This document shows, in pieces, positions 1-64,000 of a stretch of 64,000 nucleotides of DNA; position 1 is the stretch's first letter; each line of letters begins with the position of its first letter. This DNA comes from Penicillus capitatus (taxonomy: Eukaryota; Plantae; Chlorophyta). Made by a program: the position numbers and the translations under genes. The notes below the pieces were generated by a model. That model was given only the letters and a program-made list of their open reading frames with translations. It did not search any database and was not told the origin of the DNA. The stretch lies in contig OZ287716.1 of the NCBI GenBank assembly GCA_965649825.1, positions 81,778 to 145,777 of the forward strand. Reading direction: 5' to 3'.

Positions 1-1291
1 CCTCGCCGTTCACCGAACAACAAGACGTAGTTCTCTCGATATGACACGAGAGCAGCAGATGCTTGAGTTGCATCACATTCCAAGTCCAGGACAGTTCGCT
101 CATATGCGTGACTAGGTGCAGGTTTCTTCAGGTATCGATCGATCATTGGGCGGCGCACGAAGAAAGAGCGAATTCTGATCGCGCGACTTGCGTCAGCAAC
201 CATCTCCACGGTTATACCCCTGTCAAGAGATGCTTGATTTTCGATGCTGCCTTCGAGCATTTTTGCTAAACCAATCTCCTATGCTGATCCGCTTGGCGAT
301 TGTGATGTGAGAAAATGGCATGACCTGTCAGCGCCGTACAGTGATCGTGCATGAGATAAAAGTATGGATGCTTTGGAGACATAGCAATCAACGATGCCAT
401 TGAAAACGTCGACGCCTCGTTAGAACACTGTCTACTGAGGAGTCATCCTACAGTTCCTCTTTCGGCCGAACAACGCGACAAACACAACAAAACCGCATTG
501 GCGAAGAAATGCACAGAGCATTCTTATTAAACGATGACATAGGTGTTGTTACTGTTCAATCTTTCGTCGTCCAGACGTAAAGGGATGATTTCGTCGGCGA
601 CATTTCGATTCACTGGTAGCTACATCATCGTTCGCCTTCCTCCAAAATGCATCCTATTCATCGCAGTGTTAAACTGTTTACTGTTTCGGATTTCTGTCTT
701 TCTTATCATCACTGCGATCGTCCTTCCTTGAATCTAGTGTATACTCAATCTTTATCCACTTCTTTGGCTTTTCAGACTTTTCGGAACCTTCTGCGCCGGA
801 ACTCGTCGATGCACTGCAAAACAGAAAATGGAGTCAGGCATCAAACGGTATGCATACGATCTTACGAAGTGTTTGCAGCGGCGTCCTGAGTGTCCTTGGG
901 TTCACGGAATGCCGGTGTCTGCGTTTCGGTTGGTGGAATCGGAGGGTCCATCAAGCCTGAGAACACACCATTCAAGCCAGGGAAGCAACGCGATGTTCGA
1001 CTTCGTGAGGAAATGGGATGGGCGTACTGACGAGCGCTATGCTGGAAGCTCAACGGCTTTCTGTTCGGTCCTTTGCAGGCTTGCCGAGCCCGACCCAAGA
1101 GTTCATTTATGTCCTTTTCCTGCGTTCCTTGCTGCTGGCCAGGTAACGGCCTATCTTTTAAACCACTGAGGATTTTATCGAATTCTTCTGCAGTATACTG
1201 CGGATTCTCATCGGTGGTACCGCTTCCCGATGGTTTCGGTCCTTCAACAACTGCAGTCTTCTCTTTTTCCAGTGATGGAACGGGAGATACC
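1..1291. repeat. Direct-repeat copy 1 of a segmental duplication (partner 11734-13034); runs off the window start
   Basis: Position 1 aligns to 11734. ORFs 647..889/12381..12623 and 828..1169/12562..12903 translate identically. Homology ends at GGAACGGGAGAT(A/G)CC (~1291 vs ~13034). Confidence 0.97.
678..1291 (-). pseudogene. 5'-truncated duplicate of the last exons of the coiled-coil gene at 12412-16753
   Basis: ORF 862..1296 matches the C-terminal part of ORF 12596..13312 (SPVPSLEKEKT...DAAANTS). The upstream exons are absent from this copy. Confidence 0.85.
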
Positions 1292-1294
1292 ATC

Positions 1295-2993
1295 ATGTAC
1301 AGAGATTATCTAAACTGTGTCCGGACGCCCATGGACTTTGGAACTATCAAAGGAAACATTTCCCAGTACAAGAATCCGACAGAGTTCGAAGCGGATGTGC
1401 GGTTGGTTTTTGAGAACGCAAGGAAGTACAATGCCCCAGGGACAGATGTCAGAGAGATGGCACGTGCATTGGAGGCAAAATTCGAAGAGAAGTGGACGAA
1501 ATCCGTTGTGCCCCGACTGGAGGAGTTGAAAGTCAATGAGATCGAAGATCAGATCGCTTTTAAACAAAGCAAAGCTGACAATTCAACGATGGAGGCCGAG
1601 ACAAGAGTCGACGAATGTTGTCGCCTGCTGCTGAATCGACTCCAGGTCCTGTTGTCTTTTATCCTGATGACAATGATCTTAGAGATCTGCTTGCTATATC
1701 TAGGTACTGTCTGAAGAATTAAAGTCGGTTCAGTGCCTGGCAGCAGCTCAGTGTGTCACTTTGCCCGAGGACGAACGATTGCGATTGGGATGGGAATTGA
1801 CGACGTTGGCGCCAGAGCAGTTCCAACATGCTGTGAATTTAGTTCTGATGCGACATCCAGGATTGGTGGCGACCATGCGAGATAACACAATCGAATTTGA
1901 CATCAACAAAATGGATTGTCTTACTCTAAGACAGCTGCAAGACTACATCCATGACTGCTCAAAAGAGAAGAGCAGGGCAGAGGAACGTGGTGGTCCGCTG
2001 GAAACGCCGCCCGTAAGAAAACGTCGTCGACGCTGGCCGTCGCCTTCACGTAAACACATCTGCCTTTTCACACGATCTCTATCTCACGACCTTCCGCAGG
2101 ACATGTGGACGAAGGTGTCGATCCGTACTGGCCTGTCGAAGGACAAGGCGTTCACTGGCCAAAGGTCGCACTCGGTAATGGTCTGAAGCCCTACGATGCA
2201 GAAGTGGAACCATTCATTCCACCCAGTGCAGAAGAACCTCTGTCTCTACCCTTCTCGTCTGTTTTTATGCATCATCAGCAAAACCTACAGCGTGAATCTG
2301 ATACCCCTCCTGAAAACTCTCCGGTACATATTCAAGTAGAAGACTCTGCGCTGTCTTCGCCGCCTTCGACAGCGGTCTCCACCAACCAGATGCCGATCTT
2401 TCTACCTTTGCCCCGCTCACCGAGGGATGCAGAGACAAATGCGTTTTACGGTGGAGACGCCACTGGTCCATCCGAAATCGTTTTGCCCCCTCCCTATTCT
2501 GTTCTGTCGATGTTGCCTCCGCAGAGCACAGACCTTATGTATCAACAGCAGACATTGCCTGCAACACAAGAGGCCGTTTTGCAACCGATGTCCAACACGC
2601 CTTGTCTCAGTGGTAGGTCACATCTCACTTGTGTTTGTAAGATTTTTGTCCTCTTTAGTTTCGGACATATCTCCTCCCACTGTGTTGGTCCCGACCGCTG
2701 GATTGGCGGCCATTCCGTTGGTCCCGGTATCTCAGCCGACGAGTCAGTTCCCTCCTTTCTTCACGGCAAATATTCGGCCGCCATTTGCAGCGCCGTTGAA
2801 TCCGAGTGCTCCCCTTCCTATATCACCACCTGAGTCTCCTGCCGTTGGACCTGCATCCCATCCATTCATAGCCGGTTTTCCTCCTTCCCCTATTCCGGAG
2901 CCTACAGCTACACTAGAGGCTTTCACTGCTCCAATTTCATCCACTGCGACAACAATGCCAGTCACATCAAGCGGAGATATTCGACTGGGATAA
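1295..2993 (+). CDS. Bromodomain + ET (GTE/BET-family) protein lacking the N-terminal part of the bromodomain; Pro/Ser-rich tail
   Basis: DYLNCVRTPMDFGTIK...EADVRLVFENARKYNAPG is the C-terminal half of a bromodomain. ERLRLGWELTTL...IEFDINKMDCLTLRQLQDYI is an ET domain. Three inferred GT-AG introns (near 1.65-1.70, 2.05-2.10 and 2.61-2.66 kb) keep the frame open to 2993. Confidence 0.85.
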
Positions 2994-3204
2994 GCAGCTT
3001 AAAAGTTGAACATTGTACATAAAAAGGACGTTCGATAGAGGCATAAAGCATTTTCTTTGTTGTTTTCGTTTAAAATCCAAAGTTATAATACAAACATGAG
3101 CTATCCACACGAAAAAATTCATCAAGCGTCGCACTACGGTCGGCGCTACGAATGGCAACAGGAAAAATTACACGGCCCTAAAATGCAACACCGATCGCCG
3201 ACGA

Positions 3205-3244
3205 TTCTCAGATCTCTGCCAGCGTCACGGACGTCATCTGAGAA
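3205..3244. repeat. Short inverted repeat TTCTCAGAT-N22-ATCTGAGAA just left of the satellite
   Basis: 9-bp perfect arms at 3205-3213 and 3236-3244. Confidence 0.6.
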
Positions 3245-3284
3245 ATCGGGATCTCTCCGTGAAGCCCCAGGCTTCCAATCAGAA

Positions 3285-6200
3285 CCAGAGGTCAGGTAGG
3301 ACGCCGCCGCCGCGGCCTCCAGTGGCCGAGAAGGCATCCAGTAGAGACATGAGATAGAGTAGGACGCCCATGACGGCCTTTGCGCCGCCGCCAGACGTCA
3401 GGTAGGACGCCGCCACGACAGACTCGAATGGCCAAGAAGACATCCAGTAGCAGCAGCAGATGGAGTAGGACGCCGCCACGACGGCCTCCAGTGGCCGAGA
3501 AGGCATCCAGTAGAGACATGAGATAGAGTAGGACGCCCATGACGGCCTTTCCGCCGCCGCCAGACGTCAGGTAGGACGCCGCCACGACGGCCTCCAGTGG
3601 CCGAGAAGACATCATCCAGCATCAGCGGGAGATAGAGTAGGACGCCCATGAGGGCCTCCAATGTCGGCATAAGCAGTAGCAGCAGGTGATAGAGTAGGAC
3701 GCCCACGACGGTCTTTGCACCGCCGCCAGACGTCAGGTAGGACGCCGCCACGACGGCCTCCAGTGGCCGAGAAGGCATCCAGTAGAGGCATGAGATAGAG
3801 TAGGACGCCCACGACGGCCTTTGCACCGCCGCCAGACGTCAGGTAGGACGCCGCCACGACGGCCTCCACTGGCCGACAAGGCATCCAGTAGCAGCGAGAG
3901 ATAGAGTAGGACGCCCATGAGGGTCTCCAATGTCGGCATAAGCAGTAGCAGCAGGTGATAGAGTAGGACGCCGCCACGACAGACTCGAATGGCCGAGAAG
4001 GCATCCAGTAGCAGCAGTAGATAGAGTAGGACGCCGCCACGACGGCCTCCAGTGGCCGACAAGGCATCCAGTAGCAGCAGTAGATAGAGTAGGACGCCCC
4101 ACGACGGCGTTTGCGCCGCCTCCAGACGACATGTAGGACGCCGCCACGACGGCCTCCACTAGCCGACAAGGCATCCAGTAGCAGCAGTAGATGGAGTAGG
4201 ACGCCCACGACGGCCTTTGCGCCGCCGCCAGGAGTCTGGTTGGACGCCGCCACGACGGCCTCCAGTGGCCGACAAGGCATCCAGTAGCAGCAGTAGATAG
4301 AGTAGGACGCCGCCACGACGGCCTCCACTAGCCGACAAGGCATCCAGTAGCAGCAGCAGATGGAGTAGGACGCCCATGACGGCCTTTGCGCCGCCGCCAG
4401 GAGTCTGGTTGGACGCCGCCACGACGGCCTCCAGTGGCCGACAAGGCATCCAGTAGCAGCAGTAGATAGAGTAGGACGCCGCCACGACGGCCTCCACTAG
4501 CCGACAAGGCATCCAGTAGCAGCAGCAGATGGAGTAGGACGCCGCCACGACGGCCTCCACTGGCCAAGAAGACATCCAGTAGCAGCAGTAGATAGAGTAG
4601 GACGCCGCCACGACGGCCTCCACTAGCCGACAAGGCATCCAGTAGCAGCAGCAGATGGAGTAGGACGCCCATGACGGCCTTTGCGCCGCCGCCAGGAGTC
4701 TGGTTGGACGCCGCCACGACGGCCTCCACTGGCCGACAAGGCATCCAGTAGCAGCAGTAGATAGAGTAGGACGCCCACGACGGCCTTTGCACGCCGCCAG
4801 ACGACATGTAGGACGCCGCCACGACGGCCTCCACTGGCCGACAAGGCATCCAGTAGCAGCGAGAGATAGAGTAGGACGCCCATGAGGGCCTCCAATGTCG
4901 GCATAAGCAGTAGCAGCAGGTGATAGAGTAGGACGCCCACGACGGTCTTTGCACCGCCGCCAGACGTCAGGTAGGACGCCGCCACGACGGCCTCCAGTGG
5001 CCGAGAAGGCATCCAGTAGAGGCATGAGATAGAGTAGGACGCCCACGACGGCCTTTGCACCGCCGCCAGACGTCAGGTAGGACGCCGCCACGACGGCCTC
5101 CACTGGCCGACAAGGCATCCAGTAGCAGCGAGAGATAGAGTAGGACGCCCATGAGGGTCTCCAATGTCGGCATAAGCAGTAGCAGCAGGTGATAGAGTAG
5201 GACGCCGCCACGACAGACTCGAATGGCCGAGAAGGCATCCAGTAGCAGCAGTAGATAGAGTAGGACGCCGCCACGACGGCCTCCAGTGGCCGACAAGGCA
5301 TCCAGTAGCAGCAGTAGATAGAGTAGGACGCCCCACGACGGCGTTTGCGCCGCCTCCAGACGACATGTAGGACGCCGCCACGACGGCCTCCACTAGCCGA
5401 CAAGGCATCCAGTAGCAGCAGTAGATAGAGTAGGACGCCCACGACGGCGTTTGCGCCGCCTCCAGACGTCATGTAGGACGCCGCCACGACGGCCTCCACT
5501 AGCCGACAAGGCATCCAGTAGCAGCAGTAGATGGAGCAGGACGCCCACGACGGCGTTTGCGCCGCCTCCAGGAGTCAAGTTGGACGCCGCCACGACGGCC
5601 TCCAGTGGCCGACAAGGCATCCAGTAGCAGCGGAGATAGAGTAGGACGCCGCCACGTCGGCCTCCAGTGGCCGACAAGGCATCCAGTAGCAGCAGTAGAT
5701 AGAGTAGGACGCTTATGACGGGCTTTGCGCCGCCGCCAGACGACATGTAGGACGCCGCCACGACGGCCTCCACTAGCCGACAAGGCATCCAGTAGCAGCA
5801 GTAGATAGAGTAGGACGCCCCACGACGGCGTTTGCGCCGCCTCCAGACGACATGTAGGACGCCGCCACGACGGCCTCCACTAGCCGACAAGGCATCCAGT
5901 AGCAGCAGTAGATGGAGCAGGACGCCCACGACGGCGTTTGCGCCGCCTCCAGGAGTCAAGTTGGACGCCGCCACGACGGCCTCCACTAGCCGACAAGGCA
6001 TCCAGTAGCAGCAGTAGATGGAGTAGGACGCCCACGACGGCCTTTGCGCCGCCGCCAGGAGTCTGGTTGGACGCCGCCACGACGGCCTCCACTGGCCGAC
6101 AAGGCATCCAGTAGCAGCGAGAGATAGAGTAGGACGCCCATGAGGGCCTCCAATGTCGGCATAAGCAGTAGCAGCAGGTGATAGAGTAGGACGCCCACGA

Positions 6201-7383
6201 CGGCCTTTGCGCCGCCGCCAGACGTCAGGTAGGACGCCGCCACGACAGACTCGAATGGCCGAGAAGGCATCCAGTAGCAGCAGTAGATAGAGTAGGACGC
6301 CGCCACGACGGCCTCCAGTGGCCGACAAGGCATCCAGTAGCAGCAGTAGATAGAGTAGGACGCCCCACGACGGCGTTTGCGCCGCCTCCAGACGACATGT
6401 AGGACGCCGCCACGACGGCCTCCACTAGCCGACAAGGCATCCAGTAGCAGCAGTAGATGGAGTAGGACGCCCACGACGGCCTTTGCGCCGCCGCCAGGAG
6501 TCTGGTTGGACGCCGCCACGACGGCCTCCAGTGGCCGACAAGGCATCCAGTAGCAGCAGTAGATAGAGTAGGACGCCGCCACGACGGCCTCCACTAGCCG
6601 ACAAGGCATCCAGTAGCAGCAGCAGATGGAGTAGGACGCCCATGACGGCCTTTGCGCCGCCGCCAGGAGTCTGGTTGGACGCCGCCACGACGGCCTCCAG
6701 TGGCCGACAAGGCATCCAGTAGCAGCAGTAGATAGAGTAGGACGCCGCCACGACGGCCTCCACTAGCCGACAAGGCATCCAGTAGCAGCAGCAGATGGAG
6801 TAGGACGCCGCCACGACGGCCTCCACTGGCCAAGAAGACATCCAGTAGCAGCAGTAGATGGAGTAGGACGCCGCCACGACGGCCTCCACTAGCCGACAAG
6901 GCATCCAGTAGCAGCAGTAGATGGAGTAGGACGCCCATGACGGCCTTTGCGCCGCCGCCAGGAGTCTGGTTGGACGCCGCCACGACGGCCTCCAGTGGCC
7001 GACAATGCATCCAGTAGCAGCGGTAGATAGAGTAGGACGCCCATGACGGCCTTTGCGCCGCCGCCAGGAGTCAGGTTGGACGCCGCCACGCCGGCCGCCA
7101 GTGGCCGAGAAGACATCATCCAGTATCAGCGGGAGATAGAGTAGGACGCCCACGACGGCGTTTGCGCCGCCGCCAGGAGTCAGGTTGGACGCCGCCACGC
7201 CGCCCGCCAGTGGCCGAGAAGACATCATCCAGTATCAGCGGGAGATAGAGTAGGACGCCCACGACGGCCTCCACTGGCCGACAAGGCATCCAGTAGCAGC
7301 AGTAGATCGAGTAGGACGCCCACGACGGCCTCCACTGGCCGACAAGGCATCCAGTAGCAGCGGGAGAAAGAGTGAGTACGCCC
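3285..7383. repeat. Modular minisatellite array 1: about 73 copies of core GGACGCC(GC)CACGACGGCC in ~43-66 bp units, with higher-order duplications
   Basis: Manual count of cores. A 63-bp unit (...TCCASTRGCCGACAAGGCATCCAGTAGCAGCAGTAGATRGAGTA) is interleaved with ~43-bp units (...TTTGCGCCGCCGCCAGGAGTCTGGTT and variants) and a TCCAATGTCGGCATAAGC variant. Repeated ORF-track translations and end-points recur at offsets of 1234 and 2266 bp. Confidence 0.97.
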
Positions 7384-7674
7384 GCGGCTGCATCCCGTGA
7401 CTGCCAAAGCGGTAAGTAGAGCTTCCATGACGTAATTCGGCCTCCAATCACGGCGTGACCCCATACAGACCATCCATGGCTGCCATCGGGCCTCCAGCAG
7501 CTGCAAGACATCAGGTGGATCATCTGTCAATGCCTCCAATGACAGTAATACAGCAAAGAGAACATCCATGATGTCTTCCAATGACAGCCAAACAGTACAT
7601 AAATCATCCATCAGAGACGGCCTCCAGCCTCAGCAGCGACAGGAACACATCAGGAAGGTAATCCAGGTCGGCTT

Positions 7675-8283
7675 TTAGCCTCCAATGACAGCAAAGAGCG
7701 AACAGATGATTGAGCACGGCCGCCAGGCCTCCAGTGACAGCAAAGAGCGAACAGATGATTGAGCAGGGCCGCCAGGCCTCCAGTGACAGCAAAGAGCGAA
7801 CAGATGATTGAGCAGGGCCGCCAGGCCTCCAGCGACAGCAAAGAGATAAGTATGATGAATCACGGCCGCCAAGCCTCCAATGACAGCAAAGAGCGAACAG
7901 ATAATTGAGCACGGCTGCCAGGCCTCCAATGACAGCAAAGAGCGAACAGATGATTGAGCACGGCCGCCAGGCCTCCAGTGACAGCAAAGAGATAAGTATG
8001 ATCCATCACGGCCGCCAGGCCTCCAGTGACAGCAAAGAGATAAGTATGATCCATCACGGCCGCCAGGCCTCCAATGACATCAGGGTAAGGAACAGATGAT
8101 CCATCACGGCCGCCAGGCCTCCAGCGACAGCAGGATAGGGAACAGATGATCCAGCACGGCCGCCAGGCCTCCAATGACATCAGGGTAAGGAACAGATGAT
8201 CCAGCACGGCCGCCAGGCCTCCAATGACATCAGGGTAAGGAACAGATGATCCAGCACGGCCGCCAGGCCTCCAATGACAGTCA
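7675..8283. repeat. Minisatellite array 2, 48-50 bp units
   Basis: Units such as GACAGCAAAGAGCGAACAGATGATTGAGCACGGCCGCCAGGCCTCCAAT. They share GGCCTCCA(A/G)T with array 1, and degenerate copies bridge 7384-7675. Confidence 0.95.
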
Positions 8284-8520
8284 ATAATCAGGTAGGATAT
8301 CCAGCACGGTTTCCATCCACCAATCACAACGAGACATCGGATAAGACACGCCAGCCTCCGGGCGGCAAAACAGCAAGTATAGCACAGCAGCCTTCATGTC
8401 AGACACAGCAAATGAGATTCCTACAGCCTTCAGGTAAAAAACAGTTACAGAGCCATCCACAACAAAGCGGAGGTGGAATGGCAGAGAAACGGGTCGGAAG
8501 AAATAAAACAGCCCCTTTTG

Positions 8521-8605
8521 CATCTTTTTATTTTTTTTATTTTTTTGGTTGATTATTTAGTCACACTTCAGAGTGTGACTTTTTTTATTTTTATTATTTA
8601 TTTTT
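8521..8605. other. Perfect palindrome AGTCACACT-TCAG-AGTGTGACT (8559-8580) flanked by (T)nA tracts
   Basis: 9-bp arms with a 4-nt loop. T-rich runs lie on both sides and read as AATAAA/A-rich on the minus strand. Confidence 0.85.
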
Positions 8606-8767
8606 TCTCAGACAAAAAATTGTGAGATGCTTGAGAAGAAAATAGAAATTTTTGTTTTTTTTTTTCAAATTTTTTGTACACCCCCACGAAGACATCTTAA
8701 AAATCTAAACAGACCTGGCACCCCACACAGGCCAATTCTCGATGGAAACCTACAAGACAAACAAATT

Positions 8768-9902
8768 TTAGGAAAGACAAAGACGAAATTTTCTTACGCA
8801 TTGCCCCGACATGAAGAAGAGGCGTTCGGGGATGGCAGGCGAGCAGATTGGAAGGCACTCGCCAGACATAAAAAAAGGACGGGAAGGGAATCCGGACGGT
8901 CTGACAGGAAAAATAGAAGGTCGGGGAGGGATGGGAGGTGGCTGATTAAGGGAGAAGAGGGATGTCCGAATGGGAAAGGGAGGAGGAAGAGCAGGGAGGG
9001 AGAAAAGTAAAGGACGAGAGGGGATTATGGGCGAAGGAGATGCAGGAATAGAAAATACTTGAGGCCGCGGTGGAAACAAAGGAGGTTGGATTTGCGGCAC
9101 AGAGGGTGGGGAAAGGATGGGCTGAGGAATCGATGATGGGGACCACCCCATCTGTGGCGGCTGTGCAGGTTGGGAGGCAGGCTGCGCAGCAGAATGGTGG
9201 TCTGGCGACTGGGCAGACGGCGCGGCTGGAGGCGCAGGAGCAGGGGACCACTCCATGTGTGGCGGGGCTCCAGGCTGGCAGGTTGGCGGCGGAGGGGCTG
9301 GCTGGCAGGTTGGCGGCGGAGGGGCTCCAGGCTGGGTAGGCTCAGAGACGGGCGGAGGCGGCGCATATGACTGGACACGCTGCGGAGGCGGCTGAGCAGC
9401 AGGCTGGCCCTCTTGGGCCAACCGCGCTTGCCTCTCCGCGGCCGAGAGGACCCTGGCCCTCCGCCCGGGCCGAGGCTGTGCGCTTTGGTCCCTATTGGGA
9501 CCAAAGCGCACAGGAGGGGTCTGAGCAGCTACGTGCTCCTGACCCCTCAGTGCGGTTGATTGGGCCTTGAGGTCCCAATACAACCGCACCCTCGCGGCCT
9601 CGTCCATGCCCTGGAAGGCCCTGGGCGGTTGATTGCCCAGGACCTCCCGTAAGGTCACCTGTGCGAAGCTACAGAACACACAGAGGTTAGTGAACCCTAG
9701 AAGAACAGGGCGGCCGCGCGTTCACTGTAGCGCGCAACCGCCATCGTCTAGACTGCAGCTGGACGCTTGCATGTTCGCAGCAATCGTCCAGGCTGCAGTT
9801 GAAGAGCTCCGTAGCGCGCGACTCGTCGAAGCATGGCAACAGCACTCACGGTTTGCCCGGATAGCCGTAATCAGCCTCCGTAAACATGTGTGCGTCGGCC
9901 AT
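8768..9902 (-). CDS. Orphan two-exon Pro/Gln-rich protein (~317 aa)
   Basis: Exon 1 (9902-9850) reads MADAHMFTEADYGYPGKP, with donor GTGAGT at 9849. The acceptor CTAAC...TTCTGTAG at 9669 joins it in frame to ORF 8768..9679. No family recognised. Confidence 0.65.
9476..9513. repeat. Perfect 17-bp-arm hairpin CTGTGCGCTTTGGTCCC-TATT-GGGACCAAAGCGCACAG
   Basis: Arms 9476-9492 and 9497-9513 are exact reverse complements. Confidence 0.95.
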
Positions 9903-10573
9903 CGTCGTGAAAGTCGGTTGTCAAAGAGAGCAGCAAAGATCGCCGGAAGCAGCAGAGAACCCGAAACTCGAGTGCGGAAGGCTTGGCGACAGGACCTTTA
10001 TAGGCCGCCTCGGTTGCTGAGCGCGACCTGCGGACGGCGGCTGGGAACCGTGGCCGTTTGCCGGCGCCTGCATGCGCCGCCGGACAAAGAATCGGCCGCC
10101 AGACGGCCAGAAACGCAGAGTACTGTCGTCGGGATGCGCGTCGCGAAAGAGAGAGCGTTTCCAGTAGCTTAGCGAAGTGTTTTACAGGAGACATTTCTTA
10201 GAGTTTGTCCGTGTGCACCGCTCTGAGTGTAACGCGCATGCGTTCTCTGCGGATGTTCCGACGCGGATCTCCGAACGGCCAACCGCTCGAGTCAGCTCCG
10301 CGTTGCCTGAGCAGAGGAACGCGGCGGGCGTTCTCTCTTGCAGAAGCGGCAAGGACTCTACGTCTGGACGGCCGTCTGTTTCGGGCGCCTCCGTCGCAAA
10401 CGCCGTCGAGAGAGCGATCTGCGCGGTGTAACGCGAATTGGTTTGAGAAGTTGGCGTGGGCCCTAACTCCCTCGAACATGGAAGGCCGAACCGAACGACG
10501 CCTTCTGCGAGAACCAGACGGCCACGGAGCCGTCGTCTGAGTTCATGCTCGCGCACAGCGTCGAGGGAGCGTT

Positions 10574-11580
10574 TTGGAGGACGCCGTTCGCTGCGATCGA
10601 CGCAGTCGGTCGCTTTCTATGACAGCTGTGCATGACTGCTGCTTTGTCTGCCAAGCCAGCCATTGGGACTGTCTCGAGGATCACGTGTGCGACGGCACTG
10701 TCGATCGAGGTCGGGGCCAGTTGCGATCCGATGCCACCGCCTACCTTCTCTCCGGCGTATTCCACTGTGCAGAGCGCACCAAAGAGGCAGATTGGCATTG
10801 GGACGGGCAGGTATGCTGCTGCATTCTCAGTGGAGTCGTCCATGCCGTTTCGTTCTAGTGTCCTGCGAGTTCTGATGTTATGAGGGCTGCGAAGGAGATC
10901 GTCCGTCATCCGTTCGGAGACCGCTTAGCGAAAACTTCTGCAATGAAAGACGAATAACTACCGCCGAGTGTTCTGCGCGCGTGGGGGTTCGGGGACGATG
11001 TCGTCAGTGCTGTCCACGTGCTCTTGGACGGTAAGTGCACTGTGGAATGCATGAACTAACGTCATGCCTGCTCTTGGCTCTGCCGTTTGGACTGTGATTC
11101 GGCATTCCTCGCAGAACACCGAGATGCCTGTCGACGTCAGCGCGTTGGATCGAGACCAAGGAATGCATTCGCATAACAAAGCGTCCTCAAAACAACGGTG
11201 CGAGAGAACGTACAATAAGTGATGCGCACTGCAGACGGCAAAACGATTTCAGAAAGAGAGAGTGTTTGTTGGGGTCTAAAAGAATGCGACTGTCCACTCC
11301 TCGATGTTTCGGCTGGCAAATCGAGAAGAGACAGAAGGGGATGAATCCAATCGTGGATTCAGTTCCTACCTTTCCACTGCATCTACGCGAGCATCCTGCA
11401 CAGAGAACTGATGGATGTGGATTTGATGCGCGAACGCGTATCGCGTATCGCGATTCTGCTTTGCCACCACAGTGCGTCCTTCTAGACAGTGGCAGTTGCT
11501 CTCTCGTCGGTTGCATCGTCTTCTTCGTTAACTTCAGTGATCTGTCAATACAGCCATCCGGGACTGTGCTGTACGCTTGA
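10574..11580 (+). pseudogene. Possible degenerate spliced gene relic (Cys/His-rich exon, in-frame TAA)
   Basis: CAG|GTATGC...TTCTAG joins ORF 10574 in frame to CPASSDVMRAAKEIVRH...MKDE*LPPSVLRAWGFG. A further GTAAGT donor and a CTCGCAG acceptor follow. No recognisable family. Confidence 0.25.
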
Positions 11581-11733
11581 GCATTATATGCTTTGCATAT
11601 GTGCTTTTCAGTTTAATTTGAGCTGTGCTTGGGTTCTTTCATCTATGCTTATTGCTTATTGCTCAGAAGCAGCATCTCAGAGCAAACATCTAAATCTATC
11701 GTTGTACAACAGACGGTCGGCGAGGAAAGATGA

Positions 11734-13034
11734 CCTCGCCGTTCACCAAACAACAAGACGTAGTTCTCTCGATATGACACGACAGCAACGGATGCCTGAG
11801 TTGCATCACATTCCAAGTCCAGGACAGTTCGCTCATATGCGTGACTAGGTGCAGGTTTCTTCAGGTATTGATCGATCATTGGGCGGCGCACGAAGAAAGA
11901 GCGAATTCTGAACCGCGACTTGCGTCAGCAACCATCGCCACAGTTATACCCTTGTCAAGAGATGCTTGATTTTCGATGCTGCCTTCGAGCATTTTTGCTA
12001 AACCAATCTCCTATGCTGATCCGCTTGGCGATTGTGATGTGAGAAAATGGCATGACCTGTCAGCGCCGTACAGTGATCGTGCTGGTGAGATAAAAGTATG
12101 GATGCTTTGGAGACATAGCAATCAACGATGCCATTGAAAACGTCGACGCCTCGTCAGAACACTGTCTACTGAGGAGTCATCCTACAGTTCCTCTTTCGGC
12201 TGAACAACGCGACAAACACAACAAAACCGTATCGGCGAAGAAATGCACAGAGCATTCTTATTAAACGATGACAGAGGTGCTGTTACTGTTCAATCTTTCA
12301 TCGTCCAGACGTAAAGGGATGATTTCGTCGGCGACATTTCGATTCACTGGTAGCTACATCATCGTTCGCCTTCCTCCAAAATGCATCCTATTCATCGCAG
12401 TGTTAAACTGTTTACTGTTTCGGATTTCTGTCTTTCTTATCATCACTGCGATCGTCCTTCCTTGAATCTAGTGTATACTCAATCTTTATCCACTTCTTTG
12501 GCTTTTCAGACTTTTCGGAACCTTCTGCGCCGGAACTCGTCGATGCACTGCAAAACAGAAAATGGAGTCAGGCATCAAACGGTATGCATACGATCTTACG
12601 AAGTGTTTGCAGCGGCGTCCTGAGTGTCCTTGGGTTCACGGAATGCCGGTGTCTGCGTTTCGGTTGGTGGAATCGGAGGGTCCATCAAGCCTGAGAACAC
12701 ACCATTCAAGCCAGGGAAGCAACGCGATGTTCGACTTCGTGAGGAAATGGGATGGGCGTACTGACGAGCGCTATGCTGGAAGCTCAACGGCTTTCTGTTC
12801 GGTCCTTTGCAGGCTTGCCGAGCCCGACCCAAGAGTTCATTTATGTCCTTTTCCTGCGTTCCTTGCTGCTGGCCAGGTAACGGCCTATCTTTTAAACCAC
12901 TGAGGATTTTATCGAATTCTTCTGTAGTATACTGCGGATTCTCATCGGCGGTACCGCTTCCCGATGGTTTCGGTCCTTCAGCGACTGCAGTCTTCTCAGT
13001 CTTCTCTTTTTCTAGCGAAGGAACGGGAGATGCC
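11734..13034. repeat. Direct-repeat copy 2 (native locus, overlapping the coiled-coil gene 3' end)
   Basis: See copy 1. This copy continues seamlessly into the intact gene and has a 9-bp expansion (EKTEKT). Confidence 0.97.
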
Positions 13035-16000
13035 TTTCCGGTATCTTTGACTGTCAACGACTGGATATGCATCTGCTGTGGCGCCTGGCTCTGAGCAGGC
13101 AGGTGCACAGTTGTCGTCGAAGCCGGTGGATCTTGCAACTGTTGTTGCTGCACCAGATGCGGAGAGTTCTCCTCTTGTCTTATCAGTACCTCTATTCTTT
13201 CCTTCAGAGTCTTGTTCTCTTCGATTTTCCTCTGCAGTTTCTGCCTCCACGTCTTAATCTCTCCAATGTAGTCATCCACTTCTGCTATCTTGGTTGCAAT
13301 TTGTGTTCGCAATTCCTGGTTCTCACTCTCTGCCTTCTCTAGTTTTGCCTAGAACGAGATCATCAAAGGAGAAGACGATCCCGTTTTGCGGGTACCTCTA
13401 GATCCTGAACCATTTCTCGCTGTTTGAGATCCAGTCCTTCCATCTGTTTCTGCATAGACTTTCCCTGCGCTTCGCTTTCTTGACATTGACCCTTCCACTT
13501 CAAGACTTCCAAGTTGACAGCATCACGTTCCGTTTCCAATGTGGCGATGGTTGCATGCATTTCCGCGATAACATTCACGTGTTCTTCCTTTGCAGATTGC
13601 ATCTGTTTCTCACACTCCTCTTTTTTCTCGGACAGTGATTTCTCAGCTGCCTTGAGTTGCATCTCCTGTTCTCGAACCTGCCTTTCTGCTTGCTGCAGTT
13701 TCAACTGCAGCTCATCGAATGCCTCTTTTTCTAACACTCTGCCACAGGTATGAAGACGTTCTGTCAATTCCGTTATGACGTCATCTTTGGTTTGGAGTTG
13801 CATCTCAAGATGACGCATGGTATTCACCAACTCCTCCACATCCGATCCTTTCTCCTGTTCGGCCTGTTGTCCAACAAACACATGCATTCTTGTAGGGAAT
13901 GGATGATAGACATACAGGGGTTTCCACTCTTTTGGATCCCTCAGCCAGTTGGGCACTGTACTGTGCTTTGAGTTGATCGATTTCGTCCACGTGGCACTGT
14001 TCCATCTGCATCATACGGTTCTGCAGGTCAGTGAACAGTTTCTTCTCTTTTTTCAGCTTCTCGACATCCAATTGGTGTGTCGCTTCCTGCTTGTTCATCT
14101 TTTCTTTTGCAACCTCGGCTTCTCTTGACATGGCAGCGATCACAGTTTCCAATTCCTTGATTCTCACTCTTGCTCCTTGCATTTGTGATTTAAACTGATC
14201 CTTCAGAGTCTTGTGCAACTCCAATAGGCTGTTGTACTTAGATTGATACTCCACGAGATTGTGATCCAAGTCTTTCAGATCTTTTTGATAGAGCTCCTGC
14301 AAAGACAGAGAGGGCGTCAGTGAGGGCGCCATCTGAAAAAGAAGTACATTCTGTGTCTGGGTACGTTCCAACTGTTGCTTCAGTTCAGTCTTGATCTGTG
14401 CCTGGACAGCTTTTGCAGCAGAGAATTCTGCCTGAGCATTTTCCCATTTCTTCTTCCAGACAGAGTCACCATCACCAGAGTACACGACCTGGAATCGCAC
14501 ATTCTGCATCGACAACATTTCGAGCATGACGAAAGATGCCAGACTTGTCGGGATTTTGCCCCAGATGATGATTCTTGCATCTTTTGCTTCTTTTTGGAGG
14601 GGCCTGGTTGATCCGCCGAAATGCGCTTTTGTGTCTCTCCATCGTTTTGCTCGTCATAGGCTGGAGTCATCTCTTCTTCCTGATGTTTCTTTTGCTGCGA
14701 CGCTTCCAATTTTTCTTTAAGCTCTTTCACTTTCAGCTCCATCCGATTCTTCTGTCTCGTCAACTGCCTGCATTAAATGGCATCCAGTCTCAGCTTCGTC
14801 ATCACACTGCTGTAGATACATACATGTTTAATTCCACGATATCGTGAGCGCAAGTAGGCTGAGGTTGGTCGCTCTCTGGATTAGGTTGCAGAAGTCGTGC
14901 ACCTTCAGCCCCTTTTAAGACCCTTTCAGTTGATTCGATTCTTTTCAGCAGGAACTTGGTCTGCAAATCACCGCCAACACTTTATATTCCGAAACAGAAT
15001 AGAGTGCGGAGTCTACTTGAGCAGCAGCAGAGGCATTGGCCTTTTGCAAAGCCCGCATCTCAAGGCAGAAATTCTCTCTTTCTTCCTTGCACTTTTCTAT
15101 AGTATCCATCTGCTGATCTACTTGTCCTTGCAGTTCGTCAATCTCTCTGGCACGTCTCTTGCAAATCTGCATGGCCAACAAGAATCTCAACGACCACATA
15201 TGGACCGAGCCAATAGATACTTTGGCCAGTTCAGACAGCTCAAACTTCAGAACACGTCTCTCTGTCAACGTTTGTTTGTGAGCGTTCGAGAGTTTCTCTT
15301 TGTTGGCATTTTCCATCATTCTTGCTCGAATTTGATCGTTGTACTTCGCCGCCTACACATCCCAATTCTTCAGCAGAGAACAAACTGCGTCATCTTTACC
15401 ATCTCCACACACTTTCTTTTCAGATCCTGGAACGTCATGTTCTGTGGAAACTGCAGGTTCATCATAGGCGGAAGCACGCTGTCTTCACCCAACGGACTCT
15501 CGTGTTCTGGCAGTCCAATGTGAGCGAGATTCATCGGAGTGAATAGATGTAGCGAATCATCGTCGATCGCAGCGGGTTCTGCCTCAGACTCTGACTCTGT
15601 GGTCTCAACAACATCGTCTTTGTGTGCAACTCCACGCGCTCCTTGATGTTCAGCTTCTGGCTGTGGCTCAAGTGAAGGCCCAGCTTGATTCTGCTGCTGC
15701 TGCTGCTCTTGAGGCTCTCCTTCCACTTGAGGTTCGTGCTGAATTTCAAATGTGTCTGGCAGTCGATTCCCGAGTCGCCGCCGACGGATTCTCGTTTCTT
15801 TACGTTCGGTTCGTCCTTTGGAGGGTTCCTGAGCAGAACTCTTGCTGTTTCTCTCCCTCTTGCGCTCAGACTTGTATGCAGCGATGCATTCTCCGAAAGC
15901 TTTAGAAGTGTCTTGCAGGACGCCTTGTGTGATCTTATACTCTTCTTGTTTCTTATCCAATGCCACCTTGAGTCTATCGATCTGTTGATCTTTGCGATTC

Positions 16001-16753
16001 AATTGGTTTGTGAGGTTTGTTTCCTGAACACCACGTCACATCATGTCACACTTTTATCTCTATTGCTCTCCAAATGCTCACCGTATGTGACCATTGTTCG
16101 AACTTGTGCTCAAATTGTCGTCTCAGATCCTCAACTTCGGTACGGGCATTCTGATATCTCTCTTTCCAAATGGCTGTATGTTTTCGGCTCTCTTCCAGTT
16201 CGGCCAGCGTTTCTTTGAGCTCATTGGATTTGACTTCGACACGACCTTTCAGCATATCAATGTCCTTTTGGAAAGTCAGTCGGTCTTCGGCTGGAATCTC
16301 CCTCTGAGTGAGAGCCTCAGTGAGACGTTCCGACAATTCTTTGATTTGCATAGACACTTCCGTATTCATCGTCGCTGCGCCCCACGCAGGTCCACCATTC
16401 TCATCGCGGGCTTTCGCAAGTTCCACTTCTAACTGTCGGCGCTCCGACCGAACGGACTCAAGTTCCGCCTTCAGCCGCGCATTTTCTTGCTGCGTTTCTT
16501 CTACGAGCTGAGCACACGCACGTAGACACACACGCACTTATCTATCTTCTCCGTTGTTCTTCAGTGTCGCGCACTTTTTTGTTGTTTTCGACGTGAACCG
16601 TCGCTTCTTGGTATTGCTCCTCCATCGTCTTGAGCTCCTCCTCCATCGCCTGCCACATTTCGGTTCAAACTCAGAACGACAAATCGACGGTGCGGTGCGT
16701 ATCACTTGGTAATGCTCTTGCAGCACCGCATCGATCGCGGTGTCCTTGTCCAT
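12412..16753 (-). CDS. Large multi-exon coiled-coil protein, uncharacterised
   Basis: E/K/Q-rich heptad ORFs 16046..16537, 15370..16002, 14945..15319, 14380..14763, 13805..14527, 13363..13956 and 12596..13312. Start MDKDTAIDAVLQEHYQ at 16753. A GTAAGA...TTGCAG intron extends the frame to a TAA at 12412. Confidence 0.8.
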
Positions 16754-16911
16754 GGCGGATATCAGCAAACAAACGCAACTCGCGAATCGAGTACGTGCGT
16801 TCGTGCGTTCGTGCGCGTGCGTTCGTTCAAATGAAACCAACGTTTGGACACGGTCGCTTCAACGATTGCGAATTTAGCGCGGAATTCATTGTTACTGGTT
16901 CAGCAAATCCC

Positions 16912-17685
16912 ATGTCTATCCTTACCTGCGTCTGTTTTCTGACTCTGTTTACGTTTACACACGCTGTCGTCGGAGAATGCGACGCGTCAGAGCTCGGCTA
17001 TGAATGCATGAAGAGCCTCGCCGAGTACTACAACGTTCACTGGACACTTCGCGGTTCGGTGCTTCACATGGCTCTGGAAGGAATCGGAGCCGAATGGGTC
17101 GGCTTCTCCTTTCCTCAGATTCCTGAAAAGATGTTTCCAGCGGACGCGGTCATCGGATGGCTCGACGTTAACGGACCGTCCGTGTTGCCTTATCACCTGA
17201 CCACACAGTCCGTGTTTAGCGAAGACGAAGACTTTGCCATTATTCTAAGCAATGTCAGTGCTATCCAAGACACGGAGAGAACAATTGTCGCCTTTACGCG
17301 ATCGACAACACAAGGCCGCGTTAAAATCAAGGTCGACGAGGACATGCCAATCAATTTTGCCATCGGAGACGTTGACTCCTTGCGATACCATAGAGAGAGG
17401 GGCAGTTCCACGATTCTTCTTTCGGCTGAACCAGGAGAGGGACGCACGGCAGCTTTTCGACCACCTCCTCTCAGTGCCAATATCAGCCCCAGTCCCGACG
17501 AAGTCGAAACGAGTAGCGAACCGTCGCTGCCAACGAGAACCATTATTCTACCATCAGATGTCGAAGATTTAACGACTGCTGTCTTTTCAGCCCCAGGCTC
17601 CGAGTCCTCCATTGAGGCTCCAGAGTCCAATGGGGGTGAAGACGAAGACGACGAGGTCCGTCTACTGCTTGACGGTCTCAAGTGA
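16912..17685 (+). CDS. Secreted single DOMON-domain protein with a Ser/Pro/Glu-rich tail, intronless
   Basis: Signal-peptide-like MSILTCVCFLTLFTFTHAVVG. WVGFSF...KMFPADAVIGW and a distal YH are typical DOMON motifs. Confidence 0.8.
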   Translation: MSILTCVCFLTLFTFTHAVVGECDASELGYECMKSLAEYYNVHWTLRGSVLHMALEGIGAEWVGFSFPQIPEKMFPADAVIGWLDVNGPSVLPYHLTTQSVFSEDEDFAIILSNVSAIQDTERTIVAFTRSTTQGRVKIKVDEDMPINFAIGDVDSLRYHRERGSSTILLSAEPGEGRTAAFRPPPLSANISPSPDEVETSSEPSLPTRTIILPSDVEDLTTAVFSAPGSESSIEAPESNGGEDEDDEVRLLLDGLK

Positions 17686-17962
17686 TCAGCTCTGAACTGC
17701 AATGACAATCGTAACAATATCAAACTCCTGACCTCATTCCTCGATGGATATGCAATATCTCATTTACTATCTCTGTCTTCAGTATTTTTGTCGCGTTTCA
17801 AATGATCGAAGCAAAAGTTCTGCGGGGGGGGGCAGCACTATTCGTTGTCACAAGTTAAAGCACGACTGACGGTATCAGCCGGATACAAACTATCATTTGT
17901 CATCATCATCATCGATGAGTGAGTGAGCACAGCGGTGGATATGACTGACATGCGATTCTCTT

Positions 17963-18577
17963 TTAATAGTCCTCTACTCCCAGAATGTCCAAAGCTACAT
18001 AGGGATCTCTGCTTCTCCACAGCACTGGATAAGTTTTCCTTTCTGGACAGTGTCGAAGGAAGTCATCTGGGATTCCTGGATTTGCATAGACGTTTAAGCT
18101 ACTCTCACGATTTGTGCGACGTTCTCTTCGAATTTGTAAACCACAACGCTGACACTCTGTTCCCATCCAGATCAATCCACCACGTTTGCCGTCAAAGTCC
18201 GTTCGGAGACGGGGAAAATCTTCGAGGTCCATGCGACGGGGGTCGAATCCAACGAAGCGATGGGGAGTGCGATAATCGGGAAGCTCTTTTGGCGGCGGTG
18301 GCGGCTTCTCTTCGTCGACAACGTCCGACGAGATAGCGTCCTCGACTGGATCGTCGACCGCTTCGAGTTCTGCCTCGAGTTGAGCGAAATCCTCTAGCGT
18401 CTCGGGCGAAAGCAAATCATTGTCGGAGTCGGATGCCGTCTCGATCTTTGAGAAGTGTTTTCGTCGATCGGCCGATTCGGCTTTGGGACGCGTCGTGTAC
18501 CGTCGGCATCGCGTTCGCAGCAGGGGAGAACGGAGGGGAGAGGTGAAGGATAAGGAGATGCGCGAGCAGGTCTGCAT
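17963..18577 (-). CDS. Hypothetical protein with a transit-peptide-like N-terminus; 3' exon structure unresolved
   Basis: MQTCSRISLSFTSPLRSPLLRTRCRR is followed by an acidic segment and ELPDYRTPHRFVGFDPRR. Confidence 0.45.
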   Translation of the reverse strand: MQTCSRISLSFTSPLRSPLLRTRCRRYTTRPKAESADRRKHFSKIETASDSDNDLLSPETLEDFAQLEAELEAVDDPVEDAISSDVVDEEKPPPPPKELPDYRTPHRFVGFDPRRMDLEDFPRLRTDFDGKRGGLIWMGTECQRCGLQIRRERRTNRESSLNVYANPGIPDDFLRHCPERKTYPVLWRSRDPYVALDILGVEDY

Positions 18578-18940
18578 CGATCGCGTTGTCACAATGATTG
18601 TTCGATCCGTCGGCCTTTGTCGCGCCCTTTTCAGTCGTCCGCTCGCGACGACACGGCACGTCCGTTGCTTGACATCGCGCGAACCGGAGTACGGTTCATC
18701 TGAGAAACTTATTTCCGTTTCGGACGTCGTGAAAGAAGTGCGCAATGGAAAGAGGGAGAGAATACAAATCGGATGGGTCTAGGCCGCGGAACTGGGCGAG
18801 AATTTTGTCTTTACGGATAACAGCGACGAACCGGTTTTCAAATACGAAGAGGCGCTAAGAGGAGATCCTGAAAAGAGTACCCAATACACAACGACCCTCG
18901 CAAATCTCGTGCTCGTGTGGATGCAATAGAAGACAAAAGT

Positions 18941-19450
18941 ATGACGGAGCAGAAGACGCCTTCTGTGAGCTCAACGGCATTGGATGTCACGAGTGCCTAC
19001 GCCCCTGAGCAAGGTATACCTCTGCCCGTGATATAGGGGAAAGAAAGCAACATCGCTGGCGATTAGGGTTCAAAGAGATCACGGTGGATGAACTGAAAGC
19101 GAAATTGGAAAGAAAGGAATTTGCATTGCTGTTGGACGTGCGAGGGCCTTCGGAATTTGAGTCGGGACATGTTCCCGGAGCGCGTAACATTCCGCTGGGG
19201 GAGTTAACCGGTGACTACGTCGATGCCTCGGATTTGAAGGAGTACAAAGAAAAGGCGATCGCCGTCATCTGCGGAATCGGCAAACGATCCGCACAGGCGA
19301 CTGTTCGATTGAACAAGGTACAAGTGGAATCTGCTCGCTCATCAGACACATGCAAGTCACATCATTTAGGTATTGGGATTCACTGATGTGACAAGTGTGG
19401 CTGCTGGAACGAAGGAATGGATCGCGAAAGGATACGAGATCGAAAAGTGA
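18941..19450 (+). CDS. Single-domain rhodanese/sulfurtransferase
   Basis: LLLDVRGPSEFESGHVPGARNIP and VICGIGKRS; a spliced last exon reads VLGFTDVTSVAAGTKEWIAKGYEIEK*. Confidence 0.88.
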
Positions 19451-19484
19451 TCCAAGGAATGACAGATCGTCCATTCTACAGACC

Positions 19485-20592
19485 TCATAGACATTTTCTC
19501 ACTTTTCTTGAACTCATGAGTCGGCCAAGCAGAATACCGGCAGCAACGCTAACATTTAAGCTATCCAGTAGCGGATTCTGCGATGCTGTCTCGGACAGAA
19601 TCTGCACAAACTGGCTACACTGCTCGCGGATGCTCTGACGGAGACCCCGGGATTCGTTTCCTCGAGCAGTGAACCACATCGACCCACTGTGCTCGTGCAA
19701 TGAAGGTCTTACCCATGACAAGAACGGTCGGTGCGTCGACGGTGCACTGTTCGAAGGAAATGGCATCGTCTGTGACGTCTGAACCGAGAACGTGCCATCC
19801 ACATCCCCGTGCTTGACTCAGAAGTCTTTGCATCCGAGAGGACGCATGTACAGGAAACGTCTCCATCGCTCCCGAGCTGACTTTGCTGACAGTCGGAGAC
19901 AACGGAGCCGAATTCTTCTGTGCCACGACCACGCCATTCACTCCCAAGAACGCAGCTGTGCGTAGCATCGCACCTAAGTTATGCTGCATTCCACACACAG
20001 TCGGCACTCCTCTTCTGTCCGACCTATCTCTCACCGGATCATACACTTCGTCAAGTGCTAGCCAGACAGGATGCGGGTCCTGACCATCTGCATCTGGCAG
20101 ACTCTGCAGTAATTCAAAATTGAGAGGCGAGCAGTCGAGCAAGAATCCCTGATGCACAGGTCGCTGTATGCTGATGGTTTGAGCTGCCACCCACGACGAA
20201 CTTGGTGGACATGTCCTTGAGCCATCATATTGAGATCGTGCTTGGAGTGATGCTGGATCTCAATTCCTCGTTCCCTCGCTTGGCGTATGCCATTAGATAT
20301 CAATCGCCGGTCTTTACGCCGAGACAGGTCTATCTCGTCTTGAATGCAGAGTTTGTAAATCTCTCTCCTGAGCGAAAGGCGAAGCCCATCCAGTAGCCAG
20401 TCTCTTAGCAAAGAGAGGGCACAGATCCTGCCTTTTGGCTTCGAGAGCTGCGAAGACAGGAGCCACACCAAACAGCACATCCCCATTCCATTCTCGTTTC
20501 AGACTCCAGTTCGACATAGATCGGGCGCCACCCGCTCTACGGTGTGATTGGAATCTCTGTGTCGCCGCCACGACTCCTCGGATCCGAGTCAT
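19485..20592 (-). CDS. MRM1: SpoU/TrmH-family 2'-O-ribose rRNA methyltransferase, MRM1-like, organellar
   Basis: VWLALDEVYDP|HNLGAMLRTAAFLG, TVLVMG|NESRGLR and DSLNVSVAAGILL are SpoU motifs 1-3. Includes a GC-AG intron at 20368-20431. Confidence 0.88.
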
Positions 20593-20641
20593 TAGGTGCA
20601 ATGCGCTACATTAAGACCACTCACTGCATTTCGCAACTCCC

Positions 20642-23600
20642 ATGGGAGATCGAAAGCGTCCCGGTTTACAGGCTCCCGGACTTTCCGAGCCGCCGACTTC
20701 AAAAGCGACGCGATGTGACGCACACGACACGCAAAGACGCGATGCTCCTCTGGCGACGGTATCGACACGTGGCCGAGGCGGACGGCGACGCGGTCGTGGA
20801 AAAGCGCCTACCACTCGGGGCGTCGCCCACGGCGTCAGTCCCGTATCCCGGCCCCTGAATCATCCATCCCTCAGCGGCGACGTCAATCGTCTTCTCAGTG
20901 CTGTCACTTCCAGCAGTCTCTTCTACGAGAGCTGTCGCTCCTCCATCATCGATGCCTTTCCAGAACATGTTCCTTCCACCTTCCAAGATTCCGATCACTA
21001 CGTACGCACTTTTCTGCCCCTCCTTTACGAAGAAGCACGCGAATCGATCAAAGCGTCATTCTCGGACGCACGGGAACAGGATCAATACTGGGATGCGAGT
21101 GTATTGTCCGTTGAGACGCAGGGAGCTGGCTGGGTGAAAGTGGACCTCATGCTCGGACGATTTTATGGCCGACATGCCGCAAATCCACGACTCTTCCAGA
21201 ATCATGTCGTCGTTTTGACCAACTTCCGTCCACCCAAGCGCGATCCTGTGGAGCATTTGCAGAAGAAGCTCAAGAAACAGACGACAGGGACGACGACACC
21301 TTCAAAAGGTACGGCACATCCAAAGATGGGGCCCGCAACCGTCGTGGTGACAATCGTGGTGCAGCTGGATCGCGACAAGAATGTTCTCACACTCCGGACG
21401 CGACCTGTGTGTGACCAGCATCCGTTTGACATCTCAGCTCCCTGTCATCAATGTGTCGAACGTCTTCGTCAGTTTCAAGGTCCGTGGATGGTATTTCCAA
21501 CAGGAGGTTTGGTCACACAACAGAGAGAGTGTGATATTCTGCATTCGCTGGAGAAGATCCCTGTCATGCAGGCGATACTAAAACCGGATCAGTATCTGAA
21601 GATGAAAATCGAGGAAGTGCCGAGGAAGCTGCCAACGGAATTGGGCAACGGCATCCAGGATTACATTCGCCAGACGTACGATGCCTCACAAGCAGATGCC
21701 ATTCTCATGTGCACAGCGCATTTTTGCAAAGACGAAATCGAAGATGGCAAACAGACATTGCCTGTTCTTTTGATCCAAGGACCGCCAGGCACAGGAAAGA
21801 CGCATACCGTCGAAGGTATTCTGAATCTCTGGCACTTGGTGCAGTTTGAGAGATATTACAAACGCGTGATTGGGCAGTACCGCTGTGCGGATTCGACGGT
21901 CATGAAGAAATCAGAACTCGCCACGACACGTACGTTGATGAAACCGCGCATCTTGGTCTGCGCGCCTTCCAACGCAGCAGTGGATGAGTTACTGGAACGC
22001 ATTTTGATGCATGGATTTCGCGATTCTTCTGGGCAGGTGTACAAACCAAATCTCGTTCGCATTGGAGCGGAGGATGCTCAGTATTCTGACGATGTCCGCC
22101 TCGTCTTTTTGGACACGCTGGTTGGGAGTTATCTGTCCATGAACAAAAACGATTGGCTGGTCAGTTTTGACAAGTATCAGCAAAGAGTGCAGCTTTTGGA
22201 AAAAGAGATCAAAGACCTAGAACAGATGATTCTGAGAGACGAACGCAGTATCGAGACGTCAGGAGGCGAACTTCTGTCGAGAATGGAGAAACTCGACAAA
22301 TCAGAGACAGAGATTCGGAGATTGAAGCTGGTGGAATCTGTCGTCGACGGTACCTGCCCAAACGATCGATACATACGCGAAGCGCTGGAGCTGAATTTTC
22401 TAGACAGTGCAGAAATGGTGTTCACGACACTTTCCAGTACAGGAAAGAAGGTGCTGTCCAAAGTGAACAGAGGATTCGAGACCGTGTTGATTGACGAGGC
22501 AGCCCAGGCGTCGGAGGTTTCAACGCTGCAGCCTCTGGTCTATGGCTGTCAGCAGTGTGTCTTGGTCGGCGATCCTCAACAATTGCCCGCCACGATTCTG
22601 TCGCAGAGAGGCAAGGCGTTAAACATGGAGAGAAGCTTGTTTGGTCGTCTGCAAGAAGGAGGTGCACCTGTGAAGCTTCTTCAAACGCAGTACAGAATGC
22701 ATCCATACATTCGAAGCTTTCCCTCTTCCTACTTCTATGACAGTCATTTGGAAGATGGCCAAAATATTAAAGATCGACCACAAGAGCCCTTCTACAACCA
22801 CGATTTGCTCAAGCCCTATGTCATATTCAATGTTCCGACTGGTCTACATGAACGACAAGGGGGCGGGTCGCTTCAGAATCAGGTCGAGGCAGATCTCGCC
22901 GCAGCGCTGTTTAAGGAGTTACGAGATTTCTTGATCGAGAAGCACCAGAAGGCAGTGCAGGAAGGGAAGCCATCTCCACGTCCAGTCCGCGTTGGTGTGC
23001 TGACGCCATATCGCAGTCAGACCAAATGCCTAACGGATACGTTCTTCAGACTATTGGGTGCTGATGTGGCCAGCGAGGTAAAGATCTTGACGGTGGATTC
23101 CTGTCAGGGCAAGCAGCTGGATGTGGTGATTTTCTCCTGTGTTCGTGGATCGACCAAGGCTTCTGGAGTTGGCTTTGTGGCTGACATCCGTCGCATGAAT
23201 GTGGCCATCACGCGTGCTAAGAAAGCTCTGTGGATTCTGGGCAACTTCAGAACCCTTGTCTCGCATCCTGCATGGGCCGCACTCGAGGCCGATGCGAAGG
23301 AACGAGAATGTGTGGTCGACGATTCAACAGCAGAAAGCCTCTTCCCGCACCAAAACCTCTTCAAAAACACACGACCACCACCACCACCTCTGGTCACCTA
23401 CCTCCCTATCTCTTGTTTCGTCTTCGCCAATTTCGTGGTATGTAGGTCGAGGAAATGGCGGAATACAAGGATCCCCGTGTTGGAGTGATCAAGCCTCTGA
23501 TCGAAGGAGAGAAATCTGAGCCAGAGAATACGGACGGGACATCGCAGACCACGACAGAAGATACACAGAAAGAAGCCGCAGAGGCGAATCCACATTTCAC

Positions 23601-25186
23601 ACAAGATGCTGTGAACTCTATGTCCCTCGAACAACTTCATCGACTACAGGACACGCTGTCATCTGTTCTGCAGTCCAGAACGCAAATGACGTCGGCGGCG
23701 GCGGTGGCATCTCAGCCAGTGGTCTCGGCAGCTGAAGGCTGTTCGGTTTCGACAGCCGCTTCCGAAACCGATCGCGAGACTTCTCGGCTGTTCACCCCTG
23801 GCGCCTCTTCCTTTATGCTGATACGACAAGATGGCGCTGGTCAAGTCATTGGCCCTTCTCAAGAAGCATCTCGTGCATTTCTTCTTGTGGATACGCCTCA
23901 AGGACTGACATCGTTTCCGATAGAAATCCTCCTTCATGCCCGTCAAGGCTTCGATCCAGCATTTCTGACATCTGACCGTTCCAATGCCAGTAACACCGCC
24001 GCCATCTCGACGCATACAACCTCTCAGATGATCCACCTCATCGAGCAATGGCTAATGAATCGATCATCGATACAATGAAGGGGGCATATGTCGGTCCGTT
24101 GGACACGTTGATCCGACGCGGGCGTACGATATTGTTCTAACTTGTGCAGATGCATCGTTCACGCTATTCTGGAACTGTTGGTCGTCGCGCGACGTTGCAA
24201 TCGCCTTCACGTGAGAGAACGGAAACGACGGGCGGTATGCCGACGCGCGTTGCAGAGACGACACCGTTTTTGAACATAGGCCCACCTTCGAGACATGGAA
24301 ACGAAATGCGTAGTCGACCAGTGAGTCCTCCTGCCCTAGCAAGTCAGAAAAAGAGATTGAAGCCGACAGCGGACGGCACCGTAAGGAACGACGAGGGGTG
24401 GACGTTCACGCACACATGACGTAGGGAAACTCAGCGCGTGCAGCCTTGCCGCCACACTTGGTGCACGGCAGCGGTACTCAAGACGTTACGTCGACGAGTG
24501 GTCATTCCTCAACACGTCCGCCACCTCCTTCATCTCCTCCAACAGGAGCCCTTTCGAACAAAAGTCCCAAAGAGACAGGCGGCATTTCAGTCCTCGTCAA
24601 AGGTAAGACGGTGGAAAGGGCGACGCCCTGTAACGACGACAAAGAGGAAGACGCGTACGCTAGAACGGTTTTGATGGCACACGAAGTTGCCGTGGCTAAG
24701 TTGCGACTCTATCTGGCGAAACATATGCTCCAAGCTGTTCGGTCGTCACCAAATGGCGGCTTTGGGGTGCCAGTTGGTTATGTCATCGAAGCAATGGGCA
24801 AAGAATTTGGAGAGGATACCGTTTCGGATCTTCTCGGCACCTCATCGCCAAATGCATTGATATTGAACAAATGTGGAGATATTGTGGATTTACTGCCGCT
24901 CCGCGTACAAGACTTGACTAAGAATGGATGTGTGCCATCGATTCAGTTCAGAAGAGACTCTGCAAATATAGAAGCCAAAATTGAGAAAGAATCGCTGGAG
25001 ATTATTGCTGACGTCGAGGCAAAAATGAAAGAAATGAGAAACGAGAGGGTATCTTTGCAAAAGGAAACGGATCGCTATGAACGCGGCGAGGAGAATACAG
25101 AAGACAATCTCACGCTAGCCGCTGAATCCCGCCATCAAAGTCCCATCGTTGCGGAGCAATCGAAATCCAATTCCTCTCAGGTATAA
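20642..25186 (+). CDS. Sen1/senataxin-like SF1 (Upf1-like) helicase with a long C-terminal extension containing a LOTUS-like domain
   Basis: QGPPGTGKT, ILVCAPSNAAVDE, LIDEAAQASE, VGDPQQLPATI, QYRMHP, TVDSCQG and RMNVAITRAK. In-frame splice joins are inferred at ~23.39-23.45, ~24.0-24.15 and 24.38-24.42 kb. Confidence 0.85.
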
Positions 25187-25337
25187 GAGAGCAATGCCAC
25201 ATGAGATTTCATAAGCAGAGCCGCGGAGACATACATTGTTTGCTATTCCTAATGATCTCGGTGCATCGTCATGAACGGGAAAGGATGTCGCGTACGGTTC
25301 GTACGTCCTGTCCTTTCTGCAGGTGTGAGGCTTTCGA

Positions 25338-26614
25338 TGACGTATGGTGTTTGTGAGAAGGGGACGCCGATGGTGACGGAGAAGAGGCTGCGGGAAATGG
25401 TGAAGGTGTTACTTGAGGAGATGACGACAGATGTCTTGACAGATGCCGTTGCGTTCCCTAGCATACCTCAGTTTTCAGAAAAGTTTCAGAAAAAGCACGG
25501 ATTGGAGTTAGATCCTACAGTGGCTGGATGCGAATCCATTCTGGATATGCTTCGGGGAATGCAACTGGATAACTTGATCCGTTTTAGCGAGTTTCAGGGA
25601 ACCGTCTATCTAGTTCCGGCAAATCAAGCATATAACAAACACTTCAAGGAGATAACCACAGAACACAGATCGCCGCCATCTCTGGAAGAGATCTCCTCGG
25701 GTAGACAAGCGGCGGTCGTTCCCGAAAACAGAACGCTATCTCCGCCCAGTGCTGTGCCGACAACGTCCGTACCGGCTGTGAGTCCATTGGACGTTCCGCC
25801 ACCGCCGCCGCCGCCACCTGTCGACGAGCGGGGATATTCTGTATCGACCGCCGCCGTTGCTGGTCACTTGGAATCTGCACATGACCCATCATGTGTGCGT
25901 TCAGAAGTGCAGGAGGTGCATGTTCTCGCGTCCAGGGAGGCGTGTTTGGCGAACAGTCGACAGGGACGCTATTCTCAGCCATCTGCCATCCACGTCGATG
26001 CGTTTGATGAATTCGATGCCGAGATTCTGAATAAGCTGAAGCTGCTGTTCGAACAGACCATCTGCAGAGACCAGAATCCCGTCTGTCTCAATCGTCTGCC
26101 TCTTCTTTTCATGCGTCACTGTGGATCTGTCTTGGATTACCAGAAGTATGGATACATCAATTTGACAGATATCGTCTCCTTACTGAGCGATATCGTCAAA
26201 GTCGTGGATACAGCAAACGGAAAATACATTGTCCCCGTAGACAAGCCATTCCGAAAGGCAAGTGTTCTGAATTCTGCCATGGCGGCGGCGGTGCCTCAGA
26301 GGCAGACACTGGAGGAGGAGACACGACGGGTCGCTTCTCCGGCAGGGGCAGTAATCCGCATGACGGAAGGGCTGCCTGCATGGACGGCAGCATCGTCCGT
26401 GGTGGACACGACAGTTTGGCCGGCCAGACAACATCCCTCTTTCTTACCGGCAGATCGTTTGGGCTACAGTCCATCTACTATGCCATGTCCTCCACCGCCG
26501 CCTCCTTTACCTACCCATCTTCCCTACTTCACTGGAAAGGACGCCGCCGCGTTTGGATCTGTCACCCAGCAGCCGCAGGAACAGACGCTGTTTCGGTCAC
26601 ACTTCTCAGCATGA
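25338..26614 (+). CDS. Two LOTUS/OST-HTH domains with Pro-rich linkers; probably the 3' end of the helicase gene, possibly a separate gene
   Basis: FSEKFQKKHGLELDPTVAGCESILDMLRGM and LPLLFMRHCGSVLDYQKYGYINLTDIVSLLSDIVKV fit the LOTUS pattern (F/Y-x3-G-x2-L-D-x4-G-F/Y-x2-L-x-D-L-L). Confidence 0.7.
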
Positions 26615-27023
26615 ACGACTGCCAGATATTCGGGACGCTCTCACTCTCACCTAGGATCCGTTGGTGCTGGAGCTGTTTCGTTTTCGTCAGGCTAGTCCGT
26701 CCTGCCTACTATGAAGATCTGCCTTTCCACCCGACATGTCATCTCTCCTTAGACAACTGAATCGTTCTCTATCCATCCCCGACAGACCCTTTCCGGAGAG
26801 CGCGGAATTCGGACTGGATCCTTCCTCTGTTGTTGCTGGACATCCCAGTCCTTTGTTTCGACATACCTCCAATGTGAAGCATGAGTGAGCTACGTACGAG
26901 AATACAGAACTGGCAAAGGCGTATGTATGTATGACTACAAGACAGAAGACAACAACAGGAATGGGTACTCTGGCACACGTGGAAGCAGACATGAATCTTT
27001 ACATGACAGACGGACGCGTACAA

Positions 27024-27490
27024 TTAGTCGAGATTGAGTCTGGAAGCATCTAGCTTATGAAACAGTTCTTCTCCATACAGACTCTCCTGTCCGATGCAGT
27101 AAGCCAGCATCCAAACAAACAACCCCGTAAACATCACGGCCGCTCCAAAAGCAGATCTGCGAGTATCTAATACAGTACATCCACCGTTTGTGGCAGTGCA
27201 GGAGCGAGAGAGCGCACGAACAGGTTTGAATCATAGGATCGCCGCCCGAATAGAACGTTGGCCAGAAGAGCCACACATTCATGACCCACATCCACGGCAG
27301 CAATGCAAAGCCCGTGACATACAGTGAACAGACACGTCCATTATTCACGGCGACAAGGGCGGGGCAGAAGGATTGGCGAACGATAGGTATTACGTCGGCT
27401 CATCGCTTGTGCTTTGCTCAAATCGAGTGCTTCACCGTCGACCGTCGTAACGGTCTCGGCTTGTCTGGCTGTCGTCGCGCCACTAGACAT
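27024..27490 (-). CDS. PEN2: Gamma-secretase subunit PEN-2
   Basis: GFALLPWMWVMNVWLFWP is the PEN-2 signature; small spliced membrane protein ending RLNLD*. Confidence 0.88.
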
Positions 27491-27678
27491 TTTCGTTGAA
27501 TTCGATTTACGATGTGTTGCGATGATGAGCGCTGAAATTCTGCGTCGCGCTGTCCGTCCTTGTCTGAAGCGACCAGCGCCGCATCGACGTGTCTTTTTCG
27601 CTCTACCGCGCCGTCTGCTCGCGAGACGTCTCATTCTAAAGGTACCCTTCGACCGCATACCGCAGCAACGACCATAAA

Positions 27679-28916
27679 ATGCGTTTCTGTCCAAGTGCGT
27701 CGCGGAATCTCGAAGTTTCGAAGCGGCGCCACGACTCAAAGAAGCTCTTTCGCTCCAAGGTAACTTTTCGCGTCCTTGCTGTGGTCTGCATCGAACGCAC
27801 CAACTGTGCAGTTGCTTTATTGACATCGAGCGAACGTCTGAGAGCAGACGAGCAAAACGACGCTCTGTTTTATTCAGTTCCACGCTTTGTACAGTACGTC
27901 GACGAACAGTTCACCGATCAAATCACGAGTACGGCTGCGTTTTCAAGAGGGACACGCGGTTCATACACAAGGATGCTTTGTAGATTGGTATGCCCAGCAT
28001 CTGAAAGAGGGAGATGATGTGCTCGATCTCTGTGCCGCATGCGATTCCCATTTGCCACTGATGCGTCTGGGACGCGTTGTGGGGCACGGAATGTCTGCTC
28101 CCGAGCTAGCATCGAATCCCGTCCTTGATTCTTATTTCGTCAAGGATTTGAATACGGATCCCTCACTGACGACATTCGGCACGACATTCGATGTCGTCCT
28201 CTGTTGCATGGGCATGCCCTATCTAAAATATCCGGAAGATGTCTGCCATGAGGTGTATCGTATATTGAAGCCTGGAGGTAGATTTCTGATTTCATTCACT
28301 TCGCATTGCTTACCAGAGAAGACCATCACTGGATGGATAGAAAGAACATTGGATGAAAGATACCAACTTGTGAAGAAGTGAGGATTCTGCAGACGACGCT
28401 GTGAGAGAGTATGTTTGTTCGCTGTGTAGAGTGTTGCACAATGTGGGTTTTGCGGATGTGGAGGGGGTGACCTGCGCTGCCACGTCAGACGATTCGGATG
28501 CATTCTCAGATTCCGTGGTGGAATGTGTCGATGGTGAAATGTGTTCGCTCATCGACTTTCCGAAGAACAGCACGGAATGTCTCATGGATTATGGCTCAGA
28601 TCCCTTCTATGGAATCGTCGGGACAAAGTGCGCTGCATGGAATGTATCTCCCTCAGAAGTGCTCATGGGGGCCGTTCCTTTGCAATTGGATATCTTGAAC
28701 GAATTGGATCTGCCGACCAATGGACTGCAGCCTCCCTATCAGAAACACAACAGGGCGATATCTGCTTACCGCAATCTGTGCCACTGGGCCATTTCGATAG
28801 GCGTACCTCGAACTGCTATCTGGCTGCCAGACGAATTTGAAACACTCGAAAGCTTGAAGGAAAAGAGAGACCACTTGAAGGATATCATTGCTTCATTTGT
28901 GAGCTCTGGTCTTTAG
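27679..28916 (+). CDS. Class I SAM-dependent methyltransferase (Methyltransf_11-like), transit peptide and C-terminal extension
   Basis: DALFYSVPRFVQYVD, VLDLCAACDSH, ELASNPVLDSYFVKDLN and VYRILKPGGRFLISF. Confidence 0.8.
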
Positions 28917-29017
28917 CGCAACACCATAGCTCAACGAATGGTCGAATTCCCTTTTTTCAATTCTTGCTGTTGTGGTCAGACAGAAACACGTTTGCCCGCA
29001 TTTGGGTGATGTACATT

Positions 29018-29833
29018 TTAACTTTCTGTCTTATCCACTTCATCCAATTGCGAACACAGATCATGAATACGATTGATCAATGTCTTGCGACGGACACGGT
29101 CCTCTCCTGCCACCCGGCGCACATCGTGTTCCCATCCATGATGACAGTGTAGGAGCGGACCTGTCACATCAAGGTTATCCAAGGATAAGAGCTTCTGCGT
29201 TAGCAATTCGTTCAGGACGATGGGTCTTGGCTTCTGATTCGATTCCTGTCCTTCTCCCTTCTTCAAAAGAGTGACCTGATACGCAGTTACACAATACACT
29301 CTTCTGTGTGCCTCGATATGGAGTGCTGACCTGCGATTCGATGTCATTCACTTCCTTCTCCACTTTCGTCAAGATATTGACCGTTGCATTTGTGGCCGGT
29401 AGATCATCAGGTGTCTGGGACGATGGGCATCCTGCATTGGTTGGCGAGATAGATCGTATGACGTGCACTTTTGCCCCTGCTTCTATTCATATCTCTGCCT
29501 CTGATATCTTGTCCTCCTTACCTTCTTTCATTCCTGTACCTTCAACTGTCTCGTCATCTGGACAAGGCCTGCCACGAAATCTGTCCCTTGCACATCATTC
29601 TCTTAGTCTCTAAACCTCAACGAGGCGGACTTAATTACAGAAGCTTCAGCAGATTCATTGGTATGCCGCTCCACTCGGCCGCTTGGACCTGAAACACGAG
29701 CCCTCTTTTCGGCGCTGTGCTCACCCGCTCGACAGAAGACTATCAGATTCTGTACTTTGAGGTCACGTACAGAAAGGGACGGTTCTACGTCGACGATGGT
29801 CTGTTGAAGTTTGTGCAGCAACTTGATTTGCAT
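29018..29833 (-). CDS. Ubiquitin-like + BAG domain co-chaperone (plant BAG1-4 architecture)
   Basis: N-terminal MQIKLLHKLQQTIVDVEPSLSVRDLK (UBL-like); C-terminal LNELLTQKLLSLDNLDVTG...RVRRKTLINRIHDLCSQLD (BAG helices). Confidence 0.78.
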
Positions 29834-29913
29834 TGTTCAAAGATTAGTCAATCGCGTTACTGTTGTTGTTGTTGCTATCGATTTACTCACCGTGGTTGCA
29901 GTTTCTACTCGAC

Positions 29914-32853
29914 ATGTCTTCGGCAAAACGCTATTCCGACGCAAACGCCAACCCATCCAACGCGCTGTTCGATAAGAGTGGCGGGACCACACACAACGGA
30001 ACGGGTACCGTTCATAGAAGCACTGCCACACACATGGGGTCTCAGGGAAACAAGGCATAACACACTACGTGCTGTGTGTTCCGTTTTGAGACCGAGGCTG
30101 TGCGTGTGTAGCAACGGGGACGCTCGACAGGCGGAACGGCACCTGCGAAGCTTCAGGTCCCAAGACCCGTCATTCTTCCTTCGAAGAAAAAGGTCGACGA
30201 TTACCTAGGGTAAATGTCCTTTCTTGAAGGAGTGTGTCAACATAGGAGAGTCAAGAGAACGACGCCCAGACGCAACTGGCGCCGTCGTCGACCGGCATCC
30301 TTGGGTGGCAGCAGCGTCCCGAGGAGTTGTCCGCTGTTGAGTCAGGGACGTGGACCCAACACTCGGCGCCGAGGACGGCGTTGTGGAATCGCGGAGCGGC
30401 GGGTCATCATGATGACGCCCCGACGTCGTCAACGCGACCACCTGTTCTCGATCAGGAGGAGTTTCCAAGTCTTCACGCGGCAGCTGCCCAATCCAAGGGT
30501 CCATTGGGAAAGCTAAAATCTCAGAAACAGCCAGAGAGCAAAGAGAATAAAGTATGTGGTGGTGGTCTCTTGACTAAACCTCCTGATAACGGAGGCAATG
30601 CTGTGGACAGGATTGGGCAGATGATGCACAGACCTCTCCATCACGCACACGAGCATCGCGCTCCGCTTGGTTGACTTCTGTTTGCTGTTGGAGATGTTGA
30701 CTGGGTATTGATGGTGTAGGGAGGACGATGAAAGGTCTGGTCTGTCTGGAGAAATGCAGATGTCATATGGTATCCTTCCAGGTGCAGTGCAGCACCAAGG
30801 CTACGTGCCTATGGAGAGTCATGGAATGTCATCTGAAGGGTATTATACGCATCCTTACTATCATTCTCGACCCCCATACTATGCTCCACATCCTGGAGCG
30901 ATGCAAACAGGATTCAGACTGCCGGATTACTACGGACCTGCGGGAGAGGGATATTATACAGCACCATACATGCATACAATGTATCCGCATCCACATTTTC
31001 CCCACGGATATCAACCGCCAGATATGTACCATGATCACAATATTTTCCCATCGATGCCCCATTCTACAGCAAAGCTAACGTCTCGGCCATCTCAAGAGAC
31101 AACTGGCGAAGCTGAAAAAGAGACATTTGCCTCAGAGTTAAAGTTAAGAACAGCTGAATCGGCAGATCATATAAAAGCCGAAGCAGAGCATCCGAAGACG
31201 CCAGATAATCTGAGTGGTGAAGGAACCGTCCGGTTGATTGACCGTCAAGGCAGTACGGATGATCGCAGCAGCACTGCTGCCACCACCGCTACCACGACGC
31301 ACGTCCCTGACACTTCATCTCAGCGTTCTCTTCTGCGAAGGATGTCGCTTCCCAAGTCAGCATCGCAAAAACTGAAGTCCCGCATCAATTCAGTCGATCT
31401 TGACTGGGGAGAACAAGTTGAAGCGGAGGAGAACTATAGGATGAGTGAAGGTCGAAAATTTTCCAAACCGTCGGAAGAGACTGTTGTTCCTATTGCTGTC
31501 AGCTCTCCTCCAACAAGCGATCCGAAAGGACTGGACGTAACAGCCGATGTGCCTCCAGAAGCGACATCTCCTGAAGGATGGCAGGGTTCGCACAGTCCTA
31601 CGAGTCGGGAAACGTCACAAAGGGACCGATCAACAGATGCAAGCACAAGACGATCAGAGAAGAGTGTATCTGGCCAGTGGAGATCTGGTGGAGGATCATA
31701 TCAGAATCCATCACACCAGGATCGATGGCAGGTGCAGTGCTCAGGCACTTCAACGCCTGCTGCGCACCGCGCACCTCCAATGGAGTCTCCCAGTCGTCAT
31801 CGAAATGTTCAGGAAGGATGGCAGGATCGACGAGAAGGTGCCTATCGCGACAGGGGTTTCAGAGGCCGAGACGGATATCGGGGTCGTGGCCGCAGTGGTC
31901 GACCGTCCCCGGGAGATCGTCTGATGAGCACTGCTGCGGTGGAGGGACGGAAACACTTTCCTGGAAGGGGATTCCGACCAAAAGGGATACCCCCCAGGCA
32001 AGGACATTCTGGACCTGGGCCGAACGAGACTCCAGGAAGACAGGACAAGACGATTCAGTTTGGCAGATTTGATATGTCCCTTGAAGGAGACTACGATCCA
32101 TTTTCGGGCAGTGTTCCCATTTTTGAGTCCAACTCTGTGGACGATGCTGGCAAGAGAGAGCGTTTACCGGACAGCCTGAACTCAGATGTGGCAGCCAAAC
32201 ACGAAGAGCAGCGTCCACCCACGGCTCCGAACCAATTGGATCCTGTAGCCATAGATTCCTTTGGCGGAGAAGTCCCATCACATGTCTATGCCGACCATGA
32301 AGAGGGACGAAGTACACCAGGAAGCAGAGGACCTCTCAGTACGTCAGGAGCAGGGTCCCGTATGGAAGGTGGCAGAGGAGGCCCGCGAGGACGGTACTCT
32401 TTCAATCAACGAGGGCGCCATCGTGGTGGTCGTTGGTCACACGGCAGACACGGTGGCTCCATGGATCGTTTCAGACACCATCCCTCCAGCTTCTCTTCTG
32501 CTTCCGGCACTCCAACGGAATCCGAAAGAAGATTTCAGCGCAAAGACGGATACTTTGCTGCGAATCATCGTTGGAGTCACGATTTTTCCAGCAGAGGACG
32601 AGGTGATTGGCACGATCGGCCATTTGATCGAAACCCATACCACCACAACAGACCGAATACTCGTGGAGGTTACGGTCGTGGTCGAGGCCGCGGTCGTGGG
32701 GGAAGAGAAGGAGGACGTGCTTTTCAGGGCCGCCGCAGTCAGGACAATGCAGATTCTGGTGTCCGATCTCCAACCAGCAAGGCTCCAATGCAATGGGTAC
32801 CGAAGAAGCCGTCCGCAGAAGTCACAGAAAAAGAGCAACCAGCAGAAGAATGA
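29914..32853 (+). CDS. PRRC2/BAT2/MOS1-like protein: BAT2 N-terminal motif plus an RGG-rich disordered region
   Basis: The spliced sequence VPRPVILPSKKK|ESQENDAQTQLAPSSTGILGW resembles the BAT2_N motif. EEFPSL is present, then Tyr/Pro-rich and RGRG-rich segments. GC-AG intron at 30055-30111. Confidence 0.7.
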
Positions 32854-33044
32854 AGAACTGTTGTCTTGGAATTCTCGATGCTGTATGTCTGTTTTTCTTT
32901 TATGGACTTGCTTGCGAGAAAAATGCTTGCCCCTTTGATTTAATAGATTTCGGCGTCTGCTCATTTCGTCTCGATGGGTGATTCATACTTTTGATGGTGC
33001 TTTTAATGTGGGACACGTTTTCAACTGCGCATTCGTCATTGTCC

Positions 33045-34651
33045 ATGACGCCGCGACGCCAAAGCGTCCTCTTCTGTTTGGCTACCTTATGTATTGCAAC
33101 CGTTTTGGCGTGAGATTACGTAACTGGCCGTCTCTTTTGTCCAATACGTGTGTGGTGGTGGTGGGAGTGCAGAACGGATTATTACGAGGTACTCAAAGTG
33201 GCACGCAATGCAGGAGAGGATCAGATCCGACGGGCTTACAAAAAACTCGCTCTCCAATATCATCCAGTACGACATCCCTCATCGACGACGCCAAATTCAG
33301 CAGCTGTACTTTGTGGCCATCAGGATAAAGTGAAAGGGACAGACGAAGAAAAGAAGGCAGCCGAAAAGAAATTTCAAGAAATCAGCGCAGGTGGATTCGC
33401 TGCATCGTTGAGGCGTGTATAGATTTTGCATAGCTGTGTAGCCTATGCTGTTTTGAACGATCCCGAGAAAAGGCAGATCTATGATCGATATGGCGAAGAG
33501 GGACTGAACAGACAGGGAGGCGGTGGAGGCAGTGCCCATGATATCTTTGCCAAGTACGCCAACCAAGGATGATGATGGGCTTTCGTTAAAGATGTGTGAT
33601 GCTATCAGCGTGTTTCGCGGTTTTGGCGGATTCGGAGGTTTTAGATTTAACTTTGGAGACGAGGAAGAAGAGGAGGTTGTGCGAAAAGGGGATGATGTTT
33701 TTATGATGCTCGAAATCAGTTTGAGGGATGCCTTTGTTGGGAAAGACATTGAGGTGTGACACCATCCATTTACGCACAAGTGTGACCCATGGTGTTGAGT
33801 AGGTACGGAGGCAAAAGGCCATTCTCGTCACCACTTCGGGAACGAGAGACTGCAAGTGTCGGCAAGAGGTCACAACGCGACAGTTAGGACCGGGTATGTT
33901 CCAACAGTTCCAGACGCAGGTTGTCACATCACACACGCACTGACCGGTGTTTCTGAGTGATGCCATTCGGTTGAGGTCTGCGAAAAGTGTCCCAACGTAA
34001 AGTTTGACAGCGACGACGATATGATGACGGTCCACATCAAACCGGGAACATCGTCTGATCACGTGAGCCATCGACAACGAGCGATGCACAGTTGTGGAGG
34101 TGCGCTTACAGGAAATTTCGTTCTTTGAAGAGGGAGAGCCCTTGATCGATGGAGACCCTGGAGATCTCAAAGTGTGAAGCTCTGTTCAGTATATCGACCC
34201 TTTTCATGTTGTGTTTGTTTTTAGTTCATTGTGAAAGTCTTATCGGACGAACGTTTTCGACGAGAAGGCGATAACCTGTTCATGGACTACTCCATCTCTC
34301 TCCTCCATGCACTCACTGGTTTCTCACACAAAGTAACTGAACAACGTCGACACGGTTGCCATTCATATACACATTTTCATACAGGTGAAGCATTTGGATG
34401 GACATGAATTCGTGTTATCGAATGAGAATATCACACGTCCGGGACAGGTGATCGAAATTGAAGGAGAAGGGATGCCGCGTTTCGAAAAGGTATGCACCGT
34501 CGCCATCGGCATGCTGCTTTGGTAGAAGATCAACTGTTCTGTGCAGAATGGAGAGCGTGGGCGTCTATTCGTGACATTCAGAATCGATTTCCCCGGTCAA
34601 CTAACGGCGTCGCAGCAGACAGAGATCAAACGAATACTGACAGGACACTAG
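33045..34651 (+). CDS. ERDJ3: ER-lumenal DnaJ co-chaperone, ERdj3/DNAJB11-like
   Basis: Signal peptide, J-domain DYYEVLKV...[11 protein letters not shown]|DK, G/F region, and DnaJ C-terminal [13 protein letters not shown] and [12 protein letters not shown]. Confidence 0.88.
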
Positions 34652-34797
34652 TAGCCAAGGAGAATAATCGAGTGCGCTGTAAACTCTTATACATGACGCC
34701 ATCCACGAGGCGTTATCTTCAAAGGCGATACCAACGATGCGCGTTGATCCGCACTTCGTTTGCAGTGGCGTCACACACATCAGATCCTGTCGGGGAG

Positions 34798-36669
34798 ATG
34801 GAATACCGGCGTCCTGCATTCGAGTGGCTCCAATCGCTGCGGTACGCACAGGTATAGCGGCCTCCTGACGACGGCACCTATGTTCTTTACATTCTGTTCG
34901 GACGAAGGCCGAGGGAGCGACAGGTTCAAAACCTAAGATCACGATTGCCGATATCGCCGAGCGCCTAAACGGTTGGATGCTCGTTCTTCTTTTCTGTAAC
35001 GCGAAATGTGTCAGAGCAGCTGGAACGTGCACGGAAGAATGCGTGCCCACGAGTCCGCGCTCCGTTGAAGCTTGTCTGCGCTTGGGGATCGATCCATTCA
35101 ACTTGGTTCACCGACCCCTCGACGCCTTTAAAAGCAGAGAAGAGGATGAGGACATTGCTAAGTACCGCTGGCAGCAATACGAGAATGCTCGTCAGGTGAC
35201 AGCAATGTGCGTGCGTGATCCTTCTCCTCTAGTGCGCCGTCCACTCAGGACCTTATAAAACAACTGCATTGTGAGAGAAAGAGGCTTACAGACATGTGCA
35301 TCGATAAGAGCACGAATCGTCGTAACGCCGAGCGACATCGAGAAGGAAGCAAGGCAGATCTGATTGAAAAAGAGAAACAGCGATTGGAGGTGTTAAAACG
35401 ACGACAGGAACGCGAATTGAAACAGGTGTGACGTCTCAAGGACGGCAGACGAGGTCTTAACAAGCGTTCTTTCTGTCCACGAGATGCTAAACCACGAGCA
35501 ACAGAGGCGACAGATGATGGCGCATCAGCAGGCGAAAATAATGGCCGTGGAAAAACGAGCGGCCGACTTGCGCAAGAAAAAGGCTGAAAAAGACGCCGAA
35601 TGGCGCAAGACGCAGAGACAGCGAGAATTAACACGAGTAAGCGAGAGAACATTTGTCGCTCGTCATCCTTTGCGATCCATTGATTCGCGTTTCTCAGTTA
35701 AAAGAGATGGAGGCGTTGGAAGAGACGTCGAGGAGAGAAGCCCAACTGCGCTATCGAAAAGAACAAGAGCAGAAACGTGCCGAAGAGAGAGAAGCTAAAC
35801 ACCGAAAACAGCTCGCTCTCGAACAGTCCGTGCATTACAGTTTCCACCTCCTGTTGCGCTTTGGTTGTGTACAGAGAGAAGAAACATCGAGAAAAGACAG
35901 AACGTGCGAGACTTGAAAGCCAGCGCGTGATGGAGGAGCAACAAGCGGCTGTGCGTCGACGTCGAGCCGAGATCGAGAGGCGCGACGCCGAGCGACAGAA
36001 GAAGATCAAAATCGAACAAGAACAGCGTGCTCTGGTCAATCAAGCAAAGCGCAAACTCGCACAAGAACGTCTCGAAGCGGCTCTCGAGAGAGACAAACGG
36101 ATGCAGGCGCAGAAACAGCAGGAATTTCTCAGAAGAGAGGCCATTTCTGATCAACGCCGCGCGCTGCTAGAAAAGGAACGACGCGAAGAGGAGAAGAAAC
36201 GAAAAGACGCTGAGAAACAGAAAGAGGAGTGCCGGAAAGAGAAATACGAACTGTCACAAAAACAAGCACAATTGCGCAAACAGGCATCTCTCTTTAGACC
36301 GATGCCAAGATGGCGGTCGGATGCCGTTCTTAGGCGATCCAAGAGCGAACCGAGCAGAAAGAGCAGATGCTCGAAGAGCTGCGCGAGAAACAACAAAAAG
36401 AGAATGCATACGCGGCAGTGGAACGAGAGATGCGAGCAAATCGAAAGAGAGAAAAGGCAGAACGGATGCGAAAGATTCAAACATACCAACGTCATTTGTT
36501 GTTTCTGAAAATCATGGAGGATCGAAACAAGATTGGAAAACAACTTGAAGAGAGAGAAGCTCTACAGAGTCAACGCCGAATGGCAAATATGCAAGCATCC
36601 ATCGAAAGGCAGAAAGCCAATGCTCTGATGGAGGACATGAAGAGAAAACATACACGTCGTTGCGCCTGA
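34798..36669 (+). CDS. Multi-exon E/K/R/Q-rich coiled-coil protein; start uncertain
   Basis: TSPRSVEACLRLGIDPFNL motif followed by long charged heptad exons (35484, 35653, 35777 and 36367 ORFs). Confidence 0.7.
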
Positions 36670-36695
36670 CAACAGATTTCTCGTTCGATGACTGT

Positions 36696-38468
36696 TCAAA
36701 CAAAGCCATAGTCTTTTGACTCTTGTGTATGTTTTGCCGTTTCCATCGCCCTCAATGGATCGCTGGCGTGACGTTTTTCGAGTCTATACGCTTCCATGTC
36801 TGCCTGGGTCACATCATCTTTTTCGCCGGAGAGCGAGTTGTAAGCGCGGTCCTTTTCATCCATATCGGCCAGTTTTCGTTTCTGTTGCATTTTCTTCCTG
36901 GATGTTTCTACGAGTTTTGCATCCAACTCGCCTTCAGGGGCCTCGCTTCCCCACAAATCCATCCCCTCATGGTTCTGCATAGGATTCGGCGTTGTCTGAG
37001 CTTTCTCATCGATCTCTCTAGCGACGACAGACTCTGCTTCCAGCTCCTTTCCCTTTTCACCTGTGCAATAACTGTTCCGAATAACTTGATGACAACAGGC
37101 GTAGCCCCACTGTCCATTGCTCCACCACGAACCCCAAACTGAAGTGTGATTGTTCACAAACACGTCCTCTTCATACCTAACCACAAAAGTGTGATGGCTG
37201 ATGTTAATACACACCAGCAGATAATGCAACGTACCGTGATCGAGGTTTAATGACAGCTCCACTGATCACGCGTCCCAGTTTATCGAATTCGACGTACTGA
37301 TCAGATTCTTTCAGTCCTTTGACATCCTCTGGGCAATCTTCCGCCAACTGCCCATACCTTTCCAGCACAGATTTCTGCGTCTTTGCTTCGAGTCGCTCCT
37401 TCTTTGCCCGGAACTGTCGATAGAGGAGCTCCACTTGAGACGGAACCGCCTGGAGGAAGAAACAATAGATCACAGAGATCAAAAAATAAAGAGGCTCGCA
37501 TTTACCTGCATGTTCACATCCAATCCCCTTTGCTGAGCTTGAATCGAATGCAAATTCAATGCTTGCCATCCCTGATACTCCCCAGACTGCCGAATGAAAT
37601 TATCCCCGGCGAATGTTTTCTCGGACATCGGTTTCGTCGGATTCGGATCTTCTCGCATGGATCGCGACTTCGGGTCATAGTGTGCAGAATTGGGATCCAG
37701 ATTCAGTAAATACTTGGCTGTATCTTCTCGAATTCGAAGATTGCGGACAGATCCAGAAGCTCCACCCGCCGTTGTGCGCACTCTCTTCTTCACTTCTCCG
37801 AATCCTGCATCCTGAGCATCATCGATTTTGTCCTCGTCGTCGCTCTTCTCTTCTTCTTTCGCCTCTTTGTAACGCCGTTCAACCTCTTCTTTGTTCTTTT
37901 TCTCCTTTCGCATGTTCTCAAGGCGTTCATGCTTTTCAATGACTTTTGCATAAATGGAAGGTTCATAGCCATTCCATCGATCACGTTTGGCATCCCAGCT
38001 GCGTCCCTTCAATTCTTGCAGCTTCTCGTCAGGCGCAATGTGCAGATTCGTCCATTTCGCTCCCCGTTGTCGTGGTCGTTCCATGCAATCTTTCGTCTTG
38101 TGTGACATAGCGCCGCAACTAAGATCAGAGACACACACCATAACGATCTTTTATCGTCCCAGACAGTCTACTTACTTTTCACATGCACCCTTTCTCCATT
38201 TCTTTGCCTGGAAAACGACGGCACCTCTGTCGTACCATTCTCTGTTGTCCTTCTGTCTTTCCTTCCAGTTCTTCTGATGTTTGAGACTCGGTTGGTTGTT
38301 GTTTAAGTACCATGGGGCGTGTGACATATACTGAGGGATATGCGGATTGATTTCCCGGCCATCTTCGTCCACCTCTGCCGGGGCAATACCTGCTTTGCGT
38401 GCCTCCTCGAGTTCTTTCTGTCTGCGATACTCTTCGCTGCTCTTAAACGTATTGTTGGCTGAAGCCAT
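36696..38468 (-). CDS. SLU7: Pre-mRNA splicing factor Slu7
   Basis: [18 protein letters not shown], zinc knuckle CEN|[29 protein letters not shown] and [10 protein letters not shown]. Confidence 0.96.
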
Positions 38469-38697
38469 GTCGAATGCTACCGAGTGGGTCCTTCTGATGT
38501 GACTTGACTGCAGGCGTTGGTACGTTCTTCTAAGGTCCGCTACAAAATCTTCAACGCGGTTCCTTATTTGAATTTGGCTTTCGTCCTTAAAACCTCGTGT
38601 GCGTTCGTTCACCTTGCACGTATCTTAACCACATCGTTCTCGTTTGTCACAGTTTGTCTACGTCGCGATTTATCTCGTGTTCTATCGAGAGAGAGTT

Positions 38698-40652
38698 ATG
38701 AACGAAGTCCACGAGGGACAAACAGGCGTAAACGTGCGTTTGACGAAGGAAGCAAGACAAACGAGTGCACCGTGTTCAGACTTCATTAATAACAGTAGAA
38801 GCATGAGTGCCTCGGCAGACGACCACACAAGCTTCGGAGAGGGTACGTTGGGAAAAAAAGACGTAGAATCGTGGCTGCACAACGATGTCGAGGCGGAGTG
38901 TGCATCACCCGAGCAAATAGCTACGGGTCAAGAAGAACATCGCAGTGACGGCACAGATTCTCCCAAGCGCCCCGCAACGGTGGACTCCGCGTTCGCCGGT
39001 GTCGTTGGCGGAACTCCGAGGAATGATGATGAGCACGACACCGAGGTAAGTTGGCGTGCTGAGAAGACACTATGATGTGACGTTTCGATATTCTACACAG
39101 CTGGTTGCACCTCGCATGTCAAGTGAGATGACAGACGACTATGAGCGGCAATTGATGGAGGAAGCTAAAAAATTGCAAGAAGCCTCGCAGAAAGAATACC
39201 GATTCAGTATGAAAGATATTTTTAACAATCCCGCACTAGAAGATGCGGCTAAGCAAGAACTACGTGAGAGGCCAGTGCCTCTCACGCCCACAATGAGCAA
39301 TGCCGAATCTGTCATATCCATTGCGGAATCCAGAGTCAGTCATATGGAGCAGACAATCTGCAATTCTGAGAATTTGGACAGAGATGCCGATCGAGATCTC
39401 CAATCTGGTCAGATAGAGATCTCCGCACTGTTGGACCGCCTCAACATCGGCAAAACGTATGGTCACTCTAATTGCTCATTGTATAGCGAACGTTGTGTGT
39501 GCTCGAGCAGATCGTCCTTGCATCTTTTGAAGTTTGTACAAAAGCTCCATCAGGTAGAGGAAGCTTATTCCCGCTCTCTGCTCTCTGTGTCGCGCATGAC
39601 AATGTCAAACATTGGACACACGGATGGATTTCGCTATGCAAGCGAATGTCTTTGCGAGCTTCCAATGTCGGTGAGAAGTGCACATTCCAAGATCTCACAG
39701 AACTTGGCCGAATGTGAATCGTCTTTGACAAATGTTCTTCAAAAAATAAAGTAAAATGATCGATCATCATCATCATCTTGTCCACACTGACGGTTGCGAC
39801 CCTGTTTGCAGAACATTGTCTGAGGCCCTCGTCGCCGAAGCTCCAAAATTGTCAGAGGCGGTTCGTTCAAAGCGTTCGGCATTGTCACGATCCAAGAGTC
39901 GACATCAAGTCGCCTACAAACGCATGGAGTGCATTGAAGAGAAGGGTGTTGGTTCAAACCGTGGAGGTGATGATCCTTGGCTGACCGAAGGTCAAGTGGC
40001 CCACGACTATACGCAGCTCGTCAGTGGCCAAGTCAGTGTCAAGAAAGCTCTGGCTAGTGCCTATGAGAAGGTAACGGAGCTCGAAGTCCTCCGTCTGCAT
40101 ACATCCAAGAACGTCATCTCTTCACTTGTTCAATCCTATGGCTCTGCCATCGATGAATGCGTCGTTCCTTTCGTGACAGACATTAACAAAGCGCTACTTG
40201 TCGTTGATGCTGAGGAAGAAGTGGTGGATTTGAAAAAGAGCAAGCGCAATAGTCAAATCTCCGAACAGACCCTCAGAACGCAGTGCGCTGATCAAGAAAC
40301 AACAAAATGTGGAGAACTCTTTGCCAGTCCAGACATCGTTCGTCAAGGAGTTCTGCAAATCATGGACGAGGAATCCCGCTCCTGGGTCAATGCCCGATTT
40401 GTGTTAACCAAAGCTGGACTCTACTGGTTCATGAATGAGAACACAGGGCCTCTTCCTGACGACCATTTGACATTAGCACGTACCACAATCGAACAGGCGA
40501 AATCTCCAGGACTAAAGCTGGTGCAAGAAGGCTCCAGATATTTCAGCTGGAAGAGAGGCGTGATTCTGAAGGCGCCGACGACGGAGGAGTACTGCGAGTG
40601 GGCAATTGCTCTGCGTGAGGCCATTCAGGATGCCAATGGACGCGCGAAATGA
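38698..40652 (+). CDS. F-BAR-like helical domain + C-terminal PH domain protein
   Basis: LLKFVQKLHQVEEAYSRSL (FCH-like), GDDPWLTE, and PH-like RQGVLQI...WVNARFVLTKAGLYWF...EYCEWAIALREAI. Confidence 0.65.
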
Positions 40653-40992
40653 TTTAAGGCATGTCAGCTGCTTCCATCGATGGGAGAGATACCACCACTC
40701 AATCATGCAATAAGGAATTCAAAGGCTTCTGCTTTTAATTGTTAATATGTGTGTGCATTCGGCGTGTGTATCACCAGTCCGTGGGTATTTTGCAAGCATT
40801 TGTTTGTTAACCCAATTTGATGGGATGAATTCTCTCGATCTCAATCAGATTATGCAGGAGCGTGCATATCAGGCAGAAGGCATATGAGCGAGATTAGCGT
40901 CGTATCTTTGGCTGAAACGTATCAAGCTGTGCGGGATTTAAGTTGATTGCAAACATTTTGTGAAACGTACCCGTTACAGCTCGATCGGGATC

Positions 40993-42029
40993 ATGCAGAA
41001 GTCGTCTTCGATGACAACGTGCTCGACCCATCGACACCACTCTCGATTCTTCGGAGCGTCGACCCCGCATCTACAGTGTAGAGTTGCCAGGCAGATACGC
41101 GCATGCAGGTGTGCTGCCAACAACCGACACGTCTCGCGATCGATGACCCTCAGGCATAGGTCCACCCAGACAAATTGCAGAAAGATGACAGTCATGATGC
41201 CTGTCGGCGTGCCACGTGTTCCATACCGCACGCCGCGAGAGAATTCGTGGCAGTGGATCGACATTTGGAACTGTCTGGTGAGATGGCCGCTGTACTTGAG
41301 TGGTTAGTGCTTAAGAATATGAGCACGTTTAGTATCGAGAACGGATTATATATTTGCACAAGGCAGTAGACGACGAGATGGGAAATCAGATCGTCGCAAC
41401 GATGCTCTATCTGGATTCTATTGACAAGAAAGATCTAAATTTCTACATCAACTGTGCCGGGGGAGAGGTTCCATAACATCATCAGGCATCGTGGAGATCG
41501 TTCACATGCCTTGCTGTACAGGTGGTTCCAATTCTGGCAGTTCACGATTGCATGAAGCACGTGGAGAGTCAGTGTGGGACGATTGGTTTTGGCGGATGTA
41601 TGGGGATGAGTGGATTTCTGTTGGCCATGGGAGCCAAGGTACAGAGCGAAAAAGATGCACGCTCGGGCACAGACCATCCGTCTGCGTTTAGGGAAAGAGA
41701 CGGCTATTGCCGAATACGCGGTTGATGCTGCACCATCCTTCCGGCGCAGCGAGAGGGCAGGCATCGGATATTCACAACGAAGCTCGCGAGCTGCTCTATC
41801 TGAGAGACTACATCACAGCCCTTTTAGCCGAGGCGACTGGGAAGCCGTTTGAACAGGTACCACCCATTCACTGTTACATCTATGTGTTTGGCAATGCGTC
41901 ACTCTTTGTGTACTTCAGGTCTTTCAAGATTTCAGTCGCGACCGGTACTTTAATGCGGAGGAAGCTCTGGAGTATGGACTGGTAGATTCCATTGTCCCTC
42001 CTCCCCAGACCTCCGTCCTCGATACGTAA
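40993..42029 (+). CDS. CLPR2: Plastid Clp protease non-catalytic subunit, ClpR2-like
   Basis: [28 protein letters not shown]|YRERIIY and [10 protein letters not shown]. The catalytic Ser position reads GGCMGMSG (Gly in place of Ser). Confidence 0.85.
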
Positions 42030-42105
42030 CGTTCAGAGATGGCAAGAGAGAATCCGATAACGAGCTCGAAAACCGTATCGCGTTTGTTACAAACGGACAT
42101 TGTGT

Positions 42106-44407
42106 CTAACAACCATTTCCATGGGCCGATTGGCCAAAAGAATGAAACAAGAAATCTTTGTTATCAGGCTCGCGATCGGCCTGTGTGAGAATGTCCAGAA
42201 CATTGTTAAGGGGAAAGGAGCCTGCATCTCCGTGTTTGTACGTGCGGATCGAGAGTGCCTCTGATTGGACTTCCTTCTCGCCGACGACACACATGACAGG
42301 CGTCTTAGAAGTCTCTGCATTGCGAATGAGTTTTCCCATTCTCTCCCCTGAACAGATTTCGACCCGGAGACCTCGCTGTCGCATCTTGTCTGCGACGTGC
42401 TCGCAGTAGGGGTAAACATCTTCGCGGACAGGAAGGATTCGGCACTGAATGGGAGCCAGCCAGAACTCAAAGGCCCCTTTACAGTTTTCGACCAGAATGC
42501 CAAAAAACCTCTCCAGAGAACCGAAGATCGCCCTGATCGCACACGACCGTCCACTCTATGAACATTGCGTGCTGACAGGGATACCTATGAATGAGAATGG
42601 GTCTTTGTTTATCTCCACGTTCGTCGTTGTATGCGATGTCAAATCGTTCAGGAAGATTGAAATCCAGCTGAATGGTCGAACACTGCCACTTCCGTCCGAT
42701 CGCGTCACGTACCTAAGATACCTTCATACATTTGGAAGCAGAGACAGGACAGATGGATATGCCTTGACATCAATTTTTGGGCCATAAAAGGCACCACCAC
42801 CTTCATCAACACTGTAGGTGTATCCTTTGCGATGAAGCGCATCTCTCAGAGCAGCTTCGGATTTTTCCCAGATCTCATCTGATCCGACCGATTTCTTTGG
42901 TCTTGTTGAGAGATCCATCTCGTATTCGGCAAAACCGAATCGTCGCATGATCTGTTCGATGAGAGAGAGCACTCCAACGATCTCCGTCGTGATCTGATCC
43001 GGTAAACAGAAGATGTGTCCATCATCCTACAAAGTTCTCACACTTCTTACGCAGTTATAACATTTGCTACACACCTGTGTAAATCCTCGAACGCGAGAGA
43101 GACCGTGCATTGTCCCAGACCGTTCGTAACGGTAAACTGTTCCCAACTCGGCCAGTCGAACCGGAAGGGATTTGTAAGAGTAATAGCCTTCCTTGAACTG
43201 CAGAATGTGGAAGGGGCAGTTCATGGGACGCAGCTGATATGCGATATTCTCAACGTCCATCTGATCAAACATGTTTTCATTGTAGAAGTCCAGATGACCC
43301 GAGGTTTGCCACAAATCGAGTTTCGCAATATGTGGTGTATAGACCAGATCATACCCATTGTTGAGGTGCACATCTTTCCAGTAGTTTTCGATAATATGCC
43401 GCATGCGTGCCCCTGCTGGCAGCCAAAAAACCAGTCCTGGACCTGCTTCCTCCCGTATACTACAGACACGGACGGAGTTTTTGAGGACAGGAGAGTCTTT
43501 CAAGTTTACCTGAAAAGTTTCAGATCTGTGCCCAGTTTGCGATGATCTCGTTGAGCTGCTTCGATCTTGAGGTTCTCATACGCTTGCAGTTCAGACATCG
43601 ATTTCCAAGCGGTTCCATAGATTCGTGTCAGCTGCTGGTTCTTTTCATCTCCTCTCCAATAGGCGCCAGCAATGGTCTCCAATTGAAATGCATCATTCTT
43701 CAGACATCCTGTGCTGTCCACATGAGGCCCCGCACACAGATCCCACCAATGACTCGGATGTTCTTTCTCGCCAATATGATAAATGGTGATGGCCTCGTCT
43801 GGCGATCGCTGCAAGATATCTGACAGAATCTCTTCTTTATAGGTCTCCTGAATGCCCCGGATTCTTTGCAACGCCTCCGACTCCTCTACCTGAGAGATGT
43901 GTGACCTCGTGTCTATGAAAGAGTGACTTGACCTCTTCTCGGACAAATGGCAGATCTTCGTTCATGATCTTTCGCATTTCTTTGGAGATTTTTTTCAGGT
44001 CTTTGTCCGTCAGAATGTGCTCAGCGAGGTCGAAATCGTAGTAGAAGCCAAATTCTGTCCATGGACCGATCGTACATTGAGCATCCGGGTACAGTCGCTT
44101 CACTGCCATTGCCATGACATGAGCACACTGCAGATCACACATCTCACACTTTCCCGTTGTAAACCATGCATCCTACACTGTGCCGAATGCGCAAGAGTTC
44201 TTCCGATTCGTCACTTGTTTCCAAAACTGATCGCGATTTTGCTGACACAGCATCTGCTGTCTCCTGTTGAGAGAGACTCGCCGCTGTTCGGGCCAGACGC
44301 GACGTCTGGAGGCGGCGAGCCGTGGGCAGAGTGCTTAACCATGGCCGCGGCTCCGAAGGTACTGCGAAAGGAAAGAGGGTCGTACGGAGAGATGCCTGCA
44401 TCCACAT
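42106..44407 (-). CDS. THRS: Organellar threonyl-tRNA synthetase
   Basis: LLRIRHS|[42 protein letters not shown]|DDGH and [11 protein letters not shown]|[15 protein letters not shown]. Transit peptide; GC-AG intron at 42713-42762. Confidence 0.96.
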
Positions 44408-44452
44408 CCCTGCCGATCACTTCGAAGCCGTCACGTCTCACTGTTGGTCACG

Positions 44453-45259
44453 ATGTCCGGCATCGGCAGCGGCTACGATTTATCGCCCTCCACCTTTTCG
44501 CCAGACGGGCGTATTTTCCAGACCGAATACGCTCAGAAAGCAGTTGACAGTGGCGGCACCGTTGTCGGTCTCAAATGCAAAGATGGCGTCGTGCTGGGTT
44601 TGGAGAAACCCATTCCTTCAAAGCTCCTTGTTCGTGGGACCAGTAAAAGGACCTTTCATATCGACAAACACGTGGGCGGAGCGGTGGCAGGATTTCTGCC
44701 AGATGGACGTCAGATCGTGAATCAAGCAGCAGCTGAGGCAGAGCATTACTGCAAGATCTATGGTAATCCAATTCCCGGTTCTTTGCTCTGCGAACGCATC
44801 GCCAGTTATGTCCATCTCTTCAATCTCTATTGGTATACTCGACCTTATGGCGCCTCGCTTTTGATGGCAACGTATGATGAACATGGACCTGGTCTCTACG
44901 TCATCGAAACATCTGGGGTGGCGCATAAGTACTTTGGCGCAGCCGTGGGGAAAGGTAGACAGGCGGCAAAGACAGAAATCGAAAAACTTAACCTTTCTGA
45001 ACTGTCCTGTCGACAGGGCCTCTTCGAAGTGGCCAGGATCTTATACAAGGCATGCTCAAATACGACACAGAAGGATTGTTATGTGCGCGTTACGTAGATT
45101 CATGATGAAGAGGGCAGCAAGCCATTCGAATTGGAGTTCAGTTGGATTTCAGACGAAACAGATAAAAAGCATACGAAGGTTCCGTCAGAGATGGCGACAG
45201 ATCTCGAAAGGCAAGCCAGAGAAGCCATCGAACAAGAATCGGATTTTGATGAGGACTGA
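44453..45259 (+). CDS. PSMA3: 20S proteasome alpha-7 subunit
   Basis: MSGIGSGYDLSPSTFSPDGRIFQTEYAQKAV. A GC-AG intron at 45050-45097 restores YK|IHDEEGSKPFELEFSW. Confidence 0.97.
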
Positions 45260-45323
45260 TGATAATGTCTCACACAAACAGCAAACACTCGGTGTCAAAA
45301 GAGGGTACAACTACACGAGACTC

Positions 45324-46657
45324 TCATTCCTTGTGCGGAAACGGTTGATGGGAATTTGGCGGGAGTTTTGGGCTCTCTGTGGAACGTCGTAGACCTCCCT
45401 GAGATCCAGAGAGCGAACGAATCGCCACTCGAATCTTTCCCACTGTCCCACTATGCAGAATCGTTTGTTTGAGGTCGATCCCTGGACATACAGGAATGCT
45501 TCTTCCCCTTCTGCTCAGAGGAGATGCCGCATTGGGCAGAACGATTTGATCAAGTGGCTCAGCATCTGCTGAACGCACGTCATGTGCATTGAGTTGGACA
45601 CCCACGAGAAACGCCACATGACCGTCGGCATTCCGAACGGGAGCAATGTGCAATGCATTCCAGAACGTCGTGCCGTCAAATCGGTAGTTCAGCAAAGTGA
45701 CGGTTACGGATCTGGGCGGATCAGCACGCACCGCCTCCCGGATCTTGTTCACCTCGGCAGCATCTGTCTTCGGACCTTGTAGAAAACGGCAATTCCTTCC
45801 AATAATCTGATCTCTATCAAAACAGGGCTCCGATAGACGGAGATTCCTCTCGAAGATGGGTGGTGGGTACTTGGGATAGCCAGTGAGTTTGATGAATGCC
45901 TCTGCGGCATGCACGATGGGCATATCTGGTAAGTTTGGATCGACCAAGACAAATGACTGCTGAATATGGTCCAATGCTGCCAGAACAGAACTCTGTAATA
46001 CGCTACAACTATCCTGCTCCATCAGCTTTATTCTTCCTTCAGCTAACAGTCCAAGACGCACTCATCCACCTGCTCATCCCCCCGTTCAGGTTTCTTACTT
46101 GTTAGCTGGGTTAATACCTCCTTTGCTTTTTTCTTCTCTTGTTCTCCAACGCATCGGAGTTTTTCCAGCCAATTAGCTGTCACATCATTCTTAGTCTGCT
46201 GACAACGCAGGAGACAGTGCTCACTCTCAACAACTGCAGAACTTGCTCCATTGTAGAGATGTGTGACATCTGTCTGAATGCCGACGTGCCGTGTCACGAT
46301 ACCAGAGGAATCGAAAATCGGTTCAATGTAGAGTTGGTTCCAAAAAAGCTCTCCATTCTTTTTGTAGTTTGCGAGACATACCTGAATGCAGATTTCTCAT
46401 CACATACCCCCTGAGCAACAACGTGCCTTGCATGGACGCTCTTCGCGTAAGGCGTCGCGGATTTCTGTGATATGGCGCCGTTCGGTCGCAGGTCCTTGAA
46501 GAAAGCGGCAATTTCGCCCAATAACTTCATCAGAGCTGTATCCGGTGAGGCACAAAAAATCGTTGGAGACATATATTATCGGATTGTCTTTTTGGCGTGG
46601 GTCGCTGACAACGACCGGAAAACAGAATTCGGAGGCCACATCAAGAGACATCTCCAT
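45324..46657 (-). CDS. LLP: Twin-LOV blue-light sensor without an effector domain (LOV/LOV protein, PLP/LLP-like)
   Basis: Two [10 protein letters not shown] motifs, both with the photoactive Cys. An in-frame 56-bp intron links them, and the C-terminus has [10 protein letters not shown]. Confidence 0.88.
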
Positions 46658-46690
46658 ACTGTGAATACTGTTGCAGCGCTACACACTTCT

Positions 46691-48330
46691 TCACCTCTGG
46701 AGACGGCGAATTTCTTCGGCGATGTGACGGATAGCGTCAAGCAAGACTGTTTTTTTCTCTGCGCGAAATGCGATCGCGAGCTGTTCATTAGGATCGGAAA
46801 TGACACGAGATTGCCGTCGTTGACGATCGTCTTCGGTGTCGTTCGGAAATAGACCCAATGCTGCGATCATCATGGTTGCCATTGTCTTGAGCACTTCAAT
46901 CTCGGCTTCGTTGTCTATCAGCGGATTCTGCAAAGAACGCAGTTGCTCAATCGGGGCGGTCTAGAGACAAGGAATGGCGACGGAATCAAAACGAAGGGAT
47001 CAGACCTCCAGTGATGCTTTGCATATGATCGCGCGTACACCTGCAACAAATCGGGGGTCCAGACGGTGTTCACCTCGGCCAACAGTAACGTAAGGTCGTG
47101 CCTCTGGCCCAATGAAGTTCAGCTTCTCAAGCATCTGCTGTCGCCACTCCTCTTGTCTATTGCTCCTTTCTGCTGAATCTATCTACCAAGAGTGATCGTC
47201 AGTGCTTGAGAATGGGGCGAATACCGTGATGTCGATGGTCGGATGCCGCGGTTGACCGAAAATCCTTTGCTGTTCGAACAACGTCTGCGTTGAAATTGAG
47301 TTGGACAGAATCGTGTGGGTTCTGCTGAATGATGAATCCATAGTCGAGCAATAAATCATCGTTGCTCAGATCTCCATAGTTAATCAACAGAGCATCTCCT
47401 TTCTGTCAACCAACAAAAAAGCATTAAGATGATCTGTTCTGCGCTCTGTGACCCCTACCAGGATCTCGCAAGAGGATATGAGCTGGACATCGCCCGATGT
47501 TCTGGAAGCCAATCGAACTTCGCAGTTTGCATCGAATGAGTGGTTACAGAGATCAATGAGGGGCAGCAATGAACCGGGATGGGTCTCTCCGTGAACTCTG
47601 AATGCTCTGGAAGAGACAATGGCGAGTGCCCAGCCCAGCAGATCAGTTTCGGGAACGATCTCGGGCACTCCGGCCAATTGACTCAGAAGCTTCCGCTCCT
47701 CTACGGACACTTGCATCAACCATCTGCATCTTTTCTTGATCTGTCGTCATGCATCAGAAAAGGAGATATCCAATGTGCCAGTTTGACGAACCTGTTCGAT
47801 AACAGGAGGGTATTGCAGTGCATCTATGGCTGTTTCATTGAAAAAGATTGGAACTCCAGGCACACCACGAGGGAGAGATTGTAGATACATCCAGAATTGG
47901 CTGTTGTCTGCCTTGAGCCGCTCTACTAATAGCTTTAGACACAGTCTGCCAGCCCAGAATTCTTCAGGAACTCTTTCGATGAGGGACATCAGTGTTGTGT
48001 CTTCAGCAGCGCTGTTGTAGGTCAATTGACGGGCAGCTGAAAACAAAGAGCAGTCGAACAGCATTTAGCAGATGTAAAAGGCCAACCTGGAAGAGTGATG
48101 AGTTCTGTGTCCGTACGGATATCGCTCATGGCTTTGAGGAACCAACCCTCCTGTTCTGAGCAGCAGATCTCGACGGGGCCCACTCGACCCCCTCCACGCT
48201 CAATCCATTGTACAAGGCCGTGCTCACGATTTGCATCAGGTGACGCATAAACGGCCGTTCTGTTATACCGTCGATGCGCAGGAACTGCAAAGGCAGGATC
48301 AACGACGCGCCTTGTGTTCGGAACAGACAT
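46691..48330 (-). CDS. SET-domain N-methyltransferase, Rubisco LSMT/SETD family
   Basis: WALAIVSSRAF, LLPLIDLCNHS and INYGDLSNDDLLLDYGF; C-terminal LAIAFRAEKKTVL. Confidence 0.9.
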
Positions 48331-48681
48331 ATAGATTAAACGTTTTCGTCTCCGATCAAACGATCAGAGTCAATCTCGTCGGGTTTACTTGAAAGACGAC
48401 CCGATTGCTGCTGTCTTTCATCTTTGAAGGACGCAAAGCTCTGCCTTTTACGGAAGACAGTAATCGATAGGAGCTGCCATCCTCGAGGATCGCTCCATCG
48501 ACAGCGACATGCGTGAGATGCAGATTCCTCATGACTAGGCACACCGTGTCGATGAACTTTGGTGGCAGAGGTTGCTCCCGGTCAGAGACTCAGGGTCAAA
48601 AGAAATCTGAAGGCCTCGTCTGTGGATGCCCCGACCGCAAATGTTCGTAAACAAACAGTTCTGTCCGATCCGCATTGCTCG

Positions 48682-51553
48682 ATGACATTGCAGACATCTT
48701 CAAGACTGGTGGAGGAACAACTGTTGAATACTCCTCCTACGGGCAATAATGACAGCAGTACAAGCAATAGAATCGACGAACGAAACGAGACAAACCGAAT
48801 GGGTCTCTTTGTAAGACAAGCGACAAAGGGATCTTTACTTGTTGTATTTGTCACCTGTTGGAGTGCAGGGTTTAACACGTGAAGGCTTGGGGCTGCTACC
48901 TGGTTCCTCTTCATCAGAAAATGACGCAGATGAATCGAGTGCTGAAGAAACGGTCCATCCAGGACAGACACAAGAAGGGGGACAGCATGTATCTGCATCA
49001 TATGATCGAGAGGAAAAGACAGGAGACAAAGGAGAGCACAGTCATCAGAACGACGGCAATGATTTTTCTGATCTGTTTTCCGACTTTTCAAGTCTCGATT
49101 TTGACGGCGATCAAAGAAAACAAGAAAACGTTGAAGAAGCTAAAAACGATGACCCTTCTTTGAGTGTCTCCTCAGATGTTCATCCGATCTCTGATCAAAG
49201 AGACTCGGTCCAAGATGCCTTTGATGGAAAAACGACAACGCCATATTCTGGAAGGCTTTCGCCTGAATCAGTAGATAAGGGAAGCAGAGTGTCGGAAGAT
49301 TGGCCACAACGCTCTCCTTCTCTCGGTTCGTCATCCGAGACTGCTACTGTTCAGAGTGAACAGACTTCTATTGCGTTCTATACTTTGTATGCGGTCCTCT
49401 TATTGCTTAGGCGAAGACAAGGAAAATACAGTGACGCATATAGACAAAGACGTCGATGTAAAGGCTGATGCACAAGGAAGTTGTGTGGCAGAAACCTCCG
49501 AGATGATTGGCGCCGCAGAAGACATGGGCATCGGGTCGGAGCTTTCCAAAACTGAGAAGCGAAAAGTTGGATTCATGGAGCGATGGGGAGGTCGTTTCTT
49601 AAGGCAGCGAAAGACGAGATCGTTAGACACTTATCCGATCCCTGCGCAGAATATTGCAGCTGCCGAAATGCTTCACGAGAAAGAAAAGAGTGAAATGGAT
49701 GTTTCCGAAGAGCTTCTCAGCAAGAGACCATCTTCTCGTGGCATCTTCCGTCGCGGACAGAGTACACCGGGCACTCCAAGCAAGAACGGTTCCACTTTAC
49801 GATCCGAGAGGCATTCTTGGACGGCTATCGAAAAGAAATGCTTGCATGTCCTGGAGTGCATTGGACACGTGACAGACAAAGAAAAGTCATCTTGCGGTTC
49901 ACATACTTCGCAAACGCAGTTGTTCTTCGCAGAGAAGAGCAGCTAAAGTGTTCGAGGTCGTGGCAATCCATCAAAGAACATGCAACTGTTCTACTTCATA
50001 AAGTGCAGACGCTGTCTGAGGGGACAGCAGAGTTGCCTGTGGGCAAAGTCAGAACAGAATGAAACAGGGGTCTCTTCTTCGACTGTCCTTTTCAGGGATC
50101 GGGAATAGACGAGATCTACCAAAAAGCAAAATTCGTTCTTCTTGATCTTCTACAAGTCATTCAGCATAAAGCCAGAAAAGCGATTTTTGATCGAGAACAA
50201 TTTTATGCTTCGAAAGTTGAAGAGAGCAATCTCCTGCTGCAGCAACTCAAGGATGTCGAATCTGATATTCTGGGTGCTGTTCAGACGAAATCGTCTGCTG
50301 CGTTCCAATCATGCAGTCCACTTTCTCGAGGAATGGATCAACTGCAGAGAGAGAACAGTCGATTCCGTGTTCTGCATGGAACAGAGCAATCTTCCACTTC
50401 AAGGAATCAACTATACATGCAGCCAGAGTATTCTGTCGCCGCAATTGTGCGCTAATCGCCTCGGCGACTTCAATGACAATGCTGTTGTCATTGGAGGAGG
50501 ATGCCGGGCAGAAGTTGAGCGAACTGCACGAGGCAGAGATCGAAACAAGAAGGAGACTTCAGACGCTAAAAGAAGAAGAGATGGATCTCAAGATCAGCAT
50601 TACTGAAACCAGATCACAACTTTGCAGTCTACAGGTGAATGTGGAAGAAGTGAGGAGAGAACACCTTAAGTACAGCAATGCCATGGCACGCATTAAACAG
50701 ACATGCACCTCACTGCAAGAGAAATCACAGGTTGATTGCATTGCATTATCGTCTTGGCCAAAAGCATTCTATAGAACTGCGTGAAGGAGTATCGAGCACA
50801 CGTCAACAATGTCCACATGAAAGCAGACAGTGCACGGCTGAAGATGTCAAAAGAATTTGATATCCTGTGCCACAAAAGGAAGCAGCTTTTTGATAAGACT
50901 GTGTCCGAGATGGAAACACTGCAGAAAGAAAAGGAGCTTCTCTGCGGACAAATGGAAGAACAGTGCCAGCGTTTCTGCCAAAAACAAGAAGAGACACAGC
51001 AAATGATCATCACTGAAAGGGAAAGGATGAACAAAGAGCTAAAGGACAACGAACAGGTCTTTCAAGAGCGTGTTCTGCACCAAGAAGCAAAACTGAAGAA
51101 GGAAGCTGTTTCTCTCCGACGGGAGATTGCCGAATGGGCGCCTCTCAGAAAAGACATCTGTCAAAAACAGCAGCAGTTGGAGCAACTCCATCAACATCTC
51201 ATGGATCGGGCTCATTCACAAAAGAAAGAACAGGAGTGGCTCTGCCACAAGCAGAAAGTACGACATACACGATTAGGACGTACATTGCAAAGGATGGACG
51301 ATCGTTGAAGGAGGTGAAGACCGCCATGGAAGAGAACAGATGTCTGGCCGCCTCCATTCGCAAGGATCTCGATGCAAAGAGGATGCTCGTGGAGACCTGC
51401 CAGATATTGAAGAAACAGATAGAGCTGACGATTCAGTTCCACCTAGAAAGGGGAGCGATCGTAGATGTGATATACTGGGACAGTAAAAGAGGAAAGGCAT
51501 GGATGCCTAACGCACATCCTCTATCCTCCCCTGACCTCAGAGAACATACATAG
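48682..51553 (+). CDS. Uncharacterised multi-exon protein: disordered acidic N-half, coiled-coil C-half
   Basis: Consecutive exon-like ORFs 48839, 49356, 50311, 50781 and 51134 separated by GT-AG introns. Confidence 0.65.
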
Positions 51554-51727
51554 CAATCCCTCCTTAGCATCGAGCATTCTTGAATTACAGTCCCGTTCTG
51601 GCGCGTTCTGTTAGTTGTGTCAATGATCTCAGAAATCACGGTGCCAAGCAAAAATGAAAAACACAGACAGCTTACATGACTCCGCTTAGCGAATACACAT
51701 TCATTAAGTCTTGTGGATGGCGTTGCT

Positions 51728-52714
51728 CTATTTGTTATCCGCAGCGGCACTCTTTTGATTCTCAGCATCAGAAGATGGTGCTGGCAACGCAGATGGGTTA
51801 TCTTTTTCGTCTGGAGAGCTGTCCAGCGACTCAATGACATCGCTAGAAATGGAGACGTCCTGTTGGGACTGATCAGAACGCATCTCTACGTTTAGCTGCT
51901 GCATGTAGTCTTCCAGATCCTCAAAGTCTTCATCGTTGCCATCTTTCGACGAGGAGACCTCTGCCTTATCACGGAGCACGGCATTTAAGTACTTGTCCAG
52001 ATCGTCGTCGCCGCCACTCTCTTCACCATCTTTCTGTGGCTTCTCTGTAGCTTCTTCCTCTTGAGGTGCCCGTGTCTTAACATCTGGGAGATCAGCAGGC
52101 TTTGACGATATGTCTTCTGGCAGTTGACCTGTCTTGCATCCTTCTGGCAGATGTGGCTGGGCCAATGAGAAATAAACACGCCAGAATTGTTCTTCTGTCA
52201 TTCTTTTGGGACACAGTAGGTAACGCAAATGATCAAGCTCATGAAACACGCGAAGCGCCAGGACAGCATGCCGTTCCTGCCAAGCATTCATTCGGAGTAT
52301 CCCATCATCTGACATCAGAAACGAGATATTGGAGTGCAAGTCTTCTTCGTTCACATCTCGAAAGGTGCTGTAATCGAGTGTCCGAACAAAGGCTTTGTAG
52401 TTCTCAGTAATGCCATAAGCCTGGAGCTCCGATTCGTCGATTTCTTGATTGTCTGTGGAGCTGAAGAAAGGAAAGTGGACAAGTGTCTCCTTCGCCTGTT
52501 TTGCTGCTTCTTGCCAGCCTTTCTGCTGTGTCAAGATTTTAGCGTCTTCTCTGAGTTTCTCTGCGACGATTTTGGCATTCGCTTTTGCAACAGATGCGAA
52601 GTCTTGAGCTCTGTCAGACATGTTTCCGGCGAAATGCCGAGCTTTGGAAGCGGCTGCAGTGGCTTGTTCTGTCATATCTTCCACACTCTTCCGCAAACTC
52701 GCAAAGTACTCCAT
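51728..52714 (-). CDS. BSD-domain protein
   Basis: MNAWQERHAVLAL...LDHLRYLLCPKRMTEEQFWRVYF is a BSD signature. Confidence 0.88.
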   Translation of the reverse strand: MEYFASLRKSVEDMTEQATAAASKARHFAGNMSDRAQDFASVAKANAKIVAEKLREDAKILTQQKGWQEAAKQAKETLVHFPFFSSTDNQEIDESELQAYGITENYKAFVRTLDYSTFRDVNEEDLHSNISFLMSDDGILRMNAWQERHAVLALRVFHELDHLRYLLCPKRMTEEQFWRVYFSLAQPHLPEGCKTGQLPEDISSKPADLPDVKTRAPQEEEATEKPQKDGEESGGDDDLDKYLNAVLRDKAEVSSSKDGNDEDFEDLEDYMQQLNVEMRSDQSQQDVSISSDVIESLDSSPDEKDNPSALPAPSSDAENQKSAAADNK

Positions 52715-53106
52715 AGTAAGAAAGCTGCTGACCGCAAGGGCGATTGGGATGACGGGTTCGGATGGAACAGAAACAGGATAACTTTCAAAGAGAACCAGGG
52801 AGGTGTTGACGAGAAGGTTGCCGTACGTCGAGGACACCGTTGTTAGAAATGTGACGTAAATTAACATCATCCGTACGTGTCTTGTATGCCCTGGTCACAT
52901 CAACTATCATTGCCGCTCCTGGATCTAACAAGACCGAAAAGAACTCGGCTGAATAATCATTCTCACTAAGTGATCCTGTATAAAGGAGTCTGTCTTCAAG
53001 AACCGACTCTTTGAGAAGCTACCTACCCGATCATAATCGGCAAACGTCAAATCATCGAATCCTGTACTCGAACTGCTTATCGATCAGAACAGGCAGTGTA
53101 GTTTAG

Positions 53107-54826
53107 ATGTCCGTGTCGCTGTCAAGACTCAGAAGAGCGCCGCTACTGGCAAGCAGGAGATGGTCGGGACGATGTCGTGTGTCTGTGGGTGTGGATTTGG
53201 GAACATGCAACTCGGCGATTGCAGTCCTAAAAGGAGGCCATCCTTATGCCATCGAGCTTCTCGAAAACCAGTATACGATACCTTCTGTTGCATTCTGCAC
53301 GCCTGCAATCAACTCCAGTCCAAGTGGGCTCTATGAAAAGTGTCCTTCTAGGAGGGCTTGGTGTCGGCCATTGAAATCAAAGAGACAGTTGTGAATCCGC
53401 GTCATATCTTATCCAATGCTAAGCGGTTTATCGGGAGAGATTTCCAGTCTGTCCGAGAAGAGGCACTTAGATGCAGCTGTGATCTTGTTGAGGGTGCAAA
53501 AGGATCTGTCCAGTATCGGTGTCCAGCAACACAGCAGTTGATTTCTGCAGAGGAGGTGAGGTTATGCATTCGTTCGCTGTCTGAGCAGCACGGCAAATTC
53601 AGATGCTGTTGTTTAGGTCTCGAGCGTGGTGCTGAAGTCTCTCTTTCACCAAGCCGAACGGCACTTGCACAAATCTGTAGAGCATGCCGTAGCAGACTTC
53701 ATCTGTTCAGTGTCACACATGTGAGGAGATGGGTGCTAGGTAATTTCTGTTCCAGTCCACTTCGACCAGAGGCAGAAAGCAGCAACGATCGAAGCTAGCA
53801 GTTTTGCTGGAGTGCAGAATGTTGTGCTGCTACAAGGTTTGTTGCTTAGCAGTTCTTATATTCACTTACTGTTGCCTTTTACTAGAACCCATTGCTGCAG
53901 CTATTGCGTACGGTTTAGGACGATCGCAGGACCGAAATCACATTTTGGTGGTGGATATTGGAGGCGGCACCTTTGATGTGAGTATTGTGACCAGTTTCGA
54001 GGGTATTATGGAAGTATGTCCCATACCCAAATACAACGAATCCGTGTTTTCAAGTTCAGGTCGTTGCCTATGCCGGAGATCCACATCTGGGAGGAGAGAA
54101 CTTTGATCACGTTATATCCAATTGGCTGACAAATCAAATGAAGACATCCAGGCACACAGCTCTTTTCAGAATGTGCTGTCACATCGGCATCTTTTTGCTC
54201 AGGAATGATGTGGAATGGCTGACCACGATAAAGAACATCGCAGAGAAGCTTAAAATCGAAGTTGTGAGAAATGGATGCGCTTCATGGAAATCGAGGAAAG
54301 AGACCGTTCTCCTCGATTCATCAACTTTTCATGAGCTCACTAAGGAATTGACATCTCGGTTTCTGCCGCCGCTTGAAGAGGCAGGAAAAATGGCTATGAT
54401 CGATTGGATGGATGGGTAAGGAGCAGAGATCTATGGTGCGTTTTTATTCAACATGATCTGGTTTCTATAGGAATACACAGGTGTCCACACGCGCTGTCTC
54501 ATTAGACCCTTTTTGTCCACCTCCCAAAAGAATCACACAAGTCGTGTTGGCTGGTGGCTCCAGTGCCCTTCCTGCGCTACGGACGCTGATCTCAAAAATG
54601 ACAGGAATTCAGGAGCTGAAGTGCGCCGCCACAGATGGAGCTCTTCGTTTCGACATGTTTTCTGTTTTGCATCAGATCTCCAGTGGATCCCAAACTTTGC
54701 GTGGCCTTCGGTGCCGCTCTCTTCTCGGGAATGTTCGAAGGAGATGTGGAAGGAGTCGAGATCATGGATGGGGCGTATTCCTATCCACTCCACGACAGAT
54801 TCTCTGGACTGTCATTCAACTTTTGA
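53107..54826 (+). CDS. Divergent organelle-targeted Hsp70-like protein, ATPase domain only
   Basis: [50 protein letters not shown] and CVAFGAAL, then a stop about 30 aa later. Confidence 0.82.
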
Positions 54827-54841
54827 CAGATCCTGCCGAGA

Positions 54842-55253
54842 TCATTGAGACAGGAGACGATCCATCTCCATCCAATCTCCAAAACGAGCGTCATTGTCAA
54901 GTGCTTTGTCTTGCATCTGGTGATAAGTGTACGACAGTCAGACATCTGTCATCGCATCGGTTCGTACAGTAGTCACGGCCATGTCCTTTTGCGCCTGGCG
55001 TTTGGCGCAGCGGTGCGCGCAATTATCAGCGCAAGGTGCTCGGTCGAGTGTCCGAACACGGATCATACCCACTGGAATGCCTCTTCGCTCAGCTATTCGG
55101 CAATCGCGATCGTCATCGCTGTCGTCGCTCACATATGGATGCACTGTGATCTGAAATCTCTGTTCTGTTCAGGGCATTCGCAAAAGGAAGGCCATCACAG
55201 CATCTAACACTGATCAGAATCTGTTCGCCCGCCTGGACGATTCTAGGACGCAT
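54842..55253 (-). CDS. Possible small spliced hypothetical protein; start uncertain
   Basis: ORF 54938..55144 splices via GTACGA...CACCAG to MQDKALDNDARFGDWMEMDRLLSQ*. Confidence 0.3.
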
Positions 55254-55499
55254 GGACTGCTTTCTGCGACAAGATGAGGGTAAGATCTGAAAACAATCAC
55301 CTTTCACCTGTTTCCTATTCTTGGTGTTTTTTGTCTCTGATCTTTTTGATCATGCTGTTTGATCCAGATGACGGGTAACGTATTAAGCCCTCTGCTTTGG
55401 CCTTTCTAGACAATGGTGGCTAAAGATGGATTGAGCTCTGGCTTTCCGCATGAAGTGACCGATGCGTAAAAGATGACTGCGTTTAACATACTAGACTCA

Positions 55500-56903
55500 T
55501 CAAGAAGTGTGTTGTGGGTCCAACGATCTCTGGGTCTTGACAGTGGCAACGTACTCAGCGTTTCGGACATAAGCGCGTTTTTTGTGTCTTTCATCGCGTT
55601 CCTCTTGCGAATACTCTCTTCCGTGGAGGGCCTTCGACAGCGATCCACTTTCTGTTTTCTGTTCTGATACATCCATCAAGGTAGATGCATCTGTCATGTC
55701 CTCAAAGCAATGACCATCTAGTCTCTTGCAGCTCTGAATCGTCGAATCGCCTAAACACACCAATCGACCATCTTCAATGTTATCGCTCAAAGGCCAAGAT
55801 CGACTTTGGATTTGAAAAGTGATGAGGGCGACCATTTTGCCGTTCTCTGCACTGCCGCCCGTTTTGCCGCCGATGACCCAGAGACAATCCTCTTTATCCG
55901 TGAAAAGACTGGATGCGTGTACAGCGGGCCACGATGAAAAACACGAGAGCATCTGTACCATCGTCTCTTCGTCCCATTGAAAGAGACAGATGATGGGACT
56001 GCCCTCCACTGCTGCAATAACCAGATGCCTAAGGACAACAGGAGATCCACACAAAGCTGCAGCTTTAGAGACCCCTCTACTGTGTGTGACTCGCAGAGAG
56101 TGAATGGACGATGGGTACACTTTCCCCTTCCATGCCAAACAGACTCCATTCCAATTCACACTTTCCAACACTCCTTCTGGAGTCGATATCGAAAAACAGA
56201 ATCCGACCATCTCCTCCACCGGTGATGAGAATAGAGCGTTCATTCCAAGACCGAACGACAGCAGATGTGATGAATTTAGTATGCCCCATAAAGAAATGAT
56301 CGATGACAAAAGCACCCTGAGCCATCTCTTTGGGTAACCGACTCATTCGAGTCACCCCGTCTCTATCCGATGTTAAGAGTCGCTCTCCATCAGACAGAAC
56401 GATCAAAGATGTTATAATGCTGCAGAAGTGCCCCAGCAATGGCCACACAGACGTTCCGGTCAAAGGAATGCGATAGACATCGCCAAATCGATCCGCCACG
56501 ATCACGCTCGTACTGTCACGATCAAACGCTCCAGCACTCACTCTTTTCGGCAGGGTGCTAGAAGAAGATAGAATTCGACAGAAGAAGCACAGGGGGTTTC
56601 CATACCGAGAGGTCACCGTCGATCCATCTGCTCTCTGGACGATGTGGATTTGTTTGTCATCTCCACCGATGAGCAGATACGTGCCATCAGGAGAGAAGCT
56701 CAAGACGCGTACTGTATCGGCCACAGAGATTTGAAAGATGCTGTGCAAAGACCTGTATACCGACGTCGAATTTTTGAAACCATCTCTTCCGTGTGACCTC
56801 ACTCGAGGCAGAGTGCACGAACTGTCTTGTCATTGCTGACAGCCATCGTTGTCTGCTGGTCGTCGACGGCGATAAGCAGACATGAAATCGACCCGGTTTG
56901 CAT
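55500..56903 (-). CDS. TRM82: WD40 subunit of the tRNA m7G46 methyltransferase (Trm82/WDR4)
   Basis: IVADRFGDVY, LLGHFCSIIT, LLTSDRDGVTR, FFMGHTKFIT and ITGGGDGRI. Confidence 0.85.
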
Positions 56904-56986
56904 TTTTAAATGAAACGAGAATAATACAGAAATTGTCTGGCCATTTAACCCGTCATCCATCAACGAAGGTCCCTTCACACGATGCA

Positions 56987-59534
56987 TCAGTCCTTCTCGC
57001 TGTCATCGTGATCAATCACAATGCACTCCATCTGAGGTACTGGCCAGTTGTCATGAACGACGGTTTGTCTCAGTCGTCGATTCAGTTTTTCAATTCTTCT
57101 CGCTGTTTGTTGTTGTCGATTGTCTAGCGGATCCCCAGGTCGTTTATTTGGTTTAGGTATGCCAGGTGAGGGAATACTAATGGATGTATTCTTAACAAAA
57201 ATCGTTCCCTCTTGCGGATGCATCTGAACGGGTGCCACTGAATAGTTGTTCCGTTGATAGAATCCACCTGTGGGGTAGTTCGATGTTGGCGCTGGATGGT
57301 GGGAATGGCACGAAGTGATCTGCGTAGGATGCGCCTGTGCTAGGACAGGGTGATGAAATGGACGCAGCTCTTCAGATGTGCCAAACCCTAGTTTCTCGGC
57401 CATGGACATGGCGATGGGCGATCCACGCATACCGGGACGAAATTCGGAGAGACTTGGGGGTGTCGAGTATCCTACTTGATGCCCTCTTGCTCCGTGCATC
57501 GTCTCTACTAAGAACACATGACGATCAGGGCCGCACGACGGTATCACATGTGCTTGCTGTTTAGTAGAGCGGGTGGAGGCGGGTGGGAAAGATGGTGATC
57601 TTTCTGGGGATGAACAGGCGAGGTATGTTGGGGTATGTGCTGTTGGGTCTCTATTTCATCGTCGGATGAAACCAAATCCACGACCTCGAGATTCTTGGAC
57701 TGCGTATTCTCTTGATAATGTTGTTTGAATGCTTGTTTCGCAGCGATTGCAGCTTTGCGCATCTCTTCAGCTTCGTCTTCGCTTTCGTCTTCGGTGTCTT
57801 CCATCTTATTCTGTGCGAGGCCTTCGGGAAGCGTCTCGATCACAGTGGTGTTATAGACACTTCTCCATTTGTTCTCTCCTCTGAATCTCCACGTGCCTTC
57901 CTTGCTCACTTCGATTTCGTCGACCTCTGGAAGTTTTTGCAGGCTCGTTAAAACAGCTTCCAGCCAAACATCTCGAGCCAAATGGTGCACACTCGATTGT
58001 CTTAGCGAATGTGGACAGGCCCATTTCCTTGTTTTTTGTACCATACTCATAAATGCATCCAAATCAAAAACACATTCCAAAGAATCGATATTTAGCAGCC
58101 GTGCGGGTGTCTTGATTCGTTTGGAAGAAAATGGGCATTTGAGCGACATCGTGGATGTCATTGTCTGTACCTCATCATCCACATCGTTTGAGACCTGACC
58201 TGAAAGCGAAAAAGATGGAGGTGTGAGATTCGACAAGGGGAGCATGTTACAGGGACCCACTCCGAACGATGCGTCTCATGCGCATGATCGCCGCATCCAG
58301 TTTTTCTGGCGGATGCATCTGGCTCATCACCGCTTCTTTCTTGACAGATCGTACAATTTGTACGCAAAACGCAAAGGGATGCGCATCTTGACAGGAGATC
58401 TCGATCGTATTCTTGCCAGCCACCACCATCTTACCTACAACACATACTGTTTTCGACCTATCCACAGAAGCGGCTCTCTGCTGCACTGATGTCAGCAGGT
58501 TCGTCTCTTTGTCCAACGGTGACTTTATTATCAGCATGTCGAGCGTAGACTCTGAAACTTTTCCCATTCACGGCAAGCTTGCAGTTGATTGGCCAATGAT
58601 AACGAAACTGCACAGGATCGTCCAGCTGAAGACAAACAATCTGACAGCCACATCGCCAAATCATTCAGATCTCTGTAAGCACCTGTGGCTTGCCTGGATC
58701 TTCCATGCACCAGACCGAATCTGCAGCAGATCTGGTTGCATCAGATGAAACCCATCAATTGCTATTTTGCATCCAACAGGAGCCCCCTAACCATGAGTCA
58801 TGTCTGGTCGTGCACCTCAAAGAATCCTACGCTTTGGAGATATGGTGGACGACTGTGCATTTCGCGTATCAGAGTTGGTTGAATCACATCCTGTGGACAG
58901 CACCTGATCCAGAAGGGATCGGCATAGTAGAATCGGCAGGTGATGCAGTGGTGATCTTTTGGCGACCACTCTGGCATTTGTTTCGAATGAAACAGGCAGT
59001 AGACATGCTCCTGTCTCTGACACGTCGGGGTGACACATGTCACGGTGCGCAGCTCCGCCTTCTCACACGCCGCAGTCGCATGACAGACGCAGCGCAGCGC
59101 CGTTTTTGTGTTGTCTATCGGACGAACATCTTCTGCAGCGCGTAATCCTCGCATGTCGCGATAGACGTTTCCCACGATCCGTACTACACAAGAGGCAGAA
59201 GATAGACAGGGTGCGGTCGGTAGCAACGCGTCACTTACATGTTCGACTCTGACTATGCAAACGCCTAGAGAGGCAAGGCATCGTGAAGAGAGCGAAGGGT
59301 TGGCGGCTTACCCTGCTTTGTGTTCAGCCTTCAGATGCTCTTCCAAACGCTGCACCAGCTGTCCCTTCACGCCTGTTGTTTTCAGTCCAAGTCGTGCAAG
59401 GCAGTCATGCAACTCGCGAACACGAAAGTGGCCGATATGCTTCTGGAAGGAGCACACACGAACCGTCAGAGGGTTGTGTCATACAGACGAGACGGTGCCT
59501 TCAAAGAGTCGTAGCTGTCGGCGACGTTATCCAT
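56987..59534 (-). CDS. SIZ1: SUMO E3 ligase with SAP, PHD, PINIT and SP-RING domains
   Basis: SAP RVRELHDCLARLGLKTTGVKGQLVQRL; PHD LRCVC...CVTPTCQRQEHVYC...HCITC; SP-RING SLKCPFSSKRIKTPAR...WACPH. Two GC-AG introns. Confidence 0.92.
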
Positions 59535-59625
59535 AGATAAATGTCCTCTATTTCCGTCGAGGCACTGCTGGACTTGACGCGGATTCTCTCGCCGCTCGTG
59601 CACAGCGCCAAAACCAGAATCGAAG

Positions 59626-60033
59626 ATGGCACGCGCCGTGTATCCGGTACAGCAAAAGAGCCGCCACTTTGCGACGGTCTGTCCGTCAAACGAAGAACGG
59701 AACGTGGCGAGAAATCCGCAACGTGGTCAAAGAGCGTGGGACCGAAGAGTCTTTCGGCGGGAGCGAGGCGGAAGCAGAACAAACGAACAAACGGAGACGG
59801 AAACTTTTCGGGTGCCTTTCTTCAACACGGTTCCCTGGCGACAGATCTCAGAACGCAAAATCAAAGAGTGCGACGCAAAACAAGACGGTAAACCTCGATT
59901 AAGGGGGTTACCTGAAGACTTCGGCCACCTCTTTACCGACTGGAATGTGAGCGGTGGCAGATATGCCACGTGGCTGTCGTACAGGAAGTTCTATATGAAC
60001 TTCCTTCCTCTGAAAAGACCCATAGAATTATGA
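59626..60033 (+). CDS. Small hypothetical protein
   Basis: 135-aa ATG ORF with a protein-like C-half (PRLRGLPEDFGHLFTDW...RKFYMNFLP); no family recognised. Confidence 0.4.
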   Translation: MARAVYPVQQKSRHFATVCPSNEERNVARNPQRGQRAWDRRVFRRERGGSRTNEQTETETFRVPFFNTVPWRQISERKIKECDAKQDGKPRLRGLPEDFGHLFTDWNVSGGRYATWLSYRKFYMNFLPLKRPIEL

Positions 60034-60216
60034 ACACTCCCTTTTGGGACAAAGAATGGGTTTGAGAATGAGGGAACGGAGGGAAGACGGCTAAAAAGAC
60101 GCTGGAGATGTGCACTGTAGCGAACGGCTTGATTCTGTACTGGCGGTTATGGACATGTTTGTCCACATCAAATCGCCACGTCATAAATACCAGTGTCCAT
60201 GTCATGAAAGGTGACA

Positions 60217-61426
60217 ATGGAACCGCCTTCGACACTGAGCATATTCGTGTCAGCCTCCGTCGTCGCTCTCAGCCAGACACTCGAACAAGCGACACTGGTA
60301 TGCCGTGTGTTGGCGGTTCACTCGTATTCCAGGGCGGCTGTAGGTAGCAGGTCACATTGGACGCGCGGCTGCTGTCTTTCGCTGTGATGAAGTCATTGTT
60401 GTGGACGAGGAGACGCGACGTGGACAAGGCAGGCGAAGCTTCGTCATGACTACAGTCCGTCTATGCGCTGACAAGGTATTCTGTCAGATGTCGTTTCGAA
60501 GGAAGCGTCCTTGTTGGCTCGGTTACTGCAATACCAGGAGACGCCACAGTATCTTAGAAAGTAGATCAATGCTCACGGCACGAAGAAATCTGCAGCGAAT
60601 TTCGTTTGAGGCAGCTGATTCCGGTGCATAAAGACTTTCGCTTTGTGGGGTCACTGCCTCCATTGGACGCGCCACATCATCGGCGCTCAACAGAATGGAG
60701 TCCTTTTCGAGAAGGGGTCGTCCTGTCACATCACGACACGTTCTCTCTGGTCGACATTGGCCTCGAAAAGGTCCTGTGCCCTGCATCCCATCACCGTATC
60801 CATGTCATGACAAATGCGTCCAGAGTGCCCTAGTCGACGAACAGATTCGCATCGGGGCTAGAGTGACGCTCGAGGTGGGTCCACAGCCTACCAGCATTCA
60901 GGGACCATCAGTTGGGGAGGTCTACTCGGCAAAGGTGACGTCATTCTACAGACGTCGCTTAAAATGATCTTCCATTCAGATATGCTCGAACATGCGAGAC
61001 CCTGTGTGCAAGGGCGGAGAGTATTGGGGTTTCACTGTCCGTATCGCTCAGGGTTTGAGTTCCGTCTTTCTGGAATGTCCTTTCAGTGGCGGTTATGATC
61101 TTGTCATCGGCACATCTGAACGCGGCAACTACGTCCGTTCCCTCGTCGATCTCCATCTCTTCTCACACAAATGAATGTCACAGATCCATCCTCACACTTT
61201 CTCACTCCCTTCCTTCTCCCACCTGCTCATCGGTTTCGGAGGTCCAGCAGGTTTGGAAGACTGCTGTTCGAAAGACCCAGGAATGGAAGGGCATGACATT
61301 GCCGAGTTTTGTCATTACTATCTCAACACCTGCCCTGCACAAGGCAGTCGGACGATCCGTACAGAGGAGGCGATGTGGATCTCGCTGTCGTATCTTCGTG
61401 CTGCGATCGAGGCATCTCGCATGTAA
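60217..61426 (+). CDS. SPOUT1: SPOUT methyltransferase, SPOUT1/C9orf114 (DUF171) family
   Basis: TLSIFVSASV...GHIGRAAAVFRCDEVIV, LQYQETPQYLR, PPLDAPHH, YDLVIGTSERG, FGGPAGLE and NTCPAQGSRTIRTEEA. Confidence 0.92.
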
Positions 61427-61467
61427 CGACGGTACGACACCTGCATTGTGCTGGAGATAAGTCTCTC

Positions 61468-63115
61468 ATGTCCTTCCTACGCGTCGTGCTTTCGCGTTCA
61501 GACCCATTGCTGCTCGTCGCAGCGTTGCCCACCGTCGCGTCGTTGCGATTCATCTCAGCGCCCCGGTCGGTGGAGAAACGACGACTTTTCGCTCTACCCG
61601 TCGAACGAGCGCTGTCCAACATCGCGGCATCGAAGACGCAGCTAGCACAAGATGACAAATCTTCACTGCCTTTGTTTGAAGAAGAGGACGAGCTCACGCC
61701 GAAGGCAGTGGTGCAGCAGTTGGACCGTTTCATTGTAGGCCAGCAGTCTGCCAAGAAGGCCGTTGCAGTGGCTTTACGCAATCGCTGGCGCCGCCACAAA
61801 ATTGCAGCCCCTCTCAGTGCCGAGATCATCCCAAAGAATATTCTGATGATCGGTCCAACTGGATGTGGCAAAACCGAAATCGCGAGACGTCTCGCCAAAC
61901 TGGCCAATGCGCCTTTCGTCAAAGTCGAAGCGACAAAATTCACCGAAGTCGGATTTCACGGCCGCGATGTGGATCAAATCATAAGAGACCTTGTGGACAA
62001 CTCCGTCCTCTTGATGAAACAGAATCTCCGTACCAAATTGAAAAGAGACATCGAAAAGGCAGTAGAAGACAAAATCCTGGAGAAGCTCGTTGGGCCTCAA
62101 GTGGACGGCGATCGAGAGAAAGAATCCTTTCGCAGATTGCTGCGAAATGGACACTGCGACGAGCAGGAAATTGAATTTGATCCCGGAACGACGTCCAACG
62201 GGAAGGTTTCCTTGGATGGGCCGTACGGAACAGAATCCTTCCCCGGGATTTTTGTGAAGGTGGACAAAGTTCTTAACATGAACAACCGCAACGAAAAGAG
62301 ATCCATGCGGGTATCGGAAGTGCGGCCGTTGCTGGAGGAACAGGAACTGGAACGCCTCCTTCCTCAAGAGACCATACAGAGAGAGGCCATCAAGTCTGTG
62401 GAGCAAGATGGAATCGTCTTCATTGACGAGATCGATAAGATCGTGGTCAATCCAGCACACCATCATGGGGCCGATGCCAGTTCCGAAGGTGGGCCTCGGA
62501 GGTAGGTTGAGCGAGGGAGATGATGTGACGTTTAGGTGTTCAGCGTGATCTACTGCCGATTATTGAGGGGTCTGTAGTGAGCACCAAGCTCGGGAATGTC
62601 AACACAGATCACATCCTCTTCATTTGCAGCGGTGCTTTTCATCACGTCAAGCCATCGGACATGTTGGCCGAGCTTCAAGGCAGGCTACCCATTCGTGTCG
62701 AGCTCAAAGGACTGACGAAGCATGACTTCTACCGGCAAGGATTCGTTCTTGAGAGTGCCTTAGACCAGGCGATCTCTGTAGGATTCTGACGGAGCCTGAA
62801 AACAGTATGATTCGTCAACAAGAGGCGCTGCTGCAGACGGAGGGCGTGAAATTGACGTTTACGGAAACAGCGATTCGAGAAGTGGCACGTGTGGCTGAGG
62901 AAGTAAACAGAACAGTCGACAACATAGGAGCCAGGCGTTTGTACACGGTTCTGGAGCGCATTCTGGAGGATATCAGTTTCAACGCTCCGGAGATCGCGAA
63001 GAAAGCGAGGGAGGAGGGGGAGAACCTCTATCGTGTGGTCATCGACAAAGAACAGGTGATCGAACGCGTAGGGGAACTCATGAAGAAAACGGACTTGACA
63101 AAGTACATTCTGTAA
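61468..63115 (+). CDS. HSLU: Organellar (probably mitochondrial) HslU/ClpY AAA+ ATPase
   Basis: [61 protein letters not shown] and a canonical end KYIL*. GC-AG intron at 62735-62781. Confidence 0.96.
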
Positions 63116-63389
63116 TCGTACAAGGAGGACTCGCTCGCATATTTGCGTTACTATTGTCTGACCACGACTGCGACGAGGAAGGACTGTGTCACAGTTGGCA
63201 CTAAGGTGCAGAGAAGGTTTTATAGGGGGAGATGGTTATTGCTCGAATATTAGAAGGGGCATATAAAACTAGTGATGTGAAGTGCTTCTTATTCTTCCCA
63301 TATTCTATTGCGCGCAACTTAAGCATTAAGTCTAAACGGCGACAGTGCCTTCTCTACCATTCGTCGCTACTTTTCCTACTGCTAAAGCT

Positions 63390-64000
63390 TCATCTAGTTT
63401 CCGATTTCAATCTTCTGCGTCGTTTCAGCAGATCTGAGTAGAACTGCATCAGGAGGCAGTCTGAAAGCAATCGAGGCCAGGAAGAAGAGAGCCACATGCT
63501 CCTCGGTATCCTACATGCCGAGTGGTTAGGAATAGAAGAATGGTATCTTCGCCGGGTAGGCAACTGAACACTTCTGCATTGAGTCGCGAACGATTCCGAA
63601 ACCGTGCAGTTTGGCTGACTGTTTCTCAGGCTGATGCCATTCTTTGGCTGTTGCTCTAGTATGCAGCAAGCAGTTGTTGCTTTTTTGGTCGACATGTGTG
63701 TCATCGGAGCGCGACTGCGGTCGACTCTTTCTGCCCTCTGGTGTCGAAAGCCAATGGAAAGGAAAAAGAATAGCACATTGTCAGTAGAGGCTTCTCGTCT
63801 TAGACCAAATGACGAACGAGTACATACAGTACTGAGACTCGCGCGTCTCAGAGGCGGTAGACTCTCTCGACTGAAACGATACGCGGATCTTGACGAGTTG
63901 CTAAACAGTTTGAATTCCTTGGCGTCGCTTATCTGAGAATCACTGCGGTCGTCTATCCTCCGAGACATGCGCATCGACCAGGAACAGGTTATCTTGCAAA
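63390..64000 (-). CDS. Possible 3' end of a gene entering from beyond the window
   Basis: A 194-aa open frame ends LLKRRRRLKSETR* convergent with HslU; unidentified. Confidence 0.25.
   Translation of the reverse strand, partial: CKITCSWSMRMSRRIDDRSDSQISDAKEFKLFSNSSRSAYRFSRESLPPLRRASLSTVCTRSSFGLRREASTDNVLFFFLSIGFRHQRAERVDRSRAPMTHMSTKKATTACCILEQQPKNGISLRNSQPNCTVSESFATQCRSVQLPTRRRYHSSIPNHSACRIPRSMWLSSSWPRLLSDCLLMQFYSDLLKRRRRLKSETR

What the first reader, a model, noticed from the sequence alone, without database searches (positions are those of the whole stretch)
1292..11733. 10.4-kb composite island bracketed by a >=1.3-kb direct repeat: candidate gene-capturing mobile element
Seen: between two near-identical copies of a host gene 3' end lie a headless bromodomain-ET gene, two related satellites, three hairpins, A/T tracts and a compositionally distinct orphan gene. 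Downstream DNA is wall-to-wall housekeeping genes. Known: Helitron/Helentron-type rolling-circle elements capture gene fragments, carry internal tandem arrays and end in hairpins, and homologous integration of a circle leaves an X-R-insert-R-Y arrangement. Inference: this is a non-autonomous cargo element or an integrated eccDNA. No transposase, Rep-helicase, recombinase or RT is visible.
Basis: partly seen in the sequence, partly recalled or inferred. Interest (0 to 1): 0.8.

Follow-up and report, generated by a model that had tools for sequence, protein, structure and literature searches.

The report
Segmental duplication junction in green alga
The "island" is not a gene-capturing transposon but one end of a polymorphic cluster of large duplicated DNA segments in a green alga, where a piece running from the middle of one gene to the middle of its neighbour was joined head-to-tail to itself; this is an ordinary kind of genome rearrangement.

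Summary
The delimitation is not sound: the 11733/11734 edge only mirrors the window start, because the left repeat copy (1-1288) runs off the window.

The 1288|1289 boundary is a real junction (J). It joins a coiled-coil gene exon to the bromodomain exon of a BET-like gene through 4 bp of microhomology (AGAT). J is identical in three other contigs of a same-species metagenome assembly.

A sister species has the BET gene and the coiled-coil gene convergent, 1.4 kb apart, with no satellites and no duplication. The bromodomain fragment is therefore in its ancestral place, not captured.

The interior (3285-11416) is an ~8-kb multi-copy unit, E. It holds two related satellites, an A/T tract, a Pro-rich gene with no known domain (22 homologue clusters) and non-coding GC-rich DNA.

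Units lie inverted about 70 kb apart, and all four flank combinations occur. That suggests an inversion polymorphism, or an assembly path switch inside the satellite.

No transposase, Rep-helicase or Helitron termini were found. Whether J arose by tandem duplication or by a reintegrated circle is unresolved. Interest is low to moderate.

The parts
1..1288 (-). R1: extra, truncated copy of the 3' end of the coiled-coil gene (last ~95 codons, 1003-1288) plus its downstream DNA. It is cut by the window edge on the left.
   Evidence: 98.06% identical to 11734-13031. Matches the sister-species coiled-coil gene 3' end, L001 12377-13467. tblastn of the sister-species ORF hits 1003-1290.
1285..1288 (.). 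Junction J: 4-bp microhomology AGAT, where coiled-coil exon sequence (...GGAACGGGAGAT) switches to BET bromodomain exon sequence (ACCATCATGTAC...).
   Evidence: Alignment with native coiled-coil and native BET sequences. The breakpoint is identical in contigs L007, L008 and L012.
1289..2993 (+). 5'-truncated BET-like gene (BDP3'). It holds the C-terminal two thirds of the bromodomain (about 1298-1465), an intron, the ET domain (about 1764-1952), a putative intron near 2016-2098, and a Pro/Ser-rich tail ending at the stop at 2991-2993.
   Evidence: Pfam Bromodomain from HMM position 26 of 84, and BET. 86.6% identical to sister-species L001 9433-10997. 98% identical to the intact same-species gene in L006. 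The intron near 2016-2098 is read from the sequence.
3285..7383 (+). Satellite 1: 63-, 106- and 169-bp units with kilobase-scale internal duplications. The strand is strongly A>T skewed. Periods are not multiples of 3, so it is non-coding.
7384..8460 (+). Satellite 2 (49-50-bp units, well formed at 7678-8280) with degenerate copies on both sides. It shares the core GGCCTCCANTGAC with satellite 1.
8515..8700 (.). A/T-rich tract with short hairpins (8560-8579 perfect 8-bp stem; 8606-8627 imperfect). It is probably the 3' end region of the orphan gene.
   Evidence: Sequence read. The assignment as a 3' end is inference.
8768..9679 (-). Pro-rich gene with no known domain. A conserved ~95-aa basic helical N-terminal region (9404-9676) is followed by a variable proline-rich middle and a conserved C-terminal part.
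   Evidence: The ORF is kept at 317-347 aa in the alpha and three beta copies despite about 25% nucleotide divergence and many indels. Third-position excess of substitutions: 18/15/50. 22 homologue clusters in 1.84e9 representatives. No Pfam or PDB match.
9476..9513 (.). Perfect 17-bp-stem palindrome with a 4-nt loop, lying in the codons for VRFGPNRDQSAQ of the orphan gene.
   Evidence: 95.8% of cells are paired across 7 copies, with 2 compensatory pairs.
9680..11416 (.). GC-rich non-coding block; the right end of the multi-copy unit E. Homology with the copies next to COG4 stops sharply after ...CTGATGGAT at 11416.
   Evidence: No codon periodicity and frame-breaking indels among 7 copies. 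Boundary alignment. Three sequence types, alpha, beta and gamma.
11417..11733 (.). Spacer 'h', specific to the BET/coiled-coil locus. It lies between unit E and the part of the repeat that the window shows twice.
   Evidence: 100% identical to L006 and absent from the COG4-side copies. 11570-11733 is present to the left of R-J in L007, L008 and L012.
11734..13031 (-). R2: the native 3' end of the coiled-coil gene, continuous with the rest of the gene.
13032..16650 (-). Remainder of the intact coiled-coil gene (several exons). It is syntenic with the sister species and followed by DOMON, rhodanese, SpoU and helicase genes.

Best explanation
The region is the product of segmental duplication in a green alga, not a transposable element.

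Origin of the junction. One ~11.7-kb segment S was once joined head-to-tail to itself by end-joining at 4 bp of microhomology. S runs from the middle of the bromodomain exon of a BET-like gene, across the spacer, to the middle of the last coding exon of the convergent coiled-coil gene. The joint is J, window 1285-1288|1289. J leaves a coiled-coil 3' fragment (R1) fused to a headless BET fragment. The next, intact coiled-coil gene supplies the second repeat copy (R2).

Nature of the interior. The spacer inside S is unit E (3285-11416). It consists of two related fast-evolving satellites, an A/T tract, a real lineage-specific Pro-rich gene and about 1.7 kb of non-coding GC-rich DNA. E is multi-copy in this species and absent from the sister species' spacer.

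Rearrangement between copies. In the same-species assembly, S/E copies lie in inverted orientation about 70 kb apart. Recombination between them would flip the intervening segment. The window is the isomer 'J + alpha unit + coiled-coil gene'; its reciprocal partner is 'intact BET + beta unit + COG4'.

Shown: the junction, its recurrence in four contigs, the synteny, the multi-copy nature of E, and the four flank combinations.
Inferred: that J arose once by tandem duplication or circularisation; that the isomers are real inversions rather than assembly path switches; and that the truncated fragments have no function.
For: (1) The repeat period is 11,733 bp and the left copy runs to window base 1.

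(2) J joins the distal end of S to the proximal start of S in the same orientation, mid-exon to mid-exon. The microhomology is AGAT inside a 9/12 imperfect match.

(3) The same J is present in L007 (572-kb contig, 41x), L008 (14x) and L012 (6x). These differ from the window and from each other by 2-3%. J is therefore not a chimeric read.

(4) Left of R-J, those contigs continue with spacer h, a GC block, sat2 and a satellite. That is more of a unit, as expected for head-to-tail units.

(5) The sister species (L001 and L004, two haplotigs) has PRMT - CDKN3 - BET -> <- coiled-coil - DOMON - rhodanese - SpoU - helicase. Its spacer is 1.38 kb, with no tandem repeats, no core motif and no duplication.

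(6) The same-species contig L006 has the intact BET gene followed by a unit collinear with window 1278-11819.

(7) On that same contig L007 lies 69.6 kb away in the opposite orientation. All four flank combinations exist: L006 head+cc, L007 J+COG4, L009 head+COG4, window J+cc.

(8) No mobile-element domain was found in any ORF of 1-13 kb.
Against: The window cannot be extended upstream, because its own contig is not retrievable. The left copy is seen for only 1.29 kb.

The window is 100% identical to L006 from 5224 to 11819 but 2-3% different to the left of 5223, inside satellite 1. A real crossover predicts this, but so does an assembler switching paths in the satellite. L009 also switches within satellite 1.

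Immediately right of J the window carries L006-like rather than L007/L008-like variants. That does not fit a simple crossover far from J.

The GC block linked to R-J (gamma) is the most divergent copy, about 85%, while R copies differ by only 2-2.6%. Either rates are very uneven or the history is reticulate, with gene conversion.

E has a sharp right boundary and occurs in at least two unrelated contexts. Some form of mobility of E is therefore not excluded.
Confidence: 0.7

Rival explanations
1. Circle (eccDNA) route. Segment S was excised as an 11.7-kb circle closed at J by microhomology. It then reintegrated by homologous recombination into a paralogous copy of unit E next to COG4, giving E-h-R-J-BDP3'-E. 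Inversion between the inverted copies later brought J next to the native coiled-coil gene, as seen in the window.
For: L010 (7x contig, same sample) has flankL-E-COG4 with no R, J or BET piece. L007 has flankL-E(gamma)-h-R-J-BDP3'-E(beta)-COG4. That equals L010 plus one circularly permuted S unit embedded in E.

The left satellite in L007 is of the L010 type and the right one is of the window type, as a single crossover inside E predicts.

Duplication through a circle that is reinserted elsewhere has been proposed for human loci (PMC7188851).

This route needs fewer steps from the observed 'empty' state than tandem duplication plus inversions; this is my inference.
Against: Under this model the gamma GC block should derive from the alpha copy and be its closest relative. 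It is the most distant, about 85% against about 90% for beta and epsilon.

The copies are mosaics when compared by thirds, so present similarity does not record the original event.

No circle has been observed. The same structure arises from a tandem duplication at the native locus followed by recombination between inverted E copies.
Confidence: 0.3
2. Assembly artefact at the level of the window. J and the duplicated units are real, but the window's particular adjacency is not. In this view R1-J-headless BET continuous with the alpha unit and the intact coiled-coil gene was created by a metagenome assembler switching between paralogous or strain paths inside satellite 1.
For: The abrupt change from 2-3% divergence to 0 differences against L006 at window 5223/5224, inside the satellite.

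The sample holds several haplotypes or strains at 6-41x, with many alternative small contigs for this region.

L009 also switches partner within satellite 1.
Against: The reciprocal adjacency (intact BET + beta-type unit + COG4) exists as an independent 22-kb contig. Its GC block is about 10% different from every other copy, so it is not a splice of two sequences held here.

A real crossover in the satellite predicts exactly the same pattern.

The satellite is only about 4 kb. I infer that long reads of the kind the contig names suggest would normally span it.
Confidence: 0.25
3. Non-autonomous mobile element (Helitron-like or of an unknown class). Either the island 1292-11733 or its core E transposes and has captured gene fragments.
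For: E (3285-11416) is absent from the sister species' spacer.

E occurs between BET and coiled-coil, upstream of COG4 and again downstream of COG4.

E ends sharply at 11416.

E carries internal tandem arrays, hairpins and a member of a fast-diverging gene family with 22 clusters.
Against: No Rep/helicase, transposase, RT or recombinase domain.

The BET and coiled-coil pieces are explained by J and synteny, not by capture.

E's right end (...CTGATGGAT) shows no CTRR with a subterminal hairpin, and its left end is a satellite with no definable terminus.

The copy downstream of COG4 is part of a ~14-kb tandem repeat that includes flanking unique DNA. That points to segmental duplication.

Only two independent contexts are known, both within about 80 kb.
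Confidence: 0.07

Closest known systems
Tandem / segmental duplication with a microhomology junction (NHEJ, MMEJ or replication template switching, FoSTeS/MMBIR); named from my own knowledge
   Same: A single head-to-tail joint between the distal end and the proximal start of one segment, in the same orientation, with 4 bp of microhomology. One boundary gene stays intact per side and a chimeric joint of two gene fragments lies in the middle. The sister species lacks the joint.
   Different: The full left unit cannot be seen in the window. The J-bearing copies in the related assembly sit at a second locus in inverted orientation. The units are mosaics at 85-98% identity, so more than one event is involved.
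Inversion polymorphism by non-allelic homologous recombination between inverted segmental duplications (as at human 17q21.31 or 8p23; my own knowledge)
   Same: Inverted repeats of about 10 kb flank a 69.6-kb segment on one contig. All four flank combinations are found, and the partner switches fall inside the repeat.
   Different: The evidence is from metagenome contigs only. There is no read-level or genetic confirmation, and the organism is uncultured or unnamed.
eccDNA-mediated duplication: excision as a circle and reinsertion elsewhere (Takahashi & Innan 2020, PMC7188851)
   Same: A copy at a second locus that is a circular permutation of the source segment, with the circle-closing joint (J) inside it.
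   Different: Here the insert is embedded in a pre-existing paralogous repeat, which implies homologous rather than end-joining reintegration. The block spans more than one unit, and the divergence pattern does not single out the circle route.
Helitron / Helentron gene-fragment capture
   Same: Gene fragments lie next to tandem arrays and hairpins, and no transposase is visible in the copy.
   Different: No Rep/Hel anywhere, no 5'-TC/3'-CTRR termini and no subterminal 3' hairpin at an end. The gene fragments are in their ancestral positions. The boundaries are an exon-exon joint and a window artefact.

Membership tests
Helitron/Helentron (rolling-circle element) | Rep endonuclease + PIF1-like helicase protein, in autonomous copies | tested here: not met
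   No such Pfam domain in any ORF >=80 aa of window 1-13 kb. The AAA_11/AAA_12 helicase at 20642-23488 is a syntenic host gene. A non-autonomous copy would not need this protein.
Helitron/Helentron (rolling-circle element) | Defined termini (5'-TC ... CTRR-3') with a hairpin 10-20 nt before the 3' end, and insertion between host A and T | tested here: not met
   The left edge of the island is the coiled-coil|BET exon joint. The right edge is a window artefact. E's only sharp end reads ...CTGATGGAT. The hairpins are internal, at 8560-8627 and 9458-9513.
Helitron/Helentron (rolling-circle element) | Many dispersed copies with shared ends at unrelated sites, and empty sites | tested here: inconclusive
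   E is seen in 2-3 contexts, all within about 80 kb of one contig. No genome-wide census was possible. The sister species' spacer is too diverged to serve as an empty site.
Tandem segmental duplication | One novel junction joining the end of the unit to the start of the unit in direct orientation | tested here: met
   J at 1288|1289, between coiled-coil (window-equivalent 13031) and BET mid-bromodomain. Both pieces keep their native orientation.
Tandem segmental duplication | The two copies are adjacent and homologous over the whole unit | tested here: inconclusive
   Only 1,288 bp of the left copy are visible in the window. In L007, L008 and L012 the sequence left of R-J continues with h, GC block, sat2 and satellite. 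It does not reach a BET 3' part within the DNA held.
Tandem segmental duplication | Absent from an outgroup that keeps the single-copy arrangement | tested here: met
   Sister-species haplotigs L001 and L004. Same-species L006 has a single unit with an intact BET gene.
eccDNA excision and reintegration | A circularly permuted copy containing the circle joint, at a locus that exists in an 'empty' state | tested here: inconclusive
   L007 against L010 fits the topology. The gamma copy is the most divergent, and a tandem-duplication route is equally possible.
eccDNA excision and reintegration | Physical circular molecules carrying the joint | not testable with these tools
   Needs reads, Circle-seq or outward PCR.
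NAHR inversion polymorphism | Inverted repeats flanking the segment, with both orientations present in the population | tested here: inconclusive
   The inverted units on one contig are 69.6 kb apart, and the four flank combinations are seen. An assembly path switch is not excluded.
BET / GTE bromodomain proteins (the gene fragment) | Bromodomain followed by an ET domain | tested here: met
   Pfam PF00439 and PF17035. The first 25 profile positions of the bromodomain and the whole N-terminal part of the protein are missing in the window copy. They are present in L006, L009 and the sister species.

The most novel reading that the evidence does not exclude
Unit E (satellite arrays + a conserved helical/Pro-rich gene family with an internal conserved palindrome + a GC-rich block) is a previously undescribed duplicative or mobile DNA element of green algae that spreads without an enzyme of its own. 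Alternatively, J is the scar of an eccDNA that reintegrated by homology in a natural algal population. That would give a wild example of circle-mediated gene duplication that also seeds an inversion polymorphism.
Probability: 0.15. Interest if true: 0.6.

Novelty: new member of a known kind. Interest (0 to 1): 0.27.

Why it matters
As it stands, this documents an ordinary process in an unnamed green alga known only from metagenome contigs. The process is segmental duplication with a microhomology joint, satellite-rich spacers and probably repeat-mediated inversion.

The finding is useful as a caution. A repeat that runs off a window edge, next to truncated genes, satellites and hairpins, mimics a cargo transposon.

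Two side results could be followed up. One is a lineage-specific protein family (22 clusters, no known domain) that travels with the duplicated unit. The other is a locus where the 'empty', 'filled' and apparently inverted states co-occur in one sample. That could allow a direct read-level test of circle-mediated against tandem duplication.

Tried and rejected
Extending the window. Exact look-ups of window ORFs 862-1296(-) and 1848-2186(+) found nothing. The window's own contig is not retrievable, so I worked through a 97-98% identical assembly found by exact matches of other window ORFs.

Homologue search of 11 concatenated ORFs of 8768-11848. It returned no hits, and I first read this as 'orphan, no homologues'. 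That was a false negative, probably caused by low-complexity words saturating the candidate list. The exhaustive HMMER search found 22 clusters.

Apicomplexan origin. I guessed this from composition and rejected it: the proteasome subunit is closest to green algae and plants.

Satellites as coding repeats. Rejected: the periods (49, 106, 169) are not multiples of 3, and the long minus-strand ORFs follow from the strand's base skew.

GC block 9700-11416 as coding. Rejected: no codon periodicity and frame-breaking indels.

CpG-driven decay as the cause of the fast GC-block divergence. Rejected: CpG observed/expected is 1.2 and transitions roughly equal transversions.

Sister-species COG4 locus as an empty site. 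The 90% clusters held no sister-species member.

Simple crossover model for the window. Variants next to J do not sort cleanly by paralogue.

Rfam and tRNA scans of the window found nothing.

Fold search of the orphan protein model was not run, because the model is mostly disordered (pTM 0.27).

Full report
What is in the sequence

The window is eukaryotic. A proteasome alpha subunit at 44444-45097 is closest to green-algal and plant proteins: Bryopsis 67%, Coccomyxa 65-67%, and spinach is the best PDB hit. The source is therefore a green alga without a close named relative.

The direct repeat is real. Window 1-1263 matches 11734-12997 at 98.0%. Across a 9-bp indel it extends to 1288 vs 13031. 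The left copy begins at window base 1. The finding's right edge (11733) is therefore window start plus the 11,733-bp period, not a boundary of anything.

All the listed contents are present:
- A bromodomain match that starts at profile position 26 of 84, followed by an ET domain.
- Satellite 1 at 3285-7383 (63/106/169 bp) and satellite 2 at 7678-8280 (49-50 bp).
- A shared core, GGCCTCCANTRRC, with 46 hits, all on the + strand within 3314-8278, against 0.04 expected.
- An A/T tract with short hairpins at 8515-8700.
- A perfect 17-bp-stem palindrome at 9476-9513.
- A 303-aa ORF at 8768-9679 (-) in 58-66% GC DNA.

The left boundary is an end-joining scar

I aligned the junction with the native coiled-coil sequence (window 13020 region) and with native BET genes of relatives. 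Coiled-coil exon sequence runs up to ...GGAACGGGAGAT (1288). BET bromodomain exon sequence follows from ACCATCATGTAC (1289). The native partners read GGGAGAT|GCC and GGTAGAT|ACC. The crossover therefore lies in a shared AGAT, inside a 9/12 imperfect match. The bromodomain is cut within PFNEPVD|TIMYRDY, in an exon and not at an intron.

This junction (J) joins the far end of a segment to its near start in the same orientation. That is the signature of a head-to-tail joint of one unit S, running from mid-BET to mid-coiled-coil, 11,733 bp in the window.

Synteny shows nothing was captured

A sister species (ENA ERZ26696514) has two haplotigs, L001 and L004, 83-87% identical to the window. Its gene order is PRP39-like, PRMT, CDKN3-like phosphatase, intact BET gene ->, <- coiled-coil gene, DOMON, rhodanese, SpoU, helicase.

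The BET and coiled-coil genes are convergent and 1.38 kb apart. That spacer has no tandem repeats, no core motif and no similarity to window 2847-12017. The window's BET fragment is thus at its ancestral position relative to the intact coiled-coil gene. The extra pieces are R1 and J on its left, and about 8 kb inside the spacer.

Same-species contigs

The window's own contig could not be retrieved. Exact matches of other window ORFs led to assembly ERZ25074695, which is 97-100% identical to the window. It contributes these loci:

| Locus | Contig | Content |
|---|---|---|
| L006 | 572 kb, 41x | Upstream genes, intact BET gene, then a unit collinear with window 1278-11819. L005 continues collinear further right. 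|
| L007 | same contig, 69.6 kb away, opposite orientation | flankL, a 42/83/125-bp satellite, sat2, GC block 'gamma', spacer h, R, J, headless BET, sat1, sat2, GC block 'beta', then COG4 |
| L008 | 14x | The same J at the identical breakpoint, with gamma-type sequence to the left of R |
| L012 | 6x | The same J at the identical breakpoint, with gamma-type sequence to the left of R |
| L009 | 16x | PRMT, intact BET, satellite, beta-type GC block, COG4 |
| L010 | 7x | flankL, satellite, sat2, GC block, COG4, with no R, J or BET piece. It also contains a ~14-kb direct repeat that includes COG4. |

J is therefore real and of single origin. It is carried by four sequences that differ by 2-3%.

All four combinations of left flank (BET head or R-J) and right flank (coiled-coil or COG4) exist. 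This is what recombination between the two inverted ~10-kb units would produce by flipping the 69.6-kb segment between them. The window is the J + alpha-unit + coiled-coil isomer, and L009 is its reciprocal partner.

Caveat on the window's adjacency

The window differs from L006 by 2-3% from 1278 to 5223. It then shows zero differences from 5224 to 11819, and the switch point lies inside satellite 1. L009 likewise changes partner within satellite 1.

A real crossover and an assembler path switch predict the same picture. Directly right of J the window carries L006-like variants, which fits neither model neatly. I rate an artefactual adjacency in the window at about one in four. J and the duplicated units themselves are not in doubt.

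The interior unit E

Homology between the BET/coiled-coil copy and the COG4-side copies runs from the start of the satellites to a sharp end at window 11416 (...CTGATGGAT). GC-block copies fall into three types: alpha (window = L006), beta/epsilon (about 90%) and gamma (about 85%). Relationships are mosaic when compared by thirds, so the history is reticulate. The block 9700-11416 is non-coding, with no codon periodicity and frame-breaking indels.

The ORF at 8768-9679 (-) is a real gene. It stays open at 317-347 aa in the alpha copy and three beta copies, despite about 25% nucleotide divergence and many indels. Its N- and C-terminal parts are conserved and its proline-rich middle is variable. 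The gamma copy is frameshifted near the C-terminus. Substitutions pile up at third positions, 18/15/50 in the C-terminal part.

An exhaustive HMMER search found 22 homologue clusters, 17 of them at E <= 1e-10. They share a basic N-terminal region of about 95 aa. My earlier 'no homologues' result was a false negative. There is no Pfam or PDB match. The AlphaFold model shows three helices and a disordered tail (pLDDT 62).

Mobile-element tests

No ORF in 1-13 kb has a Rep, helicase, transposase, RT or recombinase domain. The island's 'ends' are an exon-exon joint and a window artefact. E's one definable end lacks Helitron features, and its other end is a satellite. E's third copy is co-duplicated with unique flanking DNA in a ~14-kb tandem repeat, which points to segmental duplication.

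E is absent from the sister species' spacer and sits in at least two unrelated contexts. A duplicative element of unknown type cannot be excluded, and I give it about 7%.

How J arose

Two routes fit.

(a) Tandem duplication of S at the native locus, followed by recombination between inverted E copies.

(b) Excision of S as a circle closed at J, followed by homologous reintegration into the paralogous E next to COG4. This turns L010's arrangement into L007's in one step and resembles the eccDNA-mediated duplications proposed for human loci (PMC7188851).

Route (b) predicts that the gamma block is alpha-derived, yet gamma is the most divergent copy. Uneven rates and gene conversion blur this: allelic GC blocks differ by 5-9% where R and BET differ by 1-2%. 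I leave the route open, with (b) at about 0.3.

Verdict

The cargo-transposon reading is not supported. Interest is low to moderate.

Noticed in passing
window 9476-9513 (and the same site in L007, L008, L009, L010): A perfect 38-nt palindrome lies exactly on the most conserved codons (VRFGPNRDQSAQ) of the orphan gene. In the gamma and epsilon copies two stem pairs changed on both sides (C:G to G:C, U:A to A:U). The first-arm changes are synonymous and the second-arm changes are non-synonymous. This suggests either selection on a DNA/RNA hairpin or templated quasi-palindrome mutation.
   Followed up: partly
window 5223/5224, compared with L006: The window is 2-3% diverged from the 572-kb same-species contig on the left and in the 34-55 kb region (L005). 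It is 100% identical from 5224 to at least 11819, and protein-identical at 13805-14527 and 20314-20592. This is a haplotype mosaic or a consensus switch.
   Followed up: partly
L010 1-6140 vs 13973-20003: A ~14-kb direct repeat containing flanking unique DNA, unit E and COG4 (97.4% in the unique 2.2 kb). The 572-kb contig appears to end inside the equivalent satellite. The cluster probably continues as further tandem units.
   Followed up: partly
window 8768-9679 (-); proteins P0156-P0177: The 'orphan' belongs to a family of at least 22 clusters at the 50% identity level. They share a basic ~95-aa N-terminal region (invariant R30, L33, G60, P61, R73, R76, R83) with no Pfam or PDB relative. Many members diverge right after ...RLAQ(E)GQ, which suggests an exon boundary there.
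   Followed up: partly
window 45324-46061 (-): An ORF with a LOV-type PAS domain carrying the GRNCRFLQG flavin-cysteine motif (PAS_9 in the related contig's annotation). It is probably a blue-light receptor gene, consistent with a photosynthetic host.
   Followed up: no
window 61309-62505 (+): An ORF that reads like an HslU/ClpY-type AAA+ ATPase (Walker A GPTGCGKT) with an N-terminal extension, possibly organelle-targeted. It was not checked against any library.
   Followed up: no
window 1253 vs 12986-12994: A 9-bp tandem unit CAGTCTTCT is single in R1 and in the sister species but doubled in R2, L007, L008 and L012. It is a slippage-prone site that does not follow the copy genealogy.
   Followed up: partly
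L001 and L004 (ERZ26696514); contigs of 6-16x in ERZ25074695: Both metagenome assemblies hold two or more near-identical versions of this locus on separate contigs. The algal populations sampled are therefore diploid or multi-strain, which limits what contig structure alone can prove.
   Followed up: no
method (vs 83): The word-seeded homologue search returned nothing for a proline-rich query, although close paralogues exist in the same collection. Low-complexity queries can saturate its candidate list.
   Followed up: yes

Follow-up and report, generated by a model that had tools for sequence, protein, structure and literature searches.

A probable non-coding, GC-rich minisatellite of interspersed variant repeats between converging genes of a siphonous green alga

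A 64-kb stretch of algal DNA (hereafter the window) contains a tandem array whose units, of several lengths and sequences, follow one another in irregular order. It lies where the 3' ends of two genes converge, those of a BET gene on the plus strand and a proline-rich gene on the minus strand. With a probability of about 60%, we interpret the array as a non-coding, GC-rich, strand-asymmetric minisatellite of interspersed variant repeats lying between these genes; that it is non-coding is the most likely reading of its reading frames and variant sites. The host DNA is the nuclear genome of a siphonous, Bryopsidales-like green alga (best named match, Caulerpa lentillifera), and information on nuclear repeats in siphonous green algae is almost nil. 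The array is an ordinary kind of feature, yet unusual in a repeat-poor genome, and it offers a well-documented case of the birth, nested growth and haplotype divergence of a complex minisatellite. Tandem repeats are essentially absent from the window outside positions 3285-8310. Feature coordinates are collected in Table 1.

Table 1. Coordinates of repeats, genes and duplicated segments, in window positions.
Feature	Position	Strand	Remarks
R1	1..1288	+	Copy of 11734-13031, 98% identical; marks the 11.7-kb tandem duplication junction
BET (bromodomain + ET) gene, 3' part	1289..2993	+	Stop codon 2991-2993; converges on array
Main array	3285..7383		73 units; families A (63 nt; variants 61/62/66), B (43 nt; 42/44) and C (57 nt)
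Variable half	3285..5262		Unit order and number differ from L003 (35 vs 30 units)
Higher-order block	3629..4192		Equals 4863-5426 exactly; 564 bp, offset 1234
Higher-order block	3963..4593		Equals 6229-6859 exactly; 631 bp, offset 2266
Stable half	5263..7383		38 units, same as L003 in order and sequence
Old degenerate units	7384..7677		42-58 nt; CCTCCA..GAC and CATCCA motifs retained
Second array	7678..8310		48/49/50-nt units; three subfamilies, super-period ~147 nt
Conserved block GCCATTCCACC..TTGTTGTGG.TGGCTCTG	8448..8482	-	Kept in window, L007 and both L008 copies
Hairpin GTCACACT-CTGA-AGTGTGAC	8560..8579	-	In A-rich spacer; retained in paralogous modules
Proline-rich gene	8705..9721	-	Last intron 8797-8750 (GTAAGA..TGTAG); stop 8707-8705
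R2, right end of duplicated segment	11734..13031	+	Within minus-strand coiled-coil gene

When split at GGACGC, the array resolves into 73 head-to-tail units (3299-7383) with 38 distinct sequences. Most are 63 nt (37 units) or 43 nt (20 units) long, and the remainder are 57 nt (5), 44 nt (4) and 66 nt (3), with single units of 42, 61, 62 and 70 nt. Units of 42-70 nt, repeated 73 times over 4.1 kb, fall within the usual range of minisatellites (units of ~10-100 nt, arrays of 0.5-30 kb), and the interspersed variants and the alleles with different numbers and orders of units are likewise as in minisatellites. Periods of 63, 106 and 169 are given by TRF. A 22-mer taken from family A matches at 41 places with ≤3 mismatches, all inside 3299-7208; the number expected by chance is 0. 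The original prediction, in which a satellite combines a fixed core with three interspersed unit families and has higher-order repeats nested in it, is upheld by this unit splitting and by the exact blocks. Its count of ~73 units agrees with the monomer decomposition, in which the 73 lengths fit families A, B and C, and the recurrences it placed at offsets of 1234 and 2266 are the perfect 564-bp and 631-bp duplications. The T-poor plus strand is also borne out: the base counts of the array (G 1301, C 1296, A 1001, T 501) give 12.2% T and 63% GC, versus 24% T and ~51% GC in the window overall. The array is a real feature and the observation is confirmed, with three amendments. The shared core is not the 7-nt GGACGCC but ~20 nt, since every unit starts GGACGCC(G)CCACGACGGCCT (GGACGCT in one unit) and this opening is far less variable than the rest; the repeats do not end at 7383 but carry on to 8310, as degenerate units and an array of 48-50-nt units; and lengths of 45-58 nt, close to the ~50 nt that the prediction gave for intergenic gaps, belong here to introns.

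The degenerate units and the second array have a CCTCCA(A/G)TGAC motif in common. It is plausible that A, B, C, 48-50-nt and degenerate units all descend from one motif of ~42-50 nt containing CCTCCARTG, and that its variants were amplified at different times through replication slippage combined with unequal exchange or gene conversion. Staggered amplification of this kind would leave an old degenerate centre, young flanking arrays and the exact 564- and 631-bp duplications. In L007 and L009, the position of the second array is occupied by one of 51-nt units that comes from a neighbouring segment.

Between haplotypes, the array evolves fast. Two independent assemblies of the same species, L003 and L007, have flanks 97-100% identical to the window and carry 68 and ~80 units, respectively, compared with 73 here; unit order also differs. 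Change is restricted to the left half among two or three alleles; such polarity may stem from a neighbouring recombination hotspot, although paralogue exchange or an assembly join would produce the same picture. More than half of this variable portion (1140 of 1978 nt in 3285-5262) consists of exact copies, at least 70 nt long, of right-half sequence, and the L003 allele contains scrambled units of 49-120 nt. Between the window and L003 there are 0 differences across 5263-12000 and 2.4% divergence to the left of the array, which indicates a haplotype switch inside the array. The array is also restricted to a lineage: at the syntenic site of L004, a more distant relative, the BET, coiled-coil and DOMON genes keep their order and are not separated by any tandem repeat. 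In another relative, L001 (~87% identical), the available sequence extends only ~1.3 kb past the shared part, and these ~1.3 kb have no match here.

The array begins ~290 nt past the BET stop codon and its repeats finish ~1.3 kb from the stop of the proline-rich gene, 3' of that gene and beyond its coding sequence. It is contained in an 11.7-kb tandem duplication, and at the one duplication junction resolved, two host genes are simply joined at 4 nt of microhomology. This join, and the continuation of L003 into a full BET gene, dispose of an LTR retrotransposon with 1-1263 and 11734-12997 as its LTRs. Arrays of the same family occur 3' of every sampled proline-rich gene copy as part of a several-kb module, which recurs at no fewer than two loci and also in tandem (unit of ~6.9 kb in L008). 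On one 572-kb contig, family arrays lie at 363-384 kb and 471-492 kb, ~100 kb apart, and there are tandem copies too, which makes more than one family array per chromosome. Unit lengths in sister arrays include 42, 49, 51, 105 and 147 nt, and the few module copies seen differ by 2-15%. Duplications have placed the module in tandem and at other sites, each copy probably amplifying a unit variant of its own, and the array is probably a substrate for homologous exchange between the duplicated segments. In practical terms, it flags a structurally unstable region that will be difficult to assemble and that holds the 11.7-kb tandem duplication together with rearranged copies of the module.

We suspect that the array evolves close to neutrality. 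Two observations run counter to a non-coding, neutral reading: unit lengths of 63, 57 and 66 nt here, and of 105, 51, 42 and 147 nt in sister arrays, are divisible by three, and a neutral array of 5 kb is unexpected in a window otherwise without tandem repeats. The array family also adjoins the proline-rich gene through at least five duplications, which makes function, rather than mere linkage, possible.

The best-surviving alternative, in our view an unlikely one, is that the array is a putative cis-element of the proline-rich gene module. Its candidate roles include that of a termination or boundary zone for the converging genes, of a chromatin array or a source of small RNAs, or of putative sites at which a DNA-binding protein would recognize the conserved 20-nt core. 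The positioning of a family array 3' of all sampled copies fits such a role, as the arrays are preceded by the conserved hairpin and by the 35-nt block that sits, in minus-strand direction, just upstream of them. The low variability of the unit start and the otherwise repeat-poor genome point the same way. However, copies differ freely in the sequence, number and length (42, 49, 51, 63 and 147 nt) of their units, one allele (L003) has scrambled units, a structured-RNA signal is absent, and duplication of the module as a whole explains the co-occurrence with the gene. A more specific version, which we hold to be somewhat more doubtful, is that the array family accompanies the proline-rich module in a functional role, its ~20-nt core serving as a putative cis-acting platform for, as examples, 3'-end formation or termination, a chromatin boundary, or the promotion of recombination. 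Such a platform would be kept at every gene copy while the rest of each unit turns over. Were this so, unequal exchange would drive copy-number change and diversification of a fast-evolving gene family; a functional link to the proline-rich family would add a new example of joint action between a repeat array and a gene family.

Could the array be coding? It might be, or recently have been, part of a minus-strand gene for a secreted repetitive protein starting at ATG 8397 (MKAAVLYLLFC...) and perhaps interrupted by short introns; the window copy would then be a frame-broken pseudogene of a 14-aa (42-nt) repeat, WRPxEAVxDDLPDx. We regard this as rather improbable, although several features are suggestive. 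Units of 42, 51, 57, 63, 66, 105 and 147 nt are divisible by three, and EAVxDxLPD is encoded in frame on the minus strand of less derived units in the window, L007 and L008. Together, the lengths in threes and the shared xEAVxDxLPD frame point to a possible coding-repeat origin or residual role. Furthermore, the minus strand has little A and few stop codons, the 45-58-nt introns of this genome are near unit size, and if A units were introns and each B lay within a 57-nt exon, a 43-nt B would keep the frame.

The reading frames themselves argue otherwise. No frame is open through the whole array; the longest ORF is 451 aa and its repeat frame shifts at each B unit. On the minus strand, ORFs (up to 1060 aa in L007) alternate among three different repeat peptides, and the plus strand of the array has no ORF of at least 100 aa. 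The 63-, 57- and 66-nt units are multiples of three, but those of 43 nt (20 units), 44, 42, 61 and 62 nt and the 48/49/50-nt arrays break frame, and length variants 1 nt apart occur often (61/62/63, 42/43/44 and 48/49/50), which would disrupt any frame. Among 22 variant sites in B units there is no clear synonymous excess in any frame: 9 of 22 are synonymous in the best frame (25% expected) and 6 of 22 in the frame of the spliced-exon model (31% expected). ATG 8397 and its frame are not conserved in paralogues, which have 1-nt indels and, in L008a and L009, no ATG, and the splice sites that would be required lack the T-rich tract of real introns. The two strands are equally open in L008, where the sister 147-nt array has ORFs of 870 aa and 725 aa in opposite directions. 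The proline-rich coding sequence stops at the equivalent of 8705 in all paralogues. A phmmer search of 1.84 billion representative proteins returned only 9 matches, all 58-249-aa ORF fragments of similar arrays, and no annotated protein homologue from any organism. The A-poor strand of such arrays produces long false ORFs, some of which are already 'proteins' in public metagenome protein sets.

Other sources of coding or RNA signal were also considered. A plus-strand gene from ATG 3098, with B units as 39-nt exons and A and C units as introns from GTAGGA, is unsupported: seven of eight haplotype differences in its first 'exon' change the amino acid, one makes a stop in L007, and the A units have no T-rich tract at their 3' ends. 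A non-standard code (TAG = Gln, with CAG TAG CAG as poly-Q) is countered by clear genes that stop at TAA or TAG and by a 948-aa helicase ORF under the standard code; an exact look-up of the window's helicase returned no record. A structured RNA or snoRNA cluster was rejected, as Rfam gave no match even at E ≤ 1 and units fold no better than shuffled sequence; no tRNA was found. Viral origin was rejected because the A and B cores have no match in IMG/VR. A scan of JGI metagenomes with the A core gave one chance match only, in a bacterial contig of 69% GC.

It is very unlikely that the array represents internal tandem repeats of a ~7-9-kb mobile or self-duplicating element, comprising the GC-rich region, the proline-rich gene and the arrays, inserted between the BET and coiled-coil genes. 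Such an element would account for the module's presence in tandem copies and at more than one locus, its GC content (57-64% vs ~48% in the flanks) and its absence from the L004 syntenic site. However, no Rep, transposase, integrase or reverse-transcriptase domains were found in 1-13.5 kb of the window, no terminal repeats or target-site duplication were identified, homology ends at different positions in different module copies (window positions 11127, 11422 and 11968), and the resolved junction is the microhomology join of host genes. Nor do the repeats resemble iterons, having units of 43-63 nt rather than ~17-22 nt and no initiator or transposition gene detected in 1-13.5 kb.

A centromeric or kinetochore-associated satellite is extremely improbable. 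Tandem organization, higher-order repeats and fast evolution between relatives are centromere-like, but the array is GC-rich, spans only 4 kb (5 kb with the second array) between gene stops at 2993 and 8705 rather than a large gene-poor domain, and is duplicated 11.7 kb apart. A copy search, in which one array per chromosome would suggest a centromere, instead finds the sister arrays ~100 kb apart, at two sites on the 572-kb contig in addition to tandem copies. Mapped green-algal centromeres are built of transposable elements, ZeppL/LINE-1 in Chlamydomonas and LTR and LINE elements in Chlorella (PMC11005252; 10.1101/2025.03.28.645958). The suggestion in the original prediction of centromeric repeats or element-internal iterons finds no support; the small size, close genes, duplication, two sites on one contig and the empty L004 site all speak against it.

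How does the array compare with known repeat systems? It resembles Chlamydomonas and Chlorella centromeres in being repetitive and fast-evolving, but those are CENH3-bound clusters of transposable elements, whereas this array has no transposable-element content and its family occurs at several places on one contig (PMC11005252; 10.1101/2025.03.28.645958). As in primate alpha satellite, monomer variants make up larger blocks, and these blocks recur almost exactly. Unlike alpha satellite, which is hundreds of times larger, the array sits between genes, its blocks are irregular two-copy duplications without a regular higher-order period, and centromere function is unsupported. With gene-containing macrosatellites and tandem segmental duplications of the D4Z4-like kind, the likeness is at the level of the module: a several-kb unit with a gene and internal repeats in tandem (11.7 kb here and ~6.9 kb in L008). 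However, only a few copies have been observed here, these are 2-15% apart, and microhomology alone joins the sequences at the single junction resolved.

The human loci MS32/D1S8, MS31 and CEB1 are GC-rich hypervariable minisatellites with interspersed variant repeats. They share with the algal array head-to-tail units of tens of nucleotides in an array of a few kb, GC richness with strong strand asymmetry, irregular interspersion of unit variants, and alleles that differ in how many units they have and in how these are ordered, mostly within one half of the array. The algal array differs in that its families are distinguished by length (43, 57 and 63 nt) and not just by point variants, it contains nested exact blocks of 0.5-0.6 kb, and it belongs to a family tied to a multi-copy gene module, in the compact genome of a green alga with few other repeats.

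The array is real: split at GGACGC, positions 3285-7383 resolve into 73 head-to-tail units of families A, B and C, and both this monomer split and exact-block comparison show that the original prediction described the structure correctly. The blocks it saw recurring at offsets of 1234 and 2266 bp are exact copies (564 and 631 bp), and the T-poor + strand that it noted has 12.2% T, at 63% GC. Its shared core needed lengthening, since GGACGCC is indeed common to the families but belongs to a common stretch of ~20 nt at the unit start, GGACGCC(G)CCACGACGGCCT. Its boundaries were also too narrow, as the repeat region runs on to 8310, through degenerate units and then a second array. Tandem Repeats Finder (TRF) periods are 63, 106 (A+B) and 169 (A+A+B), and a core 22-mer of family A has 41 matches at ≤ 3 mismatches, all within the array (chance expectation 0). 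The other 55 kb of the window hold no tandem repeat apart from one 27-nt doublet.

Features of the repeat region, its flanking genes and related gene copies (window positions unless a locus is named)
Feature	Position	Strand	Details
BET gene, 3' part	ends 2993	+	bromodomain and ET domain
Introns, BET 3' part and proline-rich gene	1647-1704, 2051-2100, 2614-2658, 8750-8797		45-58 nt; BET introns delimited by eye
Family A	within 3285-7383		37 units of 63 nt; also 66-, 62- and 61-nt variants
Family B	within 3285-7383		20 units of 43 nt, four of 44 nt, one of 42 nt
Family C	within 3285-7383		5 units of 57 nt
Exact internal duplication	3629-4192 = 4863-5426		564 bp, offset 1234
Exact internal duplication	3963-4593 = 6229-6859		631 bp, offset 2266
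Degenerate units	7384-7677		42-58 nt; carry CCTCCA(A/G)TGAC
Second array	7678-8310		48/49/50-nt units; carry CCTCCA(A/G)TGAC
Conserved block	8448-8482		array side of proline-rich gene
Hairpin	8560-8579		CACAC/GTGTG; A-rich spacer, array side of proline-rich gene
Hairpin	8606-8627		CACAC/GTGTG
Proline-rich gene	~9721 to 8705	-	last intron 8797-8750 conserved
Proline-rich gene copies, L008	8360-9244, 16003-17052		
Proline-rich gene copy, L007	10523-11668		
GC-rich block	about 9400-11970		60-63% GC; 82-91% conserved among module copies

The window is eukaryotic nuclear DNA with genes for an Upf1/Sen1-type helicase and for proteins with LOTUS, BSD and DOMON domains, and contains no tRNA genes or Rfam matches. 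The closest named relative of the helicase is from Caulerpa lentillifera (60% at the amino acid level), with Ostreobium at 42% and trebouxiophytes at 38-45%, which makes the host a siphonous ulvophyte near Bryopsidales. The BET and proline-rich genes point towards each other, so the arrays occupy the space between their 3' ends. Introns of these genes, with 5' sites GTCCTG, GTAAAC, GTAGGT and GTAAGA, are very short and near the repeat units in size; the GTAGGA found at each unit start looks like one of these 5' sites.

The proline-rich gene belongs to a multi-copy family with no Pfam match. Its N-terminal ~100 amino acids (..FCSFAQVTLREVLGNQPPRAF..RVRLYWDLKAQSTALRGQEHVAAQTPP..) and C-terminus are nearly invariant, and the Pro-rich middle and adjoining DNA diverge by 15-30% between copies; the short last exon is stop-terminated in every paralogue. 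In the spacer between this stop and the arrays, a block and one or two hairpins are conserved, and paralogous modules keep them with different loop sequences; they are possibly a 3'-end signal. The module runs from a GC-rich region through the gene, the hairpin and conserved block to the arrays. Its GC-rich block includes a conserved Arg-rich, ORF-like stretch on the + strand (9633-10537) without a Pfam match. Module homology ends at different points depending on the copy (11127, 11422 and 11968 in the window), and each copy has amplified its own unit, of 42, 50, 51 or 147 nt. The module occurs twice in tandem at L008 and, in another arrangement adjoining COG4, at L009, so the array family is neither unique nor present once per chromosome. 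At L009 (1-5783), the module has BET on one side, and on the other COG4 takes the place of the coiled-coil and DOMON genes; L009 1-1398 is similar to the spacer separating the two L008 modules. The region is structurally polymorphic.

The array also lies within an 11.7-kb tandem duplication, as the left end of the window (R1, 1-1288) is 98% identical to 11734-13031 (R2), and a junction at 1285-1289, between ...GGGAGAT and ACC..., links the coiled-coil gene, on the minus strand, to a point midway through the BET bromodomain by a 4-nt microhomology, AGAT. The junction recurs in L007, an allele of the array from the same species as L003; L003 instead runs into an intact BET gene. A second copy of the segment should thus lie just upstream of the window.

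L003, a 572-kb ENA metagenome contig, is identical to the window across 5263-12000 and shows only 15 differences as far as 14530, but left of the array it is only 97.6% identical. Of its 68 units, the right 38 have the window's order and sequence, and those to the left are rearranged. This places a haplotype switch inside the array. The switch, of haplotype or paralogue, is sharp, with 0 differences over 6.7 kb beside 2.4% divergence to the left. It fits homologous exchange there, although an assembly join would give the same picture. Exact copies of the stable half make up 1140 of the 1978 nt of the window's variable half, a sign of very recent internal duplication. L007 and L009 are from the same sample, and their arrays (~80 units in L007, shorter in L009) also consist of A and B family units; regular 105-nt A62+B43 dimers make up most L007 units, and a 51-nt array replaces the 49-nt array in both. 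At L004, the syntenic locus of a more distant relative (BET bromodomain fragment 80% identical in amino acids), the BET, coiled-coil and DOMON genes follow one another in that order and the DNA between them is free of tandem repeats, so the ~9 kb from the BET to the coiled-coil gene is specific to the window's lineage. L001, from a ~87%-identical relative, has sequence upstream of the shared region (1-1312) that matches neither the window nor L004; that species too therefore has a different gene order at the locus.

Could the array be coding? Unit lengths of 63, 57 and 66 nt are divisible by three, and ORFs of up to 451 aa occur on the minus strand, which is A-poor. The motif EAVxDxLPD also recurs in frame in several copies among the less derived units, so the array may have originated from a 14-aa coding repeat. 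The evidence is nevertheless against coding. The frame changes with every 43-nt B unit, so that ORFs traverse three ‘repeat peptides’ in the window and in the 1060-aa L007 ORF alike; 1-nt length variants are frequent in both arrays, and units are scrambled in one allele. The 22 variant sites in B units show a convincing synonymous excess in no frame, including that of a model with A units as introns, and paralogues preserve neither the putative start at 8397 nor its frame. Openness is uninformative here, because in a sister array (L008 18021-20195), where a 147-nt unit is repeated 14.8 times at 99% identity, one strand has an ORF of 870 aa and the other strand one of 725 aa. When 1.84 billion representative proteins were searched exhaustively with phmmer, only nine short ORF fragments matched, from similar arrays. 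Public metagenome protein sets already list such array-derived ORFs as proteins (P0121, P0131-P0139). Within the array no + strand ORF reaches 100 aa, and a small + strand ORF at 3098-3293 has, as read from the alignment, mostly non-synonymous haplotype differences and a stop in L007.

The suggested centromere or iteron role is disfavoured, since the array is small, sits between genes, exists in several copies and is absent from L004. A centromere was expected to appear once per chromosome, and the L008 pair lies ~100 kb off on the L003 contig. For iterons or a mobile element, no initiator or transposable-element gene was found nearby.

The chief points of note are the history of nested duplications and the fact that the arrays are always paired with a gene family that evolves fast; a cis-acting role linked to the proline-rich gene is possible. 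Mapped green-algal centromeres consist of transposable elements (PMC11005252; 10.1101/2025.03.28.645958), which counts against a centromere here. The features match a GC-rich, strand-asymmetric variant-repeat minisatellite, one that would grow by slippage and unequal exchange and be carried along with a duplicating gene module, perhaps destabilising it.
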